From contig JAIBAC010000002.1 of the NCBI GenBank assembly GCA_019695375.1, positions 700 to 64,699 of the forward strand: DNA of 64,000 bases. Direction: 5' to 3'. Origin of the DNA: Acidimicrobiia bacterium (lineage in GTDB: Bacteria; Actinomycetota; Acidimicrobiia; UBA2766). A program made the position numbers and the translations under genes. Positions 1 through 64,000 of this stretch are shown here, piece after piece. How positions within the stretch are numbered: the stretch's first letter is position 1; each line of letters starts with the position of its first letter. Under the pieces are notes generated by a model that had not been told where the DNA came from, made no database searches, and saw only the letters and a program-made list of their open reading frames with translations.

Positions 1-936
1 GGCGTTCGGGCGCCTGTCCTCGATGTAGCCCTTCTGGTCCTTCTCGACCTGCCACGGGATCCGCACCGAGGCACCGCGGTCGGACACCCCGTAGCTGTAC
101 TCGGTCCAAGGAGCGGTCTCGTGTAGGCCCGTGAGGCGCCGCTCGATGCCGTAGCCGTAGCTCTCGACGTGCTCGGTGGCCCGCTTGCCGAGCGCCTCGC
201 ACGCCGTGATGATCGCGTCGTAGCCCTCGCGCATCGCCTTCGTGGAGAAGTTCGTGTGCGCGCCGGCCCCGTTCCAGTCGCCCTGGACCGGCTTGGGGTC
301 GAGCGTGGCGGCGACGTCGAAGTCCTCCGCGACCCTGTACAGGAGCCAGCGAGACACCCAGATCTGGTCGGACACCTCGAGCGGGCTGAGCGGGCCGATC
401 TGGTACTCCCACTGGCCCATCATGACCTCGGCGTTGGTCCCGCTGATGCCGAGACCGGCGGTCATGCACGCCTCGGTGTGGGCCTCGACTATGTCGCGCC
501 CGAAGATCTCGTCGGCGCCGACACCGCAGTAGTAGCCACCCTGAGGGGCGGGGAACCCACCGGAAGGCCAGCCGAAGGGACGGCCGTCCTTGAAGAACGT
601 GTACTCCTGTTCGATTCCGAACAGGGGCTCCTGTCCCGCGAACTTCTCCGCGACCGCCGCACATGCAGCACGCGTGTTCGACTCGTGCGGGCTCATGTCG
701 GTGTTGAGGACCTCGGCCATGACGAGCACGTCGTCGCCGCCGCGGATCGGGTCGGGACACGAGAAGACCGGGCGCAGCACGCAGTCCGAGGCGCTGCCGG
801 GCGCCTGGTTCGTGCTCGAGCCGTCGAAGCCCCAGATGGGCAGGTCGGCGCCATCAGGCACGATCTTGGTCTTCGAACGCAGGTGTGGTGTGGGGTCGGT
901 GCCGTCGATCCAGATGTACTCGGCGCGGTAAGGCAT
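1..936 (-). CDS. glnII: Glutamine synthetase type II (eukaryote-like GSII), C-terminus runs off the window start
   Basis: Reverse-strand translation from ATG at 936..934 gives MPYRAEYIWIDGTDPTPHLRSKTKI..., the characteristic GSII N-terminus. The ORF is open to position 1. Confidence 0.85.
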   Translation of the reverse strand, partial: MPYRAEYIWIDGTDPTPHLRSKTKIVPDGADLPIWGFDGSSTNQAPGSASDCVLRPVFSCPDPIRGGDDVLVMAEVLNTDMSPHESNTRAACAAVAEKFAGQEPLFGIEQEYTFFKDGRPFGWPSGGFPAPQGGYYCGVGADEIFGRDIVEAHTEACMTAGLGISGTNAEVMMGQWEYQIGPLSPLEVSDQIWVSRWLLYRVAEDFDVAATLDPKPVQGDWNGAGAHTNFSTKAMREGYDAIITACEALGKRATEHVESYGYGIERRLTGLHETAPWTEYSYGVSDRGASVRIPWQVEKDQKGYIEDRRPNA

Positions 937-971
937 GTGGTTGCTCCATCCGTCTGGCTGCTGCGAGCAGG

Positions 972-1026
972 TTTCCACGGCGCGATTTCCCGACCGTTGC
1001 AGTCATGTGAACGGCGTGTGAACGGA
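972..1026 (-). promoter_or_regulatory. Candidate GlnR-box cluster 36-90 bp upstream of glnII, with repeated GTTCAC and GAAAC/GAAAT half-sites
   Basis: Minus-strand reading: GTTCAC-acgcc-GTTCAC-atgact-GCAAC-ggtcgg-GAAAT-cgcgccgtg-GAAAC. Resembles the actinobacterial GlnR a/b-site pattern GTnAC-n6-GaAAC. Confidence 0.3.
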
Positions 1027-1038
1027 CACGGGACGCGA

Positions 1039-1141
1039 TCTCGGCGCGCTCGTGGACACCGAAGCGCGTCTCGGCGCGCACGTGGCACCGTGTTGCCATC
1101 TGCGCGCCGAGACCGGTCGGGGCGTCCGTCAGCGCGCCGAG
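1039..1141. repeat. Copy A of a ~103-bp nested-palindrome repeat: TCTCGGCGCG(C) x2, loop, GCGCGCCGAGA x2
   Basis: Near-identical copy at 1680..1782. Inner stem TCTCGGCGCGC/GCGCGCCGAGA with loop ACGTGGCACCGTGTTGCC. Confidence 0.7.
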
Positions 1142-1171
1142 AACACCAGCGCAAGCGGGCAATATGGGGAC

Positions 1172-1636
1172 ATGGCGATCTCGAAGCAGGCGGTTCAGGC
1201 GTTCACGGGGGACTACCAGTCGGTGTTCGGGGCGGTGTGTGCCGCGCTGCAGGCCGAGAGAATGCAGATCTTGTCGGCCGACCCCGCCACGGGGGTGATC
1301 AACGCGTCGGGGTCGATGTCGTGGATCTCCTGGGGCGAGAACATCGTGATCGGCGTCGGTGCCGACCCGGCGGGCACGGTGTCGGTGAGCCTGCGGTCGA
1401 AGTTGAAGTTCGGGCTCGTGGACTGGGGTAAGAACCAGCAGAACATCAACAGGCTGTTCGGCCGCATCGGTGCCTTCGTCCAGAACCCGGCCATGATCCA
1501 GGCGCAGGCAGCCCAAGCCGGTGCGTGGCATCCCGACCCGCACGGCCGCCACGAGCTCCGCTACTGGGACGGCACCGTCTGGACCGACCACGTCAGCGAC
1601 GACGGCCAGGTGTCGACGGACCCGGTAGGTGCCTGA
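1172..1636 (+). CDS. Hypothetical protein with C-terminal DUF2510-like motif (WHPDPHGRHELRYWDGTVWTDHV)
   Basis: ORF-track frame 1052..1636. First ATG is at 1172 (MAISKQAVQ...). The C-terminus matches the actinobacterial DUF2510 signature. Flanked by repeat copies A and B. Confidence 0.55.
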   Translation: MAISKQAVQAFTGDYQSVFGAVCAALQAERMQILSADPATGVINASGSMSWISWGENIVIGVGADPAGTVSVSLRSKLKFGLVDWGKNQQNINRLFGRIGAFVQNPAMIQAQAAQAGAWHPDPHGRHELRYWDGTVWTDHVSDDGQVSTDPVGA

Positions 1637-1679
1637 GGCACCTCCGTTCACCACCCCCAGCGAAACATCAAACTCCACG

Positions 1680-1782
1680 GTCTCGGCGCGGATGTGGACA
1701 TCGGAGCAGGTCTCGGCGCGCACGTGGCACCGTGTTGCCGTCAGCGCGCCGAGACCGGGCGGGACGTCCGTCAGCGCGCCGA
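1680..1782. repeat. Copy B of the ~103-bp nested-palindrome repeat, in the convergent gap between the DUF2510 gene and nurA
   Basis: Aligns to 1039..1141 with about 8 mismatches. A partial third CCGAGACCGGG arm follows. Confidence 0.7.
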
Positions 1783-1808
1783 GACCGGGTGGGACGTACC
1801 TCGGTGGT

Positions 1809-2732
1809 TCATGCGGCCGCGGCGCGGCGCAACGCCCGGTAGAGGATCTCGCGGTCGCCGAGACGGCGTCTCAGCTGCGCCTCGAGCCCTGCGATCGGGT
1901 ACAGGTTCTGGGGCGCACGCGGTTCGCGGTGGTTGCGCGACGCGAACCGGACGACGGTCGCGGCAACGGCGTCGGCGAGCGATGCGACTTCGGCCGTCGA
2001 CCTGTCGGCGATGGTCTCGCAACGGATGCGGCCCGACAGCGGCGACCCGCCGTCCTCACCGGGGAGGCGCACGTACCAGCTGAGCATGGGCCGGCCCCAC
2101 GAGTCGAAGAGGAACAACGGCGTGCGCTCACCGGGCCGCAGGTCGCGCAGCACCGCCTGGCACTGCGGCGGCAGATACGCGGTCTGATGGGTCTTCACGT
2201 ACCCGAGCGCGCCGCGGACGTGGCCGCGCTGGCCCAGCGGGCCGTCGAGCACCACCAGGTCGGCTGCACCCGCATCGGCGGCGACGACGCCCTCGAGCGC
2301 CCCCATTTCGGTCTGCATGGCGAGGCTGAGCGACTCGACCGTGTCGTCGTGGGCGAGGTGGACTGCATACGCGCCCCAGCGGGTCTGCACGTCGTCGGCG
2401 TCGGAAGCGGTCGTGAACAGGCGCCGGCGCACCTCGGCGGCGACGACCTCGGCCTTGCCGTTGCAGCGCACCGCTCCCGCCGCGTAGCTGGCGCAGATCC
2501 CGTGGCGACCGGTGTCAGTGCCGTCGGTGTCGATCCAGACATGGGCGTCGATGCGTCGCACCCCGTCGACGAAGAGCACGTCGGCAATCGGCGCGGCTTG
2601 CGGCGCGATCGGCGCCCACGCCTGTGGGTCGACCTCGATGCCGGCGTCGACGTTCGCCGTGGTGGGTGCCAGGGCGGCGTCGTCGACGGGGCTGCCGTAC
2701 TCGGGCGCCCACGGTTCGACGTGGAACCTCAC
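1809..2732 (-). CDS. nurA: NurA-like 5'-3' nuclease (RNase-H-like), last gene of the herA-sbcD-sbcC-nurA string
   Basis: 307 aa. LFVDGVRRID matches the NurA motif-I (hhDGS-type) aspartate. Its start ATG overlaps the sbcC stop (ATGA at 2729..2732). Operon context matches the archaeal herA-mre11-rad50-nurA arrangement. Confidence 0.5.
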   Translation of the reverse strand: MRFHVEPWAPEYGSPVDDAALAPTTANVDAGIEVDPQAWAPIAPQAAPIADVLFVDGVRRIDAHVWIDTDGTDTGRHGICASYAAGAVRCNGKAEVVAAEVRRRLFTTASDADDVQTRWGAYAVHLAHDDTVESLSLAMQTEMGALEGVVAADAGAADLVVLDGPLGQRGHVRGALGYVKTHQTAYLPPQCQAVLRDLRPGERTPLFLFDSWGRPMLSWYVRLPGEDGGSPLSGRIRCETIADRSTAEVASLADAVAATVVRFASRNHREPRAPQNLYPIAGLEAQLRRRLGDREILYRALRRAAAA

Positions 2733-5134
2733 GACTCGATCCGCTCGACCGCGGAGCCGTTGGGGCCGTTGGACACCTCGAAACGCAGCGGCACGCGCTC
2801 GGCCAGGTCGCTGACGTGGGTCACGAGGCCGACCATGCGTCCGCCGGCACCGAGCTCCTCGATCGCAGCGGCGACGACGTCGAGGGTGTCGGCGTCGAGG
2901 GTGCCGAAGCCCTCGTCGAGGAAGAGCGACTCGAGGCGGGCCGCCCCGCGCGTAGCCATCGACGCGATGTGCTCACCGAGGGCGAGCGCCAGCGCGAGCG
3001 ACGCCAGGAACGTCTCGCCTCCCGACAACGTGCGCGCCGAGCGCGGCTGGTCGGCGTTGCGGTGGTCGATGACGTCGAACCCGCTCGCCTTGTCGTCGAG
3101 GGCGAGCGAGTACGCACCACCGGAGAGCTCCTCGAGGATCTCGCTCGCCCCGATCACGAGCTGCTCCTGGGCCTCGCGCTGCAGCCACGTCTGGAAGCCG
3201 TCGGTCTTGAGGTGGCGCCCGAGCGTGTCGGCGACCTTCCTCGCCGCCTCGAGGCCTGCCATCTCGGTGCGCAGCGAGCGCGCCTGCGCCAGGTTCGTCT
3301 CCGCGGTCGCATGCGCGATGCGGGCCTGCTCGGCGGCGCGGGGCACTCCGGCGGTGAGCCCGGCGACGTCGTCGACCTCGATGCCTATTTCTGCGGCTGC
3401 CGCGCAGAGCTCAGTGACGACCGCTGCCGCCGTCGACTCGGCCTTGGCGACGGCGGCCTCTGCACCGGCGAGCGCGTCTCTCTGCGCGGGCACGAGGTCA
3501 GCGGCCCAGCGCGCAAGTGCGGCCCAGTCGTCGCGCAGGTCCTCTTGGCCGGGCTCGGGCGGCGTCCAGGCGGCGACCCGGTCGCGGCCGGCGAGGAAGC
3601 GGCCGCGGGCGTCCTTGTCCGCCTTCTCTGCGCCGTCGAGGGCTTGACGCGCCTTGGCGTGGTCAGCGCGTGCGGTGTCGAACGTGGACGTAGCCGACCG
3701 CACCGTCTCTTCGAGCTCGGTCCGCCGCCTCTGCTGCTGGGCGCATTCGTCGGCGGTGGGAGCTTCGGCGAGCTCGGCGGCCAGCTCGGCCTCCTGCTCG
3801 TGCAGGCGCTGGAGCTGGCCGGCGGCATCACGGTGGTCGCGGGCGGCGGCGCTCGCGGTTGCCCGTGCCGCGTCGGCCTGGGCCTCGGCGTCCTGGAGCG
3901 CTGCCTGCGCGGCGGGCACCTCGGCCGGTGTGTCCAGGGACGGCACGGTGGTGACGGTCTGGGCGCAGACGGGGCAGGGCTCGCCGGGAGCGAGGGTCTC
4001 GGCGAGCGTGTGGGCGAGATGGCTGTCCTGCACGCTGCGCAGGTGGCGCCGCGCAACCTCGACCTGCTCGTCTGCCGCCTTTGCGGCAGTCGTCGCGTCG
4101 TCCTCGGCCGCAGCGAGTGGGGTCAGGGATTCCCCGAGGTCGTGGATCTGGGCCGCGAGCTTCGCGCGGCGCTCGTGCGCGGCTCTCACGCGGCCGAGCA
4201 CCCCCGCATCGGGGAGCTCGTCGACGGCGGCGGTCGCCTCGCGCAACGTGTCCGCAGCCGCAGCCTCGCGGGCTTCGGCCTCGGCGACGGCACGCCGCGC
4301 CACCGCGACGGCCTCGGCGATGTCGCCGATGCCGTCTGGCACCTGGACGGCACCGAGCACCGCGATCGCGTCGCTTGCAGTCGCGGCGTCATCGCGCCCG
4401 CGCCGCACGCTCTCCTGGAGTGCCTGCAACTGCGGTTCGGCTGTGCGCAGGCGCGCCTCGAGCGCCTCGGTCTCCCGGCAGCGCTGCGCCGCACCGGCCA
4501 CCAGCTCCTCCGATGCCGCGCCGATCTGCTCGAGCTTGCCGTCGAGAACCTTCACCTCGGTCGCGAGCGACGCTGCACGCTCGCGCGCTCGTTTGCCCAT
4601 CTGCTCGTACACCCCGAGGTCGAGGAGGCGCATGAGCAGGGCCTGACGGTCCTTGGGCTTGTCGAGCAGGAACTGCGCGAACTCGCCCTGGGGCAGCACC
4701 ACGCAGCGGGTGAAGTGCTCGAAGCCGAGTCCGAGCAGCCCCTCGACGGCTTTGGTCACCTCGTCGGCGGTTCCGGCGAGCACCTCGGGATCGCCGCCGC
4801 TGTGGACGCGCTCGAGGCGGGCCTCCTTGGTCGTGGCCCCCTTGCCCTTGGTGCGCCGCACGACCCGCGTGGCGACGTAGTCGTCACCACCGACGGAGAA
4901 CTCGAGACTGACGACCGCCTCGTTGCGGCTCTGGCTCACGACCGGGGCGACGGCACGCAGGTCGTCGTAGCGCGGCACCGCCCCGTAGAGGGCGAAGACG
5001 ATCGCGTCGATCAGGCTCGACTTACCCGCACCCGTGGGGCCGCAGAACGCGAACAGGTCGGCGCCGTCGAAGTCGACGACGGTGCGCCCGCGGAACGAGG
5101 TGAAGCCCTCGAGCTCAAGACGCCGCGGGCGCAT
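2729..5134 (-). CDS. sbcC: SbcC/Rad50 family ATPase (DNA double-strand break repair)
   Basis: Starts MRPRRLELEGFTSFRGRTVVDFDGADLFAFCGPTGAGKSS (Walker A). Zinc hook CPVC is present, with long coiled-coil Ala/Glu-rich regions. RBS GGAGGA lies upstream of ATG 5134. Overlaps the sbcD stop by 20 nt. Confidence 0.85.
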   Translation of the reverse strand: MRPRRLELEGFTSFRGRTVVDFDGADLFAFCGPTGAGKSSLIDAIVFALYGAVPRYDDLRAVAPVVSQSRNEAVVSLEFSVGGDDYVATRVVRRTKGKGATTKEARLERVHSGGDPEVLAGTADEVTKAVEGLLGLGFEHFTRCVVLPQGEFAQFLLDKPKDRQALLMRLLDLGVYEQMGKRARERAASLATEVKVLDGKLEQIGAASEELVAGAAQRCRETEALEARLRTAEPQLQALQESVRRGRDDAATASDAIAVLGAVQVPDGIGDIAEAVAVARRAVAEAEAREAAAADTLREATAAVDELPDAGVLGRVRAAHERRAKLAAQIHDLGESLTPLAAAEDDATTAAKAADEQVEVARRHLRSVQDSHLAHTLAETLAPGEPCPVCAQTVTTVPSLDTPAEVPAAQAALQDAEAQADAARATASAAARDHRDAAGQLQRLHEQEAELAAELAEAPTADECAQQQRRRTELEETVRSATSTFDTARADHAKARQALDGAEKADKDARGRFLAGRDRVAAWTPPEPGQEDLRDDWAALARWAADLVPAQRDALAGAEAAVAKAESTAAAVVTELCAAAAEIGIEVDDVAGLTAGVPRAAEQARIAHATAETNLAQARSLRTEMAGLEAARKVADTLGRHLKTDGFQTWLQREAQEQLVIGASEILEELSGGAYSLALDDKASGFDVIDHRNADQPRSARTLSGGETFLASLALALALGEHIASMATRGAARLESLFLDEGFGTLDADTLDVVAAAIEELGAGGRMVGLVTHVSDLAERVPLRFEVSNGPNGSAVERIES

Positions 5135-6272
5135 CGGCCTCCTCCATGAGCTCGTCGAAGAGGTCGAGGACCTGCGGGTCGGACGCCGCCCTCTCCTCCA
5201 AGTAGGCGGCGAAGAGCTCCCGCGGGGACTTGCCCACCCGCGACTCCACCGTCTTCGACTCGGGCCGCTGCGGGTCGTCGACCATGACGTCGACAGCCTC
5301 GGAAAAGATGTCGCGCACCTCGTCGGCGAGGCCGACCCGCGGCGCCTCCTTGATGCGGATGCGGAGGTAGGCGTCGCCGGTCGTCCCGGCGAGGGACTCG
5401 AGCTCGGCCATCGTGGCGCGGATGGTGCGCAGGGGCCGGCCGCTGCGCAGCGGTACTTCGCGCACCTGCGCTGGAACTCCCGGGGACGCCTCGACGACGA
5501 GGACCGATTTGGCGTCCTCCTTCTCGCCGAAGTCGAGCTGCAGCGGAGAGCCGCAGTAACGGACCGGGCATGCCGCCGGCAGGGACTGGCTGCGGTGCAG
5601 GTGGCCGAGGGCCACGTAGTGCAGTGAGCTGGGAAAGACCGTGGCTGCGACGCTGTAGTCGAAGACCGTGTGCGCGAGGCGCTCACCGCCGCCGTGGACG
5701 GCGTTGGTGATCGTCGTGTGGCCCAGCAGCACGTTGACCGATCCCGGGTCGAGGTCGGAGCAGAGCAGTGCGACGACTCGCGAGATGCGGTCGGCGTAGG
5801 TCTGGTTGTGCGCGTCGGCGTCCTTGCCGAGGAGGTCGGCGGCGTGGATCACGTGGCGTTGGGACAGGAACGGCAGCAGGGCAATGGCGAGACGCTCGCC
5901 CGACCTGGTCTCGATGTGCCGCACCCCGCCGCCGGCCGGTGCCTGGAAGCGGGTCTGGACGTGGACGCGCCCGAGCTCGAGCAGCGGTGCCACCGCTTCG
6001 AGGCGCCGCGGGTTGTCGTGGTTGCCGGAGACGACCACGACCTCGGCGCCGGTGGCGGCGAGGTCGAGGAGCGCCGCGTAGACGATCTCCTCCGCTTCGG
6101 GGCCGGGGGCCGCCGAGTCGTACAGGTCGCCGCCGACGAGGACGGCGTCGACCTCCTCGTCGCGGGCGATCGCGGCGACCTCCGCGAGCACCTCGCGGTG
6201 CTCGTCGGCGCGGGAGCGGCCCCGCAGCGTCTTACCGACGTGCCAGTCGGCCGTGTGCAGGAGCTTGATCAC
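5115..6272 (-). CDS. sbcD: SbcD/Mre11 nuclease (calcineurin-like phosphoesterase)
   Basis: MIKLLHTADWHVGKTL...GNHD motif. Start overlaps the herA stop (ATGA at 6269..6272). Confidence 0.9.
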   Translation of the reverse strand: MIKLLHTADWHVGKTLRGRSRADEHREVLAEVAAIARDEEVDAVLVGGDLYDSAAPGPEAEEIVYAALLDLAATGAEVVVVSGNHDNPRRLEAVAPLLELGRVHVQTRFQAPAGGGVRHIETRSGERLAIALLPFLSQRHVIHAADLLGKDADAHNQTYADRISRVVALLCSDLDPGSVNVLLGHTTITNAVHGGGERLAHTVFDYSVAATVFPSSLHYVALGHLHRSQSLPAACPVRYCGSPLQLDFGEKEDAKSVLVVEASPGVPAQVREVPLRSGRPLRTIRATMAELESLAGTTGDAYLRIRIKEAPRVGLADEVRDIFSEAVDVMVDDPQRPESKTVESRVGKSPRELFAAYLEERAASDPQVLDLFDELMEEADAPAAS

Positions 6273-8014
6273 GGCAGGCCCCTGAGCGGGTCGTCGTCGG
6301 GTGCGAGCGTCGATGCGGGGTTGTGTCCCGCCTCGGAGCTGCGCGAGGCCCAGGCGGGGAACGGGAACTGCACCATCAGCGGCACCGGCAGCTCGGGCTG
6401 GGTGACCAGCATCGTGCCGGGCTTGAGGATCGTCGACCGCTTGCGTTGCACATCGGGCAGGAAGCCGTACTCGTTGCGGGTGGCCTCGGCGCTGTCGAGG
6501 CGGCCCACGACGCGCATCGCGGCGTTGGCGATGATGCGTCGCTCGACCTCGCTGGCGGTCTGCTGGGCGCCGATGAGGATGACCCCGAGGGAGCGGCCGC
6601 GCTCGGCGATGTCGAGCAGAATCTCCTTGATCGGGCTCGACCCGTCGCGGGGGGCGTACCGGTTGAGCTCGTCGAGGACCACGAACTGCAGCGGGTGCGC
6701 CGTGCCCGAGCGTTCCTTGCGCTCGAACGCCCTGCGCAGCATCACACCGACGACGAAGCGCTTGGCGCGGTCGGCGAGGTTGTGCAGGTCGATCACGGTG
6801 ACCTGCTGGTTCTCGAGGTCGATCCGGTGGCGATCGGGGTTGGCGACGTCGGCGCGGACGAGGGGTTCGAGTGGCTTGACTGCCGCGTGGAGTCTGCGTA
6901 CGAACGCGCCGATGGTCCCGGCGCCGATCGCGCGGCCGGTCCAGCGGAACCGCTCCTCGACGTCGTCACCGTCGGGGTCGACGCGGTCGCCGATGAGGTC
7001 GACGAGCTCGCGGAGGGTGCGCACCGTCTCGCCGTCGATGGAGACCACCCCGTCTCCGACGGAGACCGCCGTCTTGAGCTTCGCGGTGACGTTGGAGACC
7101 ACGATCGTGTACTGCTGGCGGTCGTCCTCGGCGTCGGCGAAGAGGAACGGGAGCAGCTCCTGGTGGCAGAACTCCTCGATCGTCCAGAAGAACGAGGTGA
7201 CCCCGGCGGTGCGGCTCGACACGTCGGCGGTTGCGCTCGGGTCGTCGCGGCGCGGCGGCGCGTAGACCGCCACCGACGGGAACGGGCCGACGGGGAGTCC
7301 CATGCGCCCGTACGCGGCCTCGGCGTCCGCGTCGAGTCGGGTGTTGGCGTGGTCGAGGAAGAGGAGGTCCTCGCCCTTGACGTTGAAGATCAGCGCTTTG
7401 GTGTTGGCCGCGTCGGTGCCGAGCACGCCCGACGTGAACAGCGAGTAGAGCAGGAACGTGGCATAGGTGGTCTTGGTCGCGACGCCGGAGATGCCGCTGA
7501 TGTTGACGTGGCCACCGCGGGTGCCGTCGAGGAACTCGAGGTTGGCGAACACGGCGCCCTCGTCGCGGCTCAGCCCGATCGGCAGCCGCGCCTCCATGCC
7601 GTCGAAGAACAGGGCGGTGTCGCGCTCGTCGCCTTCGGCACGGCGCACCGGTGTGCCCGGCAGCGGCGGCACGAAGACCTCGGGCTCAACACGTGTGGTC
7701 TGCACGAGGGCGGCCTCGCTCACCTCGGCCGGGAGGACACCGTCGTCGACGAGGAAGACGTCGTTGTCGAAGCGGACACCGTCATGGCGTGCGCGCATGT
7801 CGCCGACGAGGCCGTACATCCGCACAGGGTCGCGTCCGGGCACCGCGCGCTCGAGCGCAACGACGTCGTCGAGCTGCAGGTACTGGCCCGGCGCGATCGC
7901 CACCCAGTACTCGAGGGGGGTGGCGTCATCGGTGCCGACGACGAGGCCGACCGGAGGTGCCGCATCCGGTATCGAGGAGTCCATCGACGAGACGTTACCA
8001 ACGCCCTGCGACAT
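6269..8014 (-). CDS. herA: HerA-like FtsK/HerA-superfamily ATPase (DUF87/helicase HerA)
   Basis: 581 aa. N-terminal barrel region followed by an ATPase domain. HerA-type arginine-finger region GRSLGVILIGAQQTASEVERRIIANAAMRVVGRL, with FVVLDELNRYAP Walker-B-like. Only 27 bp downstream of the padR stop. Confidence 0.7.
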   Translation of the reverse strand: MSQGVGNVSSMDSSIPDAAPPVGLVVGTDDATPLEYWVAIAPGQYLQLDDVVALERAVPGRDPVRMYGLVGDMRARHDGVRFDNDVFLVDDGVLPAEVSEAALVQTTRVEPEVFVPPLPGTPVRRAEGDERDTALFFDGMEARLPIGLSRDEGAVFANLEFLDGTRGGHVNISGISGVATKTTYATFLLYSLFTSGVLGTDAANTKALIFNVKGEDLLFLDHANTRLDADAEAAYGRMGLPVGPFPSVAVYAPPRRDDPSATADVSSRTAGVTSFFWTIEEFCHQELLPFLFADAEDDRQQYTIVVSNVTAKLKTAVSVGDGVVSIDGETVRTLRELVDLIGDRVDPDGDDVEERFRWTGRAIGAGTIGAFVRRLHAAVKPLEPLVRADVANPDRHRIDLENQQVTVIDLHNLADRAKRFVVGVMLRRAFERKERSGTAHPLQFVVLDELNRYAPRDGSSPIKEILLDIAERGRSLGVILIGAQQTASEVERRIIANAAMRVVGRLDSAEATRNEYGFLPDVQRKRSTILKPGTMLVTQPELPVPLMVQFPFPAWASRSSEAGHNPASTLAPDDDPLRGLP

Positions 8015-8041
8015 CGCCGCCCAGCCCTCGGGGCCGGCGGT

Positions 8042-8560
8042 TCAGGATTCGAGCAGCAGACGCAGGATCTCCCTGCGCGCCTCGGACAGGATCGTGCTGG
8101 TGCGCTCGACGTCCTCGGGGCGCCCGGTGACGGCGACCTGTTTCACGGCGAGCGAGAGGTCGCGCATCGCCACACGCAACCCCCCTTCCGCGCCGCGCCC
8201 GGCCATCGCCTCCCAGGGGCTCTCGTGGGCGGCGTTGCGCTCCCGCGCCTCGGCGACACCGGCGTCGGTGAGCTCGAAGACGCGCTTGCCGTCGACCTCG
8301 GCCGACGTGACCAGCCCCTCGTCGGCGAGCATCTGCAGGGACGGGTAGACCGAACCCGGGCTCGGTCGCCATCTCCCACCGGTCTTTGCTTCGAGCGCCT
8401 GGATCAGCTCGTAGCCGTGTGCGGGTCCGTCGAGCAGGGCGACGAGCAGCGCCGATCGCACGTTTCCGCGCCGGCCGCGTCCGCGCCCGGCTCGTGGGCC
8501 GCCGCCTCCTTGGCGCCTACCGCGGCGGCCGCTCCGGTTGTGCATCTGGTGTTCGTTCAT
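8042..8560 (-). CDS. PadR-family transcriptional regulator
   Basis: LLVALLDGPAHGYELIQALEAKTGGRWRPSPGSVYPSLQMLADEGLV is a typical PadR wHTH. Confidence 0.8.
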   Translation of the reverse strand: MNEHQMHNRSGRRGRRQGGGGPRAGRGRGRRGNVRSALLVALLDGPAHGYELIQALEAKTGGRWRPSPGSVYPSLQMLADEGLVTSAEVDGKRVFELTDAGVAEARERNAAHESPWEAMAGRGAEGGLRVAMRDLSLAVKQVAVTGRPEDVERTSTILSEARREILRLLLES

Positions 8561-8564
8561 ACAG

Positions 8565-8587
8565 TCACGATATATCGCGATACGTCA
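8565..8587. promoter_or_regulatory. AT-rich palindromic element (CGATATATCG overlapping ATCGCGAT), candidate PadR operator in the divergent intergenic region
   Basis: Perfect 10-bp and 8-bp palindromes form an AT-rich island in otherwise >70% GC DNA, immediately upstream of the padR start. Confidence 0.35.
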
Positions 8588-8645
8588 GGATTTCCAACCA
8601 GATCCCAGGGCAGGCGCCTCGTCGTGCGGTGTCGAACGCGTCGAG

Positions 8646-9305
8646 ATGGCGAAGCCGGCGTTGAGCCTGATCGCATGCGCACTGCTGGCCTTCGCGGCAA
8701 CCGGTGCCTGCGCAGGTGCCACGCGCGGGCACCTCCCGGCGACCAGCGCGGCGCAGACGGAATCGACCCTGCTCTACGCCGACGGGTCCGGCACGACCGG
8801 AGGCGGTGAGCCGTGGGAGGCCACCACCTCGACCGCCGTCGCGCCGACGTCGGCGCCGGCACCGGGCGCAGGTGTGCCGGGAGCGGGCATCTCAGCGCCC
8901 TGCGCATCGCAGGTGAGGCTCCCGGACCACGTCGACGGGTACACGGTCACGCCCGGGGACAGCGCCGCTCTCGGCCTGTTCGCGCTGCCGCCGGGGTTGC
9001 AGGGGACAGGGCTCAACCACGTGACACGTGGCGACGGCGCCGTCGTCGACCTCGTCTCCGTGAGCGGCGCGGCATACGTCTTCGGCGCCGCGCCGGACGC
9101 GACCGTGCTCGATCGATTCGCCCGCAGCGTCGGCATCTCGGGTCAACCGGCCGCGGTGGCGGTCGGCGCTCACCACGGGGTCGTGGTGCAGACGTCGACG
9201 GGATCGACGATGTACGCGTGGATGCCGTGCCGCGGCGCCGTGATGGCTGCCGCAGGCCGTGATGCGGCGATGACGGCGGACGTGGTGGCCCGCGTCAGCC
9301 GTTGA
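8646..9305 (+). CDS. Putative secreted or lipoprotein, hypothetical
   Basis: MAKPALSLIACALLAFAATGACAG is an N-terminal signal peptide with a cysteine. Ala/Gly/Thr-rich mature region. Confidence 0.5.
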   Translation: MAKPALSLIACALLAFAATGACAGATRGHLPATSAAQTESTLLYADGSGTTGGGEPWEATTSTAVAPTSAPAPGAGVPGAGISAPCASQVRLPDHVDGYTVTPGDSAALGLFALPPGLQGTGLNHVTRGDGAVVDLVSVSGAAYVFGAAPDATVLDRFARSVGISGQPAAVAVGAHHGVVVQTSTGSTMYAWMPCRGAVMAAAGRDAAMTADVVARVSR

Positions 9306-9684
9306 CGTCGATGGTCCCGGTCATCTGCGTCGGGTGGATCGCGCACCTGTAGGAGACCTTGCCCGTCACCGAGACGTCCGGTGACCAGGTGAACGTGCTG
9401 CCCGCGCCGATCGGGCCCGAGTCGAAAGACGCGCCCTCGGTGGCGACCATCTCGTGGGTCCCCTCGAGCACTGTCCAGGTCACGGGAGTGCCGGTGGTCG
9501 CCGTGATCGTCGGGGGATCGAACGCATAGTTGCGTACCGAGACCGCGACCGCGTCCGTGACACCCGGAGCCGTCGCCGGGGCTGCGGTCGTGGCGCCCGA
9601 GGGCTCGGAGCTGCAAGCCCCCATGAGGCTGGAAGCTGCCGCGACCACGCCCGCGGTCAACAACAGGACGGGTCGTCTCCACAT
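9295..9684 (-). CDS. Cupredoxin-like (plastocyanin/azurin-fold) secreted protein
   Basis: Signal peptide MWRRPVLLLTAGVVAAASSLMGAC. C-terminal YRCAIHPTQMTG is a type-1 copper-site-like C..H..M motif. Confidence 0.55.
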   Translation of the reverse strand: MWRRPVLLLTAGVVAAASSLMGACSSEPSGATTAAPATAPGVTDAVAVSVRNYAFDPPTITATTGTPVTWTVLEGTHEMVATEGASFDSGPIGAGSTFTWSPDVSVTGKVSYRCAIHPTQMTGTIDVNG

Positions 9685-9751
9685 GAGTCGCTCCGCTCGC
9701 ATCGGGGGTCGGCTGACAGCACCATTCTGGTGCGGGCGCGAGTGGATCCGC

Positions 9752-10492
9752 TCAGTAGCGCCCGAGAGCCGCGCGTGCGCTGCCGACCCGTGTCGAGGCA
9801 GTCGTCGCGGCGATGGTCGCGGTGGCGGTCGCCGGATGGGCCGCCTCGACCAACCGCGCCGCGGCGCTCGGCGCCTGTGGCGCATGCGACGCGGGCGGAG
9901 GCGCATATGGGTGGATGTCGGGTGTGGGAACCGGCGGTGGGGTGAGCGCCCCGAGCGCCATCGGCACGACGACCGCGTCCCGCGGTGACCCGTCGGGACC
10001 CGCGAACACCAGCGAGACCGAGTTGGTCGCGTCGGTCCGCACGGCTGTGCTGCGTGAGGCCACCGTGGTGGTGCCCATCCACAGCGTCACCCGCGTGCCG
10101 TCCTCGGCGACCTGCAGTGGAACCGCAAGTGGACCGAGGGCGACGGGACGCGTGAGCTCGACGAAGGCCTCCCATCCTCCGTAGGGCACGGCGCGCATGC
10201 CCGCGCGCGCCTCGATCGTGAGTGCGAAGCCGAACAGGTCGATGTTGGCCGTACCCACGGCGGTGAACTCCTGGGCGAGCCCGGATCCCTCGATCCACAG
10301 CGCGAGGTCGACGCCGTCCCACGACGCACAAGTGCGTGCGATCGCCGCGGTGTCGCTCAGCGTGACGGGCGTGTCCGCGCAGCCGCCCAGGGCGAGCGGT
10401 GCCGGGGCCGCGCGTGCGGGGGCCGCCTGCGCGGACACGAGTCCGAGGGCCGCGACGGAGGCCGCGACGGCGAATGCGAGGAAGCGTCTCAT
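9752..10492 (-). CDS. Secreted hypothetical protein
   Basis: MRRFLAFAVAASVAALGLVSAQAAPA is a signal peptide. Start placed at the internal ATG (10492) of ORF 9752..10798. Confidence 0.45.
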   Translation of the reverse strand: MRRFLAFAVAASVAALGLVSAQAAPARAAPAPLALGGCADTPVTLSDTAAIARTCASWDGVDLALWIEGSGLAQEFTAVGTANIDLFGFALTIEARAGMRAVPYGGWEAFVELTRPVALGPLAVPLQVAEDGTRVTLWMGTTTVASRSTAVRTDATNSVSLVFAGPDGSPRDAVVVPMALGALTPPPVPTPDIHPYAPPPASHAPQAPSAAARLVEAAHPATATATIAATTASTRVGSARAALGRY

Positions 10493-10539
10493 CCCCGGCG
10501 GATCGGCGCAGCCGGCCGCGGTATGAGCTGCCTGCGCCG

Positions 10540-11403
10540 CTAGCGACGCTGCATGCCGAACTGCACGACGACGAACATCACGAGGCGGTTGGTGCCCGCG
10601 AGGGGCCCAGTGGCCCAGCCGAGGCCGATGTAGCGATGACGGGGATCGAGCATGTTCGCCTTGTGCGGTGCCGAGTCCAAGAAGGCGGTCTGCACCACGT
10701 CTGCGGACGGCCGCACCGAGTAGGCGATGTTCTCGCCCCACCCGTTCCACGTCGCCGAGTCGGGTTCGCCGCCGGGGTCGCACTCGTTGGAGTGGCACAG
10801 CACACCGTGTTCTGCCATCCAGTCCGCGTGACGCTGGGCCGAGCGGATCAGGGAGAGGTCGAGCTGCAGCGGCTCGAGGCCGCGGCTCGTGCGCTGCGAG
10901 TTCGTCAGGTTGTACAGCCTCACCAGTTCGGGGCTCGCGAGATCGGCGGTGGTCGCTGCGCGTCCTGACGTCGCGGGTGCAGCACCGGATCCCGACGCGG
11001 CGCTGCCCGCAGCGTCCGAGCCGGCAGCGGAGCTGCTTCCGCCCTGGAGGCCTCCGAGGAGCCGGCTCAGCGGGTCTGAACCGGCATCACCCGCTGTCGT
11101 GTTCGGGTCCGCCAGGGGATCCGGTTCGCGCATGAACGCACCGTCGACACCGAACCCGCCGCTCACCTGAAGGCTCACTGGACGCGCGTCGTCGAGGCCG
11201 GCGGGCGATGAAGTGCGCGCCTCCTTGGTCGTCGAGGCGGAGAGGCTGGAGAAGATGACCGCCACGAGGACGAGCGCGGCGCCGACACCGAGCACAGCCG
11301 GCAGCGGGAATGCCCGCGCGAAACCCGAGTACCGGTTGCGCACGCGTCGCGCCACCTGCGGCACGACCCTGTTCAGGTCGGTGAGCTCGGTGGTGCGCGC
11401 CAT
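10540..11403 (-). CDS. CAP/SCP (PR-1-like) domain secreted protein
   Basis: CHSNECDPGG...FLDSAPHKANMLDPRHRYIGLGWA match CAP-domain motifs. TM/signal segment near the N-terminus. Start uncertain (11403 or 11469). Confidence 0.6.
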   Translation of the reverse strand: MARTTELTDLNRVVPQVARRVRNRYSGFARAFPLPAVLGVGAALVLVAVIFSSLSASTTKEARTSSPAGLDDARPVSLQVSGGFGVDGAFMREPDPLADPNTTAGDAGSDPLSRLLGGLQGGSSSAAGSDAAGSAASGSGAAPATSGRAATTADLASPELVRLYNLTNSQRTSRGLEPLQLDLSLIRSAQRHADWMAEHGVLCHSNECDPGGEPDSATWNGWGENIAYSVRPSADVVQTAFLDSAPHKANMLDPRHRYIGLGWATGPLAGTNRLVMFVVVQFGMQRR

Positions 11404-11611
11404 GCGGCGCTGGAAGCGGCGGTAGCCCGCGCCCACCGTGTCAGGGGCATGCGTCGGCCGGGATGGCATCGTCGCCAGGACTTCACGGACGTCACCCGCG
11501 AATCCTGCCGTTGCGCTCCCGCAGGCAGCGGCCAGAGCGGTTCAGCAGCCACCCCACTACCCTGGCACCTCGCGGGTCGACAGCGACGGCGACACCTCAC
11601 AGGCGGAAGCG

Positions 11612-12982
11612 ATGGCTCATTTCGAACGGCTGGCACCGGCAGACGCGCAGTTCCTCTACCAGGAGACACCGACGGCACACATGCACGTGGGTGGACTGGT
11701 GGTCTTCGACGACTCCGGCTTCGACCTCGCGGACGTGATGGCCCACACCGAGAGCCGGATGGCGCTCGTCCCGCGATTCCGCCAGAAGCTCATGTGGGTG
11801 CCCTACGGGTTCGGCCGTCCGGTGTGGGTCGACGACGCGGACTTCGACATCCGCTACCACGTGCGACACACCGGTCTGCCCCGACCTGGCGGCGAGCGTG
11901 AGCTGCTTGCGCTCATGGGACGCATCATGTCGGTGCAACTCGACCGCAAGCGACCGCTCTGGGAGATGTGGATCATCGACCTGCCCGACGAGCGCCGCGC
12001 GATGATCCACAAGACCCACCACGCGATGATCGACGGGATGAGCGGCGTCGACCTCGCCTCCGTCCTCCTCGACCTGACAGCCGAGGGTCAGGACCTCGGC
12101 CCGCCCACAGACAAGCCGCGGAGCGCGCCCACGAAGCCCGAGCTCCTCCGCGAGACCGTCGTGGAGCGGGCCACGCGCCCCGCCGAGGTGTGGCGCACAG
12201 CCGCACGCGCGACGCGAGGCCCGCGCGAGTTCCTCGGCCGCGCCCGCGAGGTCGGCGCCGGGGTCATGAGCTTCGGCAAGGCGCCCTTCCAGGTCGCACC
12301 GAAGACGTCGCTGTCGCAGCGCAACGGCCAGCACCGGCGCTACGGCGTCGTGCGAACCGACCTCGCCGACGTCAAGGTCGTGAAGAACCGCGTGGGATCG
12401 ACCGTCAACGACGTCGTCCTCGCCCTCGTGGCCGGCGGTTTGCGCCACCTGCTCCTCAGCCGCGGCGACGTCGTCGACGACCTCGTCATGCGCGCGTCGG
12501 TGCCCGTGTCGGTGCGCGAGGAGTCCGACAAGATGTCGATGGGCAACAAGGTGGCGGTGATGTTCGCCGAACTGCCGGTCGGTGAGCCCGACCCCGACGT
12601 CCGCCTCTCGCTCATCAAGGCGCACATGGGTCGTGCCAAAGACGGCAAGCAGGCACTCGGGGCCGACGCCATAATGCGTCTCGCCGACTTCGCACCGCCC
12701 ACGTTGCTCTCGCTCGCAGGCCGCGTGGTGGCGAACCAGTGGGTCATGAACCTGACCGTCACTAACGTCCCCGGCCCCCAGTTCCCGCTCTACTTCATGG
12801 GTGGGGCAGTGCACGAGATCCTGCCGATGGTGCCCCTCGTCGGCGAGACCAACATCGGCGTCGCGTGCCTGTCCTACAACGGAGCACTCGACTTCGGCCT
12901 CACCGGGGATTGGGACGCAGTTCCCGACCTCGACGTGTTCGCCGAGGGCATCGAGAAGACCCTCGCCGACTACCTGCGCTGA
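11612..12982 (+). CDS. Wax ester synthase/diacylglycerol acyltransferase (WS/DGAT)
   Basis: MAHFERLAPADAQFLYQETPTAHMHVGGL ... HHAMIDGMSG (HHxxxDG active site). Confidence 0.85.
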   Translation: MAHFERLAPADAQFLYQETPTAHMHVGGLVVFDDSGFDLADVMAHTESRMALVPRFRQKLMWVPYGFGRPVWVDDADFDIRYHVRHTGLPRPGGERELLALMGRIMSVQLDRKRPLWEMWIIDLPDERRAMIHKTHHAMIDGMSGVDLASVLLDLTAEGQDLGPPTDKPRSAPTKPELLRETVVERATRPAEVWRTAARATRGPREFLGRAREVGAGVMSFGKAPFQVAPKTSLSQRNGQHRRYGVVRTDLADVKVVKNRVGSTVNDVVLALVAGGLRHLLLSRGDVVDDLVMRASVPVSVREESDKMSMGNKVAVMFAELPVGEPDPDVRLSLIKAHMGRAKDGKQALGADAIMRLADFAPPTLLSLAGRVVANQWVMNLTVTNVPGPQFPLYFMGGAVHEILPMVPLVGETNIGVACLSYNGALDFGLTGDWDAVPDLDVFAEGIEKTLADYLR

Positions 12983-13126
12983 GAAGGCCAGGTGGCAGAC
13001 GGTTCCTAAATCACCCGAATCGGTCTAGCCTCTAGGTACCCACCCACATCACCCACGGAGAGGGCTGGTCCCCACCCGCCGGCTCTCTCCAATCGCCGGG
13101 GCCTGTTCACGGCTCTGGCCGACGCC

Positions 13127-13155
13127 GAGGCCCCGCCTGCAAACGGCGGGGCCTC
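13127..13155 (+). terminator. Intrinsic-terminator-like hairpin GAGGCCCCGCC-tgcaaac-GGCGGGGCCTC after the first WS/DGAT gene
   Basis: Perfect 11-bp stem with 7-nt loop, 145 bp downstream of the stop at 12982. Confidence 0.5.
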
Positions 13156-13302
13156 GCTCATCAACACACGAGGCGGTCGTGTTCCCCGTGTCCCTCCGCA
13201 CGAAGACGGCATCCGTGCTCTCGCGTCCGATGCCGTGGCGGCGTCGGTTGCACCGTCGTGCGCCGGCGGCAGAATGGTGTGCGCCGTCTATCGGGGGAGT
13301 CG

Positions 13303-14667
13303 ATGAGCTTCTACGAGAGGTTGTCGCCGCAGGACGTCTCGTTCCTCTACGCGGAGTCGGCAACGGCACAGATGCACGTCGGGTCGCTCGCGCTGCTCGA
13401 CGAGGCTGACTTCGGCTACGAGGACCTGTGCGACCTGATCGACACCAAGCTCGCGCTCGCGCCACGTTTGCGCCGCAAGCTCATGTGGGTGCCCTACGGC
13501 CAGGGGCGGCCGGTGTGGGTCGACGACGCCGACTTCGACATCCGCTACCACGTGCGCCACACCGGCCTGCCCCAGCCCGGAGGCCGTGAAGAACTGCTGA
13601 CGCTGTTCGGTCGTGTGATGAGCGTGCCGCTGGACCGCAAGCGGCCCCTCTGGGAGGTGTGGCTCGTCGACCAGCCCGGCGGCGCCAAGTCGGTCATCTA
13701 CAAGATCCACCACGCCATGGTCGACGGCATCAGCGGTGTCGACCTCGCAGTGGTGCTCTTCGACCTCGCACCCGACGCGGTGGCCCCCGAAGGGGGGTCG
13801 TTCGAACCGGAGCCGGCACCGTCGAAGCAACGCCTGGTGGTGGACAGCGTGATCGAGCGGTTCACGCGTCCAGCCGAGATCGTGCGTGGTCTCCGCGCGT
13901 CGATCCGCGCGCCGCGACACGCATACGAGGTGGCGGCACGCCGCGCGAAGGGTCTGCTCAGCCTCGGCGGATCGATCCAGAGCACGCAGACGACGTCGCT
14001 GTCGCGCACGGTCGGCGGACACCGGCGTTTCGAGACGGTCAGCCTCGCCCTCGCCGACGTCAAGGCTGTCAAGGCGCAGTACGGAACCACCGTGAACGAC
14101 GTCGTGCTGACGATCGTGGCAGGCGGGCTGCGCCACTACCTGCTCGAGCGTGGCGACGTCGTCGACGGGCCCGGACTCAAGGTCATGGTGCCGGTGTCGG
14201 TGCGTCCCGAGGCGGACCGGGGCACCTACGGCAACCAGGTGTCGATGATGCTCGTCACGCTGCCGGTCGGCGAGCCCGACGCGAGACAGGTGCTCGCCGC
14301 GATCCACGCCCAGACCGCGGCGCTCAAGGACTCGCACGAGGCGGAGGGTGCCGAGTCGCTGATGCGATCGTTCGACTACCTGCCGATGTTCTTCCTCAAC
14401 CTCGCTGCCCGTGGCGCCGCCGTGCAGAGCATCGTCAACCTCGTCGTCACCAACGTTCCAGGCCCGCAGTTCCCGCTCTACTGCCTCGGGGCGCGGATGC
14501 GCGAGGCGTACCCGTACGTGCCGCTGCTCGGCAAGATGGCCGTCGGTGTCGCGGTGCTCAGCTACGACGGCCAGCTCAACTTCGGCCTCAGCGGCGACTG
14601 GGACACCACAGCCGACCTCGCCGTGTTCGCCGAGGGCATCGAGAAGTCGCTCGGACAGCTCCGGTAG
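13303..14667 (+). CDS. Wax ester synthase/diacylglycerol acyltransferase (WS/DGAT), tandem paralog
   Basis: MSFYERLSPQDVSFLYAESATAQMHVG ... HHAMVDGISG. Confidence 0.85.
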   Translation: MSFYERLSPQDVSFLYAESATAQMHVGSLALLDEADFGYEDLCDLIDTKLALAPRLRRKLMWVPYGQGRPVWVDDADFDIRYHVRHTGLPQPGGREELLTLFGRVMSVPLDRKRPLWEVWLVDQPGGAKSVIYKIHHAMVDGISGVDLAVVLFDLAPDAVAPEGGSFEPEPAPSKQRLVVDSVIERFTRPAEIVRGLRASIRAPRHAYEVAARRAKGLLSLGGSIQSTQTTSLSRTVGGHRRFETVSLALADVKAVKAQYGTTVNDVVLTIVAGGLRHYLLERGDVVDGPGLKVMVPVSVRPEADRGTYGNQVSMMLVTLPVGEPDARQVLAAIHAQTAALKDSHEAEGAESLMRSFDYLPMFFLNLAARGAAVQSIVNLVVTNVPGPQFPLYCLGARMREAYPYVPLLGKMAVGVAVLSYDGQLNFGLSGDWDTTADLAVFAEGIEKSLGQLR

Positions 14668-14673
14668 CGCCGG

Positions 14674-15444
14674 TCAGGACGCGGCTGCAGAGCTCTCGCC
14701 GAGGCGTGCCGACATGGTGATCAGCTCCCCGCGGGTGCGGGCGCCGAGCTTCTCGCGGATCCGCCTGACGTAGCCGGTCACGGTTCCCACGCTGAGGCCG
14801 AGCTGGCTCCCGATCGCGCGGTTGTCGAGGCCGAGCCCCAGCTTCGAGAGCACCTGCAGCTCCCGCCGCGTGAGCTCCTCGACCACGTCAGCGGCGTCGA
14901 GTGGCGTGTCGGAGTCTGTGAGCGAGGCTGCTGCGTGCAGGGACGCCGACTCCACGATCACGCGGGTGGTGCGACGGTTGAGCGGCGGGACCGCGGTCGA
15001 CGCCGGCCTCCCCAGCGCTTCGCACGCAGACTCCAGCGCGCGGTCACCCAACGCGATCCTCCCCGCCCGAGCAGCTCGCAGGGCGTCGACGAGGGCGTCG
15101 AGGCCGTCGTCGACGTTGACGTAGCCGAACACACCCTCGCGCAGCGCTGCCAGGAGGGGCCGTGGCGAGAGGGTGAGGGTCCAGACCACGAGCGGTGTGC
15201 GTGGGAACGCGGCCGCGAGCGTGGACACCACCGCGTCGCCTCCGGGGCCCGGCACGGCGACGTCGGTCACGACCACGTCGGCGCCGAGGTCGGGTGGGAG
15301 CCTTCGCACGCTTGCCATGTCGGTCGCCCAGCCGCACCAGACGAAGTCGCCGGCGGCCTGTAGGGCTCCGCGCACGGCGGCGGCGGTGTCGCCGTCCGCA
15401 CAGACGACGAGCACACGGCTGCGGTCGTCGGTGATCCTGCTCAT
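14674..15444 (-). CDS. LuxR/NarL-family response regulator
   Basis: Receiver-like N-terminus. C-terminal LuxR HTH ELTRRELQVLSKLGLGLDNRAIGSQLGLSVGTVTGYVRRIREKL. Confidence 0.8.
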   Translation of the reverse strand: MSRITDDRSRVLVVCADGDTAAAVRGALQAAGDFVWCGWATDMASVRRLPPDLGADVVVTDVAVPGPGGDAVVSTLAAAFPRTPLVVWTLTLSPRPLLAALREGVFGYVNVDDGLDALVDALRAARAGRIALGDRALESACEALGRPASTAVPPLNRRTTRVIVESASLHAAASLTDSDTPLDAADVVEELTRRELQVLSKLGLGLDNRAIGSQLGLSVGTVTGYVRRIREKLGARTRGELITMSARLGESSAAAS

Positions 15445-15476
15445 CGCATCCTGCCCGGGATCGGGGTCTCTGCTGA

Positions 15477-16022
15477 GTGTCGGATCGCGAGCGGCGCCGA
15501 TTGAGCGCCATACTTGTCGCCGACCGGTTCGGACCGATCCGAAGGACGGAGCGCCAAGTGCCCAGGGACCTGCCAGTGTCGGACGTGATGACGACCGATC
15601 TCATCACGATCGGCGCCGACGCCGGGGTGCTCGATGCGGCGAAGATGATGGCCGAGCACGGCGTCGGCGGCCTCCCGGTCGTCGACGCGGGCGGTGATCT
15701 CGTCGGTCTCATCGAGGAGGGTGACGTCATCGTCGAGGACGCCGACCTTCCCCAGCGCAGCTACATCGAGTTCCTGGGCGCCTACATAGAGCTGCCGTCG
15801 GGACTGCACCGCTTCGAGGACCGGTTCCGCAAGGCCGTTGCCGCCACGGTCGGTGACGCGATGCGGAAGGACCCGCCGACGGTCCCGCCCGCGACCACGC
15901 TCGAGGACGTCGCGACCTACATGCTCGACCACGGTGTCGGGCGGCTGCCGATCGTCGAGGACGGCAAGCTCGTCGGCATCGTCACGCGGGGCGACCTCGT
16001 GCGTGCGATCGCCGCCGGCTAG
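15477..16022 (+). CDS. CBS-domain pair protein
   Basis: VSDVMTTDLITIGADAGVLDAAKMMAEHGVGGLPVV and a second CBS unit. True start is probably internal (ATG about 15588 or GTG about 15558). Confidence 0.7.
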   Translation: MSDRERRRLSAILVADRFGPIRRTERQVPRDLPVSDVMTTDLITIGADAGVLDAAKMMAEHGVGGLPVVDAGGDLVGLIEEGDVIVEDADLPQRSYIEFLGAYIELPSGLHRFEDRFRKAVAATVGDAMRKDPPTVPPATTLEDVATYMLDHGVGRLPIVEDGKLVGIVTRGDLVRAIAAG

Positions 16023-18880
16023 TCGCGGAACTCCTGCTGCGATCCCTGCTCGGGGTACAGGACCGACTCCGCGACCGAATGGGCACGGCGCGCCAGGCGG
16101 CGCCAGTCCTCACGCAGGGTCGGTGCGGGATGGTGCGAGTAGCCCAGCGACAGAGCGAGGCGGCCGAGCTCGGTGTGGTTGGCGGGCAGTGCATCGGTCG
16201 AGCGTGATGCCATGAGCCAGAGCCGGTCGCGCAGACGAGACGCGAACCTGTACGCGTCGGCGAGGCGCGAGGAGCCGCCGGCGTCGAGGACACCCGCAGC
16301 TGCGAGACGCTCGATCGCGATCCGGGTCGACGGTGTGCGCACCGTCGGCGTTGACGCCCCGTGCTCGAGCTGCAGGAGCTGCACGGCGAACTCCACGTCG
16401 ACGAGTCCGCCGCGTCCGAGCTTGAGGTTCAGCGCGGAATCGGAACCCTTGGGCAGCCGCTCCTTGTCGATGCGCGCCTTCATCTTGCGGACATCGGTGC
16501 GCCACGCCGTAGGGAACGGGTCGCGGTACACGAAATCGCCGGCCGCCGCGCACAGCTCCGCTCCCAGCGCGGCATCCCCCGCGATCGGTTGAGCCCTCAG
16601 CAGCGACTGGAACTCCCACGTCTCCGCCCAACGCTCCCAGTACTGCCGGTAGCCGTCGACCGTCCGCGACAGCACCCCGGCACGTCCCTCGGGACGCAGG
16701 TCGAGGTCGACGTCGAACGCGATCCCGTCGGCTGTGGGCGACGCGACCGCACGCACGACCGCCTGGACCACGGCCTCGGCCTTGCCGAAGGCGCCGGCAT
16801 CTCCTTCGTGCACGGCGACGATGTCCAGGTCGGAGCCGTACGACAGCTCGCGCCCGCCGAGACGGCCGAGGCCGACGAGGGCGATCCGCGGCACCGGCGC
16901 CGGAACGCCGCTCTCGTCGAGGGCGGCCTGCAGGCATGCCGACGCGAGACGCGTGAGCTCCTCGCCGACGCCTTCGTGGGTCGTGAACCCGAGCAGCTCG
17001 CGGATGCCCACGCGGGCGCGCTCGCGCTGGACGAACCGGCGGATCGCGCGCAGGCGGCCTGCGTCGCCGCGTCGCCAGGCCATCTGGCGCGTGGCGCCCT
17101 CGAGCAGCTCGTCCTCGTCGCGTGGCGCTGCCAGCGCGTCGTCCTGTTCGAGCAGCATCCTGATGAGATCCGGGAAGCGCTCGAGCGCCTCGCCCATCGG
17201 CCTCGACGTGCCGATCACCTTGCAGATCCGCTGGGCGGCGAGCGGTGACTCGCGGAACACGGCGGTTAGCGCTTCGGCGCGGTGGGAGCCCTCTGTGAGG
17301 CGCTCGAGCATGAGCAGACCGAGGTCGGGGTTCGGCGCATCGGTCAGCCAACCGAGCACGAGCGGCAGCATCGCCTCCATCAGCCGCGATTGGCGCGACA
17401 TCCCCGAGGTCAAGGCCGTGAGCGCCCGTCGTGTGGCCGCCGAGTTCGCAAATCCGAACACGTGCAGGCGCTCCTCGGCCGCGTCTGCGGAGATCGTCGT
17501 GTCCCCCTGGCCTGCGAAGACCTCGAGCAGCGGCCTGTAGAAGAGGCGCTCGTGCACGCTTCGCACGGTGGCGAGGTCGACGCGGAAGTCGTCGAGGAAC
17601 TGCGCTCCCGCCGCCGCATCCGCCGTCGGGCTGTACCCGAGCACGCGTGCGAGCCGTTCCAGCGAGGCGTCGTCGGCCGGCAGCGAGTGCACCTGCTTCT
17701 CGTCGAGGAGTTGGAGGCGGTGCTCCACGGTGCGAAGCTTCGTGTAGCTGTTCGCGAGGACCTCGGCATCGGCATGTGCGATGTAGCCGGCGTTTGCGAG
17801 CTGGCCGAGCGCCTCGAGCGTGTTCGGTGAGCGGATCGTGGGGTCGTGGCGGCCGTGCACGAGCTGGAGGAGCTGCACCGCGAACTCGACGTCGCGTATG
17901 CCGCCGGGCCCCAGCTTGACCTGCCTGTCGGCTGTGCCCGTGCGTGCGAGCTGTGCTTCGGCGCGGGCCTTCATGGCACGCAGCTCGTCGAGAGCGTCGG
18001 GGCGCAACGTCTCCGGCCAGACGTACCGCGATGCAGCGGTGGCGAACTGCTCACCGACGCTGCTGTCACCTGCGCAGGGACGCGCCTTGATCAGGGCCTG
18101 GAACTCCCACGTGTCCGCCCATCGCTCCCAGTACGACACGTAGCCGGCCACCGACCGGACGAGCTTGCCGGAGCGGCCCTCCGGGCGGAGGTCGGCGTCG
18201 GTCCGCCACACGATGCCCTCGCTGCTCGGTGCGGCCATCGTCGACAGGAGCCGGCGGCATGCAGGTGTCGGGTCGTCGCCGTCGGCCGACACGAACAGGA
18301 CGTCGACGTCGCTGGAGTAGTTGAGCTCGCGGCCGCCGTGCTTGCCCATGGCCACGATGCAGAGTCCCTCGGGGCTGCCTTCGGTCGCGATGGTGAGCGC
18401 CGCCTCCAGGCAGGCGTCGGCGAGGTCGGACAGTGCCGCCCCGACCTGGGAGAGCGTCGCGATCATGGACAGATCACGCAACGCGATCCGCAGATACCAG
18501 GAGTGCCGGAACGTCCTCAGGGCGGCCTCGGGATCGGCGGCCGAAGTCACGGTGGCGAGTGCACGTGATCGCAGCTCGTCGCGGTCTGGGAGCGGCGCCA
18601 GCACGAGCTCGGTGCCGAGGTCGCGCAGGTCGCTCGGATGGGTGCGGAGCCAGCGGACCAGCGATCGGGACGCGCCTGCCACGAGCGGGAGGTTTCGCCG
18701 CCCTGCGTCGGAGCCGAGCACGGCACGGGTCGCTTCCGGTTGTGCCTCTGTGAGCGCCACGAGCTCGGCGCCGACGGAGTCGGGATCTGCCGAGGCCGCG
18801 ACCGCGGCCAGGACCGCGTCGACGGGGGTGCCGGCCAGTGCACGAGAGATCGCGCCGGCCGTGTCGGTCGGATCCACCAT
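16019..18880 (-). CDS. glnE: Glutamine synthetase adenylyltransferase/adenylyl-removing enzyme
   Basis: About 950 aa with two nucleotidyltransferase domains (GKHGGRELNYSSDVDVLFV and GRLGGRELSYGSDLDIVAV). Start chosen at MVDPTDTAG (ATG 18880). A longer form starting at 18937 is possible. Confidence 0.9.
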   Translation of the reverse strand: MVDPTDTAGAISRALAGTPVDAVLAAVAASADPDSVGAELVALTEAQPEATRAVLGSDAGRRNLPLVAGASRSLVRWLRTHPSDLRDLGTELVLAPLPDRDELRSRALATVTSAADPEAALRTFRHSWYLRIALRDLSMIATLSQVGAALSDLADACLEAALTIATEGSPEGLCIVAMGKHGGRELNYSSDVDVLFVSADGDDPTPACRRLLSTMAAPSSEGIVWRTDADLRPEGRSGKLVRSVAGYVSYWERWADTWEFQALIKARPCAGDSSVGEQFATAASRYVWPETLRPDALDELRAMKARAEAQLARTGTADRQVKLGPGGIRDVEFAVQLLQLVHGRHDPTIRSPNTLEALGQLANAGYIAHADAEVLANSYTKLRTVEHRLQLLDEKQVHSLPADDASLERLARVLGYSPTADAAAGAQFLDDFRVDLATVRSVHERLFYRPLLEVFAGQGDTTISADAAEERLHVFGFANSAATRRALTALTSGMSRQSRLMEAMLPLVLGWLTDAPNPDLGLLMLERLTEGSHRAEALTAVFRESPLAAQRICKVIGTSRPMGEALERFPDLIRMLLEQDDALAAPRDEDELLEGATRQMAWRRGDAGRLRAIRRFVQRERARVGIRELLGFTTHEGVGEELTRLASACLQAALDESGVPAPVPRIALVGLGRLGGRELSYGSDLDIVAVHEGDAGAFGKAEAVVQAVVRAVASPTADGIAFDVDLDLRPEGRAGVLSRTVDGYRQYWERWAETWEFQSLLRAQPIAGDAALGAELCAAAGDFVYRDPFPTAWRTDVRKMKARIDKERLPKGSDSALNLKLGRGGLVDVEFAVQLLQLEHGASTPTVRTPSTRIAIERLAAAGVLDAGGSSRLADAYRFASRLRDRLWLMASRSTDALPANHTELGRLALSLGYSHHPAPTLREDWRRLARRAHSVAESVLYPEQGSQQEFRD

Positions 18881-20627
18881 GTCGGATACCCTGGCACTCG
18901 TGCGACTCAGGATCGGCGCCGCGCAGGTGAACACCACCGTCGGCGACCTCGATGGTAACGCCGCCTTGATTGCGGAGACCGCTCGAGCGGCCGGGGCCGC
19001 GGGTTGCGACGTCGTCTGCTTCCCAGAGCTCGCGCTGACCGGCTACCCACCCGAGGACCTGCTCCACAAGCCGGCGTTCGTCGCGGACGTAGAGGCCGCT
19101 CTCGCCGACCTCGCTGCCGCCGCTCCCGACGTCGTGATGGTCGTCGGCACCGTCGTGCACCGCCGCGACCTCTACAACGCGGCCGCGGTCATCGCCGGTG
19201 GGTCGGTCGCAGGGGTCTATCGCAAGGAGCACCTTCCGAACTACGGGGTCTTCGACGAGAAGCGCTACTTCGCGTCGAGCCCCGATCCCGGACCGCTGTT
19301 CCGCCTCCGCGGCGTCACGTTCGGGATCACGATCTGTGAGGACGTCTGGATGCCGGCGGGCCCGATCCTCGCCCAGGCGCGCGCTGGGGCGCAGCTCGCG
19401 ATCAACGTCAACGCGTCGCCGTACCACATCGGCAAACACCGGCGCCGGCGCGAGATGCTCGCCACGCGTGCATCCGACGTCGGCTTGCCACTCGTGTTCG
19501 TCAACCTCGTCGGCGGTCAGGACGAGCTCGTCTTCGACGGAGGTTCGGCGCTCTTCGACGTCGACGGAGAGGTGGTCGACGAGCTGGACCGCTTCGAGAC
19601 CGCACTGGGCGTGTGGGACGTCGACTGCAGCGAGGCGTTCCGGCGCCGGCTCGTCGACACGCGGCCACGATCGTGGGGTCCGCTCGACCTGCGTGTCGTC
19701 GACCTCGACGCGGTCGTCCCCGCGAGGCCGGGACCGCCTCGAACACCTGCCGTCGTGACAGGCACTTCAGAGCTGCAGCGCTGCGACGAGGTCTACAGAG
19801 CGCTGCGCCTCGGCGTGCACGACTACCTCGACAAGAACGGGTTCCGCAGCGCCGTCGTCGGCCTCTCCGGTGGAATCGACTCGGCACTCACGACCGTGAT
19901 CGCGGTCGACGCCATCGGGGCCGGTGCGGTGACCGGCATCGCGATGCCGTCTCCGTACTCGTCGGAGCACTCGGTCGCGGATGCCCGCCTTCTGGCCGAA
20001 CGCCTCGGTATCCGCTTCGAGCTCCTGCCGATCTCCGCCGTGTTCCGCTCCTACCTGGACACGCTCGACCCGTTGTTCGCCGGGACCGAGCACGGTGTCG
20101 CCGAGGAGAACCTGCAGGCGCGGATCCGGGGCACGCTGCTCATGGCGTTCTCCAACAAGTTCGGGTCGATCCTGCTGTCGACAGGCAACAAGAGCGAGAT
20201 GGCAGTCGGGTACTCGACCCTGTACGGCGATCTCGCCGGTGGCTACGCGGTCCTCAAAGACGTTCCCAAGACCTTGGTCTACGAGCTGTCACGATGGCGC
20301 AACGAGGTCGCAGGCACGGACCTCGTTCCCGAGTCGACCATCTCGAAGCCACCGTCGGCCGAGCTGCGCCCTGACCAGCTCGACAGCGATTCGTTGCCGC
20401 CCTACGACGTGCTCGACCGTGTGATCGAGGCCTACGTCGAGCGTGACCGCTCGCCGGCCGAGATCGTCGAGTCCGGTGTCGCCGACCAAGCCCTTGTCGA
20501 CCGTGTCGTGCGCATGATCGACGCTGCCGAGTACAAGCGCCGCCAGGCCCCACCGGGGGTGCGGATCACGCCCAAGGCGTTCGGCCGCGACCGGCGCCTC
20601 CCCATCACGAACGGGAGGCACCGATGA
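18879..20627 (+). CDS. nadE: Glutamine-dependent NAD+ synthetase
   Basis: N-terminal nitrilase/CN-hydrolase domain (VCFPELALTGYPPEDL). C-terminal NAD synthetase domain (VVGLSGGIDSAL, SGNKSEMAVGYSTLYGD). Confidence 0.9.
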   Translation: MSDTLALVRLRIGAAQVNTTVGDLDGNAALIAETARAAGAAGCDVVCFPELALTGYPPEDLLHKPAFVADVEAALADLAAAAPDVVMVVGTVVHRRDLYNAAAVIAGGSVAGVYRKEHLPNYGVFDEKRYFASSPDPGPLFRLRGVTFGITICEDVWMPAGPILAQARAGAQLAINVNASPYHIGKHRRRREMLATRASDVGLPLVFVNLVGGQDELVFDGGSALFDVDGEVVDELDRFETALGVWDVDCSEAFRRRLVDTRPRSWGPLDLRVVDLDAVVPARPGPPRTPAVVTGTSELQRCDEVYRALRLGVHDYLDKNGFRSAVVGLSGGIDSALTTVIAVDAIGAGAVTGIAMPSPYSSEHSVADARLLAERLGIRFELLPISAVFRSYLDTLDPLFAGTEHGVAEENLQARIRGTLLMAFSNKFGSILLSTGNKSEMAVGYSTLYGDLAGGYAVLKDVPKTLVYELSRWRNEVAGTDLVPESTISKPPSAELRPDQLDSDSLPPYDVLDRVIEAYVERDRSPAEIVESGVADQALVDRVVRMIDAAEYKRRQAPPGVRITPKAFGRDRRLPITNGRHR

Positions 20628-20634
20628 GCCTCGC

Positions 20635-20919
20635 TCAGCCCTGGGACAGCCTCTTGGCGTAGGCACGCAGGCTGGCGACGACGTCGGGGTCGGTGCCGCA
20701 ACATCGGCCCGTGGCAAGGGACCGCTTGATCTCCTCGAGCGCACGCGACTCGTCGGAGCAGGGCTTGCACGCCTCGAGATGCGCGACGACCTTCATCGCG
20801 GTCTCCGAGTCGCACTCGCCGTCGAGATAGGCCTCGACGACCCGCGCGATCGAGCGGCACGACGGTGCGGTGTCGCCTTCGAGCCGGGTCGGGGATCGTG
20901 GCGGGCGGAACATGGTCAA
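20635..20919 (-). CDS. rsrA: Zinc-binding anti-sigma factor (ZAS family, RsrA/RshA-like)
   Basis: HLEACKPCSDE is the H-x3-C-x2-C ZAS motif, plus upstream Cys and His. Start overlaps the sigma-factor stop (ATGA). Confidence 0.8.
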   Translation of the reverse strand: MTMFRPPRSPTRLEGDTAPSCRSIARVVEAYLDGECDSETAMKVVAHLEACKPCSDESRALEEIKRSLATGRCCGTDPDVVASLRAYAKRLSQG

Positions 20920-21515
20920 TGTCGGGTCGGGATCGGGAACTGCGCGTCGCGACTGGACTCGAGCGAGCGCAGCATGCGCTTGCGCGCCCGGTGGAGCCGG
21001 CTCATCACGGTGCCGACAGGGATGTCGAGAGCGTCGGCGGCCTCCTGGTAGCTCATCCCGCCGATGTCGACGAGTCCGACGACGCTGCGGAAGTCGTCGG
21101 AGAGGTCGTCGAGAGCTGCCTCGACAGCGGCATCGAAGCCGGCAGCGTCGAGCACCTCGGCCGGATCACCCTCGGCAGCGGCGCGTGCAGACGTCGTCGA
21201 GTGGATGGTCAGGTCGTCGAGGGTCGCGTCGGGGTCACGGAGCAGGTCGGGGCGGCGCCGGCGCACCGAGTTGACGTGGGTGTTGCGCAGGATGGTGAGC
21301 AGCCACGCACGCGGATGACGCCCGTCGAAGCGGTCGAGTGCGCTGTGCGCGCGGGCGAGGGTCTCCTGGACGAGGTCTTCGGCGTCGTAGCGGTTCCGCG
21401 TGAGCGAGAGCGCCACCCGGTAGAGGACGTCGATCTCGGGGAGGACCCAGCATTCGAACGCGCGCTCCGACCGCTCGGTTGAAGGTGCGTCGACGAGTTG
21501 GTCGCAGGGTGTCAT
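20916..21515 (-). CDS. sigR: ECF sigma factor of the SigR/SigH type
   Basis: 199 aa with sigma-70 regions 2 and 4 (DAEDLVQETLARAH; YQEAADALDIPVGTVMSRLHRARKRM). Gene pair with the ZAS anti-sigma. Confidence 0.85.
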   Translation of the reverse strand: MTPCDQLVDAPSTERSERAFECWVLPEIDVLYRVALSLTRNRYDAEDLVQETLARAHSALDRFDGRHPRAWLLTILRNTHVNSVRRRRPDLLRDPDATLDDLTIHSTTSARAAAEGDPAEVLDAAGFDAAVEAALDDLSDDFRSVVGLVDIGGMSYQEAADALDIPVGTVMSRLHRARKRMLRSLESSRDAQFPIPTRH

Positions 21516-21547
21516 CCGGTCTCCGCGCAGGCTTACGCCGTTGTCAC

Positions 21548-21573
21548 AACAACCGCAGCCCGGGATGTATTCC
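21548..21573 (-). promoter_or_regulatory. SigR/SigH-type promoter GGAAT-N18-GTT upstream of sigR (autoregulatory class)
   Basis: Minus strand reads cctGGAATacatcccgggctgcggttGTTgtgac, about 30-55 bp upstream of ATG 21515. Confidence 0.6.
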
Positions 21574-21600
21574 AGGAAAGCGGGATCAGCTGGCCGTAGC

Positions 21601-23205
21601 TCAGACGCGGACGGGGGGTTCCAGCGATGGCGGTGCGCAGCGTGGTGGCTGTCCGCAGAGCGTGTGGACTGCGCGTGTGCCGTTCTCCCACACGACCACA
21701 CGCCACAGGACCGGGGTCGCGCGGCCGCACCAGTCGCATCGGCGCGCCGTCGGCGGGGGCGGGGGTGGTGGCTGTCGCGCGGCCGCCGCGGGTGGTGGGG
21801 GCGGCGGCGGCTGAGCCGAGTGCGGTGTGGGAGGCGGAGGCGGTGGCGGGGGGGACGTGCGCGGCACCGGTGGTGGTGGAACCGGGGCGGGGACCGACGA
21901 CGCGAGGCCTCCGCTCGGGGTATGCGCCGGCGGCGGCGGCGTCGAGTGCATCGGCTGTGGTGGCGGTGCGGTCCCCATCGGCGCCGGTGGCGCCGATGCG
22001 GTGGGCGGTGGCGGCGGGAACGCGGCGAGCGGTTGGTTCGGCGCCGGCAGTTCCCTCCACAGCTCGTCCTGTCGCAGCGATCGGCGGAAGTCGTACTGGC
22101 ACTTGGGGCACTTCGTGAGGACGGCCTCGTCCCTGCGGTCGCCGCACTCCGGGCAGAACGTGACGATCCGGCCTGCACCGAGCATCCCCTGGCATCGTGG
22201 GCAGACGAAGTCCGGGTCGAGCTGGGTCATGCGGAACCACGTGCCGAAGACCACGAACGGGCTCGGACCGCCGCGGCCGAAGCTCGCGCCGAGGCTCGAC
22301 GTGAGCGTGCGGAGGCGGTCGTTGCGGCGGCGGACGCGCTCGAGGTCGGGGTTCGAGACCTTCTGAAAACGGCACTCCTGGCAGGTCGTCAGGATCCGCA
22401 TGGGCAGTTCGGCGCGGATGCGAGCCTGCATGTGCAGGAACTCCACCACCTTCTGCTCGCCGGCATCGAGCTGGATGACCACGACGCCGCGTCCACCGGA
22501 CAGGGCCTGTTCCACCTTGGTTGCAAGAGCCTCGATCCGGCGCACGAGCGTTTCGGGCATGCCTTCCGGCTGTGACCCGATCAGCGCCGCGACCGTGAGG
22601 CGCGTCCGGACCTCGGCGGCGTCGAGCTGGAGCGAGCCGGCGGGTGCGTCGAACCTGAGAGCTACCACGCCTTTCCACGCCGCGGGCTGGTCGGTCTTCT
22701 TCGGCCCCCCTTCGAGGACCCGTGTCGCCTTCTGCACGGCCTTGTCACCGACGTTGCCGGCCGCGACGTTCGTGCGCTCGAGTGCGGCCACGTCGCCGGT
22801 GGCGGACCAGAACCGGGGCGGCTCGAAGGAGGCGGCGCTGTGGGGGTCGAGCCGTGCGAGGGCCTCGTCGAGTTTGGCGGCGACCTCGTCGAAGAGCGTT
22901 CGATACGGGGTGTTCGCACCCCAGATCTTCCCGAACGGGCTGCGCCAGCGGTCCTCGATGCGGACCGACAGGCCGGTCCCGGACCCGTCGCCGGACCGCA
23001 CCTGGATCGTCACCGCGAGGGGGAGCTTCGACATCACCATCGCCGACGAGGCCATCTGCGATCCGCGGGTTGCCTCGATCACGCTGGTCTGGTCGGCGGC
23101 GACCTTGAACTTGAGGCGGCGGAGCACGTTCGCGAGGTCAGCGCGCACCCGCGCCGGCGGGGCTGACACCCATCGCTGGAAGTCACACAGGATGCTGCCG
23201 CTCAT
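21601..23205 (-). CDS. Hypothetical protein with a multi-zinc-ribbon region and long poly-proline tract
   Basis: Motifs CQECRF..CPRCQ..CPECG..CPKCQ, then PPPPPTASAPP...PPPPPPPPTPHSAQPPPPPPP, then C-terminal CDWCGR...CGQPPRC. Start overlaps the upstream gene stop (ATGA 23202..23205). Confidence 0.55.
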   Translation of the reverse strand: MSGSILCDFQRWVSAPPARVRADLANVLRRLKFKVAADQTSVIEATRGSQMASSAMVMSKLPLAVTIQVRSGDGSGTGLSVRIEDRWRSPFGKIWGANTPYRTLFDEVAAKLDEALARLDPHSAASFEPPRFWSATGDVAALERTNVAAGNVGDKAVQKATRVLEGGPKKTDQPAAWKGVVALRFDAPAGSLQLDAAEVRTRLTVAALIGSQPEGMPETLVRRIEALATKVEQALSGGRGVVVIQLDAGEQKVVEFLHMQARIRAELPMRILTTCQECRFQKVSNPDLERVRRRNDRLRTLTSSLGASFGRGGPSPFVVFGTWFRMTQLDPDFVCPRCQGMLGAGRIVTFCPECGDRRDEAVLTKCPKCQYDFRRSLRQDELWRELPAPNQPLAAFPPPPPTASAPPAPMGTAPPPQPMHSTPPPPAHTPSGGLASSVPAPVPPPPVPRTSPPPPPPPPTPHSAQPPPPPPPAAAARQPPPPPPPTARRCDWCGRATPVLWRVVVWENGTRAVHTLCGQPPRCAPPSLEPPVRV

Positions 23206-24272
23206 CGAGACGTCTCTGATGCAGTGGTGTCGTCGGGCTCGCCCGGCTCACCGGGCTCCAGATCCGGATCGGCTGTTGGGGCGTCGCCTTTTACCGTCGC
23301 TGCGGTTCCGGCGACCCGGCGCCGGCGAAGCACCGCGACGGTGAGGGCGCTCACGACAGCGACGATCACGACCGCCGCGAGCACCACGATCGCGACACCG
23401 AGGACGTCGCCCCAGTCCATAGGCGGTGGAGCCTGGCGGTCCCCCTCGGGCACGGGTATCGCATCGAGGTTGCAGTCCGGGCACGGCGGCAGTGACACGG
23501 CGCGCCACGCGTCGTACTCGGCGCGCACGTCGAGGATCGGGTTCTCGCGGTTGTCACCGTTGACCTCCGACACCGCAAGCCACGGCAGCCCCGCGATGAG
23601 CGCGAGCGGGGTGTTGGACGGAGCAGCGAAAACGGGGTCCTCGGGTCGTGCTGCGACCAGGAAGGCGCTGCGCGCGGTCTGGGTGATGCCGTCCACGTTG
23701 CATCGCTTGTCCCCACCCGCCGCCGAGCCCGCCTCGAGCGCGAGCATGAGGCGATCGGTCAGGTGCAGCGGCCCACGGTCGGTGGTCTGGAACGCGTCGA
23801 ACGCGCGACCGGCCACCTCGGCGTCGCCGGCGGCGTCCACGATCACGACGGCGTTGCCTCCCGGGCCGCTGCCGTTGCGATCGCCGGACCACTCCTCCAC
23901 CTTGCTGCCCGTGAACGCACCCGAGCCGCTCGTCGTCGCGATGCCGTACTGGCGCCGTGCGCTGTCGGGCTCGAACGCGGCCCCGGTCAGAGCTGTGAGG
24001 ATCTGCACCGGTGTCCGGCCCAGCCCGACCTGCTGCACTGCGAGATCGCGTCCGCGTTCGAGGTACTCACCTTGGGCCGCGACAGCGCCGCTGCGGGGTA
24101 CGAGACCCGCCACGGCGATCAGGTCGGCGTCGACGCAGCCGGCTCCGGCGGCGCCGACGTCACCGGTGCGCGTGTCCACCGCTGCGATGGTCCACGTCGC
24201 CCCCGCGGCGGCGGCGTGCCAAAACGCGGCACCGACAGCCACGATCGTGAACAGCCGAGCCATCCTGCGCAT
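23202..24272 (-). CDS. Secreted DUF1028-like (Ntn-hydrolase-fold) protein with a C-terminal TM anchor
   Basis: Signal peptide, then TWTIAAVDTRTGDVGAAGAGC, where the N-terminal Thr after cleavage resembles the DUF1028 TFSIVA start. C-terminal hydrophobic helix. Confidence 0.45.
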   Translation of the reverse strand: MRRMARLFTIVAVGAAFWHAAAAGATWTIAAVDTRTGDVGAAGAGCVDADLIAVAGLVPRSGAVAAQGEYLERGRDLAVQQVGLGRTPVQILTALTGAAFEPDSARRQYGIATTSGSGAFTGSKVEEWSGDRNGSGPGGNAVVIVDAAGDAEVAGRAFDAFQTTDRGPLHLTDRLMLALEAGSAAGGDKRCNVDGITQTARSAFLVAARPEDPVFAAPSNTPLALIAGLPWLAVSEVNGDNRENPILDVRAEYDAWRAVSLPPCPDCNLDAIPVPEGDRQAPPPMDWGDVLGVAIVVLAAVVIVAVVSALTVAVLRRRRVAGTAATVKGDAPTADPDLEPGEPGEPDDTTASETSR

Positions 24273-24298
24273 CGACGGAGACTACGCCGGGCCGCGCC

Positions 24299-25006
24299 AT
24301 GTGGATCAAGGATCGCGAGCGGATGTCCGACAAGACAGCGATGGCTGTCATACCCCGGGACGTGCTGGCCCAGCTGTGCGCACCCCACCTGGATCGGGGT
24401 GAGGGCGTGCGCGGGTGCGTGGAGGCCACCGTCGTCGACGTGAACGGGCGCGTCGACGCAGCTGGCGACATCGGCCGCGTGGTCGTCGTGCTCACCGAGA
24501 GACGGCTCGTCACCCTGGTCTGGCGTGCGAGTGCCGACCCTGAACCTGACGGTGCCGTGCCGCTGGAGATGCTCGGCCATGCTCACGTCGAAGACTCGCC
24601 GATCGGGGTGACGCTCACGATCGGCCTGTCGACCGGCCCTGTGGTGCGTTTCGCGATCGGCCCCGCGCACGTAGGTGAGGCAAGGGCGCTCGCGGCCGCC
24701 ATCTCGCGGGACAGCGGCGTGACGGAGGAGATCCCCGTCGTCGGCGCGGTCGCTCCGAAGCTCTCCCCTGAGGAGGCGGCGTCGCGGCTGGCCCTCGCGG
24801 CGGAGCTCGCCCGCCTCTGCGAACGCGATGACGACCGCATCCTCGAGCTCGTGCCCGGCGTCGTCGTGACCCGCAGCGACGACTCGGCGTCGACCTACTT
24901 CGTGCACGTCGCTCCGCCGCCGCTGATCCAGGGAGCGTGCCCACGCTGCCAGCACCCCACCCGCGACGGGGCGGTCTTCTGCGACGCCTGCGGCGCACTT
25001 CTGTGA
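24299..25006 (+). CDS. Hypothetical protein with C-terminal zinc ribbon (CPRC...CDAC)
   Basis: ORF with plausible composition. Start uncertain (24299, 24323 or 24341). Confidence 0.45.
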   Translation: MWIKDRERMSDKTAMAVIPRDVLAQLCAPHLDRGEGVRGCVEATVVDVNGRVDAAGDIGRVVVVLTERRLVTLVWRASADPEPDGAVPLEMLGHAHVEDSPIGVTLTIGLSTGPVVRFAIGPAHVGEARALAAAISRDSGVTEEIPVVGAVAPKLSPEEAASRLALAAELARLCERDDDRILELVPGVVVTRSDDSASTYFVHVAPPPLIQGACPRCQHPTRDGAVFCDACGALL

Positions 25007-25348
25007 CGCCGCTCGCGGTGGTGCGCGACCGGTCCCGGTAGGGCCGGTCGCTTCGCGGCAGGTCGACCGCGACCCGACGCGGCAGCCCGAGCAGCCACGG
25101 TGGCTTCTGGTACCACTAGCGCATTCCGCGCCGCGAGGATAGATTCGCTCCGTTTCGGGCTCTGCGCCCCTCTGGACGCAGCACCGCTCGGGAGTCGGCT
25201 GGGGAGGGTCCGCGAGGACCCGAAGGAGAGCATGGGCACCCGGGGTCCGGCAGGTCGGTGTCGTGGGGGCGCCGCCCACGGACCCCGTGGTCCCGGCACC
25301 AGCCGCCGCTGGTCGTTGGCGGCGCCCGGGTTCTCTAACCTCGGCCCG

Positions 25349-26515
25349 ATGTCGACGGCTTCCCCAGCACCTGTCCCCGACCTCTCGCTGGCTGTGGCTC
25401 GGGAGTGGTTCCCGGTGTTCAACCGCTGGGCGTACCTCGACTTCGCCGGGGTTGCCCCCATCCCGCAGATCGCCGTGGATGCGGCGACGCTCGCACTCGA
25501 GGCGCAGGCGCTCGACGCGATCGTGAGCGTCGACGACACCGAGGCCGCGATCGAGGAGCTGCGCGAGGACGTGGCGCGGTTCGTGGGCGCCACTGCCGAG
25601 GAGATCGCGTTCGTGCGCAACACGACCGAGGGGCTCGGGTGGGTCGCGAACGGACTCGGCCTCGGCGCGGGGGACCGGGTGGTGGTCGCCGGTGACGACT
25701 TCCCGAGCGCGGTGCTGCCCTGGACCAACCTCGCCGCCCGCGGCGTCGACGTCGACGTCGTGGCCCGCCGCGGGCCCGGTGTCGTCCTCGACGACCTCGT
25801 CGCGGCCGTCGGCGGCGGGAAGCCACCGGCGCTCGTCGCGCTCACGTGGGTCCACTACGCGACCGGATGGCGGACCGACCTCGGCGAGATCGTGCGTGCA
25901 TGTCACGAGCGTGGTTCGCTCGTGTGCGCAGATGTGATCCAGGGCGTCGGTGTCATGCCCCTCGACCTCCACGCCACGGGTGTCGATTTCGCCGCGGCCG
26001 ACGGTCACAAGTGGCTCTGCAGCGTCGAGGGCCAGGGCTTCCTCTACGTCAGGCACTCGGTGCTCGACCGGCTGCAGGTGCTCGAGCCGGGCTGGAACTC
26101 GGTCGTCCAGCGTGGTCAGTGGGAGGACCTCGCGTGGACGCCCGACCCCGGGGCGCGTCGCCTCGAGGGCGGTACACCCACCCGTGTGGCACTCGCGGCG
26201 CTGCTCGCGTCGCTGCACCTCCTCGCCAGCACCGGCAGTGAGCGCATCTGGGATCGCGTCCGCGACCTGACGAACCGGGTGGTGGCCGGCGTTCACGATG
26301 CAGGCATGAACCTGTTGACGGCGCGCGACCCCGCGCACGCTTCGGGCATCGTGACGTTCAGCCATCCGCGGATGCGCGCCGAGGACCTCGGTGCCCTGCT
26401 CCGCAGCCGCGGTGTCGTGGTAGCGGCTCCGCGCGGAGGTGGGGTGAGGGTGAGCCCCCATTTCGTGTGCAACGAGGACGACGTCGACGCGTTGCTCGAG
26501 GCGTTGCCGCGATGA
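25349..26515 (+). CDS. Class-V aminotransferase-fold PLP enzyme (cysteine desulfurase/SufS-like)
   Basis: DGHKWLCSVEGQGFLYV carries the PLP lysine in the HK motif. Start at MSTASPAPV (ATG 25349). Confidence 0.8.
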   Translation: MSTASPAPVPDLSLAVAREWFPVFNRWAYLDFAGVAPIPQIAVDAATLALEAQALDAIVSVDDTEAAIEELREDVARFVGATAEEIAFVRNTTEGLGWVANGLGLGAGDRVVVAGDDFPSAVLPWTNLAARGVDVDVVARRGPGVVLDDLVAAVGGGKPPALVALTWVHYATGWRTDLGEIVRACHERGSLVCADVIQGVGVMPLDLHATGVDFAAADGHKWLCSVEGQGFLYVRHSVLDRLQVLEPGWNSVVQRGQWEDLAWTPDPGARRLEGGTPTRVALAALLASLHLLASTGSERIWDRVRDLTNRVVAGVHDAGMNLLTARDPAHASGIVTFSHPRMRAEDLGALLRSRGVVVAAPRGGGVRVSPHFVCNEDDVDALLEALPR

Positions 26516-28179
26516 GCGGAGAGCTCGCGCCGCAGCGCCCGCCGCCGCCGTGGTGGGGGCGCTCCCACGGTACCGACTGGCTCTTCGTCCCGGGCAGTGC
26601 CGGAGCCGAGGGGCTCCTGACGCTCCCCGAGATCGATCTGCTGCACGAGGGTCAGCGTGCGATGGTGCGCTTCGTCGGCGACGACTCGCCCCTCGTCGCC
26701 GTGCACGGTGCCGGTGCTGCGGTGACGACGCGCAGCGAGCAGCGTGGGCTCACGATCGAGGGTGCCATGGTGCACCTCGATCTGCGCTGGGGCGGCGTAC
26801 TGCGCCAGCGGCACTCGAGCAGGCCGCTGCCCGTCTCCCTCGGGGTGCGTTGGGATCCGTGGGCGTACGCGCTTGTCTTCGAGCCACTCGGGCAGGTACC
26901 GCTGGGCGCCTTCGCCGTCGTTCCGCACGCAGGGGTCAACCGGATCCACGTCGAGGGCATCGACTGGGACCCCGAGCGTGAGTCACGTCATCCTCCCCAG
27001 GACCGCCTCCGGGCGATGCTCGATCTGCCGGGACCCGTCCACGTCGCGGTCGGCATCGACGGCGACACCGCCGTCGGCGCTGCTCATGCGCTGCGCCGCG
27101 CGGTCGGACGCCCGGCCGAGCGCGGAGTGTTCGTACCCGAGGGCGTCAGTGCGCGAACCGTCGAGAACCTCCGGTTCTGCCGCATCGGTGCGCTGGGCCG
27201 TGCCATCGACACGGGCGAGTGGGTCCCCGTGACGTCACGCTCGCCCCGCTACGACCTCCCAGCGACGTTCCGTGCACGCGACTGGTTCCGGTGGGCGCTG
27301 CCTGCGGTCACGGCGTGTGACCCCGACGCCGCGCGTGACGGGCTCATCGCGGCGTGCCGGCTTGCCGGCGCTGCGCCGGGGATGCACGCCCTCGATCCTG
27401 CAGGCGCGCCGCACTTCGGCGGCTTCCAGCTCGATGCTGCTTGTGACGTTGCGCTCGGAGTCGGTGAGTACGTGCGCTCGACCGGGGACCACGGCGTCGT
27501 GTCCGAGCCGGAGGTCGACGATGCGTTGCGCGCTGTGGCTGAGGAGCTGCCGCGCTGGCACGACCGTGCCTTCGGCCTGTTCCGCACCGAGCTCGCACCA
27601 TCGGGCGACGCTGCACCGGGTCCGTTCCTGGCGGTGCCGAACGCGATGGCGATAGCCGCTTACGAGGTGCTCGGGAAGCTGAAGGTGATCGAGCACTCGA
27701 GCGCGGTACCAAAGCTCGCCAGCCTGTGGCGACAGGCGTTCGTGCAGGACGGCTGGATCGTGGGCGCCCTCGGTGCCGAAGGTCAGCCCTTCAACTGGGA
27801 CGACGCCACCGCCTCCGTCGCGATGCTGGGACGCCTCGGTGTGCTCGAACGCCGGGACGAAGACGCATGGAGCCGGACAGTCACCCACCTCATGTCGGCG
27901 CGGAACCCGAACCACGTGCCAGGGCGCTACCCGGGCGAACGCGCCGTTTGGATGCCCGGGCCGTGCCTGGAGGCGCTGGCCGAACGGATGCTCGCGTTCC
28001 CGAGCGGACGCGACGTCAGCGACGAGGGTCGCATGATCGCCGAGCACGCCCCGTTCGACGCGGACGGCATGGCGTGTGAGACCTATGACGCCGATACCGG
28101 GGTGGCGCTGTCGGGGGTCGGTTGGGCAGCGGGCTCGGGCCTGCTCGCCGCCGCATTGATGACGGCCGCGGGTCTGTGA
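26512..28179 (+). CDS. Conserved hypothetical protein, 555 aa, no recognisable catalytic motif
   Basis: Start ATG overlaps the upstream stop (ATGA at 26512..26515). Protein-like composition over the full length. Confidence 0.65.
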   Translation: MSGELAPQRPPPPWWGRSHGTDWLFVPGSAGAEGLLTLPEIDLLHEGQRAMVRFVGDDSPLVAVHGAGAAVTTRSEQRGLTIEGAMVHLDLRWGGVLRQRHSSRPLPVSLGVRWDPWAYALVFEPLGQVPLGAFAVVPHAGVNRIHVEGIDWDPERESRHPPQDRLRAMLDLPGPVHVAVGIDGDTAVGAAHALRRAVGRPAERGVFVPEGVSARTVENLRFCRIGALGRAIDTGEWVPVTSRSPRYDLPATFRARDWFRWALPAVTACDPDAARDGLIAACRLAGAAPGMHALDPAGAPHFGGFQLDAACDVALGVGEYVRSTGDHGVVSEPEVDDALRAVAEELPRWHDRAFGLFRTELAPSGDAAPGPFLAVPNAMAIAAYEVLGKLKVIEHSSAVPKLASLWRQAFVQDGWIVGALGAEGQPFNWDDATASVAMLGRLGVLERRDEDAWSRTVTHLMSARNPNHVPGRYPGERAVWMPGPCLEALAERMLAFPSGRDVSDEGRMIAEHAPFDADGMACETYDADTGVALSGVGWAAGSGLLAAALMTAAGL

Positions 28180-29216
28180 CGCCCGTGGCCTCCGGCACGC
28201 CCACCCTCGGCGAGATCGCGATGCGATTCCTCGCGTTCGCCGACGCCGAGTGCGGGTCGTACGCGCCTACCTACGACCGGCTGTCGCGGGCGATCGCCGC
28301 CGACCCCGGGGCGGCCGCGTGTGTGTCGGCGGTGCGTCGCGGCCAGCAGCAGCCCAACGTGTTCTTCGGCGCCGCCCACCTGCACCTCGGCAGCGCCATC
28401 CGCGAGATCGACGACGCCGCATTCCTCGAGTGGTGCCACGCGAACCAGAACGTCCTCGCTCACGAGTGCGCAACGCGCCTCGTTCAGACGAACGAGGCAC
28501 GCCGCTCGTCGTTCCTGCTCCCTGCGCTGGCCCTCGTCGCGTCGGCGAGCCCCTCGCGTCCGCTCGCGCTCGTCGAGGTCGGCGCGTCAGCCGGCCTGCT
28601 CCTCGCGTTCGACAGGTACCGCTACGAGTACCGCTTCACGCCCGATGCCACGGTTGCAGCCACGGCCGGCGACCCGAACGCCCCCGTGCTCGTCGCCTGC
28701 GACCTGCGGAGCTCGCGGATACCACCCGTGGCCATCGACTCGGTCCCGCTCGTGGACCGGGTCGGGATCGATCTCGACCCGGTCCTGCCCACCGACACCG
28801 GTGCCGTCGAGTGGCTGCGAGCGCTGGTGTGGCCGGATCATCCGGACCGCCGTGCGCGCCTCGACGCCGCCCTCGCCCTCGTGGCTGCCGATCCTGTCCC
28901 ACTCGTGCGCGGAGATGCTCTGGAGGTGCTCGCCGCGGTGGTCGGCCGTCTCGGCGCCGGTGTCACACCGGTGGTGTTCCACACCGCCACCTTGATCCAC
29001 TTCGACGAGCGCGCAGGGCGCCGCTTCCGCGATCTCGTGCCGCGCATCGCGGCATCGCGCGGCGGTGACCTCGTCTGGGTCTTCGCGGAGTCGAGATCGA
29101 GCGTCGGGTGGAACGTCGAGGTCGTGGACTTCCGGGTGCCGGAACCCACACCCGTGCGGATCGCCGAGGTCAACGCGCATGGCACGTGGTTGCGCTGGAC
29201 GGTGAAGGAGAGATGA
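28176..29216 (+). CDS. DUF2332-family protein
   Basis: N-terminus MRFLAFADAECGSYAPTYDRLSRAIAADP resembles DUF2332. GTG 28176 overlaps the upstream TGA (GTGA). The alternative start is ATG 28221. Confidence 0.55.
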   Translation: MTPVASGTPTLGEIAMRFLAFADAECGSYAPTYDRLSRAIAADPGAAACVSAVRRGQQQPNVFFGAAHLHLGSAIREIDDAAFLEWCHANQNVLAHECATRLVQTNEARRSSFLLPALALVASASPSRPLALVEVGASAGLLLAFDRYRYEYRFTPDATVAATAGDPNAPVLVACDLRSSRIPPVAIDSVPLVDRVGIDLDPVLPTDTGAVEWLRALVWPDHPDRRARLDAALALVAADPVPLVRGDALEVLAAVVGRLGAGVTPVVFHTATLIHFDERAGRRFRDLVPRIAASRGGDLVWVFAESRSSVGWNVEVVDFRVPEPTPVRIAEVNAHGTWLRWTVKER

Positions 29217-29935
29217 CGATGGGATCCGAAGCCGCGCTCGAACCTGTTCCCGAGGACTGGAGCCGGGCACTCTGCGTCGTCGCCCACCCCGACGACCTCG
29301 AGTACGGAGCGGCGGCCGTCGTCGCCCGCTGGACACGTCAGGGAAAGGACGTCGGCTACGTGCTCGCGACCCGGGGTGAAGCGGGGATCGACGGGCTCCC
29401 CCCTGCCGAGACGGGGCCGTTGAGGGAGGCGGAGGAGCTGGCATCGGCCGCCGTCGTGGGGGTGGACGACGTCGTGTTCCTCGACCACGTCGACGGCCTC
29501 GTGGTCGACGGGCTCGACCTGAGGCGCGACATCGCCGAGCAGATCCGCCGCTTCCGCCCCGACGTGGTCGTCACGATGAACTTCGACCTGACCTGGGGAG
29601 GGGTCGCGGTCAACCACGCCGACCACCGCAACGTCGGTCTCGCGACCCTCGATGCGGTACGCCACGCCGCGAACCGCTGGCTCGACCCCGGTCTCGGTGA
29701 ACCGTGGGGTGGAGTCCGTTTCGCCCTCGTGGCAGGCGCGTCCACCGCGAGTCACTACGTCGACGTGTCCGCGACGCTCGAGTCCGGCATCGAGTCACTT
29801 CGCCTGCACCGTGCGTACATCGACGGGCTCGGCTCCGGCTTCGACCCAGACGACTTCCTCCGGTCCAACGCGAAGCGCCAGGGCGAGATGGCCGGCATCG
29901 ATCACGCCGTCACGTTCAGGCTGTACGAGGCGTAG
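29213..29935 (+). CDS. PIG-L/LmbE-family N-acetylglucosaminyl deacetylase-like protein
   Basis: VVAHPDDLEYGAA is the AHPDDE zinc-site motif. Start overlaps the upstream stop (ATGA 29213..29216). Confidence 0.85.
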   Translation: MTMGSEAALEPVPEDWSRALCVVAHPDDLEYGAAAVVARWTRQGKDVGYVLATRGEAGIDGLPPAETGPLREAEELASAAVVGVDDVVFLDHVDGLVVDGLDLRRDIAEQIRRFRPDVVVTMNFDLTWGGVAVNHADHRNVGLATLDAVRHAANRWLDPGLGEPWGGVRFALVAGASTASHYVDVSATLESGIESLRLHRAYIDGLGSGFDPDDFLRSNAKRQGEMAGIDHAVTFRLYEA

Positions 29936-29996
29936 TGACCACGCGCCGGGGAGAGCGTTCCGGAGGGGGCCGCCCCCACCATCGGGCGCCTTGCCT

Positions 29997-30467
29997 CTAG
30001 TAGATGCCGCCGAGCTTGCGGTGGTCCCAGCTCATCACGCGCACGGGGACGACCTTGAGCACCGCTCGCTTCGCTGCACGCTGGCGCACCGCGTCCTGGG
30101 CGTCGGGGCCGAGGACGCGCACATCGACTCCCTCGTAGCGGGCGGTCATGTCGAACATGACCTCGGCCGCGAGGTCGGGATCGTCGATGATCGCGGCATC
30201 ACCCTGGATCATCACGCCGCGCAGCTCCGCATATGCATTCCCGTCCTCGAGCAGCACGCTGATCTTGGGGTTGCGCCGCGCGTTGAGGATCTTCTGTGAC
30301 TTCGCGTAGGTCGCGAAGTGGATCGTGCCGTCGAGGAGGCCGTACCACATCGCGGTCGTGTGCGGGTAGCCGTCGCTGCCGATCGTGGTCAGGCTCGCGT
30401 TGTGGGCGGCGGCGAGGAACTCCGCACGCTCGGTTTCGCTCATCTGGATCAGGTCTCGACGGCTCAT
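29997..30467 (-). CDS. PPOX-class (pyridoxamine 5'-phosphate oxidase-like) probable F420-dependent enzyme
   Basis: MSRRDLIQMSETERAEFLAAAHNASLTTIGSDGYPHTTAMWY matches the split-barrel PPOX family. Confidence 0.7.
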   Translation of the reverse strand: MSRRDLIQMSETERAEFLAAAHNASLTTIGSDGYPHTTAMWYGLLDGTIHFATYAKSQKILNARRNPKISVLLEDGNAYAELRGVMIQGDAAIIDDPDLAAEVMFDMTARYEGVDVRVLGPDAQDAVRQRAAKRAVLKVVPVRVMSWDHRKLGGIY

Positions 30468-30603
30468 GGCGACCGAGGGTACCGGTGCCGGCCGCGCAAG
30501 CGTCGCGGGCATCCGAGAAGGGACGCGGTCGGGCGCCATCGAACTAACGGACAACCACGTCCCGATCCCGCTGCTCGCGGGGCCTCCGATTTCGGGAGGA
30601 CCG

Positions 30604-31596
30604 ATGTCCGGACTCGCAGTGATCGCCTCGAGGCCGTCGCCCGATGACCCGCTAGCCGCGCTCGAGATCGTCGATGCGCCCGAAGTGAAGCCCCTCGACG
30701 GCGACACCGTCGTGCCTGTGGTCGCTGCCGCCTTGAACCACCACGACCTGTGGGCGCTGCGCGGCGTCGGCGCCGCGCTCGAATCGTTCCCGTGCGTGCT
30801 CGGCAACGACGGCGCCGGCGACGGCTACGTCCTGTATCCGGTGATCGGATGCGACGACACGGAGAACTGCTACGGATGTCGTGTCGGCGACCAGTCGCTG
30901 TGCCGCCGGTTGACGGTGATCGGCGAGGGCCGGCCCGGCACGATGGCGCCCGCCGTCGCCCTTCCAGCGGCCAACGTCGTGCCCAGCCCCGTGAGCCTCA
31001 CCCCTGCGGAGGCCGCGTGCCTCCCCGCCGCGTACATGACGGCCTTCAACATGCTGTTCCGCGCATCTCAGCCCGAGCCCGGTGACACGGTCATGGTCAC
31101 GGGCGCGACCGGTGGCCTCGGCGTCGCGGCCCTGCAGCTCGGCGCCGCCGCCGGCTTCAGGATGGTCGCGCAGGTGCGCCGCCCTGAGGTCGCGTCCCAG
31201 CTCGAAGAGCTCGGCGCGGATGTCGTGATCAGCACCGAGGACAACCCCAAGCGCGTCATCGGCGGCGAGGTCGACGTCGTGATCGAGAGCGTGGGCGAGG
31301 CGACCTGGTCGACGAGCCTGCGCTCGTTGCGCTCGGGCGGCACCGTGGTTGTGGCCGGCGCGACCTCGGGTGCCAACCCACCCGCCGACCTCCAGCGTGT
31401 GTTCTGGCGTCAGATCCGCATCGCCGGCGCCTCGCTCGGATCCCTCGACGACTTCGAGGCGCTCGTCAAGTTCGTCGACGACCGCGGTGTCAAGCCCCAC
31501 ATCGCCGCCCGGTACCACGTGACCGAGGCGCACGCCGCCTTCGAGCACCTCTACAGAGGCGGCCCGATCGGCAAGATCGTGCTCGAGCTGACCTGA
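30604..31596 (+). CDS. Zinc-binding alcohol dehydrogenase/quinone oxidoreductase (MDR family)
   Basis: VTGATGGLGVAALQLGAAAGFRMVA is the Rossmann motif. About 330 aa. Confidence 0.85.
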   Translation: MSGLAVIASRPSPDDPLAALEIVDAPEVKPLDGDTVVPVVAAALNHHDLWALRGVGAALESFPCVLGNDGAGDGYVLYPVIGCDDTENCYGCRVGDQSLCRRLTVIGEGRPGTMAPAVALPAANVVPSPVSLTPAEAACLPAAYMTAFNMLFRASQPEPGDTVMVTGATGGLGVAALQLGAAAGFRMVAQVRRPEVASQLEELGADVVISTEDNPKRVIGGEVDVVIESVGEATWSTSLRSLRSGGTVVVAGATSGANPPADLQRVFWRQIRIAGASLGSLDDFEALVKFVDDRGVKPHIAARYHVTEAHAAFEHLYRGGPIGKIVLELT

Positions 31597-31649
31597 CGTC
31601 GAGGTCGGTGTCATCAGGATCGAGTGACCGGCGCGCGTAGGCTCCTGGC

Positions 31650-33116
31650 GTGGTCCGAGCGTGCCGAGGTCTCATCGCATCTGTGGCCACAGCAGCCATC
31701 GCGCTTGTTGCCGCCTGCAGCCCGCCCGGCGAGCAGGCCGGCCACGGCGTCGGCCACGTCGACGACGGCGTTATGCGCATCGGGGTCGTCGGCGCCTTCA
31801 GCGGCGACCTGTCCTATGTGGGCAAAGGCGTCGAGGGCGGCGTTCGCTATGCCGTCGACGAGCGCAACGACGGTGGCGGCTTCGGTGGCCGTGACGTGGA
31901 GATCGTCACGTGCGACGGCAAGTTCCAGCCGTCCACCGAACGCGACTGCCTGACCAAGCTCGTGAGCGAGGACGCGGTGGACGCGATCGTCCTCGACGAC
32001 CCTCAGCTCCCGGCGCTCGACGCACGGTTCGTGGCGAACCTCGACGTGCCTGTGATGCTGCCGGTGATCCCACCACCCACGATGGACGCCACGACGCTGC
32101 CGAACGCGTTCGCGTATCCGCCGCGTTCGGACTCGCCCGAGGTGCTCGCCGCGTGGCTCGCGCAGAAGTACCCGGGTGCCGCGGTCGGGCTGGTCGCAGC
32201 AGACGACTCGATCACCGACATCGGACTCGCAGACGTCGAGGTCGCGCTCGAGGGTGCAGGCCTCCGCGTGGTCGCCAAGGAGCGGTTCTCCGCCGGTGAC
32301 GCAGACATGACACCGCAGGTCCGCGCGCTGCAGTCCGCCGGCGCGGTCGTGATGGTGCCCCTCGCTCTCGGTGCCGACGCCGCCCACGCAGTGCAGGCCG
32401 CCGACCGCATCGGCTACCACCCGCAGGTTGCCGGCACCGAGACCCTGTACATGAGCGCCTATCGCGAGATCGCCGGTCCGCTCAGCAACGACACCGTTCT
32501 GACGCTGCCTCACGGGGCCGACCAGGTGGGCGTCTCCGTCGAGCTCCTCCAGTGGCTCTTCGACTACTTCCGCCGTTACGGAGTGCGCGTGCTGCAGGTG
32601 AACGGCTCGTTCTCGCCCGATTACCCAGGCCTCGAGCTCCTGTCGTACGAGATGACCGACGCCGTGCTCGAGGCCGCGCACGACGCCGACACCACCGAAC
32701 CCGACGCCGTGGTGCGCGAGCTGCAGCGCCCGAGTGGGTTCGCCGGGGTGGGCCGCCGGTTGAAGGTCGATCCCGCCACCAACGAGTTCGCGGTGACACC
32801 GCCGTTCCAGACCTGGATAGCACGGTTCAAGAACGGCCACGTCCTCTACGACTGGGATCCGCGCGCGGCGCCCGCGATCGAGGACGCGCGTTACGCCGTC
32901 GAGGACTGGTTCCTGACCGACGGCAAGGTGCCCGAGCTGAACGCGCAGACCGTGGTCGACCTCGCGCAGCGCTGGGTCGACGAGCTGACCGCACGCCAGA
33001 CGGATGCGGTCGCACAGATGGGCCAGGCCGCCTACGACGACCTCCTGTCCCGCTCGCAGCAGGGTCTCGAACTGGCCCGGCTCCTCGTCAAGCAGCAATC
33101 ATCCGGGTCGAACTAG
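31650..33116 (+). CDS. ABC-transporter substrate-binding lipoprotein (branched-chain amino acid/LivK-like)
   Basis: GTG start. Lipobox LVAACS. Periplasmic-binding-protein type-I composition. Confidence 0.75.
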   Translation: MVRACRGLIASVATAAIALVAACSPPGEQAGHGVGHVDDGVMRIGVVGAFSGDLSYVGKGVEGGVRYAVDERNDGGGFGGRDVEIVTCDGKFQPSTERDCLTKLVSEDAVDAIVLDDPQLPALDARFVANLDVPVMLPVIPPPTMDATTLPNAFAYPPRSDSPEVLAAWLAQKYPGAAVGLVAADDSITDIGLADVEVALEGAGLRVVAKERFSAGDADMTPQVRALQSAGAVVMVPLALGADAAHAVQAADRIGYHPQVAGTETLYMSAYREIAGPLSNDTVLTLPHGADQVGVSVELLQWLFDYFRRYGVRVLQVNGSFSPDYPGLELLSYEMTDAVLEAAHDADTTEPDAVVRELQRPSGFAGVGRRLKVDPATNEFAVTPPFQTWIARFKNGHVLYDWDPRAAPAIEDARYAVEDWFLTDGKVPELNAQTVVDLAQRWVDELTARQTDAVAQMGQAAYDDLLSRSQQGLELARLLVKQQSSGSN

Positions 33117-33146
33117 GCGTACACACCAGCGAGACCTGGGGATCAG

Positions 33147-34316
33147 TTGGACTTCGACCTACCGCCGGAAGCCGAGGAATACCGCGACGCCGTGCGGGCA
33201 TGGATCGCAGATCACCCCAAGCCGTCGGCGCGTGAGCTCGCCGAGGCAGGTTACGTGGCGCCGCACTGGCCCAAGCCGTACGGGCTCGACGCCGACCCGA
33301 TCCAGCAGATCGTGGTCGACGCGGAGCTCAAGGCGGCGGGGATCTCGCGGCCGGGGAACATCATCGGTATCGGCTGGGCGGGCCCGACGTTGATCTACGC
33401 CGGCACCGAGGAGCAGAAGCAGCGGTACCTGCCGGGCATCCTCTCGGGCGACGAGGTCTGGTGCCAGCTCTTCAGCGAACCCGGTGCCGGCAGCGACCTC
33501 GCAGACCTGTCGACGCGGGCCGTGCGCGACGGTGACGAGTGGGTCGTCACGGGCCAGAAGATCTGGACGTCGCTCGCGCAGCACTCCAAGTTCGGCATCC
33601 TCCTCGCGCGCACCGATCCGAACGCCACCAAGCAGGAGGGCATCTCCTACTTCGTGTGCCCGATGGACTCACCCGGCATCGAGATCCGCCCGATCATCGA
33701 GATGACCGGCGTGCACACCTTCAACGAGGTGTTCCTCGACGAGGTGCGCATCCCGGCGGCGAACCTCGTGGGCGAGGTCAACAGGGGGTGGAAGCTCGCC
33801 AAGGTCACCCTCGGCAACGAGCGTGTGTCGCTGTCGGGCGAGGGTGCGCTCTGGGGCGCGGGGCCGACGGCGGCCGACCTCGTGTCGCTGGTGCGCCAGG
33901 GGGGCGGCTGCGCCGACCCGCACCTGCGCCAGCAGCTCGCGTCGGTGTTTGCCGAGGGCGAGGTGCTGCGCCTGATCAGGCTGCGGACCGTGAGCGCTGC
34001 GATCGCTGGGCGTGAGCCCGGACCAGAGGCATCGATCCGCAAGGCCCTCGCCGACGAGCACGGCCAGCACGTCATGGGCGTCGCCAAGGCACTCGCCGGG
34101 GCGCGGGGAATGCTGAGCGGAACCGGGTCCTACGGGGGTCCCGAGGCGCTCGTAGCCAACGAGATCTGGAACCACGGCTTCCTCTTCGCGCCCGCGCTCA
34201 CGATCGGTGGGGGTACGTCGGAGGTGCAGCGCAACATAATCGGCGAGCGCGTCCTCGACCTCCCCCGCGAGCCCGATCCCACCGCCACCAAGGGATGGGC
34301 CGAGCTCCACGCGTGA
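33147..34316 (+). CDS. Acyl-CoA dehydrogenase family protein
   Basis: MDFDLPPEAEEYRDAVRAWI... GQKIWTSLAQHS ... NIIGERVL. TTG start as given by the ORF track. Confidence 0.85.
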   Translation: MDFDLPPEAEEYRDAVRAWIADHPKPSARELAEAGYVAPHWPKPYGLDADPIQQIVVDAELKAAGISRPGNIIGIGWAGPTLIYAGTEEQKQRYLPGILSGDEVWCQLFSEPGAGSDLADLSTRAVRDGDEWVVTGQKIWTSLAQHSKFGILLARTDPNATKQEGISYFVCPMDSPGIEIRPIIEMTGVHTFNEVFLDEVRIPAANLVGEVNRGWKLAKVTLGNERVSLSGEGALWGAGPTAADLVSLVRQGGGCADPHLRQQLASVFAEGEVLRLIRLRTVSAAIAGREPGPEASIRKALADEHGQHVMGVAKALAGARGMLSGTGSYGGPEALVANEIWNHGFLFAPALTIGGGTSEVQRNIIGERVLDLPREPDPTATKGWAELHA

Positions 34317-34383
34317 CCCCCAACCGCCCCAAACGCGGGTGGTTTGACGTGGTGGCGGGATGGGTTGCCCGCGTTTGGGGGGC

Positions 34384-36363
34384 CTAGGGGTCGAAGCGGA
34401 GTGGACAGCCCCCCTGAGTCGGGTTGGGGACGAGGTCTGCGTCGTTGACGACGGCGGTCCCCGTCGCCGCCCACGAGTCGACGAAACCACGAACCAGCTC
34501 GGGGTTGGCGCGACCCACGAAGTGCATACCCGGTATCTCGACGAGCACGCCGGTGCGGTCGCCTCCGAGGTTCTCGCTGATCGGACGGTCGAGCGCGGGT
34601 CTTCCCTGGATCGTCTCGATCCCGGGAACCGGCGTGAGCACAGGGTTGGCGACGTCGAAGCCCGCCGCGGTCGCGAGATGGAAGGCGGCCTCCCGCGGCT
34701 GGCAGCCGTCGTCCATGCCGTTGGTCATGAGCACGTTCGGCGTGAGGATCCCCGACGCGTAGTTGGACGAGTCGCCCGCCTCTGCGAGGGTCTGGAGGAG
34801 CTGTGGGATCGGGTGCGGCTCCGACAGCTCCGAGCGGCCGGTGAACAGGAGCGTGTCAACCAGGGGGCGGATGTCTCCACGGTGGATGATGGCGTGGTAG
34901 AGGCCCGCGCCCGCGCTCGAGAGGAACGCGGCACCGAATCCCGGGTCGACGGCGAGTGCCGGCGCCACCGAGGTCGACCCCTGGCTGTGGCCCGAGTACA
35001 GGACCCTGGAGGGGTCGGTGACGAGCGTCAGGGCCGACCCGTCGCCGGGGTCGACGGTGGTGGTGAACGAACTTCCGAGACGGCGGAGGAAGCTCGCGTC
35101 GGCCGCCTGCTGCAGCTGGTTGTCGCGCCCGGCGACGGGGTTGAAGAAGTTGTAGAAGGCGAGCTCGGTGAGGTTGAACCCCCCAAGGTTGATCCCGAGC
35201 GCCGCGAGCCGCTGGCCGAACTCGGCAAGGCCGGGATCGGCACGGTCACCCGAGAAGTACGGCGCGATCGAGAACACGGCGACGTCGAGGTCCGCGGGCG
35301 CCGCGTAGTAGAGGCGCACGAAGTCGGTCGCCCGCGAGTAGTCGGCGCCCGTACCGTCGATGTGGGTGACGATCGGCCAGCCTCCCGGTGGCGGAGGGGT
35401 GCACGGGAACACCGCGCGGAAGTGCACGGGCTCGTCGAACTGCTTCACGGCCCTGCCGTTCTCGACGACGATGTTCCCGCCCGCGTCGAGGTACGGCGGT
35501 CTGCCGGCTTGCCAGCGCGGCAGGTCGGCGACACCGTCGAGCGTCACGCGTCCGCCACCCGCCGCGCAGCTCGTGACCACCTGGACGTCGCGAGCGGCCG
35601 GCAGCGGCAGCTCCTCGGATGCCGCCTGGATCGCCGCCATCGTCGGCCGGATCGTCTGGGTCGTGTACGACGTGAACGCGACGACGTCGCTCAAGTCCCA
35701 GGCGGTGTCCGAACCGACGTAGTCCTTCACGGCCTGCCACTGCTGTTGCAGGGCCTCGAACTTGTCCTCGGTGTAGCCACTCTGCGGTGTCCAGGGCTGA
35801 TCGAGGCGGGGCAGGTACCTGGCGGCGTCGACCGCCGCCCCTTCGGACGTGCGCAGGCCGTCGAAGAGCACCACGGCATACGTGGTCGCCTCGTCGAGTG
35901 GGAAACCGGGGTACGGCATCACGCTGAGCAGGTTGGCGGGCTTGTACAGGCTCGGCGCCGACGTGAACGTGGATTGCGCCGGGATGCGGCGGCCTCTGTT
36001 GGGGGAGTCGGGGTCGACGTCGACGATCATCACGGGCGACGCGTCCTCGAGCGATGCGTTCGGGCTGGGCAGCGACGTCGTGTCGATCTGCCCGTCGAAG
36101 GTGAAGTACGCCGACGCGTTCGGCCCGAACCCCTTGGTCGCGACCTCGCCGCGTTGCATGACCATGTTGACGATGCCGTTCCAGCGGCCGGGGAACCCTG
36201 CGAGGTCGATCGTGCCGTCGGGACGTGTGCGCACGTCGTTGGGCCACGGTGTTGCGAAGAAGCCGCCCTGGCCCCCGGGCGTCATGTTCGGCCGCACGTC
36301 GCAGGCGGCCAGCGCGGCGACGGCCGCAGCGACGGCGACCACCTGCCGGAGCCTGATCCTCAT
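34384..36363 (-). CDS. Secreted lipoprotein, putative alpha/beta hydrolase (GHSQG serine motif)
   Basis: MRIRLRQVVAVAAAVAALAACDV is a lipobox with cysteine. GHSQGSTSV is GxSxG. RBS GGAGGA lies before ATG 36363. Confidence 0.6.
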   Translation of the reverse strand: MRIRLRQVVAVAAAVAALAACDVRPNMTPGGQGGFFATPWPNDVRTRPDGTIDLAGFPGRWNGIVNMVMQRGEVATKGFGPNASAYFTFDGQIDTTSLPSPNASLEDASPVMIVDVDPDSPNRGRRIPAQSTFTSAPSLYKPANLLSVMPYPGFPLDEATTYAVVLFDGLRTSEGAAVDAARYLPRLDQPWTPQSGYTEDKFEALQQQWQAVKDYVGSDTAWDLSDVVAFTSYTTQTIRPTMAAIQAASEELPLPAARDVQVVTSCAAGGGRVTLDGVADLPRWQAGRPPYLDAGGNIVVENGRAVKQFDEPVHFRAVFPCTPPPPGGWPIVTHIDGTGADYSRATDFVRLYYAAPADLDVAVFSIAPYFSGDRADPGLAEFGQRLAALGINLGGFNLTELAFYNFFNPVAGRDNQLQQAADASFLRRLGSSFTTTVDPGDGSALTLVTDPSRVLYSGHSQGSTSVAPALAVDPGFGAAFLSSAGAGLYHAIIHRGDIRPLVDTLLFTGRSELSEPHPIPQLLQTLAEAGDSSNYASGILTPNVLMTNGMDDGCQPREAAFHLATAAGFDVANPVLTPVPGIETIQGRPALDRPISENLGGDRTGVLVEIPGMHFVGRANPELVRGFVDSWAATGTAVVNDADLVPNPTQGGCPLRFDP

Positions 36364-36459
36364 GGATTCCTCCCCGCTCCGCGGCATCGACCCGCGGCCG
36401 TCCCCCAAGGTCGTCCTCAGGTTTGCGTTCGACGCGGCTGGGCGCGCATCCTGGCCGGC

Positions 36460-37287
36460 ATGATCACCCGGCTCCACCACGTCGCCGCCGTCGTCCCGAC
36501 CCTCGAGGACGGGGTGTCCGTGTGGCGTGACATCTTCGGCCTTCACGTCGAGTGCGAGGCGACGGTACCCGAACAAGGCGTGCGCGCGTGTCTGCTGCCC
36601 TGCGGTGACGGCGAGATCGAGCTGCTGCAGCCGCTCGATCCCGACGGCGCGATCGCAGGCTTCGCCGCCCGCGGCGGCGGTGTGCACCACGTCTGCTTCG
36701 AGTCCGACGACGTCGCCGCCGAGCTGAGCCGCATGGCTGCGGCGGGGGTGCGCCTCATCGACGAGGTGCCGCGGCCGGGCCTCGCAGGCCGCATCGGCTT
36801 CGTGCACCCGAAGGCGACGCTCGGCTCCCTCGTCGAGATCGCGACGCCCGGCGCGGGTGTCGCGGTCGAGGCCTACGCCGTGCCCGAACCGGCCGCGCCG
36901 GCACCGGTCCCTGTGCGCCGCTACAGCCACCTCACCTACTGCGTCGAGAACTTCGACGCGGCCGCCGAGCTCTTCGACGCGAACTTCGGACTCGAGGCTG
37001 CGCTCAACCCGCACGAGGTCGAGTACCTCGGGGGTGAGGCGCTGCGCGTCCCGCTCGCGAACGCAGCCGTCGAGCTGGCGCGCCCGATGGACGCCGGCGG
37101 TTGGCTCGACCGGCGCCTGTCCCAGCGCGGCGAGGGCGCCGCGGTGCTGCACCTCGAGCTCGGCGCCGCGACCGTCCCGGAAGAGGCCGAGCTGCGCGGG
37201 CTCGGTTTCGACGTCGAGGATCTCGGCGACGGGACCACGATGCTCTCTGGTGAGCGCACCGGCGGCATGTGCATCGCCCTGTCGTGA
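36460..37287 (+). CDS. Tandem VOC/glyoxalase-fold protein (methylmalonyl-CoA epimerase-like)
   Basis: MITRLHHVAAVVPTLEDGVSVWRDIFGL... second VOC unit YSHLTYCVENFDAAAELF. Confidence 0.7.
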   Translation: MITRLHHVAAVVPTLEDGVSVWRDIFGLHVECEATVPEQGVRACLLPCGDGEIELLQPLDPDGAIAGFAARGGGVHHVCFESDDVAAELSRMAAAGVRLIDEVPRPGLAGRIGFVHPKATLGSLVEIATPGAGVAVEAYAVPEPAAPAPVPVRRYSHLTYCVENFDAAAELFDANFGLEAALNPHEVEYLGGEALRVPLANAAVELARPMDAGGWLDRRLSQRGEGAAVLHLELGAATVPEEAELRGLGFDVEDLGDGTTMLSGERTGGMCIALS

Positions 37288-37306
37288 GCCGAGCGTGAGG
37301 CCGGGC

Positions 37307-38302
37307 TCAGAGCCACGGATCGACGAGGATCTTCGGCGGCGCGTCAGCGGTGGCGAGGCGGTCGAAGGTCTCTTCGGTCGCCTCGAGCGGCACGACGTGG
37401 GCCGACAGCGGTGCTGTGTCGACGCGGCCGTCGGCGAGAGACGCGACGGCGTCGGGGAATGCGCCTCCGTAGGCGAGCACCCCGCGGATCGTGACCTCTT
37501 TGACCATCCACACCACCGGCAGGACGGTGGTGGGCACCTCGACCACGCCGAGGAGCACTACCGTGCCACCGGAGGCCACGATCTGCGTCGCCTCCTGCAG
37601 CACCGATCCGACGCCGGTGCAGTCGAACACGACGGACGGCGCGTGCGAACGCGACATGGCCGCCGCTGGCTCGCACGTCTCGAAGCCGAGCAGCCCGAGC
37701 GTCTCACGGCGGACTGCGACCGGTTCGCTCACGAAGAAGTCGGTCACCCCCGTGGCCCGCAGGCCGACGGCAGCCATCACGCCGATCGAACCACCGCCGA
37801 GCACGACAGCACGCTCGCCGGCGCCGATGCCTGACGCGGCGACGCCGTGGAATCCGACGGCGAGCGGCTCGGCGAGGGCGCCCACGTGGGGCGGCACGCC
37901 GTCGGGGAGCCTGAAGAGCTGGCCGGGCCAGACGCTCACGTACTCGGCGAGCCCGCCTGGACGGATCCCGAGGCCCATCGTGTAGGGCGTCTGGTTGATG
38001 CAGAGCTGCGGACGGCCCGCACTGCACTGCGCGCACGCCCCGCACGGCAACGTCGGCATGACAGCCACTGCGTCGCCCACTGCCCAGCCTTCCACGTCGG
38101 ATCCGAGCGCCTCGACGGTCCCTCCGATCTCGTGGCCCATCGACATGCCGGGGAACACGAGGCCCGCGCGGCGCATGTGGACGTCCGAGCCGCACACGCC
38201 GCACGCGGCGACCCGCACCAGCACCTGGTCAGGGCCGACATCCGGCTCGGGCACGGACTTGACCTCGAAGTGCCCACCCTCGGCCACGATCGCGGCTCGC
38301 AT
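37307..38302 (-). CDS. Zinc-dependent alcohol dehydrogenase (threonine/sorbitol dehydrogenase-like)
   Basis: ACGVCGSDVH catalytic Zn motif. Structural Zn cluster CGACAQCSAGRPQLC. GxGxxG. Confidence 0.85.
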   Translation of the reverse strand: MRAAIVAEGGHFEVKSVPEPDVGPDQVLVRVAACGVCGSDVHMRRAGLVFPGMSMGHEIGGTVEALGSDVEGWAVGDAVAVMPTLPCGACAQCSAGRPQLCINQTPYTMGLGIRPGGLAEYVSVWPGQLFRLPDGVPPHVGALAEPLAVGFHGVAASGIGAGERAVVLGGGSIGVMAAVGLRATGVTDFFVSEPVAVRRETLGLLGFETCEPAAAMSRSHAPSVVFDCTGVGSVLQEATQIVASGGTVVLLGVVEVPTTVLPVVWMVKEVTIRGVLAYGGAFPDAVASLADGRVDTAPLSAHVVPLEATEETFDRLATADAPPKILVDPWL

Positions 38303-38321
38303 CGGCTCATGCTGGCACGTC

Positions 38322-39704
38322 TCACGCGGGAGCGAAGCGCACCCATGCGTCGAGGCCGCCACCGGGCGCCTCGTCGAGGCCGGCTTCGCCACCGCCGGAG
38401 CGGGCGAGCTGGTTCACGATCGCGAGGCCGAGGCCAGTACCGCCGCCGTCGGACGACCCCCGACCTCGCCAGAGCCGTTCGAACGCGACGGAGCGCTCCG
38501 CCGCGGTCATTCCGGGACCGGCGTCGAGGACGTGCATCTCGACCCACTCGTCGTCGCGCTCGACGAGCACGACCACCTCGCTGCCTTCGGGTGCGGCCTC
38601 GAGCGCGTTGGCGATGAGGTTGTCGAGAATCTGCTCCGGCGCGTCGGGGACGGTCGTTGCGCGGAGTGCGTCGGGGGCTTCGCAGCGCAACACCACGCCG
38701 CGCTCGTCGGCGAGGAACGTCCATGTGGCTGTCCGTTCCCGTGCGACCGCTGCGATGTCGCCGGTGACACGGTGCGAGGGCTCGTGCTGGGTTCGTGCGA
38801 ACGCGAGCAGACGGTCCACGAGGCGAGACAGCCGAGCTGTCTCGCTGAGAGCGGCCTCGACCTCGTCGCGGCCTCCGCCACCGATGGAGTCCTGGAGGTT
38901 TTCGAGGCGGAGCTGCAGTGCCGTGAGGGGAGTACGCAGGTCGTGGGATACGTTTGCTGTGAACTGGCTCTGCTGGACGAGTAGATCCTCGATGCGAGCT
39001 GCCATCACGTCGAGGGCCGCGGCGAGGTGGCGTATCTCATGCGGTCCCGACGCGATACCTGCTCGGGTGCCGAGGTCTCCGTCTGCGAGTCTCTCGGCAA
39101 CCGACTCGAGCTGGCGGAGCGGACGCGTGAAACTGCGGGCGAGAAGCGCTCCGACCGCGGCAGTTGTGGCGAGCACGACCGCGGAAAGCAATCCGAGGCG
39201 CACCCAGTTGCCGTTCACTCGGGAGTCCACCTCGCCGGCGGGGTGAGTGAGGCGCACGGCGCCGTACACCGTCCCGCCCGAGGCGACGGGCACTGCTGCG
39301 TACTGGAGGCTCTGACCCAACGTGTTGGAGTAGCGCCTTCCACCTGCACGCGAGCCGCCGAGGGCGATCTGGACTTCGGGTCGTGTCGCAAAGTCGCTGC
39401 CGACGTCGCTGTCCTCGTCGCCGGTCGGACCGGCGTCGGCGACGGCCGTGCCAGTGGCATCGACGACCACGACGCGGGCGCCGGTACGTCGGGAGTACCC
39501 GTCGGCGATCGCGTCCAACCCGTCGGTGCCTCCATGCTCCAGGGTCTCCTCGACGAACGTCGCTAGCACGGTCGCGTCCAACTCGAGTCTGGTGCTGAGC
39601 CGGTCGCGCTCGTTGCGGGCAACAACCAATCCGAGCGGAACGACCAGGACCAGCAGCACGAAGGCCGTGATCACGAGGTAGGTCAGCAGAAGCCGGCGGG
39701 TCAT
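38322..39704 (-). CDS. Two-component sensor histidine kinase
   Basis: TM-HAMP, then H-box NVSHDLRTPLTAL, then HATPase GGGTGLGLAIV. Confidence 0.9.
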   Translation of the reverse strand: MTRRLLLTYLVITAFVLLVLVVPLGLVVARNERDRLSTRLELDATVLATFVEETLEHGGTDGLDAIADGYSRRTGARVVVVDATGTAVADAGPTGDEDSDVGSDFATRPEVQIALGGSRAGGRRYSNTLGQSLQYAAVPVASGGTVYGAVRLTHPAGEVDSRVNGNWVRLGLLSAVVLATTAAVGALLARSFTRPLRQLESVAERLADGDLGTRAGIASGPHEIRHLAAALDVMAARIEDLLVQQSQFTANVSHDLRTPLTALQLRLENLQDSIGGGGRDEVEAALSETARLSRLVDRLLAFARTQHEPSHRVTGDIAAVARERTATWTFLADERGVVLRCEAPDALRATTVPDAPEQILDNLIANALEAAPEGSEVVVLVERDDEWVEMHVLDAGPGMTAAERSVAFERLWRGRGSSDGGGTGLGLAIVNQLARSGGGEAGLDEAPGGGLDAWVRFAPA

Positions 39705-40360
39705 TGCTGGGGTCCGAGCCTGAAGCCCACGCCGCGAACGGTTTCGATCCGGCCGGGGTCACCGAGCTTGCGCCGCAGCGACGCGACGTGGACGTCGAGC
39801 GTCTTCGTCGGGCCCCACCACTGTGTCTCCCACACGTCGTGCAAGATCCGGTCGCGGGAGCACACCGTACCGGGATCCTCGGCGAGATACGCCAGAACGT
39901 CGAACTCCTTCGGAGTCAGCGCTATCTCGTCACCGGCACGGGTGACCTTGCGGGCGCGCCTGTCTACGAAGAGGTCCCCGACGCGCGTCTGCGCGCCAGG
40001 GTCGGTTCGGTCACCGCTGCGCCGTGACACGGCGCGAATCCTCGCGATCAGCTCCCGCGCTCCGAAAGGCTTGACCAGGTAGTCGTCTGCACCGAGCTCG
40101 AGGAGCAGCACGCGGTCGACCTCGTCGGCTCGCGCGCTCACGACGATGATCGGCACCGCCGACTTCTCGCGCAGTTGCCGGCAGACTTCCTGCCCGTCGA
40201 TGTCGGGCAGGCCGAGGTCGAGCAGGACGAGGTCCGGTACGGTGGCGTCGAGAGCGGCGATGCCGCTGCGTTCGCGGATGACGTCGAATCCTTCCCGGAC
40301 CAGTCGGGACGTGACAGGTTCCGCGATCGAGTCGTCGTCCTCGACGAGCAGTATCCGCAT
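39701..40360 (-). CDS. OmpR-family response regulator
   Basis: MRILLVEDDDSIAE... LLDLGLPDIDG ... winged-helix VRGVGFRL. Stop/start overlap with the kinase. Confidence 0.9.
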   Translation of the reverse strand: MRILLVEDDDSIAEPVTSRLVREGFDVIRERSGIAALDATVPDLVLLDLGLPDIDGQEVCRQLREKSAVPIIVVSARADEVDRVLLLELGADDYLVKPFGARELIARIRAVSRRSGDRTDPGAQTRVGDLFVDRRARKVTRAGDEIALTPKEFDVLAYLAEDPGTVCSRDRILHDVWETQWWGPTKTLDVHVASLRRKLGDPGRIETVRGVGFRLGPQQ

Positions 40361-40420
40361 GGACGCAAGTCTGCACGACCTCACGGCTGTCGCCGCCGTC
40401 GGGTCCGGATCTTCACCGAA

Positions 40421-40448
40421 CCTTTACCTGTCGCAAACCCGCCTTTAC
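40421..40448 (+). promoter_or_regulatory. Direct repeat CCTTTAC-n14-CCTTTAC about 25-50 bp upstream of the ApbE operon, candidate response-regulator binding site
   Basis: Two exact CCTTTAC heptamers spaced 21 bp centre-to-centre, in the divergent region between the OmpR regulator and the 40472 gene. Confidence 0.3.
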
Positions 40449-40471
40449 ACAGAGGTGCATACGCTCACCGC

Positions 40472-40804
40472 ATGAGATCGAAGACCAGCACCGCCGCCAA
40501 GATCGGACTAGTGGCTCTCGTGCTCGCCGCCGGTGTGGTGGCCGTCGTCGCCAACTACGGCATCCTCACGGCGAATCGACCGAGCCCTGACGTGGGGGTC
40601 CTGTCCGCTACTGAGGTCGTGGAATCCTTCGACCCGACGACGGTGCCATCCGCGACGGCTCCCGCGGCAGTGGACGCTGCTCAACCGAACGCTGTCACGG
40701 AACCGTACGTCGACGATCACGACAGCGACCACCGCGACGATCATGATCGCGATCGCGAGGATCGCGGCGATCACGATGAGAGCCCGGACCACGACGATGA
40801 CTGA
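40472..40804 (+). CDS. Small membrane-anchored protein with C-terminal His/Asp-rich acidic tail
   Basis: N-terminal TM KIGLVALVLAAGVVAVVANYGIL. C-terminus DDHDSDHRDDHDRDREDRGDHDESPDHDDD. First gene of a four-gene operon whose stops and starts overlap. Confidence 0.45.
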   Translation: MRSKTSTAAKIGLVALVLAAGVVAVVANYGILTANRPSPDVGVLSATEVVESFDPTTVPSATAPAAVDAAQPNAVTEPYVDDHDSDHRDDHDRDREDRGDHDESPDHDDD

Positions 40805-41096
40805 CACATCCGCGCCCGCGGGCCGCGGTCATGCCGCCCGCAGTGCCCGCCGCTGGGCCGTCGGCCTGAGCACCTGGGCCGCTGTCGTCCTGACGGGTGT
40901 CTTCGCCGGATCAGCTTCCCGTGCCGGCACGGGAACCACTGTGTCGGTCTCAGGCGCCACGGCAGGAACGCAGTCGGTTGGGCCTCGCACCCCGCCGCCA
41001 GCCGCGGTGCCGAAGGCGACCTCGCCGTCGCGTGCGAAACCGGCACCGACTCCCACGTCGCGCCAGCCATCGGCTCGTAGCCGTGCAAGCGGCTGA
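40797..41096 (+). CDS. Small membrane-anchored Ser/Thr/Pro-rich protein with SGAT flavinylation-like motif
   Basis: ATG overlaps the upstream stop (ATGACTGA). TM WAVGLSTWAAVVLTGVFAG. Motif TTVSVSGATAGT resembles the ApbE target [S/T]GA[T/S]. Lies immediately upstream of apbE. Confidence 0.4.
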   Translation: MTDTSAPAGRGHAARSARRWAVGLSTWAAVVLTGVFAGSASRAGTGTTVSVSGATAGTQSVGPRTPPPAAVPKATSPSRAKPAPTPTSRQPSARSRASG

Positions 41097-42015
41097 CCGC
41101 ACATTCCGTGCGATGGGGTGCACGGCGGCAATGCGCGTCGTCGCGGACGATGCGTCCGTTGCCTCAGCGCTGGCTGATGTCCTGGTGGCACGCGTAGAGC
41201 ATTTGGAGCGGCGGTGGAGCCGCTTCAACCCCGACAGCGAGGTGAGCCGTGTCAACGCCGCCGGCGGACGCCCTGTCGCGGTCAGCGATGACACCGCACT
41301 CCTCGTCGCAACGATGGTCGAAGCGTCGCAGTTGACGGCGGGGCGCTACGACCCGACGCTGCTCGACGCTCTGCGGGACGTTGGCTACGGCGACACCTGG
41401 GATCCCGATAGGCGCTTCGTCGAGGACGCGAGCGTCGAATCGACGCACCGTGGCCACGGCTGCGGCGGCATCCACGTCGACCTCGACACCGGAGTCGTGG
41501 AGATGGCTCCAGGCGTCGCGATCGAACCCGGCGGTATCGGCAAGGGCCTCGCCGGCGACCTCCTCGTCGCCGATGCCGTGGCCGGAGGTGCGTCAGGGGT
41601 CATGATCGACCTCGGCGGCGACGTTCGCGTCCATGGCGACGCGGGTGACGGGCCTGGCTGGTTGGTGGCGATCGAGGATCCCCACGAACGCGGTCGCGAC
41701 CTCGCGGCGGTCGAGATCGAGACGGGCGCCGTCTGCACGAGCAGTCGCCTACTGCGGCGATGGTTCACGCATACGGGTCCTGCTCACCACCTCCTCGACC
41801 CGGCCACGGGACGTCCCGTGGATGGCGAGCTCGACGCTGTCACTGTCGTCGCCGGTACCGGCTGGTGGGCAGAGGCACTGACGAAGGCCGTGTTCGTCGC
41901 CGGGCTGCCTGATGCGGTGGATCTCATTCGCGAATCCGGTTGCAGCGCAGCCCTCGTCACAGCAAGCGGAGAGGTGGTCAGGACTGGCGATCTCCTGATG
42001 GAGGAGGTGGCATGA
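41083..42015 (+). CDS. apbE: FAD:protein FMN transferase ApbE
   Basis: FRAMGCTAAMRVV (F-x-AMGT ApbE N-motif) ... IEPGGIGKGLAGD. Start probably GTG 41083 (or ATG 41113), no signal peptide evident. Confidence 0.75.
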   Translation: MQAADRTFRAMGCTAAMRVVADDASVASALADVLVARVEHLERRWSRFNPDSEVSRVNAAGGRPVAVSDDTALLVATMVEASQLTAGRYDPTLLDALRDVGYGDTWDPDRRFVEDASVESTHRGHGCGGIHVDLDTGVVEMAPGVAIEPGGIGKGLAGDLLVADAVAGGASGVMIDLGGDVRVHGDAGDGPGWLVAIEDPHERGRDLAAVEIETGAVCTSSRLLRRWFTHTGPAHHLLDPATGRPVDGELDAVTVVAGTGWWAEALTKAVFVAGLPDAVDLIRESGCSAALVTASGEVVRTGDLLMEEVA

Positions 42016-42572
42016 CGGAGCAGGTGTGGTGGTATGTAGCTCGAGCTAGCGGCATCGTCGCGTCGGCCTTGGTGGCGGCAGCGGTGATCTGGGGACTGTT
42101 GTTGTCCACGCGGGTGCTGCGCGACCGGCCGCGCCCGGCATGGCTTCTCGACCTGCACCGGATGCTCGGCGGCCTCGCGGTCGCGTTCGTGGTTGTCCAC
42201 GTGGCTTCGCTCGCCGCAGACTCCTACGTGGAGTTCGGGCCGGTGGACGTGCTTGTGCCTTTCGTGTCCGACTGGCGGCCCGGTCCGGTTGCGTTCGGAG
42301 TCCTGGCTACGTACTTGCTCATGGCGGCCGAGGTCTCGTCGCTGATGATGCGGCGACTGCCGCGCCGATGGTGGCACCGCGTTCACCTGAGCAGTTACGT
42401 GTGCTTCTGGGCCGTCACCATGCACGGAGCCACCGCAGGCACCGACGTCGCCAACCCCTTGTTCCGTTGGGGTTCGATCACCGCGATCGCTGTTGTTGTA
42501 GTGCTGAGCGTGTACCGCGTGGCCGTCGAGCGCAGATCCAGGCGCAAGCGGCCGGTGCCGGCAGCAGCGTGA
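42012..42572 (+). CDS. Ferric-reductase-like (FRD/MsrQ-like) di-haem transmembrane protein
   Basis: Six predicted TM segments. Paired His in HRMLGGLAVAFVVVH and HRVHLSSYVCFWAVTMH. ATGA overlap with the apbE stop. Confidence 0.7.
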   Translation: MTEQVWWYVARASGIVASALVAAAVIWGLLLSTRVLRDRPRPAWLLDLHRMLGGLAVAFVVVHVASLAADSYVEFGPVDVLVPFVSDWRPGPVAFGVLATYLLMAAEVSSLMMRRLPRRWWHRVHLSSYVCFWAVTMHGATAGTDVANPLFRWGSITAIAVVVVLSVYRVAVERRSRRKRPVPAAA

Positions 42573-42631
42573 CGTCTGCCGGCGGTCACAGGGATGGGCG
42601 TTGCCACCGGGCGCCTCTTGTGGCAACCGGC

Positions 42632-43051
42632 TCAGCCGAGGTCGGCCAGCAGCCCGATGAGATCGGTGCGCAGGCGCGTGAGCTCGTCGCGGTGCGCCGA
42701 GGTCAGGGCCCCGAGGACTGCTTCGCCGGCGTCGGTCAGCGCGAGGCGGTGCTGGCGCGCGTCGGAGGGGTCGGCGACGCGGTGGACGAGTCCGGCAGCC
42801 TCGGTGCGTGCAACCAGCTCGCCGGCGGAATGGTGCTTGAGGAACAGCGCTGCCGCGATGTCGGAGACGTTGGGGGCGCCGGGGCCGGGATGGCCGCGGA
42901 CGGCGAGCAGGAGCTGGTGCTGCGCCGGCGTCAGGCCTTCGCGGCGGGCGGCGCTCTCGGAGAACTCGAAGAAGCCGTGCAGGAGGTGGCGGAACCGCGC
43001 GAGGTTCGCGTAATCAGCGTCGCTGAGGGCGGTGCGGTCACGCCGCGGCAT
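42632..43051 (-). CDS. MarR-family transcriptional regulator
   Basis: LTPAQHQLLLAVRG...VSDIAAALFLKHHSAGELVARTEAAGLVHRVADPSDARQHRLALT. Confidence 0.85.
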   Translation of the reverse strand: MPRRDRTALSDADYANLARFRHLLHGFFEFSESAARREGLTPAQHQLLLAVRGHPGPGAPNVSDIAAALFLKHHSAGELVARTEAAGLVHRVADPSDARQHRLALTDAGEAVLGALTSAHRDELTRLRTDLIGLLADLG

Positions 43052-44309
43052 CGGCGGCTCCGGTTTGTGGCGGTGAGGACGGGACGGTGCGGTCGCGCTG
43101 GGAGTGGATGAGCCCGAAGCGGTTCGTGATCAGGAGTGCGGTGACGGCCGCGAGCAGCGTGGTGGGCAGGAGCGGGAGACCCGCCATCCCGGCGACGACG
43201 AGGGTCGACCCCACCGGGGTCTTGGTGACCGCGACGCACGCGGCGGCCATGAAAGCCGCCATCAGGGCGGCTTGATTGGTGCTCGGCACGACGGTGTGGA
43301 TCGCGCATGCGGCTGCCGCCCCGCAGAAGAACAGGGGGATGATGAACCCGCCGCGCCATCCGGTGCAGAGCGTCACGACGCTCGCGATGAGCTTCGCCAC
43401 GAGTGCGACCAGGAGGACCTTGACTGCGAGGTTGCCGTCGATGAGCTCCTGGATCTGCTGTTCGCCGAAGGTCAGGGCGAACGGTGACCAGAGGGCGAGG
43501 AGGCCGAGGGCGAGCCCGCCGAGGACGGGCCGCAGGGTCGTCGGTACCACGCTGAGGCCGCGGCGCAGCCACGAGGCACCGAGCGCGAACGCGACCCCGA
43601 TCGCCGCCCCACCGAGGCCGGCGAGGAGGGCCCAGCCGAAGTCGACGAGCGACAGGCTGCCGGCCTCCGGGAACTCCCAGATCGGTCGGAGGCCGACGCC
43701 GGTCAGGATCGCGTGGACGCCGTAGCCGAAGAGGCTCCCTACGAGCGCGGGGACGAGCGCCTCGTAGTACTCCATCCCGCGACGATGCAGGATCTCGAGG
43801 GCGAAGAACGCGCCGCCGATGGGGGTGCCGAACAGGACCGTGAAACCGGCAGCCATTCCGGTGATCGTGAGGATGCGGAGCTCCGAGCGCGAGGCGCGGC
43901 CGCGGCGGGCGAGCCACGATCCGAGCGAGCCCGTCGTCTGCACCAGCGGTGCCTCGGGGCCCATCGCGCCGCCGGCGCTGATGCAGAGCAGTGACACCGG
44001 CAGCAGCGAGCGCAGCTCGCGCAGGTCCTCCTTGCCGCCTAGGACGTGGATGTTGTCGACGAGGAGCTCGACGTCGCCGGGGCTGCCCACGAAGCGGACC
44101 ACCAGGGCGACCACAGCACCGACGCAGGTCAGGATCACGATCTGTACGGCCCCGGAGTGGGCGCCGGGTCCCAGGATCCTGTCGAGCAGATGCATGAGCC
44201 CCACATAGCCCGCGCCGACCACGCCGCCCATCGCGCCGACCGCGCAGACCCCTACGAGGAGCCGGGGCGGGATACCGAGGACTGCTTCATGGCGATGCCG
44301 TCGCAACAC
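43038..44309 (-). CDS. Voltage-gated chloride channel (ClC) family protein
   Basis: GSPGDVE, GKEDL (GKEGP-like), GAMGPEAP, GTPIGGAFFALE ClC selectivity motifs. Confidence 0.85.
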   Translation of the reverse strand: MLRRHRHEAVLGIPPRLLVGVCAVGAMGGVVGAGYVGLMHLLDRILGPGAHSGAVQIVILTCVGAVVALVVRFVGSPGDVELLVDNIHVLGGKEDLRELRSLLPVSLLCISAGGAMGPEAPLVQTTGSLGSWLARRGRASRSELRILTITGMAAGFTVLFGTPIGGAFFALEILHRRGMEYYEALVPALVGSLFGYGVHAILTGVGLRPIWEFPEAGSLSLVDFGWALLAGLGGAAIGVAFALGASWLRRGLSVVPTTLRPVLGGLALGLLALWSPFALTFGEQQIQELIDGNLAVKVLLVALVAKLIASVVTLCTGWRGGFIIPLFFCGAAAACAIHTVVPSTNQAALMAAFMAAACVAVTKTPVGSTLVVAGMAGLPLLPTTLLAAVTALLITNRFGLIHSQRDRTVPSSPPQTGAADAAA

Positions 44310-44369
44310 AGTTATATCGTATCACGACATATATCCCTCCCCGAAAGCCGGCGAGTCGCGAGCCGGGGC

Positions 44370-44570
44370 GCGCGGGCCCCGTCGGGGCCGGGTGCGGACG
44401 TGGGGACGTGGATCGGCGTGAGAGCGCGTTCTGCGTCCCCACGTCGGGGACGGGTGCGGACGTGGGGACGTGGATCGGCGTGAGAGCGCGTTCTGCGTCC
44501 CCACGTCGGGGACGGGTGCGGACGTGGGGACGTGGATCGGCGTGAGAGCGCGTTCTGCGTCCCCACGTCG
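44370..44570. repeat. Tandem array of three identical 62-bp hairpin units, MIRU/VNTR-like
   Basis: Period 62 (units start 44390, 44452, 44514). Each unit has stem GACGTGGGGACG/CGTCCCCACGTC with a 25-nt loop. A degenerate partial unit precedes the array. Confidence 0.85.
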
Positions 44571-44586
44571 ATGCCGGGTAGCCGCT

Positions 44587-45771
44587 TCAGTCGGGCAGGG
44601 TGGCCTCGATGACACCGGGGAGGGCGTCCTCGATGGGGCGGCCCGAGCGCAGGTGGACCGGCCAGCGCTTGCGGGACTTGGCGGCGAGGCGGCGCATCAG
44701 GGTGACGGCGGCAGGGTCCTCGTCGACGGCGGACTTCACCTCGAGCCAGCCCTCGGACACCATCTCGTCGAAGATCTTGCGGCCTGTCTCAGTGCGGACG
44801 ATCGTCAGCGTCCACCCGCCGGTCTGACCGAGGCCCCCCATCGAGATGTCGGCGTGCTCGGCGGCGAAGTCAGGACACGTCGTGCAGCCGGGGCGCGTGA
44901 ACTCGTGGCACTCCGACAGCGGCACCTCGAGGTAGTCGCCCTCCACGACGCCGGGGCGGGTCCAGAGCTGGAGCTTGCCTTTGATGTTCATCTTGACGAT
45001 GTCGCTGCGGGCGAGGCCGTACTTGGGCGCGATCAGGTCCTCGAAGATGTCGTCGGTGAACGACTTCGAGCACAGCAACCCGATGGTGAGCACGAACTTC
45101 TTGCCGGACTTGCGGGCGCCGCGGGTCATCATCATCGGCGGAGACGACGTCATGCATCCCATCCCGACGAGCGCGAGCTTCTCGGCCCCGGCGTCGATCG
45201 CCTCCTGGTACGCAAGGGGGTTTGCGGAGTACGTGTACCGCGAGCCCGCTGCCCGCAGGACGTCGGCCTCGGTGGTGGCGACGCCCGGCGTGGCACGCCA
45301 TTCGTCGTCGACGTAGCTCACGAGCGCGGCGTCGATGTGTCCCTTGCGCAGGCACCAGATCAGCATCGCCGTGCAGAAGCCGCCGTCCTGGCCCTTGTCG
45401 AGCCAGTCGGGGTCGACGGTGCGCACCAACAGGACGTCCTGGTGGATGCCGATGACCTCCTTCTGGGTCGGCTTGCGCTCGCGACCGTGGAGGAACTCGT
45501 CGATCTCGGGTTCCCACGCGCGAAACCGCGGGCACGCCCGCGTGCACATCGTGCACGCCTTCTCACCGTGGACGCAGCGGTCGGCGGCACCGTCGACGCG
45601 GGCCTCCTCGGCGAGGACCGGGTGCCAGTGCTCGTCGTAGCCGAGGACGTCGTGGGGGCAGGCGACGATGCAGCCGCTGCAACCGGTGCACACGTTGGTG
45701 GCCACGACCTCGTTCTGGAGGTGGTTCCAGTGCAACAGCCAACGTGGCTTCTTCTGGACTTCGCCGGCCAC
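44587..45771 (-). CDS. Coenzyme F420 hydrogenase/dehydrogenase beta-subunit (FrhB/FpoF)-family protein with N-terminal 2x[4Fe-4S] ferredoxin domain
   Basis: CTGCSGCIVACP and CTMCTRACP cluster motifs, then an FrhB-like domain. Start uncertain (GTG about 45771 with GGGAGA RBS, or upstream). Confidence 0.65.
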   Translation of the reverse strand: MAGEVQKKPRWLLHWNHLQNEVVATNVCTGCSGCIVACPHDVLGYDEHWHPVLAEEARVDGAADRCVHGEKACTMCTRACPRFRAWEPEIDEFLHGRERKPTQKEVIGIHQDVLLVRTVDPDWLDKGQDGGFCTAMLIWCLRKGHIDAALVSYVDDEWRATPGVATTEADVLRAAGSRYTYSANPLAYQEAIDAGAEKLALVGMGCMTSSPPMMMTRGARKSGKKFVLTIGLLCSKSFTDDIFEDLIAPKYGLARSDIVKMNIKGKLQLWTRPGVVEGDYLEVPLSECHEFTRPGCTTCPDFAAEHADISMGGLGQTGGWTLTIVRTETGRKIFDEMVSEGWLEVKSAVDEDPAAVTLMRRLAAKSRKRWPVHLRSGRPIEDALPGVIEATLPD

Positions 45772-45808
45772 GGCCAGTGTCTCCCGGGTGGTGGACGATG
45801 GCGAGAGC

Positions 45809-47221
45809 CTACGTGACGGGCCCGCCACCGGCCGAAGCAGCGATGGCTGCCGCCGCCGGGACGCTCGGGCCGCCACGGCGCAGCGCCCGCGTCATGCGGA
45901 CCGCAGTCACGACGCCCACGACCGTGATCGCAGCCCCGGTCGCGAGCGTGAAGGTGTACGACCCCGCGACGGTCTCACCGCCCCCGACTTCGACGAGGGA
46001 GAGGAACACGGCGATTCCCGTCGAGTTCGCGAGCTGAGACGTGAGCGAGAGCACGCTTGCCGCCGGCCCGAGCAGCTCGCGGGGGGACCGGCTCGTCACA
46101 ACGGTGCCGATCGCCGACGACGACAGGCCGAGCCCGACGCCCTGGAGCACGAGCGCGAGGAGCAGCAGCGGGTAGTTGGGCTGATCCGGGAGGAGCGCGA
46201 GGACCACGAGGGCGGCGGCGACGAGCGAGCTGCCACCGACGGTGAGGGCTCCTTCGCCCAGGCGCGAGGTGAGGCGTGGGATGAACGGGCCTGTTATCCC
46301 CATGGCGATGGGACGGGGAAGGAGTGCGAAGCTGACGAGTGCCACGTCCCAGCCCCAGATGTCACCGAGGAACAGCGGCATCACGATGAAGCTGCCCATG
46401 TACGCGGCGTTGACGACGAAGCGGCTCGTCATCCCGTTGGCTATCGCCCGCTCCAGGAAGAGGCGCAGGGGCACGATGGGGTTGTCAGCCCTCTGCTCGG
46501 TGCGGACGAACAGTGCGGTCGCGGTCACTGCGACGGCGATGCACGCGAGCACGGGTGCGGATGTCCAGCCCCACTTGGGAGCCTGGTTCACGCCGAGGAG
46601 GAGAGTGGTGACGGCGGCTGCCGCCAGCACGGTGCCCATGGTGTCGAAGCGGCCCTTGGTCTCGATGCGCTGCTCGTCGAAGACAACGAACGCCAGCAGC
46701 CACGCCAGCAGTGCGAGTGGGAGCTGCATGGCGAAGAGCCAGCGCCAGCTCAGCCACTCGACGACGACGCCGCCGACGATCCCCAGGGCGGGGGCGAAAG
46801 CGACCGTTGCAGTCCAGTAACCGATGGGCGTGGAGCGCGCCTCCGGTGGGTAGTGGCTCGTAGCCATCGCGAGACCCGATGGCAGCACCCAGGCGGTGCC
46901 GAAGCCGGTCAGGAGGCGCGCTGCGATCAGCGCCGGCAGCGACCACGCCACTGCCGAGAACGCCATCCCGGCGATCGTGATCGCGAAGCCGACGAGCCAG
47001 ATCCGGCGACGGCCGAAGCGGTCGGCGATGCGACCTGCGGGTGGGGTGAGGAGGGTCGCGAGGACGATCGGCCCGAGTGTGATCCACGCCGTGTCGCCGG
47101 TCGAGGCCCCGAACTCGTCTGCGATCGTCTTGATCGCGATCCCGAGGATGGTGAGGGTGAGGTTGACGGCGAAGGTGGCGAGGAGCACCACTGCGAGCAC
47201 CCACGCGCGACGGCCTCGGAC
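45809..47221 (-). CDS. MFS transporter (DHA2-like, 14 TMS)
   Basis: GRIADRFGRRRIWLVG MFS motif A. Start set at GTG 47221, preceded by GGAGG. The longer ORF would overlap tetR. Confidence 0.8.
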   Translation of the reverse strand, partial: VRGRRAWVLAVVLLATFAVNLTLTILGIAIKTIADEFGASTGDTAWITLGPIVLATLLTPPAGRIADRFGRRRIWLVGFAITIAGMAFSAVAWSLPALIAARLLTGFGTAWVLPSGLAMATSHYPPEARSTPIGYWTATVAFAPALGIVGGVVVEWLSWRWLFAMQLPLALLAWLLAFVVFDEQRIETKGRFDTMGTVLAAAAVTTLLLGVNQAPKWGWTSAPVLACIAVAVTATALFVRTEQRADNPIVPLRLFLERAIANGMTSRFVVNAAYMGSFIVMPLFLGDIWGWDVALVSFALLPRPIAMGITGPFIPRLTSRLGEGALTVGGSSLVAAALVVLALLPDQPNYPLLLLALVLQGVGLGLSSSAIGTVVTSRSPRELLGPAASVLSLTSQLANSTGIAVFLSLVEVGGGETVAGSYTFTLATGAAITVVGVVTAVRMTRALRRGGPSVPAAAAIAASAGGGPVT

Positions 47222-47229
47222 ACGGGCTC

Positions 47230-47787
47230 TCACCTCCGGCCCCCTGCGTCGGCGAGCAGGAAGGCGACGTAACCGCCGATGCGGTCGTAGGCGGTCTGGG
47301 GGCGCACGAACGCCCGCGCCACGTATCCGATGCACGCGGTGAGCAGGAATCCGGTGAGCTGATCGACGTCGCCGCTGAGATCGCCGGACGCGGCAGACGC
47401 CTCAGCGGCCTCGTGCACGAGGGCGAACACGTCGTTGGTGGCCGCGACGTCGGAACCCGTCGTTCGCGGAAGCGTCCAGAACAGGAACTCGTAGAGGTTC
47501 GGGTTGTCGAGGCCGACGTGTATGAACTCGCGCAGCACGGCTTCGAGCCGTCGTCTCGGTGCGGCCCGCCCCGGCACGCGGCTGCGGATCTCGTCGACGA
47601 GACGGGCGAACTCACCCTGGGCGAGCTCGTGGAGCAGATCCTCTTTGCACGTGAAGTGCCGGTAGATGGCCGCGTGGGTCACACCTGCGGCGGACGCGAT
47701 CGATCGCATGCCTGCCGCGCGGCCCTCACGTGCGAAGGCCGCGCGAGCGGCATCGAGGATCGCGTCGCGGGTCGCATCTGCCGGCAC
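47230..47787 (-). CDS. TetR-family transcriptional regulator
   Basis: ILDAARAAFAREGRAAGMRSIASAAGVTHAAIYRHF is the TetR HTH. Confidence 0.85.
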   Translation of the reverse strand: MPADATRDAILDAARAAFAREGRAAGMRSIASAAGVTHAAIYRHFTCKEDLLHELAQGEFARLVDEIRSRVPGRAAPRRRLEAVLREFIHVGLDNPNLYEFLFWTLPRTTGSDVAATNDVFALVHEAAEASAASGDLSGDVDQLTGFLLTACIGYVARAFVRPQTAYDRIGGYVAFLLADAGGRR

Positions 47788-47794
47788 ACGCGCA

Positions 47795-47809
47795 AGTTAC
47801 CACTGGTAA
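47795..47809. promoter_or_regulatory. Perfect 15-bp palindrome GTTACCACTGGTAAC, candidate TetR operator
   Basis: 7-bp arms around a central base, 8 bp upstream of the tetR start codon. Confidence 0.5.
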
Positions 47810-47826
47810 CGAACGCCGTGCCAGGG

Positions 47827-47870
47827 GTTGGAGCACGGGGCGGCCACATGTGGCCGCCCCGTGCTCCAAC
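47827..47870. terminator. 44-nt perfect palindrome GTTGGAGCACGGGGCGGCCACA|TGTGGCCGCCCCGTGCTCCAAC, terminator-like hairpin
   Basis: 22-bp perfect stem immediately 3' of the polyprenyl synthase stop (47878) and 5' of the tetR promoter. Confidence 0.5.
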
Positions 47871-47877
47871 GGGGCGC

Positions 47878-48924
47878 TCAGTGGTCGCGACGGACGCAGC
47901 GGCGTGCGAGGTCGGCGAGTGCAGACTCGGCGTCGGCGGGAGCACCGAGGCCGCCGAGCGCCTCGAGGGCCTCGGCGGCCAGAGCTTCGATGCGGCGCTC
48001 GCACTCGGCGACGGCACCGGAGTCGCGGAGCACACCGCGGATGGCCTCGACGCCGTCCGCGTCGAGGTCGGGATCGCCGACGAGTGTGTCGAGGATGCCG
48101 GCCTGCCGGGCGTTCGCGGCGTCGCGGGCCAGCGCCAGGACGTATGTGTGCTTGCCCTCGCGGAAGTCGATCCCTGTCGGCTTGCCGGTCACGGCTGCGT
48201 CGCCGAATGCACCGAGGAGGTCGTCGCGGAGCTGGAACGCGATGCCGAGGGGCTCGCCGAACGCCGACAACCCGTCGAGGACAGGCGCCGGCGCACCTGC
48301 GAGGCACGCGCCGATCCGCAGAGGTCGCTCCACCGTGTACTTCGCCGTCTTGAGCGACGCGACGTACAGCGCCGTGGTCGTGTCGCCCGTGGAGCGGTGG
48401 CCGTCGACGAGATCGAGGTACTGGCCCTCGACGACCTCGATCCGCATGCGCGTGAACTCCTCGAATGCAGCCGCAAGACGCGGCGCATCGACGTCGGAAC
48501 GCGCGAACAGGGAATCGGCGACGACGAGCGCGAGGTCGCCGAGCATGATCGCGGCGGAGACCCCGAAATGCCCGGCATCGCCCGCCCACCCCGCCTCCTG
48601 GTGAGCAGCCTTGAAGGTCTCGTGCGCCGTCGGCCTACCGCGCCGCAACGGTGAGGCATCCATCACGTCGTCGTGGATCAGCGCGCAGGCGTGGACGAAC
48701 TCGATCGCAGCGTTCACGGGCAGCACCGCCGAACTCGCGTCCGGGTCGCCGCCGGCCGCGCGGAACCCCCACCACGCGAACAGAGGCCGCAGGCGCTTGC
48801 CGCCCGAGGACAGGAAGTCCCGCAGATCGCCGAAGAACGCCCTGAACGCGGTGTCGGGCGGCGCCGCAGCCTCCAGCGCATCGACCTCGGCGACGAGGAA
48901 GGCGTCTAGCGCCTCGACGTCCAC
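47878..48924 (-). CDS. Polyprenyl diphosphate synthase (GGPP/FPP synthase family)
   Basis: FARM LIHDDVMD and SARM FQLRDDLLG motifs. Confidence 0.85.
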   Translation of the reverse strand: MDVEALDAFLVAEVDALEAAAPPDTAFRAFFGDLRDFLSSGGKRLRPLFAWWGFRAAGGDPDASSAVLPVNAAIEFVHACALIHDDVMDASPLRRGRPTAHETFKAAHQEAGWAGDAGHFGVSAAIMLGDLALVVADSLFARSDVDAPRLAAAFEEFTRMRIEVVEGQYLDLVDGHRSTGDTTTALYVASLKTAKYTVERPLRIGACLAGAPAPVLDGLSAFGEPLGIAFQLRDDLLGAFGDAAVTGKPTGIDFREGKHTYVLALARDAANARQAGILDTLVGDPDLDADGVEAIRGVLRDSGAVAECERRIEALAAEALEALGGLGAPADAESALADLARRCVRRDH

Positions 48925-49083
48925 GTCCTAGTGCTCCGCAGGGGAGCCGTCAGCGTTGACGCTGGATTCAGTCTGCACGTGGATGCCCTCTGGCGGCCAT
49001 GGGGTGGGAACGGGACCCGAGCCCGCCGGGCGAGCCTATGCCGCGGGAGTCCGCTGGCCGCAAGCCGGTCGCGCTCGGGGTGC

Positions 49084-51411
49084 TCAGTCGGCAGGCGCGA
49101 TCTCGTACGCGGGGTTCAGGATCGCGAGGTGGCCGCGGAGCTCACCGACGGTGCCCTCGACGGTCATCCTCGTGCCGACGTTGATGCCGGGTATGTGGCG
49201 CCGTCCAGAGAACCACACGAGCAGCCGGCCGGTACCGTCGTCGAGGGTGACCTCGGTGTACGCGGTCTGGCGCCACGGGCGCACGCGCATCGCCTGGACC
49301 TCTCCCGTCACCACGACACGGTCACGCCAGATCACGTCGCGGATCGCGGTGACCTGAGCGGTTGCGCTCGGCGCCGCGGCCACCTCCGTCGGGCTCGCGC
49401 GACCTGTCTCCCCCTTGCGAACTCGCCGCGGTGACCGGGTCCCTCTGCCTCTCGCGGGGCCAGGGCGCGGCGTGGCCGGCACGGGGTCGGGGCGACCGTC
49501 GCGGTCCACGTCCGTGAAGTGGAACGGAACGAACGTGACGTTGGCGTGGGGTACGCGGGCGATCGCGCGCGCGATGTTGTCCGACGTGCGGTCGTGCAGG
49601 AGGCGGTGCCAGAGGCGGCTGTACTCGCGCCGCGGCACGAGCAGCGACACCTCTGTCTCGCCGTCTGCGACTTCTTCCAGGACGAGCTCGAGCACCGCTC
49701 TCGCGATACGGCGGTCGGGGCACGCCACGATCTCGAGCGGCATGCGGCTCAACGCGAGCTCCGACCACTGGCGCGCCAACCCGTCGGCGAACTCGGGGTC
49801 GGCAGCGACGTGAACGGCGCGCAGCTCGTCGGGTGTGAGCGACCGCGCGTACTGGATCGCGCGAGCCGTCGACTTGCTGATCTTGTCGACGAGCACCAGC
49901 ACGGAGTGGCGCGGCATGATCGGAGCTTCGGCCGCGGCCACGGCGTCCTCCTCGAGGACCTCGACCTCGCCTTCGTACTGGCGGTTCAGGCGCAGGAGCA
50001 CGAGCACGAGGATGGGCACGAGGATGAGGATCAGGTAGGCGCCGTCGACGAACTTCGTCACACCGATCACGACCGCGACGATGAAGCTGAGCAGGGTGCC
50101 GAAGCCGTTGATGGCCACGCCGCGACGCCATCCCGGCTCCTTCTTGCGCAGGTGATGGCGTGTCATGCCCGCCTGGCTGAGGGTGAAGCTCGTGAAGACA
50201 CCGATCGCGTACAACGGGATCAGGCGCGAGACCTCGGCCCCGGTCGCGATCACGAGCAGGCCCCCGAGCGTGGACAGCAGGATGATGCCGTTGCTGTACA
50301 CGAGGCGGTGCCCGCGCTTGGTGAGCTGGCGCGGCATGAAGTAGTCACCGGCCGCGAAGGCGGCGAGCCGCGGGAAGTCGGCGAAGCTCGTGTTCGCGGC
50401 AAGCACGAGGATCAGCATCGTCCCGGCCTGCAGGCTGTAGAAGAGCACAGTCCCGAGACCGCCGGTGCCGTACACGAGACGGCCGATCTCGGAGATCACA
50501 GTCGGTGTGCCGTCCTCGTAGGGCGCGACCTGCATGGTCTGCGCGAGCCACGAGATCCCGAGGAACATGGCGCCGAGGGAGCTGCCCATGATGACGAGGG
50601 TCGTGCGTGCGTTCCTCCACTCAGGCGGCTTGAACGCCGGGATCCCGTTGCTGATCGCCTCGACTCCGGTAACGGCGGCACCGCCCGACGCGAAGGCGTG
50701 GAGCACGACGTACGCGAGCGCGAAGCCGGCGAGCGCGTTTGCCGGACCGAACTCGACGATCGTGTGGTCGCCCACGATCGAGTCGGCCTGCAGCGGCAGC
50801 CCCGTGACGATGCCCTTGTAGACGCCGACCGCCAACAGCACAGCCACGTTCACCATGAAGAAGTAGGTCGGGACGGCGAAGACGACCCCGGACTCCTTGA
50901 CCCCGCGCAGGTTCCCGAACGCCACGATCGCGATGAAGAACAGCCCCAGCGGGACCACCCAGTCCTCGAGGACCGGGAACGCGGACGCGAGGGCGGCGGC
51001 GCCGGCGGAGACCGACACGGCGACGGTCAGGATGTAGTCGGTGAGCAGTGCGACTCCGGCCACCTGGGCAGGGACCGGTCCGAAGTTGTCCTTCGTGACG
51101 ATGTACGCGCCGCCGGCGTTGGGGTACTCCTTGATCGTCTGGCGGTAGCTGAGGATCAGGAAGAACAGGACGACGAGCATCGCCACCGTGACCGGGACCA
51201 CGAGCGAGAACGCGAGCAGCCCGACGGTGGGGACGAGGACGTGCAGGATCTCCTCCGTCGCGTACGACGCGGACGAGAGGTTGTCCGACGCGAGCACAGC
51301 GAGTGCGGTCGGCTTGCCGAGCCGTTCGTGCTTGAGCTGGTCGGTGCGCAGGGGCTTTCCGAGGAGCCTGCGCTTGATCCGGTACGAGAGCGGCTCCGGC
51401 ACGTCGACCAT
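49084..51411 (-). CDS. APC-superfamily transporter fused to a C-terminal cytoplasmic USP-like region and an OB-fold-like tail
   Basis: About 12 TMS permease core, then SVLVLVDKISKSTARAIQYARSL...VHVAAD (USP-like), then VTGEVQAMRVRPWRQTAYTEVTLDDGTGRLLVWFSG (OB-fold-like). Divergent from the trkA pair. Confidence 0.75.
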   Translation of the reverse strand: MVDVPEPLSYRIKRRLLGKPLRTDQLKHERLGKPTALAVLASDNLSSASYATEEILHVLVPTVGLLAFSLVVPVTVAMLVVLFFLILSYRQTIKEYPNAGGAYIVTKDNFGPVPAQVAGVALLTDYILTVAVSVSAGAAALASAFPVLEDWVVPLGLFFIAIVAFGNLRGVKESGVVFAVPTYFFMVNVAVLLAVGVYKGIVTGLPLQADSIVGDHTIVEFGPANALAGFALAYVVLHAFASGGAAVTGVEAISNGIPAFKPPEWRNARTTLVIMGSSLGAMFLGISWLAQTMQVAPYEDGTPTVISEIGRLVYGTGGLGTVLFYSLQAGTMLILVLAANTSFADFPRLAAFAAGDYFMPRQLTKRGHRLVYSNGIILLSTLGGLLVIATGAEVSRLIPLYAIGVFTSFTLSQAGMTRHHLRKKEPGWRRGVAINGFGTLLSFIVAVVIGVTKFVDGAYLILILVPILVLVLLRLNRQYEGEVEVLEEDAVAAAEAPIMPRHSVLVLVDKISKSTARAIQYARSLTPDELRAVHVAADPEFADGLARQWSELALSRMPLEIVACPDRRIARAVLELVLEEVADGETEVSLLVPRREYSRLWHRLLHDRTSDNIARAIARVPHANVTFVPFHFTDVDRDGRPDPVPATPRPGPARGRGTRSPRRVRKGETGRASPTEVAAAPSATAQVTAIRDVIWRDRVVVTGEVQAMRVRPWRQTAYTEVTLDDGTGRLLVWFSGRRHIPGINVGTRMTVEGTVGELRGHLAILNPAYEIAPAD

Positions 51412-51643
51412 GGTCGCGAGCCTGGGGGCAGCCTCTCCGGTCGCGGTTCGAGCCGGGGCGGATCCGGCACCCTCGTCGGTGGTCTGCAAGGCCTCTCCCG
51501 TGTCAGCCGGCTCCCACGTGGGGACCTAGCCGGTCTCAGGTCGGCGCAAGGCTAGGCGGGTGAGGTGCGGTGGCGGCGAGCATGGGTAGATTGCAGCCTT
51601 CGTCGGAAAGTCCCGGTCCGGAATCGCCGAGTCGAGGTGGGCC

Positions 51644-52315
51644 TTGCACATCGTCGTAGTCGGATGTGGCCGAGTTGGCAGCGAGCTCGCCGGCCATCTG
51701 GAACGCAACGGCCACAGCGTCGCCATCGTGGACAAGAACGCCAACGCGTTCCGGCGCCTGCCGTCCGAGTACGGGGGACGCGCGATCGTGGGCTACGGCT
51801 TCGATCGCGACACCCTGCTCGAGGCGGGGATCGAGGACGCCGACGCTCTCGCGGCTGTGACCAACGGCGACAACTCCAACATCCTCACGGCCCGCGTCGC
51901 ACGTGAGACGTTCCAGGTCGCGCATGTGGCCGCCCGTATCTACGACCCGCGCCGCGCGGTCATCTACGAGCGGCTCGGGATCACGACCGTGGCCACCGTG
52001 TCCTGGACGACGGATCAGGTCCTGCGCCGCGTGCTGCCCGGCGAGCACCACGCCGACTGGATCGACCCGTCGGGACGGATCGGGCTCGTCGAGCTGGCCT
52101 TGCCCGACGCGTGGGCAGGTAAGCCGCTCGAGGGTCTCGACCTGCCGGGCAGCTACTGGCTCGTGGGGATCACGCGTCTTGGCAAGGCGCAGCTCACGAC
52201 CGACAAGGTCGTCGGCCAAGAGGGTGACCGGCTGCACTTCGTGGCCAGCATGGACCGCATCGACGACCTCCGCACCCAGCTCGACGCGGGCGCCGACGGA
52301 GGTGGCCACCAATGA
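51644..52315 (+). CDS. trkA: TrkA-family K+ transport regulatory protein (RCK N plus C domains)
   Basis: MHIVVVGCGRVGSELAGHL is the NAD-binding GxGxxG. Confidence 0.85.
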   Translation: MHIVVVGCGRVGSELAGHLERNGHSVAIVDKNANAFRRLPSEYGGRAIVGYGFDRDTLLEAGIEDADALAAVTNGDNSNILTARVARETFQVAHVAARIYDPRRAVIYERLGITTVATVSWTTDQVLRRVLPGEHHADWIDPSGRIGLVELALPDAWAGKPLEGLDLPGSYWLVGITRLGKAQLTTDKVVGQEGDRLHFVASMDRIDDLRTQLDAGADGGGHQ

Positions 52316-52980
52316 GGATCGCGATCGCGGGAGCCGGCAACGTCGGCCTGTTCATCGCCAACGACCTCGCCAAGAGCGGCCACGACGTCCTGCTGCTGGA
52401 GCAGGACCCCCTCGTGGTAGCCCGTCAGCAGGAACGCACCGAGGCGGGTGTGCACTGGATCCAGGCCGACGTGTGCGAGGTGAGCTCGCTGCGTGAAGCG
52501 CAGCTCGGCACGGTCGACGTCCTCGTCGCCGCCACAGGAGACGACGAGGACAACCTCGTGGTCTCGCTGCTCGCCAAGCAGGAGTTCGCGGTCGAGCGCG
52601 TGATCGCACGCGTGAACCATCCCAAGAACGAGTGGCTCTTCAACGAGACGTGGGGTGTCGACGTCGCCGTGTCGACCCCGCACCTCATCACGGCGTTCGT
52701 CGAGGAGGCCGTCACCGTCGGCACGCTGGTGCGACTCCTCCAGCTCGAGGGTGGGCAGGCGCAGCTCGTGGAGATCAAGCTCGCTCCGAACGCACCGGTG
52801 GTCGACCGCAGCGTCCGCGACGTCGGCCGCCCCAAGGATTCGACGTTCGTGGCCATCATCCGCGACGAGCACGTCGTCGTGCCTCACGGCGACACCGTCT
52901 TCGAGGCCGGCGACGAGGTGCTCGCGCTCGTCACGCCCGACTCGGAGGAAGAGGTCCGCCGGCTCTTCACCGGAGCATGA
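52312..52980 (+). CDS. trkA: TrkA-family K+ transport regulatory protein, second paralog
   Basis: MRIAIAGAGNVGLFIANDL. ATGA overlap with the upstream gene. Confidence 0.85.
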   Translation: MRIAIAGAGNVGLFIANDLAKSGHDVLLLEQDPLVVARQQERTEAGVHWIQADVCEVSSLREAQLGTVDVLVAATGDDEDNLVVSLLAKQEFAVERVIARVNHPKNEWLFNETWGVDVAVSTPHLITAFVEEAVTVGTLVRLLQLEGGQAQLVEIKLAPNAPVVDRSVRDVGRPKDSTFVAIIRDEHVVVPHGDTVFEAGDEVLALVTPDSEEEVRRLFTGA

Positions 52981-52991
52981 GCGAGGCTTGA

Positions 52992-53858
<867 letters not shown>

Positions 53859-53904
53859 CAGAGCCCCCTATCGGCAGAGCAAGGCCTCAACCTGAGCTTT
53901 AAGT

Positions 53905-55068
53905 TCAAGGTTTGCGCCGGCGGAGGCCGATCTCCAGTGACGCGGCGCTCGCGAGCGCGGCTGTGATAGACGCCGCCAGGATCGCGATCAGCGCGTGCGA
54001 CAGGGTCTCGGGGTCCTCGAACGAGAGTGTGGCTATGAACAGCGCGACCGTGAAGCCGATGCCGCCCAGCGGCGATGCGAGCACGATCGACGCCAGTGTG
54101 GAGCGCTCGGTGAGACCGGCGCGATAGCCCGCCCAGGACGCGAGGGAGATGCCGAGCGGCTTGCCCGCCACGAGTCCGGCGAAGATCCCCCAGAAGACCG
54201 GTGCCTGCAGCGCTGCTTCGACCGAGGCCGCAGACAGGGCCACTCCCGCGTTGGCGAGCGCGAAGACAGGGGCGATGACGAAGCTCGTGTAGGGATGCAG
54301 GCGCGTCTCGATGAGATCCATGACGTCGTCGCCGCCGTGGAAGGGGCCGACGGGCATGAGCAGGCCGACGACCACACCCGCGATCGTCGGGTGTACGCCC
54401 GAGAGGAGCATCGCGTACCAGATCCAGACCCCGAAGGGCACGTATGCCCACACCCGCGCGACGCGGGCGCGGCGCAGGACCAGGATCGCTGCCACACCAC
54501 CTGCAGCGGCCAGCAGCCACGGCAACGAGACCCCGGTCGCGTAAACGAGCGCGATCACGAGGATCCCGCCGATGTCGTCGGCGATCGCGAGCGCGAGGAA
54601 GAAGAGCCTCACCGACGCCGAGACACGGCTTGCGAGGAGTGCGCAGACGCCGACCACGAAGGCGATGTCGGTCGCAGTCGGGACGGCCCAGCCGCGGATA
54701 GCGGGATCGCCGGCCGTGAACGCCACGAAGACGAGCGCCGGGACCGCCATTCCTCCAGCTGCGGCGAGCACGGGCATCGCAGCCGCCCGGCGGCCGCACA
54801 GCTCGCCGACCGTGACCTCGCGCTTGATCTCGAGACCGGCGACGAAGAAGAAGAGCGTCATGAGGCCGTCGTCGACCCAGGCCTTCAACGTGAAGTGGTC
54901 GAGGCCCGGCAGCGGCAGGGTGAGAGGGGTCGCCCAGAACTCCGGGTAGCCCGATGGGCTCAGTGTCGCCCAGACGACAGCCACGAGCGCGGCCACGACC
55001 ATCGCCGCACCGGCGGACTGCTCCGTCCTCAGGAACTCGAGCAGCGCCGACCGCGGGCGGCCGGACAT
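53905..55068 (-). CDS. nhaA: Na+/H+ antiporter NhaA
   Basis: NhaA-type 12-TM layout with conserved ALAIADDIG. Confidence 0.85.
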   Translation of the reverse strand: MSGRPRSALLEFLRTEQSAGAAMVVAALVAVVWATLSPSGYPEFWATPLTLPLPGLDHFTLKAWVDDGLMTLFFFVAGLEIKREVTVGELCGRRAAAMPVLAAAGGMAVPALVFVAFTAGDPAIRGWAVPTATDIAFVVGVCALLASRVSASVRLFFLALAIADDIGGILVIALVYATGVSLPWLLAAAGGVAAILVLRRARVARVWAYVPFGVWIWYAMLLSGVHPTIAGVVVGLLMPVGPFHGGDDVMDLIETRLHPYTSFVIAPVFALANAGVALSAASVEAALQAPVFWGIFAGLVAGKPLGISLASWAGYRAGLTERSTLASIVLASPLGGIGFTVALFIATLSFEDPETLSHALIAILAASITAALASAASLEIGLRRRKP

Positions 55069-55073
55069 CACCG

Positions 55074-55871
55074 TCAGCGGCCCTCGAGGTTCGAGATGTC
55101 CTCTTCGACGGCGTGCACGACCTGCTCGGGGAAGCGTTCGAGCAGGTTGCGGGTGGCTTCGGCGAGCGCCGCGGGATCGCGACTGTCCATCGTGACCTTC
55201 ACCTGGTACTCGACCTCGCCGATGACCGGATAGCTCCCGAAGCTGACCGCGCCGGCGAACGCCTCGGCCAGATCGGTCAGCGGGCGCGCGAGCTGACCCT
55301 CGTCGATGCGGAAGTACGCGACGTTGGTCACGACCGGTCGCGACCCGAGTCCAGCGAGGAGCGCGTCGACCTGGCGCCGGAAGATCTGGGGGACACCCGG
55401 GAGCATCACGACGTTCTCGACGGTGTACGCCGGCCACGCCGTGGCGAGGTCGAGCAGCCGGCAGCCCGTCGGCACCATCGCCATCTTCTGCCAGGCCTGG
55501 CCGCTCTCGTCGTTGCCGAAGAAGGTGGCGACCACGGCGGCAAGGTCCTCGCGCAGCTCGAGCTCCATGCCGAAGGCCTTGGCGACGGCCTCCATCGATA
55601 CGTCGTCGTGGGTGGGTCCGATACCTCCGGACGTGAAGCAGATGTCACGGCGGTGGCGCACGAGGTCGACCGATTCGATGATGGCGTCGACGTCGTCGGA
55701 TACGAAATGGATCTCCTCGAGATCGAGCCCGTGACGACGCAACGCGTCGATTAGATAGGGGCCGTTGGCGTCGCGGACCTTGCCCGAGAGGAGCTCGTCG
55801 CCGATCATCACGACTCCGGCGGTGAGGGGGCCCTCCTTGTCGCCGGCGAGCTGGCGGCGGAACGTGGTCAC
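55074..55871 (-). CDS. CinA N-terminal-domain/MoCF-biosynthesis-domain protein
   Basis: AGVVMIGDELLSGKVRDANG matches the CinA N-terminus. GTG start 55871 with AGGAG RBS. GTGA overlap with the upstream VOC gene stop. Confidence 0.65.
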   Translation of the reverse strand: MTTFRRQLAGDKEGPLTAGVVMIGDELLSGKVRDANGPYLIDALRRHGLDLEEIHFVSDDVDAIIESVDLVRHRRDICFTSGGIGPTHDDVSMEAVAKAFGMELELREDLAAVVATFFGNDESGQAWQKMAMVPTGCRLLDLATAWPAYTVENVVMLPGVPQIFRRQVDALLAGLGSRPVVTNVAYFRIDEGQLARPLTDLAEAFAGAVSFGSYPVIGEVEYQVKVTMDSRDPAALAEATRNLLERFPEQVVHAVEEDISNLEGR

Positions 55872-56530
55872 GCGCTCCTGCCTCTCTGCGCTGGTGCCGC
55901 TTCGACGAACGCGATCGTGGCACCGAGCACATCCCCCGGGCACTGTGCGATGCGGCCGCCCTGGATCGAGCGGCTCGGGTCGGTGATGGTGCCGCCACGT
56001 TCGCGCACTACGGCCGCGGTCTTGTCGCAGTCGTCCACCGCGAAGGCGACGCCCCACAGGCGTGGCCCGGCCAGCGAGCGCATCTCGATCAGTTCGAGCA
56101 CCGCTTCACCCGCACGCAGGAACGCCGCCGGCAGGCCCTTGACCTCGCCACGCCGCCGGCAGTCGGCACCGGCGTACTCCTCGAGACCGGCGATCGAGGT
56201 CTCGAGGCGAGGCACCATGACGACGACATGGTCGACGTGATCTGCACCGTTGGCGTGCGCGGCGTCCCGCGGGACCGGTGCCGCGCTCCGCAGCGTCGTG
56301 GGCGGAAGAGTCGACGGGTCGAGGCGGATCGGGCCGTCCGACTCGCCTGAGAACGACCAGGCACGCAGGCCGGGCTCGTCGACTTCATCGCCACCGGCCT
56401 CGAGCTCGAACGTGACCTCGCCCACCGTGAGGGCATCGGGCGTATCGAGGTCGAAGCCGATCCGTGCGAGCTCGGCGGCGGCGCCGGCGAGGTCTTCCAC
56501 GGTCCACGTCAAGGCGATCAGGTGGCTCAC
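55868..56530 (-). CDS. VOC/glyoxalase-family protein, two domains
   Basis: Protein-like ORF with VOC-like beta-alpha-beta repeats. Weak assignment. Confidence 0.5.
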   Translation of the reverse strand: MSHLIALTWTVEDLAGAAAELARIGFDLDTPDALTVGEVTFELEAGGDEVDEPGLRAWSFSGESDGPIRLDPSTLPPTTLRSAAPVPRDAAHANGADHVDHVVVMVPRLETSIAGLEEYAGADCRRRGEVKGLPAAFLRAGEAVLELIEMRSLAGPRLWGVAFAVDDCDKTAAVVRERGGTITDPSRSIQGGRIAQCPGDVLGATIAFVEAAPAQRGRSA

Positions 56531-56570
56531 AACGTGGACGCTACAGCTTCAGACTCGATTCGAGGCGTCG

Positions 56571-57767
56571 TCAGGTCCGTGCGGCGAGGAGCGGGACGAC
56601 CGCTTCGGCCGCAGTGAGGCTGCCGTGGTGGCCGATGAGCTCGGCTTGGCGCGGGTCGACGCGGCGGCAGAACACGCCGCCCTCGCCGTGGTAGGCCGCC
56701 ACGACATCGCCGATGCGGTTGCGGGCCTCGGGGCCGGCGTGAGGCCCGAACCAGCCTGCTGCGATCGCGTCGGCACCGCGCAGCACCCAGGCCACCTCAC
56801 CGAGGCGCTCGGACCATGCGTCGAGCACATCGCCGGCTGCACCATCACGGGCGTAGACATGGCGGAAGCGAGGTTCGCCGCCGAGGGCGCGGACGCCGCC
56901 GGCGAGGGCAGCGTCGTCGTCGACGTCTATGCGGCCCTCCGCCACGTCGACCATCCCGTGGTCGCCGGTCACGAGCAGCACCGATCCCGCAGGCAGCTCG
57001 TCACGAAGACGCGCTGCCACGGCGTCGACCGCGGCGAGGGCGGTGACAGCGTCCTCACCATCGATGCCGCTTCCGTGCGCGGCGTGGTCGAAGCGTGGGT
57101 CGTAGGCGTAGACGAGCGCCCGGTCACCCTCTCCGAGGGCGGCCGCGACGAGCTCCGGGATCTCGTCAGGTGAGTCCCAGCCGGCGTAGTTGCCACCACG
57201 GAGAGCGGCACGCGTGAGGCCGCTGTCGGAGAAGCGGCGGTCCGACACGGTGGTGGTGGCCACGCCTGCCGCGACGGCGCGCTCGAACACCGTCCGGTTC
57301 GCCTGGAGCTGCTCCGGTACGAGGCGGCGGACGAGCGTGTTCGACTTCGACTCGCCGTAGCGGTTGAACCGGATCAGGTTGACGACCGCGCCGACCTCAC
57401 GCATCCACGCCGTGTAGCCGACGACGCCGTGGCGGCCCGGTGCCGTGCCCGTCCCGAACGACGTGATGCTCGTGGCCGTCGTCGACGGGCAGCACGTGTC
57501 GATCTGCCGGCTACCGGTCTCGGCGCGCATCGCCGCGAGCGTCGGTGCGACGTCGCGGTGGTGTTCGACGACGTCGCTGCCGAGACCGTCGGCGAGCAGC
57601 ACGCAGACCCGCTCGCACGTGCCGAGGGACTCACGCAGGGCCAGCGGATCTGCCGTGGAGTCGTGAGGATCCACCAGCGCGAGCGCCGATGGGAGGACCT
57701 CTGCCAGGGTCCCGCGACCGTAGGCGGGCAGCCGCGGCCCGGGCACGGAATCGGAGGACGCCACCAC
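56571..57767 (-). CDS. Alkaline-phosphatase-superfamily protein (type I phosphodiesterase/nucleotide pyrophosphatase-like)
   Basis: LLADGLGSD ... GDHGM metal-ligand motifs typical of the AP superfamily. Confidence 0.65.
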   Translation of the reverse strand: MVASSDSVPGPRLPAYGRGTLAEVLPSALALVDPHDSTADPLALRESLGTCERVCVLLADGLGSDVVEHHRDVAPTLAAMRAETGSRQIDTCCPSTTATSITSFGTGTAPGRHGVVGYTAWMREVGAVVNLIRFNRYGESKSNTLVRRLVPEQLQANRTVFERAVAAGVATTTVSDRRFSDSGLTRAALRGGNYAGWDSPDEIPELVAAALGEGDRALVYAYDPRFDHAAHGSGIDGEDAVTALAAVDAVAARLRDELPAGSVLLVTGDHGMVDVAEGRIDVDDDAALAGGVRALGGEPRFRHVYARDGAAGDVLDAWSERLGEVAWVLRGADAIAAGWFGPHAGPEARNRIGDVVAAYHGEGGVFCRRVDPRQAELIGHHGSLTAAEAVVPLLAART

Positions 57768-57904
57768 GGCGGCAGGGTAGCGGTCCCGTCGAGGTGGGCC
57801 TTAGACTGACGCACCGCTCGCTGGCTCCAGCTACTGCACCGCAGCCGGCACCGGGTGCCTGCGGTCCGTGCGGTCCGGACCCCTCAGTCCCAAGGAGTTC
57901 TCCG

Positions 57905-58540
57905 ATGCACGTAGGGATTCTCGGTGGCACCGGACCTGCAGGGCGAGGTGTGGGAGTCCGCCTCGCACTCGCCGGTCACGATGTGCTGCTGGGCTCGCGC
58001 TCGCCTGAACGTGCGGTCGGGATCGCCGACGAGCTCGGGATGTCCAACATCAAAGGCGGCGGCAACTTCGATGCCGCGTCGTTCGGCGATGTCGTGGTCC
58101 TCGCTGTGCCGTGGGAGGCTGCCATGCCGACCGCGGTCGAGGTCGAGAACGCCGCCCGCGGCAAGGTTCTCCTCTCGATGGCGAACGCGGTGGCGTTCAT
58201 CGGGGGCAAGCCGGAGCCGGTGGTGCCGTCATCGGGTTCGATCGCGCTCGGGATCCAGGCGCGGCTGCCGACCGTGCGCGTGGTGGCTGCGATGCACCAC
58301 GTGCCCGCGAGGTCGTTGGTGGAGACCGACGTGGCGCTCGACTTCGACGTCCTCTGCTGTGGGGACGACCGCGGCGCCCTCGACCGCGTCATGAGCCTCG
58401 TGGATTCGATTCCCGGCCTGCGTTCTGTCGACGCCGGTGGGCTGCACAACGCGTCTGCGATCGAGGCGCTCACGCCACTGCTCATCGGGCTGAACAAGCG
58501 CTATCGCGCCCGGACAGGCGTCCGCATCGTCGGGATCTAG
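57905..58540 (+). CDS. fno: NADPH-dependent F420 reductase (Fno/Npd family)
   Basis: MHVGILGGTGPAGRGVGVRLALAGHDVLLGSR. RBS AAGGAG lies 8 nt upstream. Confidence 0.8.
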   Translation: MHVGILGGTGPAGRGVGVRLALAGHDVLLGSRSPERAVGIADELGMSNIKGGGNFDAASFGDVVVLAVPWEAAMPTAVEVENAARGKVLLSMANAVAFIGGKPEPVVPSSGSIALGIQARLPTVRVVAAMHHVPARSLVETDVALDFDVLCCGDDRGALDRVMSLVDSIPGLRSVDAGGLHNASAIEALTPLLIGLNKRYRARTGVRIVGI

Positions 58541-58568
58541 CTCGACGGTCGCTGTGCCCGCAGCGAGC

Positions 58569-59201
58569 TCAGCGACGGCGTTCGGTCCAGGTGGTCATCC
58601 GGAGGTCCGCTGCGAGGGGATCGGCGAGCGGAGGCGGTGCCAGCGCCCGCGCCGGATCCGGGTGCTCGAGCGCCTCGAGCTCGTCGACGGCGGAGTCGAG
58701 CGCCGCGGCGCGGCGGCGGACATGCTCGCCTGAGCTCACTCCCTCACGGGACGAGTGCAGACCACCCAGATGGGTGGCGGTGACCACGAGCTGGTTCGCT
58801 CCACGCTCGAGGTCGACGACGGCAGCCTCGAGGCGATCGGCCTCGCGGACCTTCAAGTCACCCGCGAGCCGAGATGCCGCCTGCACTTGGAGGCGCACCG
58901 CCGCGGACGCCGCCCTCAACTCGGCGGCGAGGCCCCGCACCTCGTCGGCCAGGAACGTCGGTGCCGCGCACGCGCAGGCGTAGCCGGCCTTCTCCTCGAC
59001 CCGATCGAGGCGACCCGCGAGCCACCAGGTCTGCGAGCCGAGCGCCTGCTGTGGGATGTGCTCCTGGATCCGGCGGGTCGCGCGCCCGGCCTGGCGGCGC
59101 AGCGACCGGAACGAACGTGCGAGACCCCAGAGGACGAGGACCGTGACCAACAGTGTCACGACGACAGCGACGATCCCGATCGCGAGGATGAAGTCGACCA
59201 T
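58569..59201 (-). CDS. Membrane-anchored hypothetical protein
   Basis: N-terminal TM ILAIGIVAVVVTLLVTVLVLWGL, then a coiled-coil-like Ala/Arg/Glu-rich region. Confidence 0.45.
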   Translation of the reverse strand: MVDFILAIGIVAVVVTLLVTVLVLWGLARSFRSLRRQAGRATRRIQEHIPQQALGSQTWWLAGRLDRVEEKAGYACACAAPTFLADEVRGLAAELRAASAAVRLQVQAASRLAGDLKVREADRLEAAVVDLERGANQLVVTATHLGGLHSSREGVSSGEHVRRRAAALDSAVDELEALEHPDPARALAPPPLADPLAADLRMTTWTERRR

Positions 59202-59244
59202 TGGCTCAGGATACGACGAAGCCGCCGCGCTGAACCGCGGTAGG

Positions 59245-59709
59245 TCAGCGATCGGCGCCGCGGAGGCTTCCCGTAGTGGGCGCCGCGCCCGATCCCACCA
59301 GGCAGGCCACCTCGCGGTCGTCGCGGCCGAACGAGTCGGCAGTGGGCGTGAGGTAGGTCACATCGAGCACGGAGTCGGACACATCGCGTCCCACGAACGT
59401 CTTGAACTCCGCCGCGCACACCTCCTGCGCGAAGCTGTCGATCTTCGCCGCGTCATAGGTGTCGCCCTGGTACTGCGCGACGGCGAAGACCTCGTACGCG
59501 TGCTCCTGGTCACAAGGGACCGCGCCCACGTTCGAGACCAGTCCCAGTGACGCGTCCTGTGTGCAGTCCCCGAGGCGGAGATGGAAGATCGAGACGTCGC
59601 CTTGTTCCTTGACCTGTCCCTGTTCGTCCCGCTCCGGCTCGTTCGCGATCGCGCATGCCGTCCCGCCGAGCGTGACGGCGACGAGGACCCCCGCGAGCAG
59701 CTTGCGCAT
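59245..59709 (-). CDS. Secreted cysteine-containing small protein (septum-formation-domain-like)
   Basis: MRKLLAGVLVAVTLGGTACAIA signal peptide. Four conserved Cys. Start at ATG 59709. Confidence 0.45.
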   Translation of the reverse strand: MRKLLAGVLVAVTLGGTACAIANEPERDEQGQVKEQGDVSIFHLRLGDCTQDASLGLVSNVGAVPCDQEHAYEVFAVAQYQGDTYDAAKIDSFAQEVCAAEFKTFVGRDVSDSVLDVTYLTPTADSFGRDDREVACLVGSGAAPTTGSLRGADR

Positions 59710-59746
59710 TGGCCCGCCACGTGGACAGGTGGGCAGGATCGGGTGC

Positions 59747-60205
59747 ATGCGGTTCTTCCTCCTCTGCGTCCACGTCCTGGCAGTCACGGTCTGGATCGGT
59801 GGACAGTTGACGATCGCGATGCTGATGCCGGCGCTGCGCCGCACGGGTCGCGACGAGCCGGAGGGGCGCCGGATCGTATCCGCAGCGGCGCGCCGGTTCC
59901 AGCCATTGGCCTGGGGCGCGTTCGTGCTCCTGCTCTTCAGCGGTCTCGCACTGATCATGGAGACGCCGGCAGGAGGCAGCCTCGGCAGGGCCTTCGCCGA
60001 GAAGATGGTGTTTGTCGTCGTGAGCGCGGCCGCCGCCGCCGTGCACGCCCTCGGGACCGGTCCGCGAGTGAGGCGGGCAGCCGCGGCGGGCAAACCGGCG
60101 AGCGCACGCAGGCTCGCGGTTGCCGGCGCGGTCGTGTCGGTCATCGGGCTCACGGCCGCCGTCGTCGCGATGGGCTACGGCATCTACCTGGTGACCGGCG
60201 CCTAA
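59747..60205 (+). CDS. Integral membrane hypothetical protein (four TM segments)
   Basis: MRFFLLCVHVLAVTVWIGGQLTIAMLM... hydrophobic helices. Confidence 0.45.
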   Translation: MRFFLLCVHVLAVTVWIGGQLTIAMLMPALRRTGRDEPEGRRIVSAAARRFQPLAWGAFVLLLFSGLALIMETPAGGSLGRAFAEKMVFVVVSAAAAAVHALGTGPRVRRAAAAGKPASARRLAVAGAVVSVIGLTAAVVAMGYGIYLVTGA

Positions 60206-60238
60206 GCTCTGCCGGGGCGGGGCAGACCAACTGAGAAC

Positions 60239-61162
60239 ATGCAGGCCCCCACACCCCCGCGACCCCCGCTCTTCCCACCGCCCCCGGCTGCGGGCGACGG
60301 CCGTGAGAGCTCTGCGCCGGATGCTGTACCCAGCGGCCCGCAGGCCCTCGACGGCGGGCGGCTCGGTCCTCCCACCCCGCCGCGCCAGCCCGCGCCGCCG
60401 TCACCCGACCGCTTTGCGGCCATGGACACGAGTTGGTACGGAGCCACGAGCGAGATGCCGCGGTCTCAGGCGGCGTCGCTGCCGGCGCCACCGTCACCAA
60501 ACGCATCGGCGTCCCCGCCCGCGTCCCATGAGTCCCCATTGGTGGCGCGGTACCGGGCGTCGGCGGGGGACAAGTCCGCCACGGACAAGGCCGCGGCGGC
60601 CACGTCATCGCGGAAGCGCCCCTCACGCGGTGCCGTGGTCGCCTGGATCGCGGGGGGCACGGTGGTGGTCGTCGGGGTGATCGTGGCAGCCGTTCTGTAC
60701 CTGACGGCCGGTGGTGACAAGCTCGCGCCGGCACCGGACGAGGCCGCCACGATCCTGCCGACCCGTGTCACCGGGATGTCGGTCGAGCTCGACAAGCACC
60801 CCGGGGTCCTCGCCAACGTCCCCTACCGCCGCGACGGAGCGACCATCGTGGTCACCGACCCGAAGCAGGCGGACAACGGGGGCTACGCGGCGGCAGTCGT
60901 GCTCGACCCCGCAGCCACCCGTGGAACCGACTTCGCAGCATCGTTCGAGACGGGGCTGCGATCGGACGGCAAGGTCGGCGAGTTCTCCGACACGGTCTTC
61001 GACGCCGTGCAGCTTCGCACCGCCGAGATCAGCGGTACCTCCGACATGACGCGTGTCTGGTGGTACCAGCCCTACCGCGACGCGGTCGTCGTCGTGTACG
61101 CATCGGACGAAGCCACAGGCCGGCGCATCGTCGAGGCGCTGGTGGAGCGCAACACGACCTGA
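60239..61162 (+). CDS. Proline-rich N-terminus, single TM, extracytoplasmic domain, hypothetical
   Basis: PPRPPLFPPPPAAGD... TM VVAWIAGGTVVVVGVIVAAVLYL. Confidence 0.45.
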   Translation: MQAPTPPRPPLFPPPPAAGDGRESSAPDAVPSGPQALDGGRLGPPTPPRQPAPPSPDRFAAMDTSWYGATSEMPRSQAASLPAPPSPNASASPPASHESPLVARYRASAGDKSATDKAAAATSSRKRPSRGAVVAWIAGGTVVVVGVIVAAVLYLTAGGDKLAPAPDEAATILPTRVTGMSVELDKHPGVLANVPYRRDGATIVVTDPKQADNGGYAAAVVLDPAATRGTDFAASFETGLRSDGKVGEFSDTVFDAVQLRTAEISGTSDMTRVWWYQPYRDAVVVVYASDEATGRRIVEALVERNTT

Positions 61163-61184
61163 GTCGGGCCGCGCGGCCACCCCC

Positions 61185-61417
61185 GACGTGGGGACGTGAA
61201 ACGTCCTGTGACGCCGATCTGCGTCCCCACGTGGACGGGCGGTGCGGACGTGGGGACGTGAAAGGGCCTGTGACGCCGATCTGCGTCCCCACGTGGACGG
61301 GCGGTGCGGACGTGGGGACGTGAAAGGGCCTGTGACGCCGATCTGCGTCCCCACGTGGACGGGCGGTGCGGACGTGGGGACGTGAAACGTCCTGTGACGC
61401 ACGCTCGCGTCCCCACG
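61185..61417. repeat. Tandem array of four 62-bp hairpin units, same family as 44370..44570, with loop variants
   Basis: Units start at 61185, 61247, 61309 and 61371. Shared stem GACGTGGGGACGTG/CGTCCCCACGT. Copies 2 and 3 are identical. Copies 1 and 4 differ in the loop. Lies between convergent genes and abuts the proS stop. Confidence 0.85.
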
Positions 61418-62833
61418 TCAGTACGCGCGGGCGACGTATGCGACGAGACCGTCGTCGGGCGTGTCGGCTCCGGGTACCCCGCCGTCGGGTGACACCAGGC
61501 AGCGGACCGTGTAGCCGGCTTCGGCGATCGTCGCCTCACCCGCCTCTCCGAGGGACGACCACGCGATGCGGGTGAACCCATCGGCGCCGCCGTCGAGGAC
61601 TGCATCGGGGCCGTCCCCATCGCGGGTCTCGGCGTCGCGGCGCGCCGTCGTCTCCGCGAGCAGGCTCGCCTGCACGTCGTCGAGCAGCCGGACCACAGCG
61701 GCACCTATCCCGGAGCGGGGATGTGAGGCCTTCTCGCCGGTGTCGCGGCGCACGACCGTCACAGCAGCCTGCTCGACGTCACGTGGGCCGAGCTCGAGGC
61801 GCACGGGAACACCCTTGATCTCCCAGTCCGTCGCGCGTCGACCGAAGCCCGTGTGCGTGTCGTCGTCCAGGCGGCTGCGCACACCTGCCGCTTCGAGTTC
61901 TGCGTGGAGCTCACGAGCGTCGGCGGCGACCTCGTCGCGGATGGCGATCACCACTGCCTGCACCGGTGCGACACGAGGTGGCAGCCGCAGCCCGCGATCG
62001 TCTCCGTGGGTCATGATCAGTGACCCGACGACGCGCGTGGACACACCCCACGACGTCGTGTGGCAGTGAGCGAGTTGCCCGTCGGTGTCGCTGAAGGTGA
62101 TGTCGAAGGCACGCGCGAAGTTCTGGCCGAGGTAGTGGCTGGTGCCCATCTGCAGCGCCTTGCCGTCACGCATGAGGCCCTCGAGCGTGTAGGTGAGCTC
62201 GGCGCCTGCGAAGCGCTCGGCAGCGGTCTTGCGCCCGAGCACGGGGTTCATGGCGAGGGTGTCATGCATCAGGTCGTAGTAGACGCGATGCATCCGCAGC
62301 GTCTCCTCGACCGCCTCCTCGCGGGATGCGTGAGCGGTGTGCCCTTCCTGCCACAGGAACTCGCTCGTGCGCAGGAACAGCCGCGGGCGGAGCTCCCAGC
62401 GCACCACGTTTGCCCACTGGTTGAGCAGGAGCGGGAGGTCGCGGTGGGACTGGATCCAGCGGCTCATGCAGTCGCCGATCACTGTCTCCGACGTCGGGCG
62501 GACCGCGACCGGCTCGCCGAGCTCGGCGCCACCACCGTGGGTCACGACCGCGAGCTCGGGGCTGAACCCCTCTACGTGATCAGCCTCGCGTTCGAAGAAC
62601 GGCATCGGGATGAACAGAGGGAAGTATGCGTTCTCGTGACCGGTCTCCTTGATGCGCGAGTCGAGGTCGGCCTGGATCCGCTCCCAGATCGCGTACCCCC
62701 ATGGCCTGATCGTCATGGTGCCGCGCACAGGGCCGTTCTCAGCGAGCTCGGCCTTTGCGATCACGTCCTGGTACCAGCGAGGGAAGTCCTCGGACTGCGG
62801 TGTCAACACCGGCTGCTTGCTCATCGGAGCCAC
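61418..62833 (-). CDS. proS: Prolyl-tRNA synthetase, archaeal/eukaryotic-type (class IIa, no editing insertion)
   Basis: RPWGYAIWERIQADLDSRIKETGHENAYFPLFIP ... 471 aa with a C-terminal zinc-binding-like domain. Confidence 0.9.
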   Translation of the reverse strand: MAPMSKQPVLTPQSEDFPRWYQDVIAKAELAENGPVRGTMTIRPWGYAIWERIQADLDSRIKETGHENAYFPLFIPMPFFEREADHVEGFSPELAVVTHGGGAELGEPVAVRPTSETVIGDCMSRWIQSHRDLPLLLNQWANVVRWELRPRLFLRTSEFLWQEGHTAHASREEAVEETLRMHRVYYDLMHDTLAMNPVLGRKTAAERFAGAELTYTLEGLMRDGKALQMGTSHYLGQNFARAFDITFSDTDGQLAHCHTTSWGVSTRVVGSLIMTHGDDRGLRLPPRVAPVQAVVIAIRDEVAADARELHAELEAAGVRSRLDDDTHTGFGRRATDWEIKGVPVRLELGPRDVEQAAVTVVRRDTGEKASHPRSGIGAAVVRLLDDVQASLLAETTARRDAETRDGDGPDAVLDGGADGFTRIAWSSLGEAGEATIAEAGYTVRCLVSPDGGVPGADTPDDGLVAYVARAY

Positions 62834-62920
62834 AGTATGGCAGCCGTCCAGTCGCGCCCGGCTGCGCTGTGACGACGCTTTCCGTGAAAGCCTGGCCCTC
62901 CGCGGTGCCGATGAGAACCC

Positions 62921-63172
62921 ATGAGCACCGAACGTCGATGGCCGCGTGGCCGCAACCGGGTCGCGGCCGGAGCGCTCGTGTCGGTCTGCCTCCTGGCGGG
63001 GTGCGCCGGCACGGCGAGTCCGTCACAGCAGCCGCAGCAGCCGCAGCAGCAGCAGGAACCGCAACAGGTCGGAGGGATGCCTGGAGCGGTGCAACGTGCG
63101 GGTGAGGTCAGAGATCAGACCAACCAGCACACCGAGGACCTCGAGGACCAGATCGAGACCTACGGCAAGTGA
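62921..63172 (+). CDS. Small putative lipoprotein with poly-Gln/Pro linker
   Basis: LVSVCLLAGCAG lipobox. QQPQQPQQQQEPQQ. Confidence 0.35.
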   Translation: MSTERRWPRGRNRVAAGALVSVCLLAGCAGTASPSQQPQQPQQQQEPQQVGGMPGAVQRAGEVRDQTNQHTEDLEDQIETYGK

Positions 63173-64000
63173 CTCCGGACAGCCGCATGCGCTGGTGCTC
63201 CCCCCATCAGGGCAGCGACGAGAGCGTCGTTCATGCTCAGCGATGCGGCGATCTCCCGCGCCGCCTCGCCGAGCCGGGTCGGGATGGCGTCGGGACCGGG
63301 GGTGAACTCGACGCAGGCAAGGGTCAACACCATCCCGAGGCGGTTCTCGGTCCCGGAGTAGAGCTCCGCGGCCTCGATCAGAGCCCTCCGTGGTGAGTCG
63401 GATGTCGTGAAGGCGGTGACGAGCAGTTCCCCAGCCGGCAGGGAAGGCCGTGTGCCCCCTGCGGCGGAGTCGCGGAAGACGGCGTCGAGGTCCATCACGG
63501 GCTCGACGCCGAGCACGCCCGTGAGCATCGCGAGGCCCGGCACCGAGCGCGAGACGAGGTTCGCGGCGCCGAGTGAGATCGCGCTGTCGACGGCCTCGAG
63601 GCTCGCGGTGTACGCCTCGCGCAGCTCGAGGCGCATCGCGTGGCCCAGTGAGCGCCACCAGGCCGACAACGCCCGGTCGAACGGTGTGGTCCTCGCGGCG
63701 AGCGCCTCGCGGCTGCGCTCGAGGCCGCGGCGCCGCCCGCGCTCGTCGCCGCGGGCAGCGGCCAGCGCTGCGTACGCCGCCCAAATCGGGCCCATCTCGT
63801 GGTTGGGCTCGTCGCGTCTCACGTCGATCGCGGCGGCGAGGGCTTCCTCCATCCGCGCCCAGCGACCACCGAGGAACGCGGCGGTCACCTCCGTGCGCAC
63901 GCAGCGGGGCACCTGGTCGAGAAGGCCGCGGCTGTCGAGCCATGCGCGCAGCTCCGTGAGCGTGTCCAGGCACTCGTCGTAGCGATCGGCGCGCTCGAGC
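63160..64000 (-). CDS. Hypothetical protein, N-terminus runs beyond the window end
   Basis: Frame with protein-like composition (…DALVAALMGGAPAHAAVRSHLP*). The competing frames are Arg-rich artefacts. Confidence 0.35.
   Translation of the reverse strand, partial: LERADRYDECLDTLTELRAWLDSRGLLDQVPRCVRTEVTAAFLGGRWARMEEALAAAIDVRRDEPNHEMGPIWAAYAALAAARGDERGRRRGLERSREALAARTTPFDRALSAWWRSLGHAMRLELREAYTASLEAVDSAISLGAANLVSRSVPGLAMLTGVLGVEPVMDLDAVFRDSAAGGTRPSLPAGELLVTAFTTSDSPRRALIEAAELYSGTENRLGMVLTLACVEFTPGPDAIPTRLGEAAREIAASLSMNDALVAALMGGAPAHAAVRSHLP

Follow-up and report, generated by a model that had tools for sequence, protein, structure and literature searches.

Whether a run of five minus-strand genes in an Acidimicrobiia MAG (Actinomycetota) constitutes an archaeal-style DNA end-resection operon led by a PadR regulator was the question raised by a first-pass annotation of the 64-kb stretch of DNA analyzed here (the window). 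All five ORFs were found at the coordinates given in that annotation, and the last four reproduce the crenarchaeal herA-mre11-rad50-nurA gene order. The explanation that best fits the evidence, and in which we have good though not full confidence, is a four-gene herA-sbcD-sbcC-nurA operon that encodes bacterial-type proteins and has its own damage-type promoter, with padR as a separate gene.

The operon comprises herA (6269-7984, 571 aa), sbcD (5115-6272, 385 aa, GTG start), sbcC (2729-5134, 801 aa, ATG start) and nurA (1809-2732, 307 aa, GTG start), all on the minus strand. The junctions are as tight as initially described, with a 20-nt overlap between sbcD and sbcC. The herA stop/sbcD start and sbcC stop/nurA start also overlap, in each case as GTGA rather than the ATGA first reported, since both downstream genes start with GTG. 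For sbcC, whose longest ORF extends to 5686, the start at 5134 is supported by the SbcC N-terminus, a GGAGGAGG Shine-Dalgarno sequence and the NCBI model MBX7158747.1, to which the product is identical. The longest herA ORF (6269-8014) encodes 581 aa; the start is most likely the ATG at 7984, because this is the start of the NCBI model MBX7158749.1, is aligned with the starts of relatives and lies 7 nt after a -10 box. The reported 27-nt gap between padR and herA is therefore measured from the ATG at 8014; from the ATG at 7984 it is 57 nt. Each gene start inside the cluster overlaps the stop before it or is coupled to it, and neither a sigma-70-type -35/-10 promoter nor a credible terminator was found inside it; the four genes are predicted to be co-transcribed.

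Profile searches matched SbcD above the cut-off of its TIGR model, SbcC below that of its own and NurA below that of Pfam, and gave no Pfam match for HerA. SbcD scored 185 bits with TIGR00619 (sbcd; cut-off 77.65), matched Pfam Metallophos and SbcD_C, and carries all of the phosphoesterase motifs, DWH (9), GDLYD (48), GNHD (83), LGH (183) and GHLH (223). SbcC matched TIGR00618 (sbcc) at E=3.4e-89, with 300 bits against a cut-off of 478.5 bits, as well as Pfam AAA_23 and SbcC_Walker_B; its Walker A GPTGAGKS (32), zinc hook CPVC (387), signature LSGGE (703), Walker B LFLDEG (737) and H-loop THV (772) were all located. The best solved relative of SbcD was E. coli SbcD (2.4e-30, compared to ~1e-11 for archaeal Mre11), and that of SbcC was E. 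coli SbcC (3.6e-46). Judged by these matches, SbcD is a complete Mre11-family nuclease subunit and SbcC a complete Rad50-family ATPase, both bacterial in type.

The NCBIfam and PADLOC HerA models matched the putative HerA weakly and in its C-terminal part only. A phmmer search of the PDB, in contrast to the profiles, aligned residues 17-315 and 354-562 with Deinococcus radiodurans HerA (drHerA, 7f6d_B) at E=1e-142, which bore out the HerA-like nature proposed for this 581/571-aa ATPase. The Walker A motif GVATKT (167) matches drHerA K175/T176, KGED (203) matches D220, and the Walker B motif VLDE (436) matches D487/E488. The protein is thus predicted to be a bacterial-type hexameric translocase/ATPase. 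For the 307-aa product of nurA, the Pfam NurA score was 16.8 bits, under the 21-bit cut-off, and the phmmer search returned drNurA (7f6d_H) at 7.8e-22 and TM1739 (1zup) at 1.3e-5. An AlphaFold2 model of this protein (pLDDT 88.8, pTM 0.87) found its best Foldseek match in drNurA (7f6d_G, E=7.8e-18, TM 0.73), followed by TM1739 (1zup, E=7e-14), in agreement with the NurA fold originally assigned. Additionally, D56 is invariant in 48 homologs and is aligned to drNurA D53, the residue whose D53A mutant is nuclease-inactive (PMC9960219). The model and the alignments identify the protein as a predicted bacterial-type, RNase H-like NurA nuclease.

The "archaeal-style" description therefore holds for the gene order and fails for the proteins, as all four are bacterial in type, with drHerA/drNurA and E. 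coli SbcCD as their nearest solved relatives. A recent horizontal transfer of an archaeal herA-mre11-rad50-nurA operon into an actinobacterium would account for an order identical to that of the Sulfolobales operon (the name used in PMC10470591), and an archaeal origin has been ascribed to Thermus HerA (PMC5448004). Such a transfer is nevertheless hardly credible. SbcC and SbcD scored far higher on bacterial than on archaeal models (300 bits with sbcc vs at most 96 bits with Rad50 models; 185-190 bits with sbcd vs at most 49 bits with Mre11 models), and their E. coli counterparts were much closer in the PDB than archaeal Rad50/Mre11. Sulfolobus HerA (4d2i) was reached only at E=0.33, and the best folds for the NurA model were those of two bacterial NurAs. 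Furthermore, the GC content of the operon region equals that of its surroundings and its codon bias is native, and at least 80 species share the operon at HerA identities of 66-74%, a breadth consistent with old vertical inheritance.

The conservation of the four genes as one unit upholds the operon itself, without padR as a member. The herA-sbcD-sbcC-nurA order was present without exception in the 80 related genome loci with sufficient DNA downstream and is kept across Acidimicrobiia, Nitriliruptoria, Thermoleophilia and some Actinomycetes, with identical 4/20/4-nt overlaps in the closest relatives; a Streptomyces plasmid and Nonomuraea have this order too. No conserved fifth gene was found upstream or downstream of the unit in the related loci, and the genes upstream of herA are heterogeneous.

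In the reading proposed at first, PadR heads all five genes and keeps herA-sbcD-sbcC-nurA repressed in the absence of an inducing signal. The gene padR (8042-8560, minus strand, 172 aa) encodes a PadR-family winged-helix regulator (Pfam PadR, 62.8 bits) and lies on the same strand as herA, 57 nt upstream of it (27 nt to the alternative ATG). The spacer has no convincing terminator (its hairpin is weak, with z = -1.3 and no U-tail), and a palindromic candidate operator is located at the padR promoter. Control of the operon by PadR is, however, unlikely in light of the comparative data. None of the 80 related loci has a PadR homolog in the 3.5 kb upstream of herA, and padR is also absent in both of the closest syntenic relatives, L084 and the further outgroup L087. 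By blastn, homology between L084 and the window passes from the cupredoxin gene (window 9628-9295) directly to position 8013, and L084 has 36 nt where the window has 1281 nt. This lineage-specific 1.28-kb segment (8014-9294), which the closest syntenic relative lacks, carries padR together with a divergently oriented ORF for a secreted or lipoprotein-like product (8643-9305, plus strand). The segment abuts the upstream edge of the conserved herA promoter, which is kept downstream of padR.

The AT-rich palindrome reported upstream of padR was verified as TATCGCGATATATCG (8568-8582, minus strand; TATCG/CGATA/TATCG), which contains two perfect 10-bp palindromes that overlap each other. With up to 3 mismatches allowed, its only further matches in the window are self-overlaps, and no copy lies near the herA promoter. 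The element overlaps a candidate -10 box, TATCGT (8572-8567), located 6 nt upstream of the padR ATG, where the divergent intergenic region measures 82 bp. It is a plausible candidate for a PadR auto-operator, through which PadR most likely controls its own expression, that of the divergent secreted-protein gene, or both. On the genome comparison, padR is a recent insertion unrelated to the operon, which it adjoins from outside, and it would add at most read-through transcription into herA, in one lineage.

The predicted promoter of the four-gene operon (7985-8013, minus strand) is a PafBC/RecA-NDp-type hybrid without a -35 box. It reads TGTCGC-N10-TAACGT-N7-ATG, with the -26 element TGTCGC at 8013-8008, the -10 box TAACGT at 7997-7992 and 7 nt to the ATG at 7984, an arrangement from which we infer a leaderless mRNA. 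Over the loci, the consensus upstream of herA is tGTCACAc-N8-TAnnnT. In 66 of the 86 loci, an in-frame herA start is preceded at 6-8 nt by a TANNNT box (background, 0.4% per position), and GTCR-N11-TANNNT precedes herA in 50/86 compared to 0.8% of random windows. The strict motif is absent before herA in 36 of the 86 loci, some of which have variants (e.g., TGTCC in L087), and a search upstream of herA in the Streptomyces, Nonomuraea and cyanobacterial copies did not reveal it either. When the loci and the window (1.43 Mb) were scanned for the strict motif plus a start, all 34 instances preceded repair genes. These were herA (29), sbcD (2, in L004 and L016, where an insertion split sbcD from herA), and one each of a RecQ-family helicase, RmuC and an SbcD-like phosphoesterase.

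The PafBC/RecA-NDp regulon, known from mycobacteria and further Actinobacteria, has the published consensus sequences tTGTCRgtg-8nt-TannnT (PMC5656591) and tGTCgg(N10)tA(N3)T (PMC8635444). These promoters share with the herA motif the tGTC(R)-N11-TAnnnT pattern, the lack of a -35 box, the strictly conserved GTC and the identical spacing, whereas the GTC is followed by gg or gtg in the mycobacterial motif and by CAC or CAG here. The covered text passages of the PafBC papers make no mention of herA or nurA, and those of PMC5656591 contain neither sbcC nor sbcD. PafBC is a WYL-domain regulator that activates its promoters during the DNA damage response that Actinobacteria mount independently of RecA. 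The herA promoter would fall in the PafBC-activated class, and the operon is thus probably induced by DNA damage. At the opposite end, a long stable hairpin (1661-1803, minus strand) with a U-rich tail lies directly 3' of the nurA stop. Its predicted RNA fold reaches -85.6 kcal/mol (z = -5.7 vs shuffles) and includes a terminator-like site at 1692-1674 with the tail GTTTGATGTT. The hairpin is one copy of a 107-nt palindromic repeat element and is probably the 3' end or a stabiliser of the operon transcript.

The module might also serve as an anti-plasmid/anti-phage defence that destroys invading linear DNA, and not in chromosomal repair, as HerA-family ATPases are core components of defence systems such as Sir2-HerA and DUF4297-HerA. 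HerA and SbcC had PADLOC matches (HerA, mad8, mad3, LmuB), the NurA model had a weak structural match to TdpAB chain 8wfd_G in Foldseek, and one cyanobacterial copy is on a conjugative plasmid. The copy in Streptomyces sp. BB1-1-1 is on a linear plasmid, beside Wadjet-like TIGR02680/TIGR02678/DUF2397 genes and an ImmA/IrrE protease. The PADLOC matches are, however, weak and restricted to generic ATPase parts (E=1e-10 or worse for HerA), and HerA matched the defence HerAs in the PDB at ~E=1e-3 compared to 1e-142 for the repair-type drHerA. The neighbours in the window are housekeeping genes (WS/DGAT, GlnE, and a CAP-domain protein of the cysteine-rich secretory family), synteny with relatives is conserved and the GC content equals that of the surroundings. 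A search of viral contigs found no relatives, a phage collection yielded two distant partial matches only, and the promoter motif, of a DNA-damage-response type, is common to recQ, rmuC and sbcD genes. The earlier notion of an anti-invader module thus found little support, and we consider a defence role quite improbable.

For the bacterial-type four-gene operon, the steps of resection can be proposed by analogy with archaeal MR-HerA-NurA and with the D. radiodurans NurA-HerA structure (PMC9960219). SbcCD would bind and open DNA ends, such as blocked ends and hairpins; the HerA hexamer would then drive duplex DNA into the NurA dimer, where the duplex would be unwound and degraded to leave 3' tails for RecA. 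We know of no bacterium in which a physical SbcCD-HerA-NurA interaction has been demonstrated. D. radiodurans became more resistant to UV and mitomycin C when nurA-herA was deleted, and those who studied the complex doubt that it is an efficient resection machine in vivo (PMC9960219); a resection role for bacterial NurA-HerA is therefore a putative one.

Among known systems, Sir2-HerA, DUF4297-HerA and TdpAB likewise combine a HerA-family hexameric ATPase with an effector nuclease or NADase, but their similarity to HerA is marginal (~E=1e-3), and partners, genomic context and promoter all differ. The E. coli SbcCD complex (PDB 6s6v) is the best solved relative of both SbcC and SbcD, and its nuclease, ABC-ATPase and CxxC zinc hook motifs were all found here. 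SbcC has 801 aa compared to 1048 in the E. coli chain, a length that suggests a shorter coiled coil, and, unlike E. coli SbcCD, the pair described here is encoded in an operon with HerA and NurA. The closest characterised homologs of the latter two are D. radiodurans NurA-HerA (7f6d) and Thermus NurA-HepA, and the Walker motifs and catalytic Asp of drHerA/drNurA are conserved. In D. radiodurans the pair is DR_0836/DR_0837. Deinococcus and Thermus have a two-gene nurA-herA unit without adjacent sbcCD (PMC5448004), whereas sbcD-sbcC lies between herA and nurA in the window. Bacterial HerA/NurA is linked to bacterial SbcCD in Oceanithermus profundus (PMC5448004) and on a Sphaerospermopsis plasmid (L083) as well, in the order nurA-herA-sbcD-sbcC and not the actinobacterial herA-sbcD-sbcC-nurA. 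NurA-HerA has been said to occur "only in a few bacteria" (PMC9960219), in contrast to the at least 80 actinobacterial species in which it was found here and to NurA homologs that make up at least 4325 clusters.

The archaeal operon of Sulfolobus/Saccharolobus and Pyrococcus, for which co-transcription was shown in S. acidocaldarius (PMC2288612), has the same four families in the same order and in a DNA-damage context. Mre11-Rad50 is expected to act there in end recognition and HerA-NurA in long-range resection. The actinobacterial operon differs in that all four proteins are bacterial in type, with bacterial NurA described, in work on drNurA, as dimerising differently and as contacting HerA mainly through ionic interactions (PMC9960219), and in its apparent use of a PafBC-type promoter, which is absent in archaea. 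On these likenesses and differences, it is a predicted bacterial counterpart of the archaeal HerA-Mre11-Rad50-NurA module.

Four adjacent minus-strand genes in the window follow the archaeal-type order herA-mre11-rad50-nurA, with a padR gene on the same strand upstream of them. When coordinates were read in the window, only small corrections to the five genes of the first-pass annotation were needed: padR lies at 8042-8560 (172 aa, ATG start), herA at 6269-8014 as the longest ORF (581 aa, ATG start), sbcD at 5115-6272 (385 aa, GTG start), sbcC at 2729-5134 (801 aa, ATG start) and nurA at 1809-2732 (307 aa, GTG start). The source of the sequence is a MAG of Acidimicrobiia (Actinomycetota). NCBI entries MBX7158746-48 and MBX7158750 are identical to four of the five proteins, and the 571-aa HerA starting at 7984 equals the NCBI gene model MBX7158749. 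The longest sbcC ORF reaches 5686 in an extension that overlaps sbcD; the SbcC N-terminus and a GGAGGAGG Shine-Dalgarno sequence were located at 5134. Neighboring genes overlap by 4 nt (herA/sbcD), 20 nt (sbcD/sbcC) and 4 nt (sbcC/nurA), so the overlaps reported earlier are real, but the two 4-nt junctions had been misread as ATGA and are GTGA, sbcD and nurA starting with GTG. GC content is even over the gene cluster and its flanks.

No credible terminator was found inside the cluster. On the 3' side of nurA a hairpin of -85.6 kcal/mol (z = -5.7) with a U-rich tail was detected, and a search of positions 1-12000 returned no known RNA families. The same region carries two 107-nt imperfect palindromes, 89% identical to each other (1036-1142 and 1678-1784; 1026-1827 overall), which flank a DUF2510-containing ORF (~1052-1636, plus strand). 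Each copy contains four GGTCTCGGCGCGC 13-mers at 30-nt spacing, two forward and then two reverse; over the whole window this 13-mer is in excess, with 10 matches where 1.9 would be expected, and eight of the 10 fall in the two palindromes. Compared with L084, the closest relative with a long contig, the window has ~570-640 nt extra at this repeat region (802 versus 233 nt), and the spacing between the two copies is 642 nt.

The identity of the ATPase was established by comparison with the Deinococcus radiodurans protein drHerA. In a phmmer search, HerA matched drHerA (7f6d_B) at E=1e-142, with query residues 17-315 and 354-562 aligned, so that the N-terminal HAS-barrel and collinearity over nearly the full length of a characterised HerA were both recovered. 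The HerA segments GVATKT(167), KGED(203) and VLDE(436) align with drHerA K175/T176, D220 and D487/E488; the Walker A Lys/Thr, the ASCE acidic residue and the Walker B DE are all conserved. No Pfam match was obtained for HerA, and curated HerA models, including those of NCBIfam, gave weak, C-terminal matches. Membership is taken from the pairwise drHerA match because these HMMs stay below threshold. For HerA proteins of defence systems the E-value of the match was about 1e-3, and for Sulfolobus HerA it was 0.33. We therefore keep the HerA-like assignment proposed for the 581-aa ATPase and place it, from its sequence, in the FtsK-HerA superfamily as a bacterial repair-type protein like drHerA, with hexamer formation, ATPase activity and NurA binding as predicted properties. 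In two Microthrixaceae/Acidimicrobiales MAGs (L001:~9850-10000 and L002:~9860-10000), HerA has an N-terminal extension of tandem pentapeptide repeats (APEQH/APGQH), which separates the predicted leaderless start from the conserved core and is encoded by CAACACGCCCCCGGG-type DNA repeats.

For the 307-aa protein, both sequence and structure comparisons pointed to NurA. By sequence it matched drNurA at 7.8e-22 and the Thermotoga NurA TM1739 at 1.3e-5. Pfam PF09376 scored 16.8 bits, under its gathering cut-off of 21, and the model was probably drawn chiefly from archaeal sequences; several NurA homologs at 50-55% identity bear PF09376 or the NCBI name NurA. An AlphaFold2 model built with 48 homologs reached a pLDDT of 88.8, and its best Foldseek match was drNurA (7f6d_G, E=7.8e-18, TM 0.73/0.68), with TM1739 (1zup, E=7e-14) also among the top matches. 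Residue D56 aligns with D53 of drNurA, numbered D73 in the tagged PDB chain; a D53A mutant of drNurA has lost nuclease activity (PMC9960219). D56, E147 and D163 are invariant in the 48 homologs, and E147 and D163 are probably equivalent to metal ligands. The predicted structure thus has the RNase H-like, NurA-type fold that the first-pass annotation had expected, and the NurA activity, a Mn2+-dependent 5'-3' exo/endonuclease stimulated by HerA, is predicted.

The remaining two proteins were assigned by profile models and motifs. SbcD scored 185 bits with TIGR00619 (cut-off 77.65) and 26.3 bits with Pfam SbcD_C (cut-off 24.4), also matched Pfam Metallophos, and contains all five calcineurin-like phosphoesterase motifs (DWH, GDLYD, GNHD, LGH and GHLH). 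SbcC exceeded the cut-offs of Pfam AAA_23 and SbcC_Walker_B; its ATPase head carries Walker A GPTGAGKS(32), signature LSGGE(703), Walker B LFLDEG(737) and H-loop THV(772), and a central zinc hook, CPVC, is found at residue 387. With TIGR00618 it scored 300 bits, under the 478.5-bit full-length cut-off, which is consistent with a shorter coiled coil. Bacterial profile models outscored archaeal ones by far for both proteins, and among solved structures E. coli SbcC and SbcD match them best; both are, by these scores, bacterial in type. These affinities bear on the suggestion that the operon is archaeal in style. The gene order is indeed identical to the archaeal one, as would be seen if the operon had been acquired recently from an archaeon, but for HerA, SbcD, SbcC and NurA alike the best-matching models and structures are bacterial, and this contradicts such a transfer.

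The extent of this arrangement was assessed by scanning one genome per GTDB species; 246 HerA relatives were confirmed, and the 80 best of them were retained. HerA identity among these best 80 was 66-74%, and they belong mostly to Acidimicrobiia, with others from Euzebyaceae, Egibacteraceae, Nitriliruptorales and Thermoleophilia; one complete genome, that of Actinospongicola halichondriae, is included. Within this set, every locus with enough downstream DNA has herA-sbcD-sbcC-nurA in this order on one strand, and the closest relatives have identical overlaps of 4, 20 and 4 nt. In a few relatives, unrelated genes of metabolic or membrane function, most of them read from the opposite strand, are inserted at herA/sbcD or sbcC/nurA. 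One locus (L010:11697-12446, minus strand) has a different PadR-family gene (PadR plus Vir_act_alpha_C) between herA and sbcD. It shows no sequence kinship to the PadR of the window, is paired with a small membrane protein also present in L016, and is treated here as a coincidence. No conserved fifth gene was found downstream of nurA, the largest cluster covering eight of 54 loci, and among the 80 loci no conserved gene was found upstream of herA, where neighbors are heterogeneous; same-strand ORFs at that position, judged by sequence reading, are unrelated (PIN-like, GNAT-like, methyltransferase-like and others).

Beyond this set, Nonomuraea and a linear plasmid of Streptomyces show the same order, with HerA at 57% identity. 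A cyanobacterial plasmid has nurA-herA-sbcD-sbcC instead, an order mentioned in passing for Oceanithermus (PMC5448004). NurA homologs fall into at least 4325 clusters at E<=1e-5. On the linear plasmid of Streptomyces sp. BB1-1-1 (L081, NZ_CP134205.1, 1-7328), herA-sbcD-sbcC-nurA adjoins a divergent gene for an ImmA/IrrE-family metalloprotease, a neighbor that recalls the Deinococcus IrrE/DdrO damage switch; TIGR02680, TIGR02678 and DUF2397 genes, which are Wadjet-like, are also nearby. Two loci labelled as Gammaproteobacteria and Longimicrobiales MAGs (L073 and L078) carry an actinobacterial-type herA-sbcD-sbcC(-nurA) with HerA 68% identical, and these labels could reflect mis-binning or transfer.

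The proposal that PadR heads the operon was weighed against the relatives. In none of the 80 loci did the 3.5 kb upstream of herA hold a homolog of the window PadR, which was searched by tblastn (E<=1e-5) and blastp (E<=10) in the loci and their upstream ORFs. L084 has a NurA 84% identical to that of the window and, as flanking genes in common with it, WS/DGAT, CAP (cysteine-rich secretory family) and glutamine-synthetase-like genes; a small cupredoxin-like gene lies directly upstream of its herA and padR is absent. Nucleotide alignment of the two showed homology passing from the cupredoxin gene (window 9628-9295) directly to 8013, with 36 nt in L084 where the window has 1281 nt (8014-9294). 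As padR is also absent from L087, a more distant relative, this 1.28-kb segment is most simply explained as an insertion in the lineage of the window. It contains padR and a divergent ORF for a secreted or lipoprotein-like protein (8643-9305, plus strand, no Pfam match). Upstream of the insertion, the window, L084 and L087 have in common the cupredoxin-like lipoprotein gene (9295-9669, minus strand, no Pfam match, recognised via its L084 homolog) and, further upstream, two tandem WS/DGAT wax-ester synthase paralogs (within 11438-14667).

An 82-bp intergenic region separates padR from the divergent ORF and holds the AT-rich palindrome TATCGCGATATATCG (8568-8582). This element occurs once in the window and overlaps a TATCGT box placed 6 nt before the padR ATG. 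The palindrome noted earlier is therefore real, but it belongs to the padR promoter, which is its only site; no copy was found near 7985-8041, at the herA promoter. PadR is most economically read as a regulator of its own gene and/or the divergent one, with the palindrome as candidate operator. Between padR and herA, a terminator search found only a small GC hairpin that was no better than shuffled sequence, and read-through from padR into herA is therefore possible. A five-gene operon led by PadR would at most amount to such read-through in one lineage, and it is contradicted by the lineage-specific insertion and by the lack of conservation of PadR near herA. On this comparative evidence PadR came in as a passenger with a recent insertion and is not the master regulator.

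A different control element was recognised directly before herA. The sequence just upstream of ATG 7984 is conserved among the window, L084 and L087, and conservation as protein is absent from the stretch 8014-7985 in these three. In 66 of 86 loci a TANNNT box precedes an in-frame start of herA by 6-8 nt (background 0.4% per position), a spacing that is the predicted layout of a leaderless transcript. Aligned upstream regions gave the consensus tGTCACAc-N8-TAnnnT, and the window itself reads TGTCGC-AGGGCGTTGG-TAACGT-CTCGTCG-ATG (8013-7982). In core and spacing, the window motif fits both the RecA-NDp motif, given as tTGTCRgtg-8nt-TannnT in PMC5656591, and the in vivo PafBC consensus, tGTCgg(N10)tA(N3)T in PMC8635444, where PafBC is described as contacting a strictly conserved GTC at -26 in substitution for the -35 contact. 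We thus read TGTCGC-N10-TAACGT (8013-7992, minus strand) as a predicted PafBC-type promoter.

The motif was also counted across the loci. In 50 of 86 loci, GTCR-N11-TANNNT occurs in the 200 nt that precede the HerA core, compared with 0.8% of random windows. A strict scan of the 1.43 Mb of loci plus the window, which required TGTCR-N11-TANNNT, a start codon 5-9 nt on and a real ORF, returned 34 instances, 29 of them at herA. Two more precede sbcD (L004:15164 and L016:12326) in loci where an insertion has split it from herA, and the downstream half of a split operon can carry its own copy of the motif. The remaining three precede genes for a RecQ-family helicase (L018), RmuC (L066) and an SbcD-like phosphoesterase (L068), all on the minus strand. 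Since all instances precede repair genes, the motif marks recombination and repair genes in these organisms, and its distribution suggests a definable damage regulon in Acidimicrobiia. A scan for the sigma-70 consensus promoter gave no matches in 1400-9400, a result that fits a promoter without a -35 box and is uninformative on its own. At the Streptomyces, Nonomuraea and cyanobacterial loci, no copy of the motif was detected ahead of herA. A second, relaxed match in the window (44300-44320, plus strand) has no gene behind it, is within chance expectation and was discarded.

The repair-type promoter is also relevant to the suggestion that herA-sbcD-sbcC-nurA serves as a defence, or anti-invader, module. 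Generic ATPase similarity and the one plasmid copy beside Wadjet-like genes could be taken in its favor. Against this, PADLOC matches were weak and generic, the operon lies in housekeeping synteny, a scan of viral contigs found no relative and a phage collection yielded two distant partial matches. Together with the predicted promoter, these observations contradict a defence role, and that part of the first-pass annotation was abandoned in favor of a repair function.

In the proposed repair function, DNA damage would activate a predicted PafBC-like regulator, which would allow initiation at the herA ATG by the housekeeping polymerase; a single leaderless mRNA would then yield all four proteins through coupled translation. 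Co-transcription of the four genes is favored by the overlapping starts and stops, the lack of promoter or terminator matches inside the cluster, the one conserved promoter motif before herA and the hairpin after nurA. If the archaeal system and the D. radiodurans structure (PMC9960219) are taken as models, SbcCD may recognise and open DNA ends, and HerA6-NurA2 may translocate on the duplex, split it on the NurA pin and, through degradation, yield 3' tails for RecA. A caveat comes from D. radiodurans, where deletion of nurA-herA raised resistance to UV and mitomycin C instead of lowering it (PMC9960219). We tentatively propose, with somewhat less than even confidence, that many Actinomycetota possess a dedicated damage-induced end-resection machine in which SbcCD and HerA-NurA form one pathway under PafBC control, a largely unrecognised counterpart of the archaeal MR-HerA-NurA system. 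A direct contact of the SbcD-HerA kind is reported in Sulfolobus; to our knowledge, an interaction of SbcCD with HerA-NurA is undemonstrated in any bacterium.

The HerA-NurA/Mre11-Rad50 module has been treated as an archaeal hallmark. If the proposal is true, the coupling of Mre11-Rad50 to HerA-NurA would be very ancient, or convergent in bacteria, rather than an archaeal speciality. The promoter of the operon also appears to be of the type used in the RecA-independent DNA damage response of actinobacteria, and for culturable bacteria, such as the operon-bearing Actinospongicola halichondriae Hal317 (L055) and Ferrithrix thermotolerans, the proposal predicts PafBC-dependent induction by damage and a physical or functional coupling of SbcCD to HerA-NurA. 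In the literature searched, the two early comparative studies that founded the subject (Constantinesco 2004, Iyer 2004) aside, neither the breadth of the operon across Actinomycetota in the archaeal order nor a PafBC-type herA promoter was reported. Already known are the archaeal herA-mre11-rad50-nurA operon, bacterial NurA-HerA and the passing note of sbcCD linkage in Oceanithermus. Bacterial NurA-HerA has been said to occur only in a few bacteria (PMC9960219), whereas here at least 80 species of actinobacteria carry the operon and the NurA homologs run into the thousands.

Follow-up and report, generated by a model that had tools for sequence, protein, structure and literature searches.

In E. 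coli SufS/CsdB, a type II cysteine desulfurase with the class-V PLP-enzyme fold (PDB 1i29, 1jf9), Cys364 is the residue on which the persulfide forms and His123 is the catalytic His; the C-S lyase C-DES (1elq) has no catalytic Cys. The bacterial glucoamylases and glucodextranases of family GH15 (PDB 1lf6, 1ug9, 9ju0) have two domains, first a beta-sandwich and then an (alpha/alpha)6 barrel; the latter is also the fold of the GH125 exo-alpha-1,6-mannosidases CpGH125 and SpGH125 (PDB 3qt3, 3qt9, 3qpf, 6rqk). The catalytic residues of CpGH125 are Asp220, Glu393, Trp62, Arg64, and Asp65, with Asp220, the first D of a PSDD motif, as the general acid and Glu393 as the base (PMC9883506). For the distantly related endo-mannosidase MmpH, a general acid from a different loop has been proposed (PMC9883506). 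Relatives of these enzymes are encoded side by side in the window, by which we mean the whole 64,000-nucleotide stretch of DNA analyzed here, where genes for a class-V-fold PLP enzyme (A), a 555-residue protein (B), a DUF2332 protein (C), and a PIG-L/LmbE-family protein (D) follow one another on the plus strand. This cluster forms a lineage-restricted operon, confined to a few related uncultured Acidimicrobiia; it was built stepwise, with A and B as the persistent unit, and the glycosidase machinery of B, as judged from its alignments, appears to have been dismantled.

Gene B (26512..28179, plus strand), which the preliminary description had left as an unknown protein to be followed up by remote homology and structure prediction, resolves into two domains, a GH15-like N-terminal beta-sandwich (residues about 17-181) and a GH125-like (alpha/alpha)6 barrel (residues about 184-552). 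The sequence has no match in Pfam (E<=0.01) or NCBIfam, and PF06824 is not reached. The homology to GH125 was instead followed via intermediate relatives: B itself has only 7 homologues in 5.8 billion proteins and is present in 4 of 185,579 species genomes, its family profile extends to 259 representatives, PF06824 is matched by 65 of the 70 more distant relatives that were aligned, and comparison of the family profile with the PDB gives GH125 matches down to 1e-30. AlphaFold2 returns one two-domain model with a pLDDT of 94.3, and a Foldseek search with this model matched GH15, GH63, and GH125 structures. The top matches are GH15 structures (2e-12 to 2e-11), which share 11-13% sequence identity with B, with no detectable sequence-family membership; the GH125 structures 6rqk, 3qt9, and 3qpf follow at E ∼1e-10 with TM scores of 0.63-0.66 normalized to the target. 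The N-terminal beta-sandwich is an addition relative to GH125, from which B also differs in being cytoplasmic and coupled to a PLP enzyme. The suspicion that the open reading frame might be a fusion artifact is dispelled by the two-domain model, by a length of 555-556 aa in every lineage in which B was found, and by relatives of about 600 aa that have both domains.

Mapping of the CpGH125 residues onto B pairs Asp220 with Gly365, Glu393 with Glu523, Trp62 with Arg254, Arg64 with Arg256, and Asp65 with Asp257. The general-acid position is thus a Gly, invariant in all seven members of the B clade, and it is an Asp in 58 of 67 relatives. At the base position, the window protein and three other clade members have Glu (Glu523 in the window), and Thr, Ala, or Val is found in P0003-P0005. 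Of the residues of the -1 subsite (Trp62, Arg64, and Asp65 in CpGH125), the stacking Trp has its place taken by Arg254, or by Met in one member, Arg256 and Asp257 are retained, and the Glu306, His480, and Trp254 positions likewise vary inside the clade. Of 95 positions at which 58 relatives that are catalytically intact show conservation, 49 are unchanged in the B clade, 9 hold a different invariant residue there, and 37 vary. B is at the same time the best conserved of the four proteins (81-88% identity vs 66-75%). If B were still an active glycoside hydrolase, with its general acid supplied from another position, as in MmpH, or with a substrate that carries a good leaving group, the operon would be an ordinary catabolic unit for glycans or glycoconjugates. 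The window protein does retain Glu523, Arg256, Asp257, Asp308, Asn377, Asp430, and Asp516, and the retained base Glu, taken with the acid from a different loop in MmpH (PMC9883506), makes residual or relocated hydrolysis by B conceivable; carbohydrate-type genes also recur beside B in several lineages (GH127 in L001, an SGL lactonase-like gene in L004, and PIG-L in the window and L013). We nevertheless consider continued hydrolysis distinctly unlikely because the base equivalent is replaced in three of the seven clade members and further pocket positions vary, which, together with the invariant Gly, makes the old site look relaxed rather than altered by the relocation of one residue.

Gene A (25349..26515, plus strand) encodes 388 aa, or 427 aa if translation were to begin at ATG 25232. 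ATG 25349 is the most likely start as judged from base composition and alignment: codon-position GC between 25232 and 25348 is 0.72/0.85/0.77, which resembles noncoding DNA, compared with 0.73/0.49/0.90 further downstream; the window's ATG 25232 is a GAG in two relatives (L007 and L018); and conservation among A orthologues begins only at SNL..[M/V][S/T]T. The unit had been said to begin at 25006, but this is where the upstream zinc-ribbon gene (24299-25006) ends, with the last nucleotide of its stop codon. The protein matches PF00266 (3.8e-50) and aligns with SufS (1e-31, residues 66-398), the PLP Lys as well as the cofactor-site Asp and Gln being in register. The PLP Lys lies in DGHKW, aligned with SGHK-L of E. 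coli SufS, and is kept in all orthologues; the C-terminal Arg that binds the alpha-carboxylate of the amino acid is also retained. The likeness ends there. A has lost the Cys364 loop. Its alignment with E. coli SufS ends at SufS residue 359/360, beyond which A has only 28 residues, 18 fewer than the 46 of SufS; A continues here with AAPRGGGVRV, and the segment includes no conserved Cys, since the sole downstream Cys of A is itself unconserved (HAWN in L004). His123/His124 of SufS are replaced by Phe/Pro. All NCBIfam equivalogs score far under their cutoffs, with 142.9 bits against 475.1 for TIGR01979 (sufS) and 104.9 against 661 for NF006791. We reject A as a cysteine desulfurase, since the catalytic Cys loop and His123 of SufS are absent, and its earlier designation as SufS-like is valid at the level of the fold only. 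C-DES, which like A has no catalytic Cys, aligns with A through to the C-terminus at 3e-20. The family of A has hundreds of members in other Actinomycetota, and these mostly stand alone.

The reading that we favor combines the stepwise assembly of an A+B operon with a role for B as a non-hydrolytic sugar-binding or sugar-processing partner of the PLP enzyme A; we hold it to be plausible and still a little more likely wrong than right, and the roles it gives to the four proteins are inferred with low confidence. B would no longer be a classical inverting alpha-mannosidase, and its Trp- and Arg-rich pocket would bind, or non-hydrolytically process, a sugar or glycoconjugate in the form of a small cytoplasmic glycosylated metabolite. 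A, which is cytoplasmic as well, would carry out PLP chemistry on the amino-acid moiety of this compound or of a derivative, either a beta-elimination (as a C-S or C-O lyase) or a transamination. Where present, D would strip an N-acetyl or acyl group from the amino-sugar part, and C would have some tailoring role. A bolder version, which we regard as improbable, is that A and B constitute a new two-component PLP system: the disabled barrel of B would recognize the sugar moiety borne by a glycosylated amino acid or thiol (for example a metabolite of the O- or S-glycosyl Ser/Cys type), the Cys-less, SufS-like A would free that sugar by PLP-dependent beta-elimination instead of hydrolysis, and an undescribed ligand-sensing leader RNA would control expression.

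Stop and start codons of the four genes overlap by four nucleotides at every junction, with ATGA at A/B (26512-26515), GTGA at B/C (28176-28179), and ATGA at C/D (29213-29216), all on the plus strand and in the right frames, as the preliminary description had reported; coding in all four frames is backed by codon-position GC. The unit is compact and co-directional, its stop and start codons overlap or abut as in an operon, it has its own conserved upstream leader, a convergent gene closes it, and the terminator scan found no internal terminator within A-D. The overlaps indicate an operon, and translational coupling and co-transcription are predicted. D and the convergent PNPOx-like gene are 61 nt apart, and in this gap a GC hairpin that we read straight from the sequence (GGGGG-CCG-CCCCC, 29965..29977, no strand assigned) marks the 3′ boundary; it is without a T-run and was not flagged by the terminator scan, and we only infer that it may act as a terminator. 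The window is 71% GC, and at least six other same-strand junctions in it overlap by four bases under the same criterion, in addition to the sigma/anti-sigma pair and a 534-aa/DUF1028 pair. Such overlaps are routine here, so those of A-D are in themselves not unusual, and the operon could be incidental, with functionally unrelated genes packed and co-transcribed as compact high-GC genomes do and with C and D inserted at the only free spot before the convergent gene. We take this to be somewhat unlikely, and the comparison of lineages bears on it from both sides.

One lineage has B alone (L001-3, L009). The A-B pair with its four-nucleotide overlap is found in six further lineages; A and B occur without C or D in L004 and L005/6, and in L008 by tblastn, A-B-C in L105, L007, and L018, and A-B-C-D in the window and L013/14. 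C and D thus joined downstream in one subclade, together with the conserved 5′ leader, and D was later lost in some members. C is confined to loci whose B has an identity of 81% or more, following it in the window, L105, L007, L013, and L018 only. The two closest relatives, L105 and L007, lack D, which is present in L013/L014 at 73.5% identity; this value is in line with those of the other proteins between the window and L013 (A 70%, B 81%, C 66%), which points to vertical descent followed by loss of D. The preliminary description had read the overlaps as evidence for one stoichiometric four-gene pathway whose orthologues ought to be co-localized in other genomes. The co-localization is borne out for A and B; beyond the closest relatives only these two are kept together, C and D are patchy, and co-localization of the four genes largely fails. 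For an incidental operon speak this loss of D while A-B-C stays, the stand-alone A homologues, and a DUF2332 family without a conserved partner. All A-B lineages, moreover, share their flanks (sigma/anti-sigma, PNPOx, ADH, binding protein, and acyl-CoA dehydrogenase genes), so the adjacency of A and B could be inherited synteny rather than functional linkage, and with the whole region syntenic the adjacency of A-D tells little. Also counting against an A-B link, the contig that carries the best A homologue in one lineage (53% identical) is not the one that has B, and relatives of B pair with quite different neighbors, DUF1015 and CN_hydrolase. Against mere packing, however, the A/B overlap, [A/G/T]TGA, is preserved in six lineages although the start codon switches among ATG, GTG, and TTG, and it endures down to 46-49% protein identity; the carbohydrate-type genes that repeatedly adjoin B argue in the same direction.

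A further point against an incidental operon is a dedicated, conserved leader of about 200 nt that precedes the unit (25140..25348, plus strand) in exactly the lineages that carry C. This promoter-proximal, apparently structured segment carries a -10-like TAGATT at 25140-25145 and, directly before the start codon, the sequence CTAACCT; CGCTCCGTTTCG and GGAGTCGGCTGGGG are invariant blocks in it, and of its hairpins one is GNRA-capped (GGTCC-GCGA-GGACC) and the third is long. When four lineages are aligned, blocks of 12-14 nt are invariant amid otherwise diverged DNA, and from these four sequences RNAalifold predicts 42 pairs, of which 4 show compensatory changes. Rfam gives no match at E<=1, and a covariance model of the leader has matches solely in front of A, in those lineages in which C is present too. 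We regard the leader, known from these four sequences, as a candidate cis-regulatory RNA.

Gene C (28176..29216, plus strand; 346 aa) is accessory to the operon. Its product matches PF10094 (DUF2332) at 8.7e-75 and 252.7 bits against a cutoff of 25, over profile positions 3-334 of 334. The remote homology search proposed for it found nothing related in the PDB, not even when a profile of 54 sequences was used. Neither A, B, nor D lies within 5 kb of any of 80 other DUF2332 loci, and no recurrent neighbor emerges there, with 97 Pfam families among 114 neighbors. Gene D (29213..29935, plus strand; 240 aa) belongs to the PIG-L/LmbE family (CE14) and matches PF02585 (1.1e-27, 97.5 bits against a cutoff of 28.2), so that the labels first given to A, C, and D all prove correct. 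Its metal-binding and catalytic motifs, AHPDD (VVAHPDDLE) and HxDH/HADH (NHADH), are intact in the translation. Its closest solved relative is LnmX (PDB 5bmo; 5e-54 over about 200 residues), the PIG-L family protein of the leinamycin cluster, which is not known to have an assigned function; unlike LnmX, D has no polyketide cluster around it and is dispensable within its own clade. D is a putative LnmX-like, Zn-dependent de-N-acetylase or amidase.

The preliminary description had also suggested a route related to mycothiol-type chemistry and a test for SigR dependence. Such a pathway, of the kind known for mycothiol, bacillithiol, or lincomycin, would handle thiol cofactors or S-conjugates under SigR control, with a PLP C-S lyase working alongside an LmbE-like amidase and a protein resembling methyltransferases. 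D does share the PIG-L/LmbE superfamily and its AHPDD metal-binding motif with MshB and Mca (mycothiol) and BshB (bacillithiol), A is similar to C-S lyases without a catalytic Cys, for example C-DES, the LVEVGASAG of C resembles methyltransferase motif I, and about 4 kb upstream of the operon there is, as described, a SigR-type pair of ECF sigma and zf-HC2 anti-sigma genes. We nonetheless judge the route very improbable, and no link of the cluster to a thiol cofactor or to the nearby regulator emerged. The equivalog scores of D fall far under the curated cutoffs for MshB (33.2 bits/224), Mca (38.5/277), BshB1 (59/182), and BshB2 (42.9/195), and D was rejected as an orthologue of each. Against two class I SAM-dependent methyltransferases, C reaches an hhalign probability of only 0.2%, which is not significant, with LALVEVGASAGL pairing with motif I of one. 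The A-B core is older than C and D, and nothing in B relates to thiol chemistry. None of the seven loci checked (the window and six related ones) has the SigR-type motif GGAAT-N17-19-GTT upstream of A, which speaks against SigR control, whereas GGAAT-N18-19-GTT is conserved before the sigma gene itself in five loci. As for the start of D, translation may begin at ATG 29219, two nucleotides past the stop of C, to give 238 aa; this codon has the better Shine-Dalgarno spacing, and L013 has a 3-nt gap at its C/D junction.

The four plus-strand genes A (class-V PLP enzyme), B (555-aa protein), C (DUF2332) and D (PIG-L/LmbE) are joined by overlapping stop and start codons, ATGA at 26512, GTGA at 28176 and ATGA at 29213, as in the preliminary description, and family scans confirm its domain labels (Aminotran_5 PF00266, 3.8e-50, for A; DUF2332, 8.7e-75, for C; PIG-L, 1.1e-27, for D), with B matching no Pfam or NCBIfam family. 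Position 25006, which had been given as the beginning of the operon, coincides with the stop of the zinc-ribbon gene that lies upstream. The most likely start of A is ATG 25349, because codon-position GC is non-coding-like between 25232 and 25349, the ATG at 25232 is replaced by GAG in two relatives (loci L007 and L018 from other genomes or metagenomes), and conservation among A orthologues begins only at the later start; by the same GC and orthologue comparisons ATG 25232 was rejected, despite its strong Shine-Dalgarno sequence. Gene D may start at an alternative ATG at 29219, 2 nt past the stop of C. The four-base overlaps indicate an operon, yet they are unremarkable in themselves, since the same criterion finds at least six such junctions elsewhere in the window, plus two gene pairs just upstream. 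Three successive overlaps of this kind in a high-GC genome (∼71% in the window) do not establish a shared pathway.

Most worth following up is the A-B pair, above all B. As a single sequence, B had no match in Pfam, in NCBIfam or in a phmmer search of the PDB. A profile of the B clade (B and its closest homologues, seven members) matched 259 representatives among 1.84 billion proteins, and PF06824 (GH125) is matched by 65 of the 70 relatives that were aligned. Among crystal structures of GH125 enzymes, the best match of the family profile reaches 1e-30. An initial AlphaFold2 model from a 7-sequence alignment (pLDDT 49) was superseded by one from the 70-sequence alignment (pLDDT 94.3, pTM 0.93), which predicts a beta-sandwich at residues 17–181 followed by an (alpha/alpha)6 barrel. 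Foldseek with this model lists two-domain GH15 enzymes first, and GH125 is best for the barrel. Of the checks that had been proposed for B and the DUF2332 protein, remote homology and structure prediction placed B near GH125/GH15, and remote homology gave no significant match for DUF2332.

In CpGH125 the catalytic acid is Asp220 and the base Glu393, and the −1 subsite includes Trp62, Arg64 and Asp65 (PMC9883506). The HMMER alignment equates Asp220 with the leading D of the PSDD motif; at this position B carries Gly365, which is invariant in its clade, whereas Asp is found in 58 of 67 relatives. The B clade has Arg or Met in place of Trp62, and the position equivalent to Glu393 varies within the clade, as do the Glu of the FELD motif and the His of GxGxxH. 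Relatives with an intact catalytic site share 95 conserved positions; in the B clade 49 of these are unchanged, 9 carry a different residue that is itself invariant, and 37 vary. Nonetheless, B is the best conserved of the four proteins (81–88%). We take this pattern to mean that B has lost the classical inverting mechanism of glycosidases but kept a function under selection. That function is probably still carbohydrate-related, since the invariant residues of the clade are rich in Trp and Arg (Trp258, Trp429, Arg260 and Arg441 are among them, as is Glu360) and carbohydrate-type genes recur beside B in three different lineages. If B is truly non-hydrolytic, it would be a clean natural case of a glycoside-hydrolase scaffold repurposed, with the acid, the stacking Trp and the base gone, selection still strong and the protein hard-wired to a PLP enzyme.

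That PLP enzyme, A, matches E. coli SufS at 1e-31 along an alignment that ends just before Cys364; the C-terminal segment that remains is 18 residues shorter than that of SufS and has no conserved Cys. His123/His124 of SufS align with Phe/Pro in A. The PLP Lys is kept, as is a C-terminal Arg that we take to be the counterpart of SufS Arg379. With Lys and Arg kept and both the Cys loop and His123 gone, A is a class-V enzyme, predicted to act on a substrate that resembles an amino acid, and not a persulfide-forming desulfurase. Closer parallels in function are kynureninase, PvdN and Cys-less C-S lyases such as C-DES. More than 300 close members of the A family occur in Amycolatopsis, Nocardia and other Actinomycetota, as a rule standing alone, and a non-hydrolytic B would offer a testable entry to the function of this large orphan branch. 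Judged from sequence, B is a rare GH125-like protein under strong constraint, predicted to lack the catalytic acid and joined translationally to a Cys-less SufS-like partner. A non-hydrolytic B would also counsel caution in naming proteins like B "alpha-mannosidase" or like A "cysteine desulfurase".

Homologues of B number seven among 5.8 billion proteins, and B is present in 4 of 185,579 species-representative genomes, all four of them Acidimicrobiia MAGs; the relatives of the window are uncultured Acidimicrobiia throughout. B occurs alone, adjoining a divergent GH127-like gene, in L001-3 and L009 (B 46% identical to that of the window), and the closest homologue of A in this lineage (53% identical) lies on a separate contig. 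The A-B state is found in L004 (= L010) and L008, the latter placed from tblastn matches only (B identity 49% in both), and in L005/6 (71%). A-B-C is found in L105 (88%), L007 (86%) and L018 (86%), where the contig stops right after C, and A-B-C-D in the window and L013/14 (81%). Wherever the A/B junction could be read, in six lineages, the overlap persists, with ATG, GTG or TTG as the start codon. Flanking genes on both sides are also shared among lineages with A-B, so adjacency alone is no proof of functional linkage. The same convergent PNPOx-like gene is the 3′ neighbour of B or C in L005, L105 and L007 and of D in the window, so that C and D occupy an insertion slot. Identity of D between the window and L013 (73.5%) is in line with that of A, B and C, so vertical descent followed by loss in L105 and L007 is probable. 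At the place of D, L007 carries two tandem copies of a ∼70-bp palindromic element (10690–10830; GAACGCGGGTG...GGCCCGCGTTTGGGGGTGGGGTC), which resembles a REP/MITE-like repeat and would mark where D was lost. C and D were also considered as an independent two-gene module found elsewhere. This was rejected, because no homologue of A, B or D turned up in 80 metagenomic DUF2332 loci totalling 506 kb, whose 114 flanking ORFs represent 97 Pfam families, each seen three times at most.

C is a true member of DUF2332; a PDB profile search gave no match to its fold, an hhalign comparison of DUF2332 with two methyltransferases was not significant, and our literature search found no mention of the family. 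D has its best match in LnmX (5e-54) and retains both AHPDD and HADH motifs; literature hits for LnmX were unrelated uses of the string. D falls below every cut-off for MshB, Mca and BshB, and we found no positive evidence for the thiol-cofactor chemistry once suggested for the operon. The view of one co-expressed pathway holds as far as the operon; a four-gene pathway is not demonstrable. Co-localisation is kept for A-B in most lineages and extends to C, or to C and D, in a subset. Our tentative proposal is a package in which B would recognise a sugar or process it non-hydrolytically, A would carry out PLP chemistry on an amino-acid moiety and D would optionally deacetylate; any specific substrate is far more doubtful.

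The sigma/anti-sigma pair reported ∼4 kb upstream is confirmed, with an ECF sigma gene (20916–21560, minus strand) overlapping by 4 nt a zf-HC2 (RsrA-like) anti-sigma gene (20635–20919, minus). A SigR-type autoregulatory promoter, GGAAT-N18-GTT, lies directly upstream of the sigma gene (21548–21573, minus); it is the one strict match to GGAAT-N17-19-GTT in the window, and an equivalent motif precedes the sigma gene in four related loci (L013, L007, L004, L008). By our estimate, chance alone would give about one match in each window, so the position of the motif is informative and not its presence. Upstream of A the motif is missing in 7 of 7 loci, and SigR control of the operon gained no positive evidence. 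A is instead preceded by a leader of ∼200 nt (25140–25348, plus; also L007 6646–6841, L013 4985–5162 and L018 3418–3635), in which a TAGnTT −10-like element is followed by the invariant blocks CGCTCCGTTTCG, GGAGTCGGCTGGGG and CTAACCT and by hairpins with some compensatory changes among the four sequences. Rfam gave no match at E ≤ 1 over window 19000–36000, the blocks are unique in the window, and a covariance model detected no additional copy across ∼620 kb of loci, both related and unrelated; by this model the leader occurs only before this operon and only in lineages that also carry C. On only four sequences, it is a candidate new cis-regulatory RNA.

The general acid is also missing in a smaller set of other relatives of B. 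The two whose contigs were examined, P0146 and P0083, lie directly downstream of a DUF1015 gene (L011 1–2152 and L012 1321–4587); no PLP-enzyme partner is found beside them on these short contigs. These neighbours hint that acid-less barrels have paired with a partner protein a second time, independently. Another GH125-like relative, the 759-aa P0007 with its catalytic site intact, shares a 4-nt overlap with a 689-aa CN_hydrolase-domain gene (L024 5935–10280), and a transaldolase-like gene comes next. Within the window, a 534-aa protein with no Pfam match overlaps a DUF1028 gene by 4 nt (21601–24272, minus), a pair that lies shortly before the zinc-ribbon gene and is kept at 71–82% identity in L105, L007, L013 and L018. 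At 34384–37152 (minus), codon-position GC favours a large ORF of at least 922 aa with no Pfam match at E ≤ 0.01; an overlapping plus-strand ORF has a glyoxalase-domain match at its C-terminal end, and the gene structure is ambiguous.

Follow-up and report, generated by a model that had tools for sequence, protein, structure and literature searches.

One published kind of actinobacterial system for transmembrane electron transfer is encoded by gene clusters that pair an ApbE-type flavin transferase with an MsrQ-like cytochrome (PMC8238504). In these MsrQ-like clusters (Meheust et al. 2021, eLife, PMC8238504; AlphaFold models in Huang et al. 2024, PMC11334425), the neighbour of apbE encodes a PF01794 cytochrome that bears two His pairs, and transmembrane electron transfer, possibly iron reduction, has been proposed. 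The clusters typically include a gene for an FMN-binding-domain (PF04205) protein, the cytochrome usually carries a C-terminal FAD/NAD-binding fusion, and a signal peptide or lipobox was demanded for inclusion in that study (PMC8238504). A membrane subunit of the same Ferric_reduct/YedZ family, with b-haem His ligands, is found in Escherichia coli MsrPQ (YedYZ), a periplasmic methionine-sulfoxide reductase; MsrQ has six helices, and the system has no ApbE.

Flavinylation by ApbE enzymes is also described in other settings. In extracytosolic ApbE-substrate pairs, among them FmnB/PplA of the Listeria locus for extracellular electron transfer, an ApbE-family gene neighbours genes for small proteins that are anchored in the membrane or at the surface and presumed to bear flavin outside the cell, FmnB being an exported lipoprotein and PplA bearing canonical FMN_bind domains and SGAT-type sites. 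Klebsiella pneumoniae has a cytosolic ApbE, lacking a signal peptide, whose target is a soluble fumarate reductase, a cytoplasmic multidomain enzyme with an FMN_bind domain and canonical motif (PMC12052999). Precedent for short terminal sites is provided by ApbE-associated FMN_red proteins, in which unstructured C-terminal extensions are flavinylated (PMC11334425), and by an engineered 7-residue Flavin-tag (PMC12052999).

The locus described here belongs to an uncultured Acidimicrobiia bacterium and was analysed within a 64-kb stretch of DNA, hereafter the window. It shares with the MsrQ-like clusters an actinobacterial host and a PF01794 gene within an apbE-containing cluster, the feature that marks MsrQ-like flavinylation-associated systems (PMC8238504). 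It differs from them in having two unrelated small proteins, here called g1 and g2, instead of the FMN-binding-domain gene, a minimal cytochrome (FRD) with five predicted helices and no NAD domain, an ApbE with neither signal peptide nor lipobox, and a closely linked two-component system; g1 and g2 have signal-anchor-like helices, yet are not recognised substrates. Unlike the Listeria locus, the cassette lacks an export signal on its ApbE, an FMN_bind domain and a conserved SGAT; unlike K. pneumoniae, it has no cytoplasmic reductase of the fumarate-reductase kind, and the partner of ApbE is a membrane cytochrome. We read the cassette as a variant of the actinobacterial MsrQ-like flavinylation-associated clusters in which g1 and g2 replace the usual FMN-binding protein, and give this reading a probability of roughly 0.5.

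Organization and conservation of the cassette

The four plus-strand genes g1, g2, apbE and FRD are joined by a stop-to-start overlap at every junction. The g1/g2 overlap is 8 nt long (ATGACTGA), the GTG start of apbE at 41083 lies 14 nt ahead of the g2 stop codon (41094-41096), and the ATG of FRD at 42012 overlaps the apbE stop as ATGA, an arrangement that suggests stoichiometric co-production, with GGAGGAGG just before FRD. The first-pass annotation had described four coupled genes, and both the coordinates and the overlaps proved exact. The order g1-g2-apbE-FRD is found again in related loci, where apbE and FRD are adjacent in all 25 and g1 and g2 lie between the kinase gene and apbE in most; three more diverse contigs, reached via g2 alone, also have the cassette genes together. 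The small genes accompany apbE-FRD both where the regulator genes are inverted (the window, L012, L018, L035) and where these are missing from the flank (L028, L032, L034). The four genes are a real, conserved and co-translated unit.

The membrane cytochrome

FRD (42012..42572, plus strand; annotated as MBX7158781.1) encodes a minimal ferric-reductase/MsrQ-type cytochrome b of 186 aa. Its match to PF01794 (Ferric_reduct) scores 32.5 bits against a gathering score of 28 and aligns residues 14-133 with model positions 2-118 of 121; a search of solved structures gave no sequence-level match. The paired-His, di-haem signature noticed at first pass is borne out, as 26 orthologs all retain the pairs H49/H63 and H125/H138, each pair spaced about 13 residues apart on one transmembrane (TM) helix, and haem ligation is predicted. 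Five TM helices are predicted from the hydropathy profile and a low-confidence single-sequence model (pLDDT 59), and the canonical first helix of the six-helix family seems to be missing. An invariant A-G-T-D follows the last His, and the C-terminus is basic. The FAD/NAD-binding fusion usual in MsrQ-like clusters occurs in one ortholog, in a Nakamurella locus (L015) where a g2-like gene and apbE precede an FRD fused to that domain.

The FMN transferase

The gene apbE (41083..42015, plus strand) encodes an ApbE-type FAD:protein FMN transferase of 310 aa from the GTG at 41083 (Pfam ApbE, E 4.9e-52). The original identification stands, with 177.5 bits to PF02424 against a gathering score of 25.6 over model positions 1-263 of 266, and the protein matches five solved FMN transferases at E about 1e-21. 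Public annotation gives 294 aa from the ATG at 41131, a start that would remove the conserved FRAMG strand.

The catalytic centre of ApbE comprises Ser241, His257 and Asp285 in Vibrio cholerae numbering (PMC12052999). The Ser (CTSS) and His (AHHLLDP) of the window protein align with the catalytic residues of the solved enzymes, and the Asp position is occupied by Glu (WWAEALTK), here and in all orthologs seen. The ligands of metal site 1 are Asp280 and Thr284 in E. coli numbering (PMC4767422, Table 3); the corresponding motif is E-A-L-T-K, with Glu and Lys at these positions, against D-x-L-[S/A]-T in the five solved homologs. With these substitutions even transferase activity is not certain, though a Thr one position before the missing ligand may compensate to some extent.

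No signal peptide, lipobox or hydrophobic N-terminus is found in ApbE under any choice of start, in the window or in the orthologs, which begin M-Q-A-E..F-x-A-M-G. A lipoprotein or secretion signal is typical of ApbE enzymes, though not universal. Here the FRAMG strand has only about 8 residues ahead of it, extending the frame upstream adds Arg-rich rather than hydrophobic sequence, and the maximum 19-residue hydropathy is 1.48, with no hydrophobic segment. The tails of g1 and g2 are predicted to lie outside, although the positive-inside rule is weak for the window g2, which has 8 Arg/Lys in its tail. Because ApbE has no signal or anchor, it is predicted on the side of the membrane opposite to these proposed acceptors, which weighs against the earlier proposal of extracytoplasmic flavinylation.

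A profile search for flavinylation targets gave a split outcome: the expected FRD domain scored above its gathering threshold, while FMN_bind (PF04205) was absent from the cassette and from the scanned ORFs of the window. The same ORFs contain no NqrB/RnfD, which would be an alternative ApbE target, and no DUF2271, DUF3570, Flavodoxin_4, FMN_red or fumarate-reductase domain; nor, unlike in MsrPQ, is an MsrP molybdoenzyme domain found in the cassette or elsewhere among them.

Proposed mechanism

In the proposed mechanism, FRD, with its five predicted helices and four His, would hold two b haems and carry electrons across the membrane. It would draw on the quinol pool here and, in Nakamurella, where FRD is fused to an FAD/NAD-binding domain, on NAD(P)H. 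ApbE would provide covalently bound FMN to a partner, and g1 and g2, as cassette-specific single-pass proteins, may fill the place of the missing FMN-binding-domain partner, one or both being likely outer-face partners of the cytochrome. We consider it likely that FRD and ApbE form a redox module of the MsrQ-like kind, and somewhat probable that g1 and g2 are functional subunits of it; that either of them carries flavin is doubtful. That electrons flow outward, that g1 or g2 is flavinylated and that a metal is the final acceptor are steps that we infer, and the metal-reducing role once suggested for the cassette is a guess. Nothing links the FRD/ApbE module to a particular metal or substrate.

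One alternative has the signal-less ApbE work in the cytoplasm and makes g1 and g2 structural or metal-binding subunits instead of flavin carriers. ApbE could then flavinylate a cytoplasmic protein encoded elsewhere, or the cytoplasmic face of an FRD/g2 complex, giving a NOX/STEAP-like entry of flavin electrons to the haems, or, with its divergent Glu/Lys metal site, could only bind flavin or hydrolyse FAD for the cytochrome. In work by Juillan-Binard from 2017, E. coli MsrQ is said to be able to take electrons from a cytosolic flavin reductase, which would suit such an arrangement. It is further favoured by the absence of a signal peptide from every ortholog, the altered metal ligands, the ATGA overlap between apbE and FRD, and the documented cytosolic ApbE of K. 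pneumoniae (PMC12052999). Nevertheless, neither FRD nor the g2 N-terminus has a conserved Ser/Thr next to Gly-Ala on the cytoplasmic side, the window holds no cytoplasmic target of the FMN_bind or fumarate-reductase type, and the Nakamurella ortholog keeps apbE and g2 despite its own FAD/NAD entry domain, which argues that flavin is needed on the far side. We regard a purely cytoplasmic role for ApbE as rather unlikely.

The acidic-tailed protein g1 and the two-component system

The first gene of the cassette, g1 (40472..40804, plus strand), encodes a protein of 110 aa annotated as the hypothetical protein MBX7158779.1. In an alignment of 17 orthologs, a signal-anchor helix near the N-terminus (residues 8-26) is followed by the conserved juxtamembrane motif N-x-G-I-L ... 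D-x-V-G-x-L-x-P, then by a spacer rich in Pro, Ala and Thr and by a polyacidic tail that contains His and ends in DDD. The last 32 residues of the window protein include 15 Asp, 2 Glu and 5 His, and the His/Asp tail to which the first-pass annotation drew attention has an acidic counterpart in all 17 orthologs, whose last 35 residues contain 7-23 Asp/Glu and usually end in (H/Y)EGxxDDD. Such a polyacidic His/Tyr tail appears suited to holding metal cations. Neither g1 nor the 17 family members scanned match a Pfam family, g1 matches no NCBIfam family, and the [S/T]GA[S/T] flavinylation motif occurs in none of the 17 orthologs; a PVTTSxAS-like element is present in some of them and missing from the window's g1.

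Divergent from the cassette lie a response regulator and a sensor histidine kinase, whose domains, in agreement with the earlier assignment of an OmpR-type pair, are confirmed by Pfam. The OmpR/PhoB-type regulator (39701..40360, minus strand; Response_reg and Trans_reg_C) has 219 aa from the ATG at 40360, the form chosen by gene callers, its ORF being open back to a GTG at 40384, and it reaches no NCBIfam equivalog cut-off. The kinase (38322..39704, minus strand; 460 aa) comprises a periplasmic sensor region, HAMP, HisKA and HATPase_c. Its NCBIfam matches are generic and below threshold; the best, to the heavy-metal sensor kinase subfamily, scores 155.6 bits where 292.55 are required. At least 16 of 25 related loci have the kinase gene linked to the cassette.

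The region separating g1 from the divergent regulator gene contains operator-like direct repeats (40421..40448), with three half-sites, CCTTTAC(C), N4, CGCAAAC(C), N2 and CCTTTAC, at a spacing of about 10.5 bp. The CCTTTAC direct repeat reported earlier is present in exactly two copies in the 64 kb (40421 and 40442), against 0.41 expected, and a homologous element, AACCTTTACC-N4-CGCTAACC, stands upstream of g1 in 13 other loci regardless of the orientation of the regulator genes; by this comparison, the repeat belongs to an operator-like element conserved among the loci. The features of OmpR/PhoB-type control are all present, namely a receiver and winged-helix regulator, a HisKA/HATPase kinase and tandem repeats at about 10-11-bp spacing, and the neighbouring two-component system probably switches the operon through these repeats, regulator binding being a prediction.

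In another interpretation, g1 and g2 would assist the adjacent kinase as sensing or modulating accessories, perhaps a metal-binding acidic bait in one case and a small membrane connector in the other, in the manner of small proteins known to tune PhoQ or EnvZ; ApbE-FRD would be a regulated output that functions separately. The order regulator-kinase-g1-g2 is strictly kept in most loci, both products are tiny single-pass proteins without enzymatic domains, and the polyacidic/His tail would suit cation binding. Against this, the two small genes remain beside apbE-FRD in loci where the regulator genes are inverted or gone from the flank, and g2 is translationally coupled to apbE and not to the kinase. 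The operator-like element, moreover, separates the kinase gene from g1, which places the small genes within the regulated operon. A kinase-accessory role is thus improbable.

The small membrane protein g2

The second gene of the cassette, g2 (40797..41096, plus strand), encodes 99 aa with a basic N-terminal stretch, one TM helix and a disordered Pro/Ala/Thr tail; its predicted model has a helix at residues 13-43 and coil in the remainder. The sequence VSGAT at residues 51-55 (nt 40947-40961), directly C-terminal to the TM helix, underlay the initial proposal that ApbE flavinylates its Thr. The accepted core of ApbE sites is [S/T]GA[S/T] (PMC8238504) and the full site is D-x-x-[S/T]-G-A-[S/T], in which Ala in place of the Asp has minor effects only (PMC12052999); in DUF2271, DUF3570 and FMN_bind proteins the motif is conserved. 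The window protein, with VSVSGAT, has the core and Val at the Asp position.

Comparison does not sustain that proposal, for which the first-pass annotation had itself named absence of SGAT from orthologs as a refutation. The core occurs in 1 of the 15 first-aligned orthologs (L030, TGAT at a similar position), being missing from the other 14, and in 4 of 96 family representatives, being missing from 92; the full motif occurs in none of the 96. Since 12-15% of trials shuffling the protein's own residues yield [S/T]GA[S/T], its presence is no more than chance would give, and on these counts SGAT is a chance feature of one genome. A reading in which ApbE places FMN on Thr55 at the outer face, making g2 the flavinylated acceptor of electrons from FRD, would be attractive for the position of VSGAT right after the helix, its canonical core and the TGAT of L030, but is very improbable: besides these counts, VSGAT falls within a non-conserved stretch that the model predicts with its lowest confidence, ApbE has no export signal, and a conserved role for the motif is already refuted by the comparative data.

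Conservation in g2 is limited to the juxtamembrane region, the TM helix and the extreme C-terminus, and the family hallmark is the C-terminal sequence P-P-V-T-T-S-[R/H]-[A/G]-S, found in 78-89% of the 96 representatives against 1.9% expected. It is retained even in loci with no overlap between it and the start of apbE (L017, L020, L021, L028, L030), and the window g2 ends in a degenerate copy, SRASG. Short unstructured tags at protein termini, and C-terminal extensions, can be modified by ApbE (PMC12052999; PMC11334425), and in its conserved, Ser-rich extreme C-terminus g2 resembles the FMN_red extensions and the Flavin-tag; these retain the Gly-Ala core, whereas g2 has [S/T]-x-[A/G]-S, with mostly Arg/His at the Gly position and no Asp. 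If g1 or g2 is flavinylated, the candidate site is this conserved C-terminal Ser/Thr run and not SGAT.

The g2 gene is not in public annotation; the NCBI protein accessions of g1, apbE and FRD run consecutively, so that it was passed over. Its relatives, 236 representatives of 70-170 aa by profile search and 21 in databases, are all 'hypothetical' and without Pfam assignment, the 21 family members scanned giving no Pfam match. That the frame at 40797-41096 is not a gene, but an open frame typical of 70% G+C DNA in a long spacer or in the apbE 5' region, would fit its omission by gene callers and NCBI, its atypical G+C by codon position (0.66/0.82/0.71) and a single-sequence search that gave one near-identical protein only, yet has next to no likelihood, since the comparative evidence, the profile relatives included, stands strongly against it. 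At least 18 related Acidimicrobiia/Actinomycetota loci have an ORF that shares its start context, TM helix and C-terminus, and the frame relation of this ORF to apbE varies among orthologs, which shows that it is not an extension of apbE. Differences between ortholog pairs at codon positions 1/2/3 number 262/163/401 (third > first > second), a coding-type pattern; with position and architecture also conserved, g2 is a genuine gene under coding constraint.

An ApbE cassette in Acidimicrobiia

ApbE-dependent flavinylation is the basis of several bacterial extracytoplasmic redox systems. Acidimicrobiia, which are abundant in soils, waters and wastewater and are poorly cultured, harbour a compact and widely conserved case of an orphan ApbE. 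In the window, whose G+C content is 70%, the cassette consists of four plus-strand genes: g1 (40472-40804, a 110-aa protein with an acidic tail), g2 (40797-41096, a 99-aa single-pass protein), apbE (starting at GTG 41083) and FRD (42012-42572, a ferric-reductase/MsrQ-type cytochrome). They lie exactly where the first-pass annotation had placed them, and a stop overlaps a start at every junction: ATGACTGA is common to g1 and g2, apbE begins 14 nt ahead of the g2 stop, and FRD, with GGAGGAGG just before it, overlaps the apbE stop as ATGA. Pfam supports the assignment of ApbE (E 4.9e-52) and of the Ferric_reduct domain of FRD (32.5 bits against a gathering score of 28), and confirms the adjoining divergent OmpR-type regulator and HAMP/HisKA/HATPase kinase, as well as two downstream genes, for a MarR regulator and a ClC channel. 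Neither g1 nor g2 has a match to Pfam or NCBIfam models. An Acidimicrobiia MAG (locus tags K1X95_) encodes proteins identical to the window g1, ApbE and FRD, namely MBX7158779.1, MBX7158780.1 and MBX7158781.1; the NCBI start of g1 lies later and gives 97 aa. Third-position G+C in the cassette genes (0.71-0.82) is below that of most flanking genes (0.83-0.93), possibly through low expression or a different history. The lower value led a simple G+C-based gene finder to call antisense ORFs within g1 and apbE; it was left out of the cassette gene calls.

Scanning the ApbE protein against one genome per species yielded 25 related loci, nearly all from Acidimicrobiia MAGs, together with a Nakamurella and a few others. 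FRD follows apbE in all 25 and the same regulator and kinase adjoin the cassette in at least 16, the commonest order being regulator-kinase-g1-g2-apbE-FRD, with all genes co-directional. Three more distant Acidimicrobiia MAGs (L025, L026 and L027) have, in place of g1 and g2, one long ORF of 520-680 aa that is extremely Pro/Ala/Thr-rich and ends about 57 nt before apbE, and another locus (L013) has neither g1/g2 nor such an ORF upstream of apbE.

Among known systems, the cassette clearly belongs near the 'MsrQ-like' flavinylation-associated clusters, defined in a 2021 survey by a PF01794 gene beside apbE, typically accompanied by an FMN-binding-domain gene and in many cases showing an NAD-binding fusion; these are widely conserved across Actinobacteria and have been proposed to mediate transmembrane electron transfer and, in some cases, iron assimilation (Meheust et al., PMC8238504). 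The cassette differs from them in that the FMN-binding domain is absent, ApbE has no export signal, which was an inclusion filter of the survey, the cytochrome is minimal, and g1, g2 and the two-component system are constant companions; no Acidimicrobiia clusters are listed in the accessible part of the survey's supplement (PMC8238504). The most likely reading is a two-component-regulated variant of the MsrQ-like kind with g1 and g2 taking the place of the FMN-binding protein. A Bifidobacterium iron-limitation paper naming apbE and a ferric reductase was set aside as a parallel because the genes there are unlinked.

g2, a missed small membrane protein

In automatic gene calls, 326 bp between g1 and apbE stay empty, and g2 is likewise omitted from Prodigal-type calls on identical contigs; at NCBI it is unannotated as well, as the consecutive accessions of g1, apbE and FRD show. 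A single-sequence search of 5.8 billion proteins with g2 returned one near-identical protein and nothing else, and as such searches with g1 also found near-identical proteins only, relatives of either had to be sought with a profile. The codon-position G+C of g2 is atypical.

In the related loci, however, an ORF of unchanging architecture lies between the g1 homolog and apbE. It starts with M-T-[D/T/E], normally overlapping the g1 stop, and encodes a basic stretch (RRxHAAxGxRIL), one hydrophobic helix (..GLSxAATLGLxxAMA) and a variable Pro/Ala/Thr tail ending in T-T-S-[H/R]-[A/G]-S. Across eight ortholog pairs, nucleotide differences at codon positions 1, 2 and 3 number 262, 163 and 401, the signature of a translated frame. 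A g2 profile retrieved 21 proteins from a large database, all of 68-157 aa, all 'hypothetical' and none with a Pfam domain, and 236 cluster representatives, almost all of 70-170 aa, from an exhaustive library; contigs of three diverse family members carry the order g1-like, g2, ApbE, Ferric_reduct. AlphaFold, given the g2 alignment, predicts one helix at residues 13-43 and disorder elsewhere. Judged by ortholog architecture, codon-position pattern and family size, the ORF at 40797-41096 picked out by the first-pass annotation is a genuine missed gene, and g2 is a real, unannotated, cassette-specific small membrane protein; its family, with at least 236 representatives, all 'hypothetical', is probably under-called.

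The SGAT motif and the g2 C-terminus

The first-pass annotation had ApbE flavinylating the Thr of a VSGAT motif in g2. Its outline, a flavin-transferase-associated transmembrane electron-transfer module, stands; this key mechanistic step falls, as SGAT is absent in orthologs. Only one of 15 aligned g2 orthologs has [S/T]GA[S/T] (L030, as TGAT), the core occurs anywhere in 4 of 96 family representatives, and the full D-x-x-[S/T]-G-A-[S/T], the flavinylation consensus of a 2025 review (PMC12052999), in none of the 96. The four-residue core arises in 12-15% of shuffles of the g2 residues, and in both the alignment and the structure model SGAT sits in the least conserved, lowest-confidence region of the protein. 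The case carries a caution: in a small protein of low complexity, a textbook motif may have arisen purely by chance.

Ortholog comparison removed SGAT and at the same time exposed the truly conserved feature of g2, its extreme C-terminus, with the consensus P-P-V-T-T-S-[R/H]-[A/G]-S. This motif stands at the very end in 75 of the 96 representatives and no more than two residues from it in 85, as against an expectation of 1.9% in shuffled tails; the window g2 ends in a degenerate copy (…SARSRASG). In many loci the apbE start codon covers part of the motif, and the conservation of the motif could be attributed to that start alone, an explanation ruled out by loci of another layout: the motif is kept in L017, L020, L021, L028 and L030, where apbE starts past the g2 stop or has a different frame, so that selection acts on the protein. 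Short unstructured terminal peptides and C-terminal extensions can be modified by ApbE (reviewed in PMC12052999; PMC11334425), and these precedents make the g2 C-terminus a legitimate candidate acceptor, differing from canonical sites by Arg or His at the Gly position.

A divergent, signal-less ApbE

The window ApbE aligns over its full length with solved FMN transferases and retains the catalytic-centre Ser and His, which correspond to Ser241 and His257 of the V. cholerae enzyme (PMC12052999). Signal peptide, lipobox and hydrophobic N-terminus are all absent, a constant trait across orthologs of the clade. The protein begins about 8 residues before a conserved F-R-A-M-G strand, its only in-frame upstream extension being Arg-rich, and orthologs begin M-Q-A-E…F-x-A-M-G; GTG 41083 is the better start because the annotated ATG 41131 (294 aa) deletes that strand. 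Near residue 265 of the 310-aa form, within WWAEALTK, E-A-L-T-K replaces D-x-L-[S/A]-T, and the Glu and Lys that stand for its Asp and Thr are constant in every ortholog seen. The equivalent Asp and Thr of E. coli ApbE, D280 and T284, are ligands of metal 1 (PMC4767422, Table 3); this Asp doubles as the third conserved residue of the catalytic centre (Asp285 of V. cholerae).

Cytosolic ApbEs, such as that of K. pneumoniae, are known and serve cytoplasmic FMN_bind-containing reductases (PMC12052999), whereas no such reductase is encoded here. A recoding event, either a programmed frameshift or stop read-through, that used g2 as a membrane anchor would have given a neat membrane-anchored exported enzyme; it was rejected because the apbE start does not keep one frame relative to the g2 stop across orthologs (+1 mostly, +2 in L017 and L021, in-frame after TGA in L030). 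Among the 236 profile matches, only two long ORFs join g2 with neighbouring genes, one (P0161, 564 aa) combining g1-like and g2-like sequence with ApbE and the other (P0023, 392 aa) combining them with the kinase C-terminus; the out-of-frame Arg/Thr-rich stretches at the joins suggest that both result from assembly indels or from over-long calling of high-G+C DNA, not from natural gene fusion.

No FMN-binding or other recognised substrate domain was found in the cassette or among the approximately 45 window ORFs covered by the Pfam scan, and a six-frame scan of the window for D..[ST]GA[ST] gave two matches, both in Arg/Ser-rich non-coding frames. In the cassette, ApbE has just two candidate partners, both of them unclassified small proteins and one overlooked by standard annotation, which makes these four genes a test bed for a new substrate or for a new role of a cytoplasmic ApbE. 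Two further genes sit about 13 kb downstream, one with MoCF_biosynth and FAD-synthase middle (FLAD1_M) domains (55074-56057, minus strand) and one for a type I phosphodiesterase/nucleotide pyrophosphatase (56571-57767, minus strand); their products could touch flavin-nucleotide metabolism.

g1 and its polyacidic tail

The 17 aligned g1 orthologs share a signal-anchor helix, a juxtamembrane motif (A-L-N-x-G-I-L … D-x-V-G-x-L-x-P), a Pro/Thr-rich spacer and a polyacidic tail usually ending in (H/Y)-E-G-x-x-D-D-D. The His/Asp tail remarked on in the first reading of the window g1, whose last 32 residues include 17 acidic residues and 5 His, is this conserved element. None of the 17 contains [S/T]GA[S/T], and five, the window protein not among them, carry a g2-like V-T-T-S-x-[A/G]-S just ahead of the acidic tail (expected 0.16). 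Paralogy of g1 and g2 was considered and rejected: hhalign gave a probability of 1.6%, aligning no more than three 'TTS' columns, and the PVTTSxAS element is not universal in g1.

Many g1 proteins (e.g. L021, L028, L030, L012 and L018) have a strand-like acidic segment (…ITVYVDD…, …IETVIVDEP…), and their cognate g2 proteins a strand-like basic one (…TVIVIRR…, …IVRVIVRRH…). Of the two window tails, that of g1 is strongly acidic, with 23 D/E, and that of g2 basic, with 8 K/R and zero D/E; these opposite charges suggest that the two tails may pair with each other.

The FRD cytochrome

Four His are invariant among 26 FRD sequences, H49 and H63 on one helix and H125 and H138 on another. The same holds for W-x-L-D-L-H-R, for a stretch E…S-L…R-L-P-R and for A-G-T-D following the last His. 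Five helices, as against the canonical six, are indicated by hydropathy and by a low-confidence model, and the C-terminus is basic. The single-sequence model (pLDDT 59) was too poor for a fold search, and no sequence match was found in the PDB. In a Nakamurella sp. MAG (L015, 1306 onward), which has the same cassette, the FRD ortholog carries a fused FAD/NAD-binding reductase domain, yet the g2-like gene and the signal-less apbE are kept; this locus connects the cassette with the common MsrQ-like architecture that depends on NAD. The cassette also offers a route to asking how a five-helix di-haem cytochrome is wired.

A possible new ApbE acceptor

The cassette would be notably more interesting if the g2 C-terminus were a new ApbE acceptor site. 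Under such a scheme, P-P-V-T-T-S-[R/H]-[A/G]-S-COOH would be recognised by the divergent signal-less ApbE clade with Glu and Lys in place of the Asp and Thr ligands, producing a single-pass protein of about 100 residues with flavin on a flexible tether. Modification might occur in the cytoplasm right after coupled translation, ahead of export of the tail, and the protein, once its tail is outside, would then shuttle electrons from the minimal di-haem cytochrome to metal on the polyacidic tail of g1. Taken jointly, these steps are unlikely, with a probability of roughly one in five. In the 2021 survey, 4% of apbE-containing genomes were 'orphans' without a known substrate, and 'less prevalent ApbE substrates' were still to be identified (PMC8238504); if the scheme were true, one of these would be identified and the Gly-Ala rule of the flavinylation motif broken.

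Regulation

Tandem half-sites about 11 bp apart are the classic operator layout of the OmpR/PhoB family. The direct repeat noted in the first-pass annotation is present upstream of g1: CCTTTAC occurs only twice in the 64 kb, at 40421 and 40442, 21 bp apart, with a related CGCAAAC half-way between the copies. A homologous element, AACCTTTACC-N4-CGCTAACC, with half-sites 11 bp apart, lies upstream of g1 in 13 other loci and, where the regulator genes are co-directional, falls between the kinase gene and g1. Given this layout, control of the g1-g2-apbE-FRD operon by the adjacent two-component system may reasonably be inferred from sequence. The last repeat ends only 24 bp ahead of the window g1 start codon (40448-40472), so that either the promoter overlaps the repeats or the mRNA leader is very short; in orthologs the distance from the upstream element to g1 is about 60-100 bp. 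Naming the system through NCBIfam failed, all matches being far under equivalog cut-offs, and the kinase's best likeness, itself sub-threshold, is to heavy-metal sensor kinases.

Other genes of the window

Four large ORFs have good coding statistics; one of 922 aa (34384-37152, minus strand) has no Pfam match at E<=1e-5, and those of 581 aa (6269-8014, minus), 534 aa (21601-23205, minus) and 570 aa (26467-28179, plus) have none at E<=1e-3. Tandem wax-ester synthase/diacylglycerol acyltransferase genes occupy 11438-12982 and 13258-14667 on the plus strand, and an F420-hydrogenase/dehydrogenase beta-subunit-like iron-sulfur protein is encoded at 44587-45876 on the minus strand, just past the ClC channel gene.
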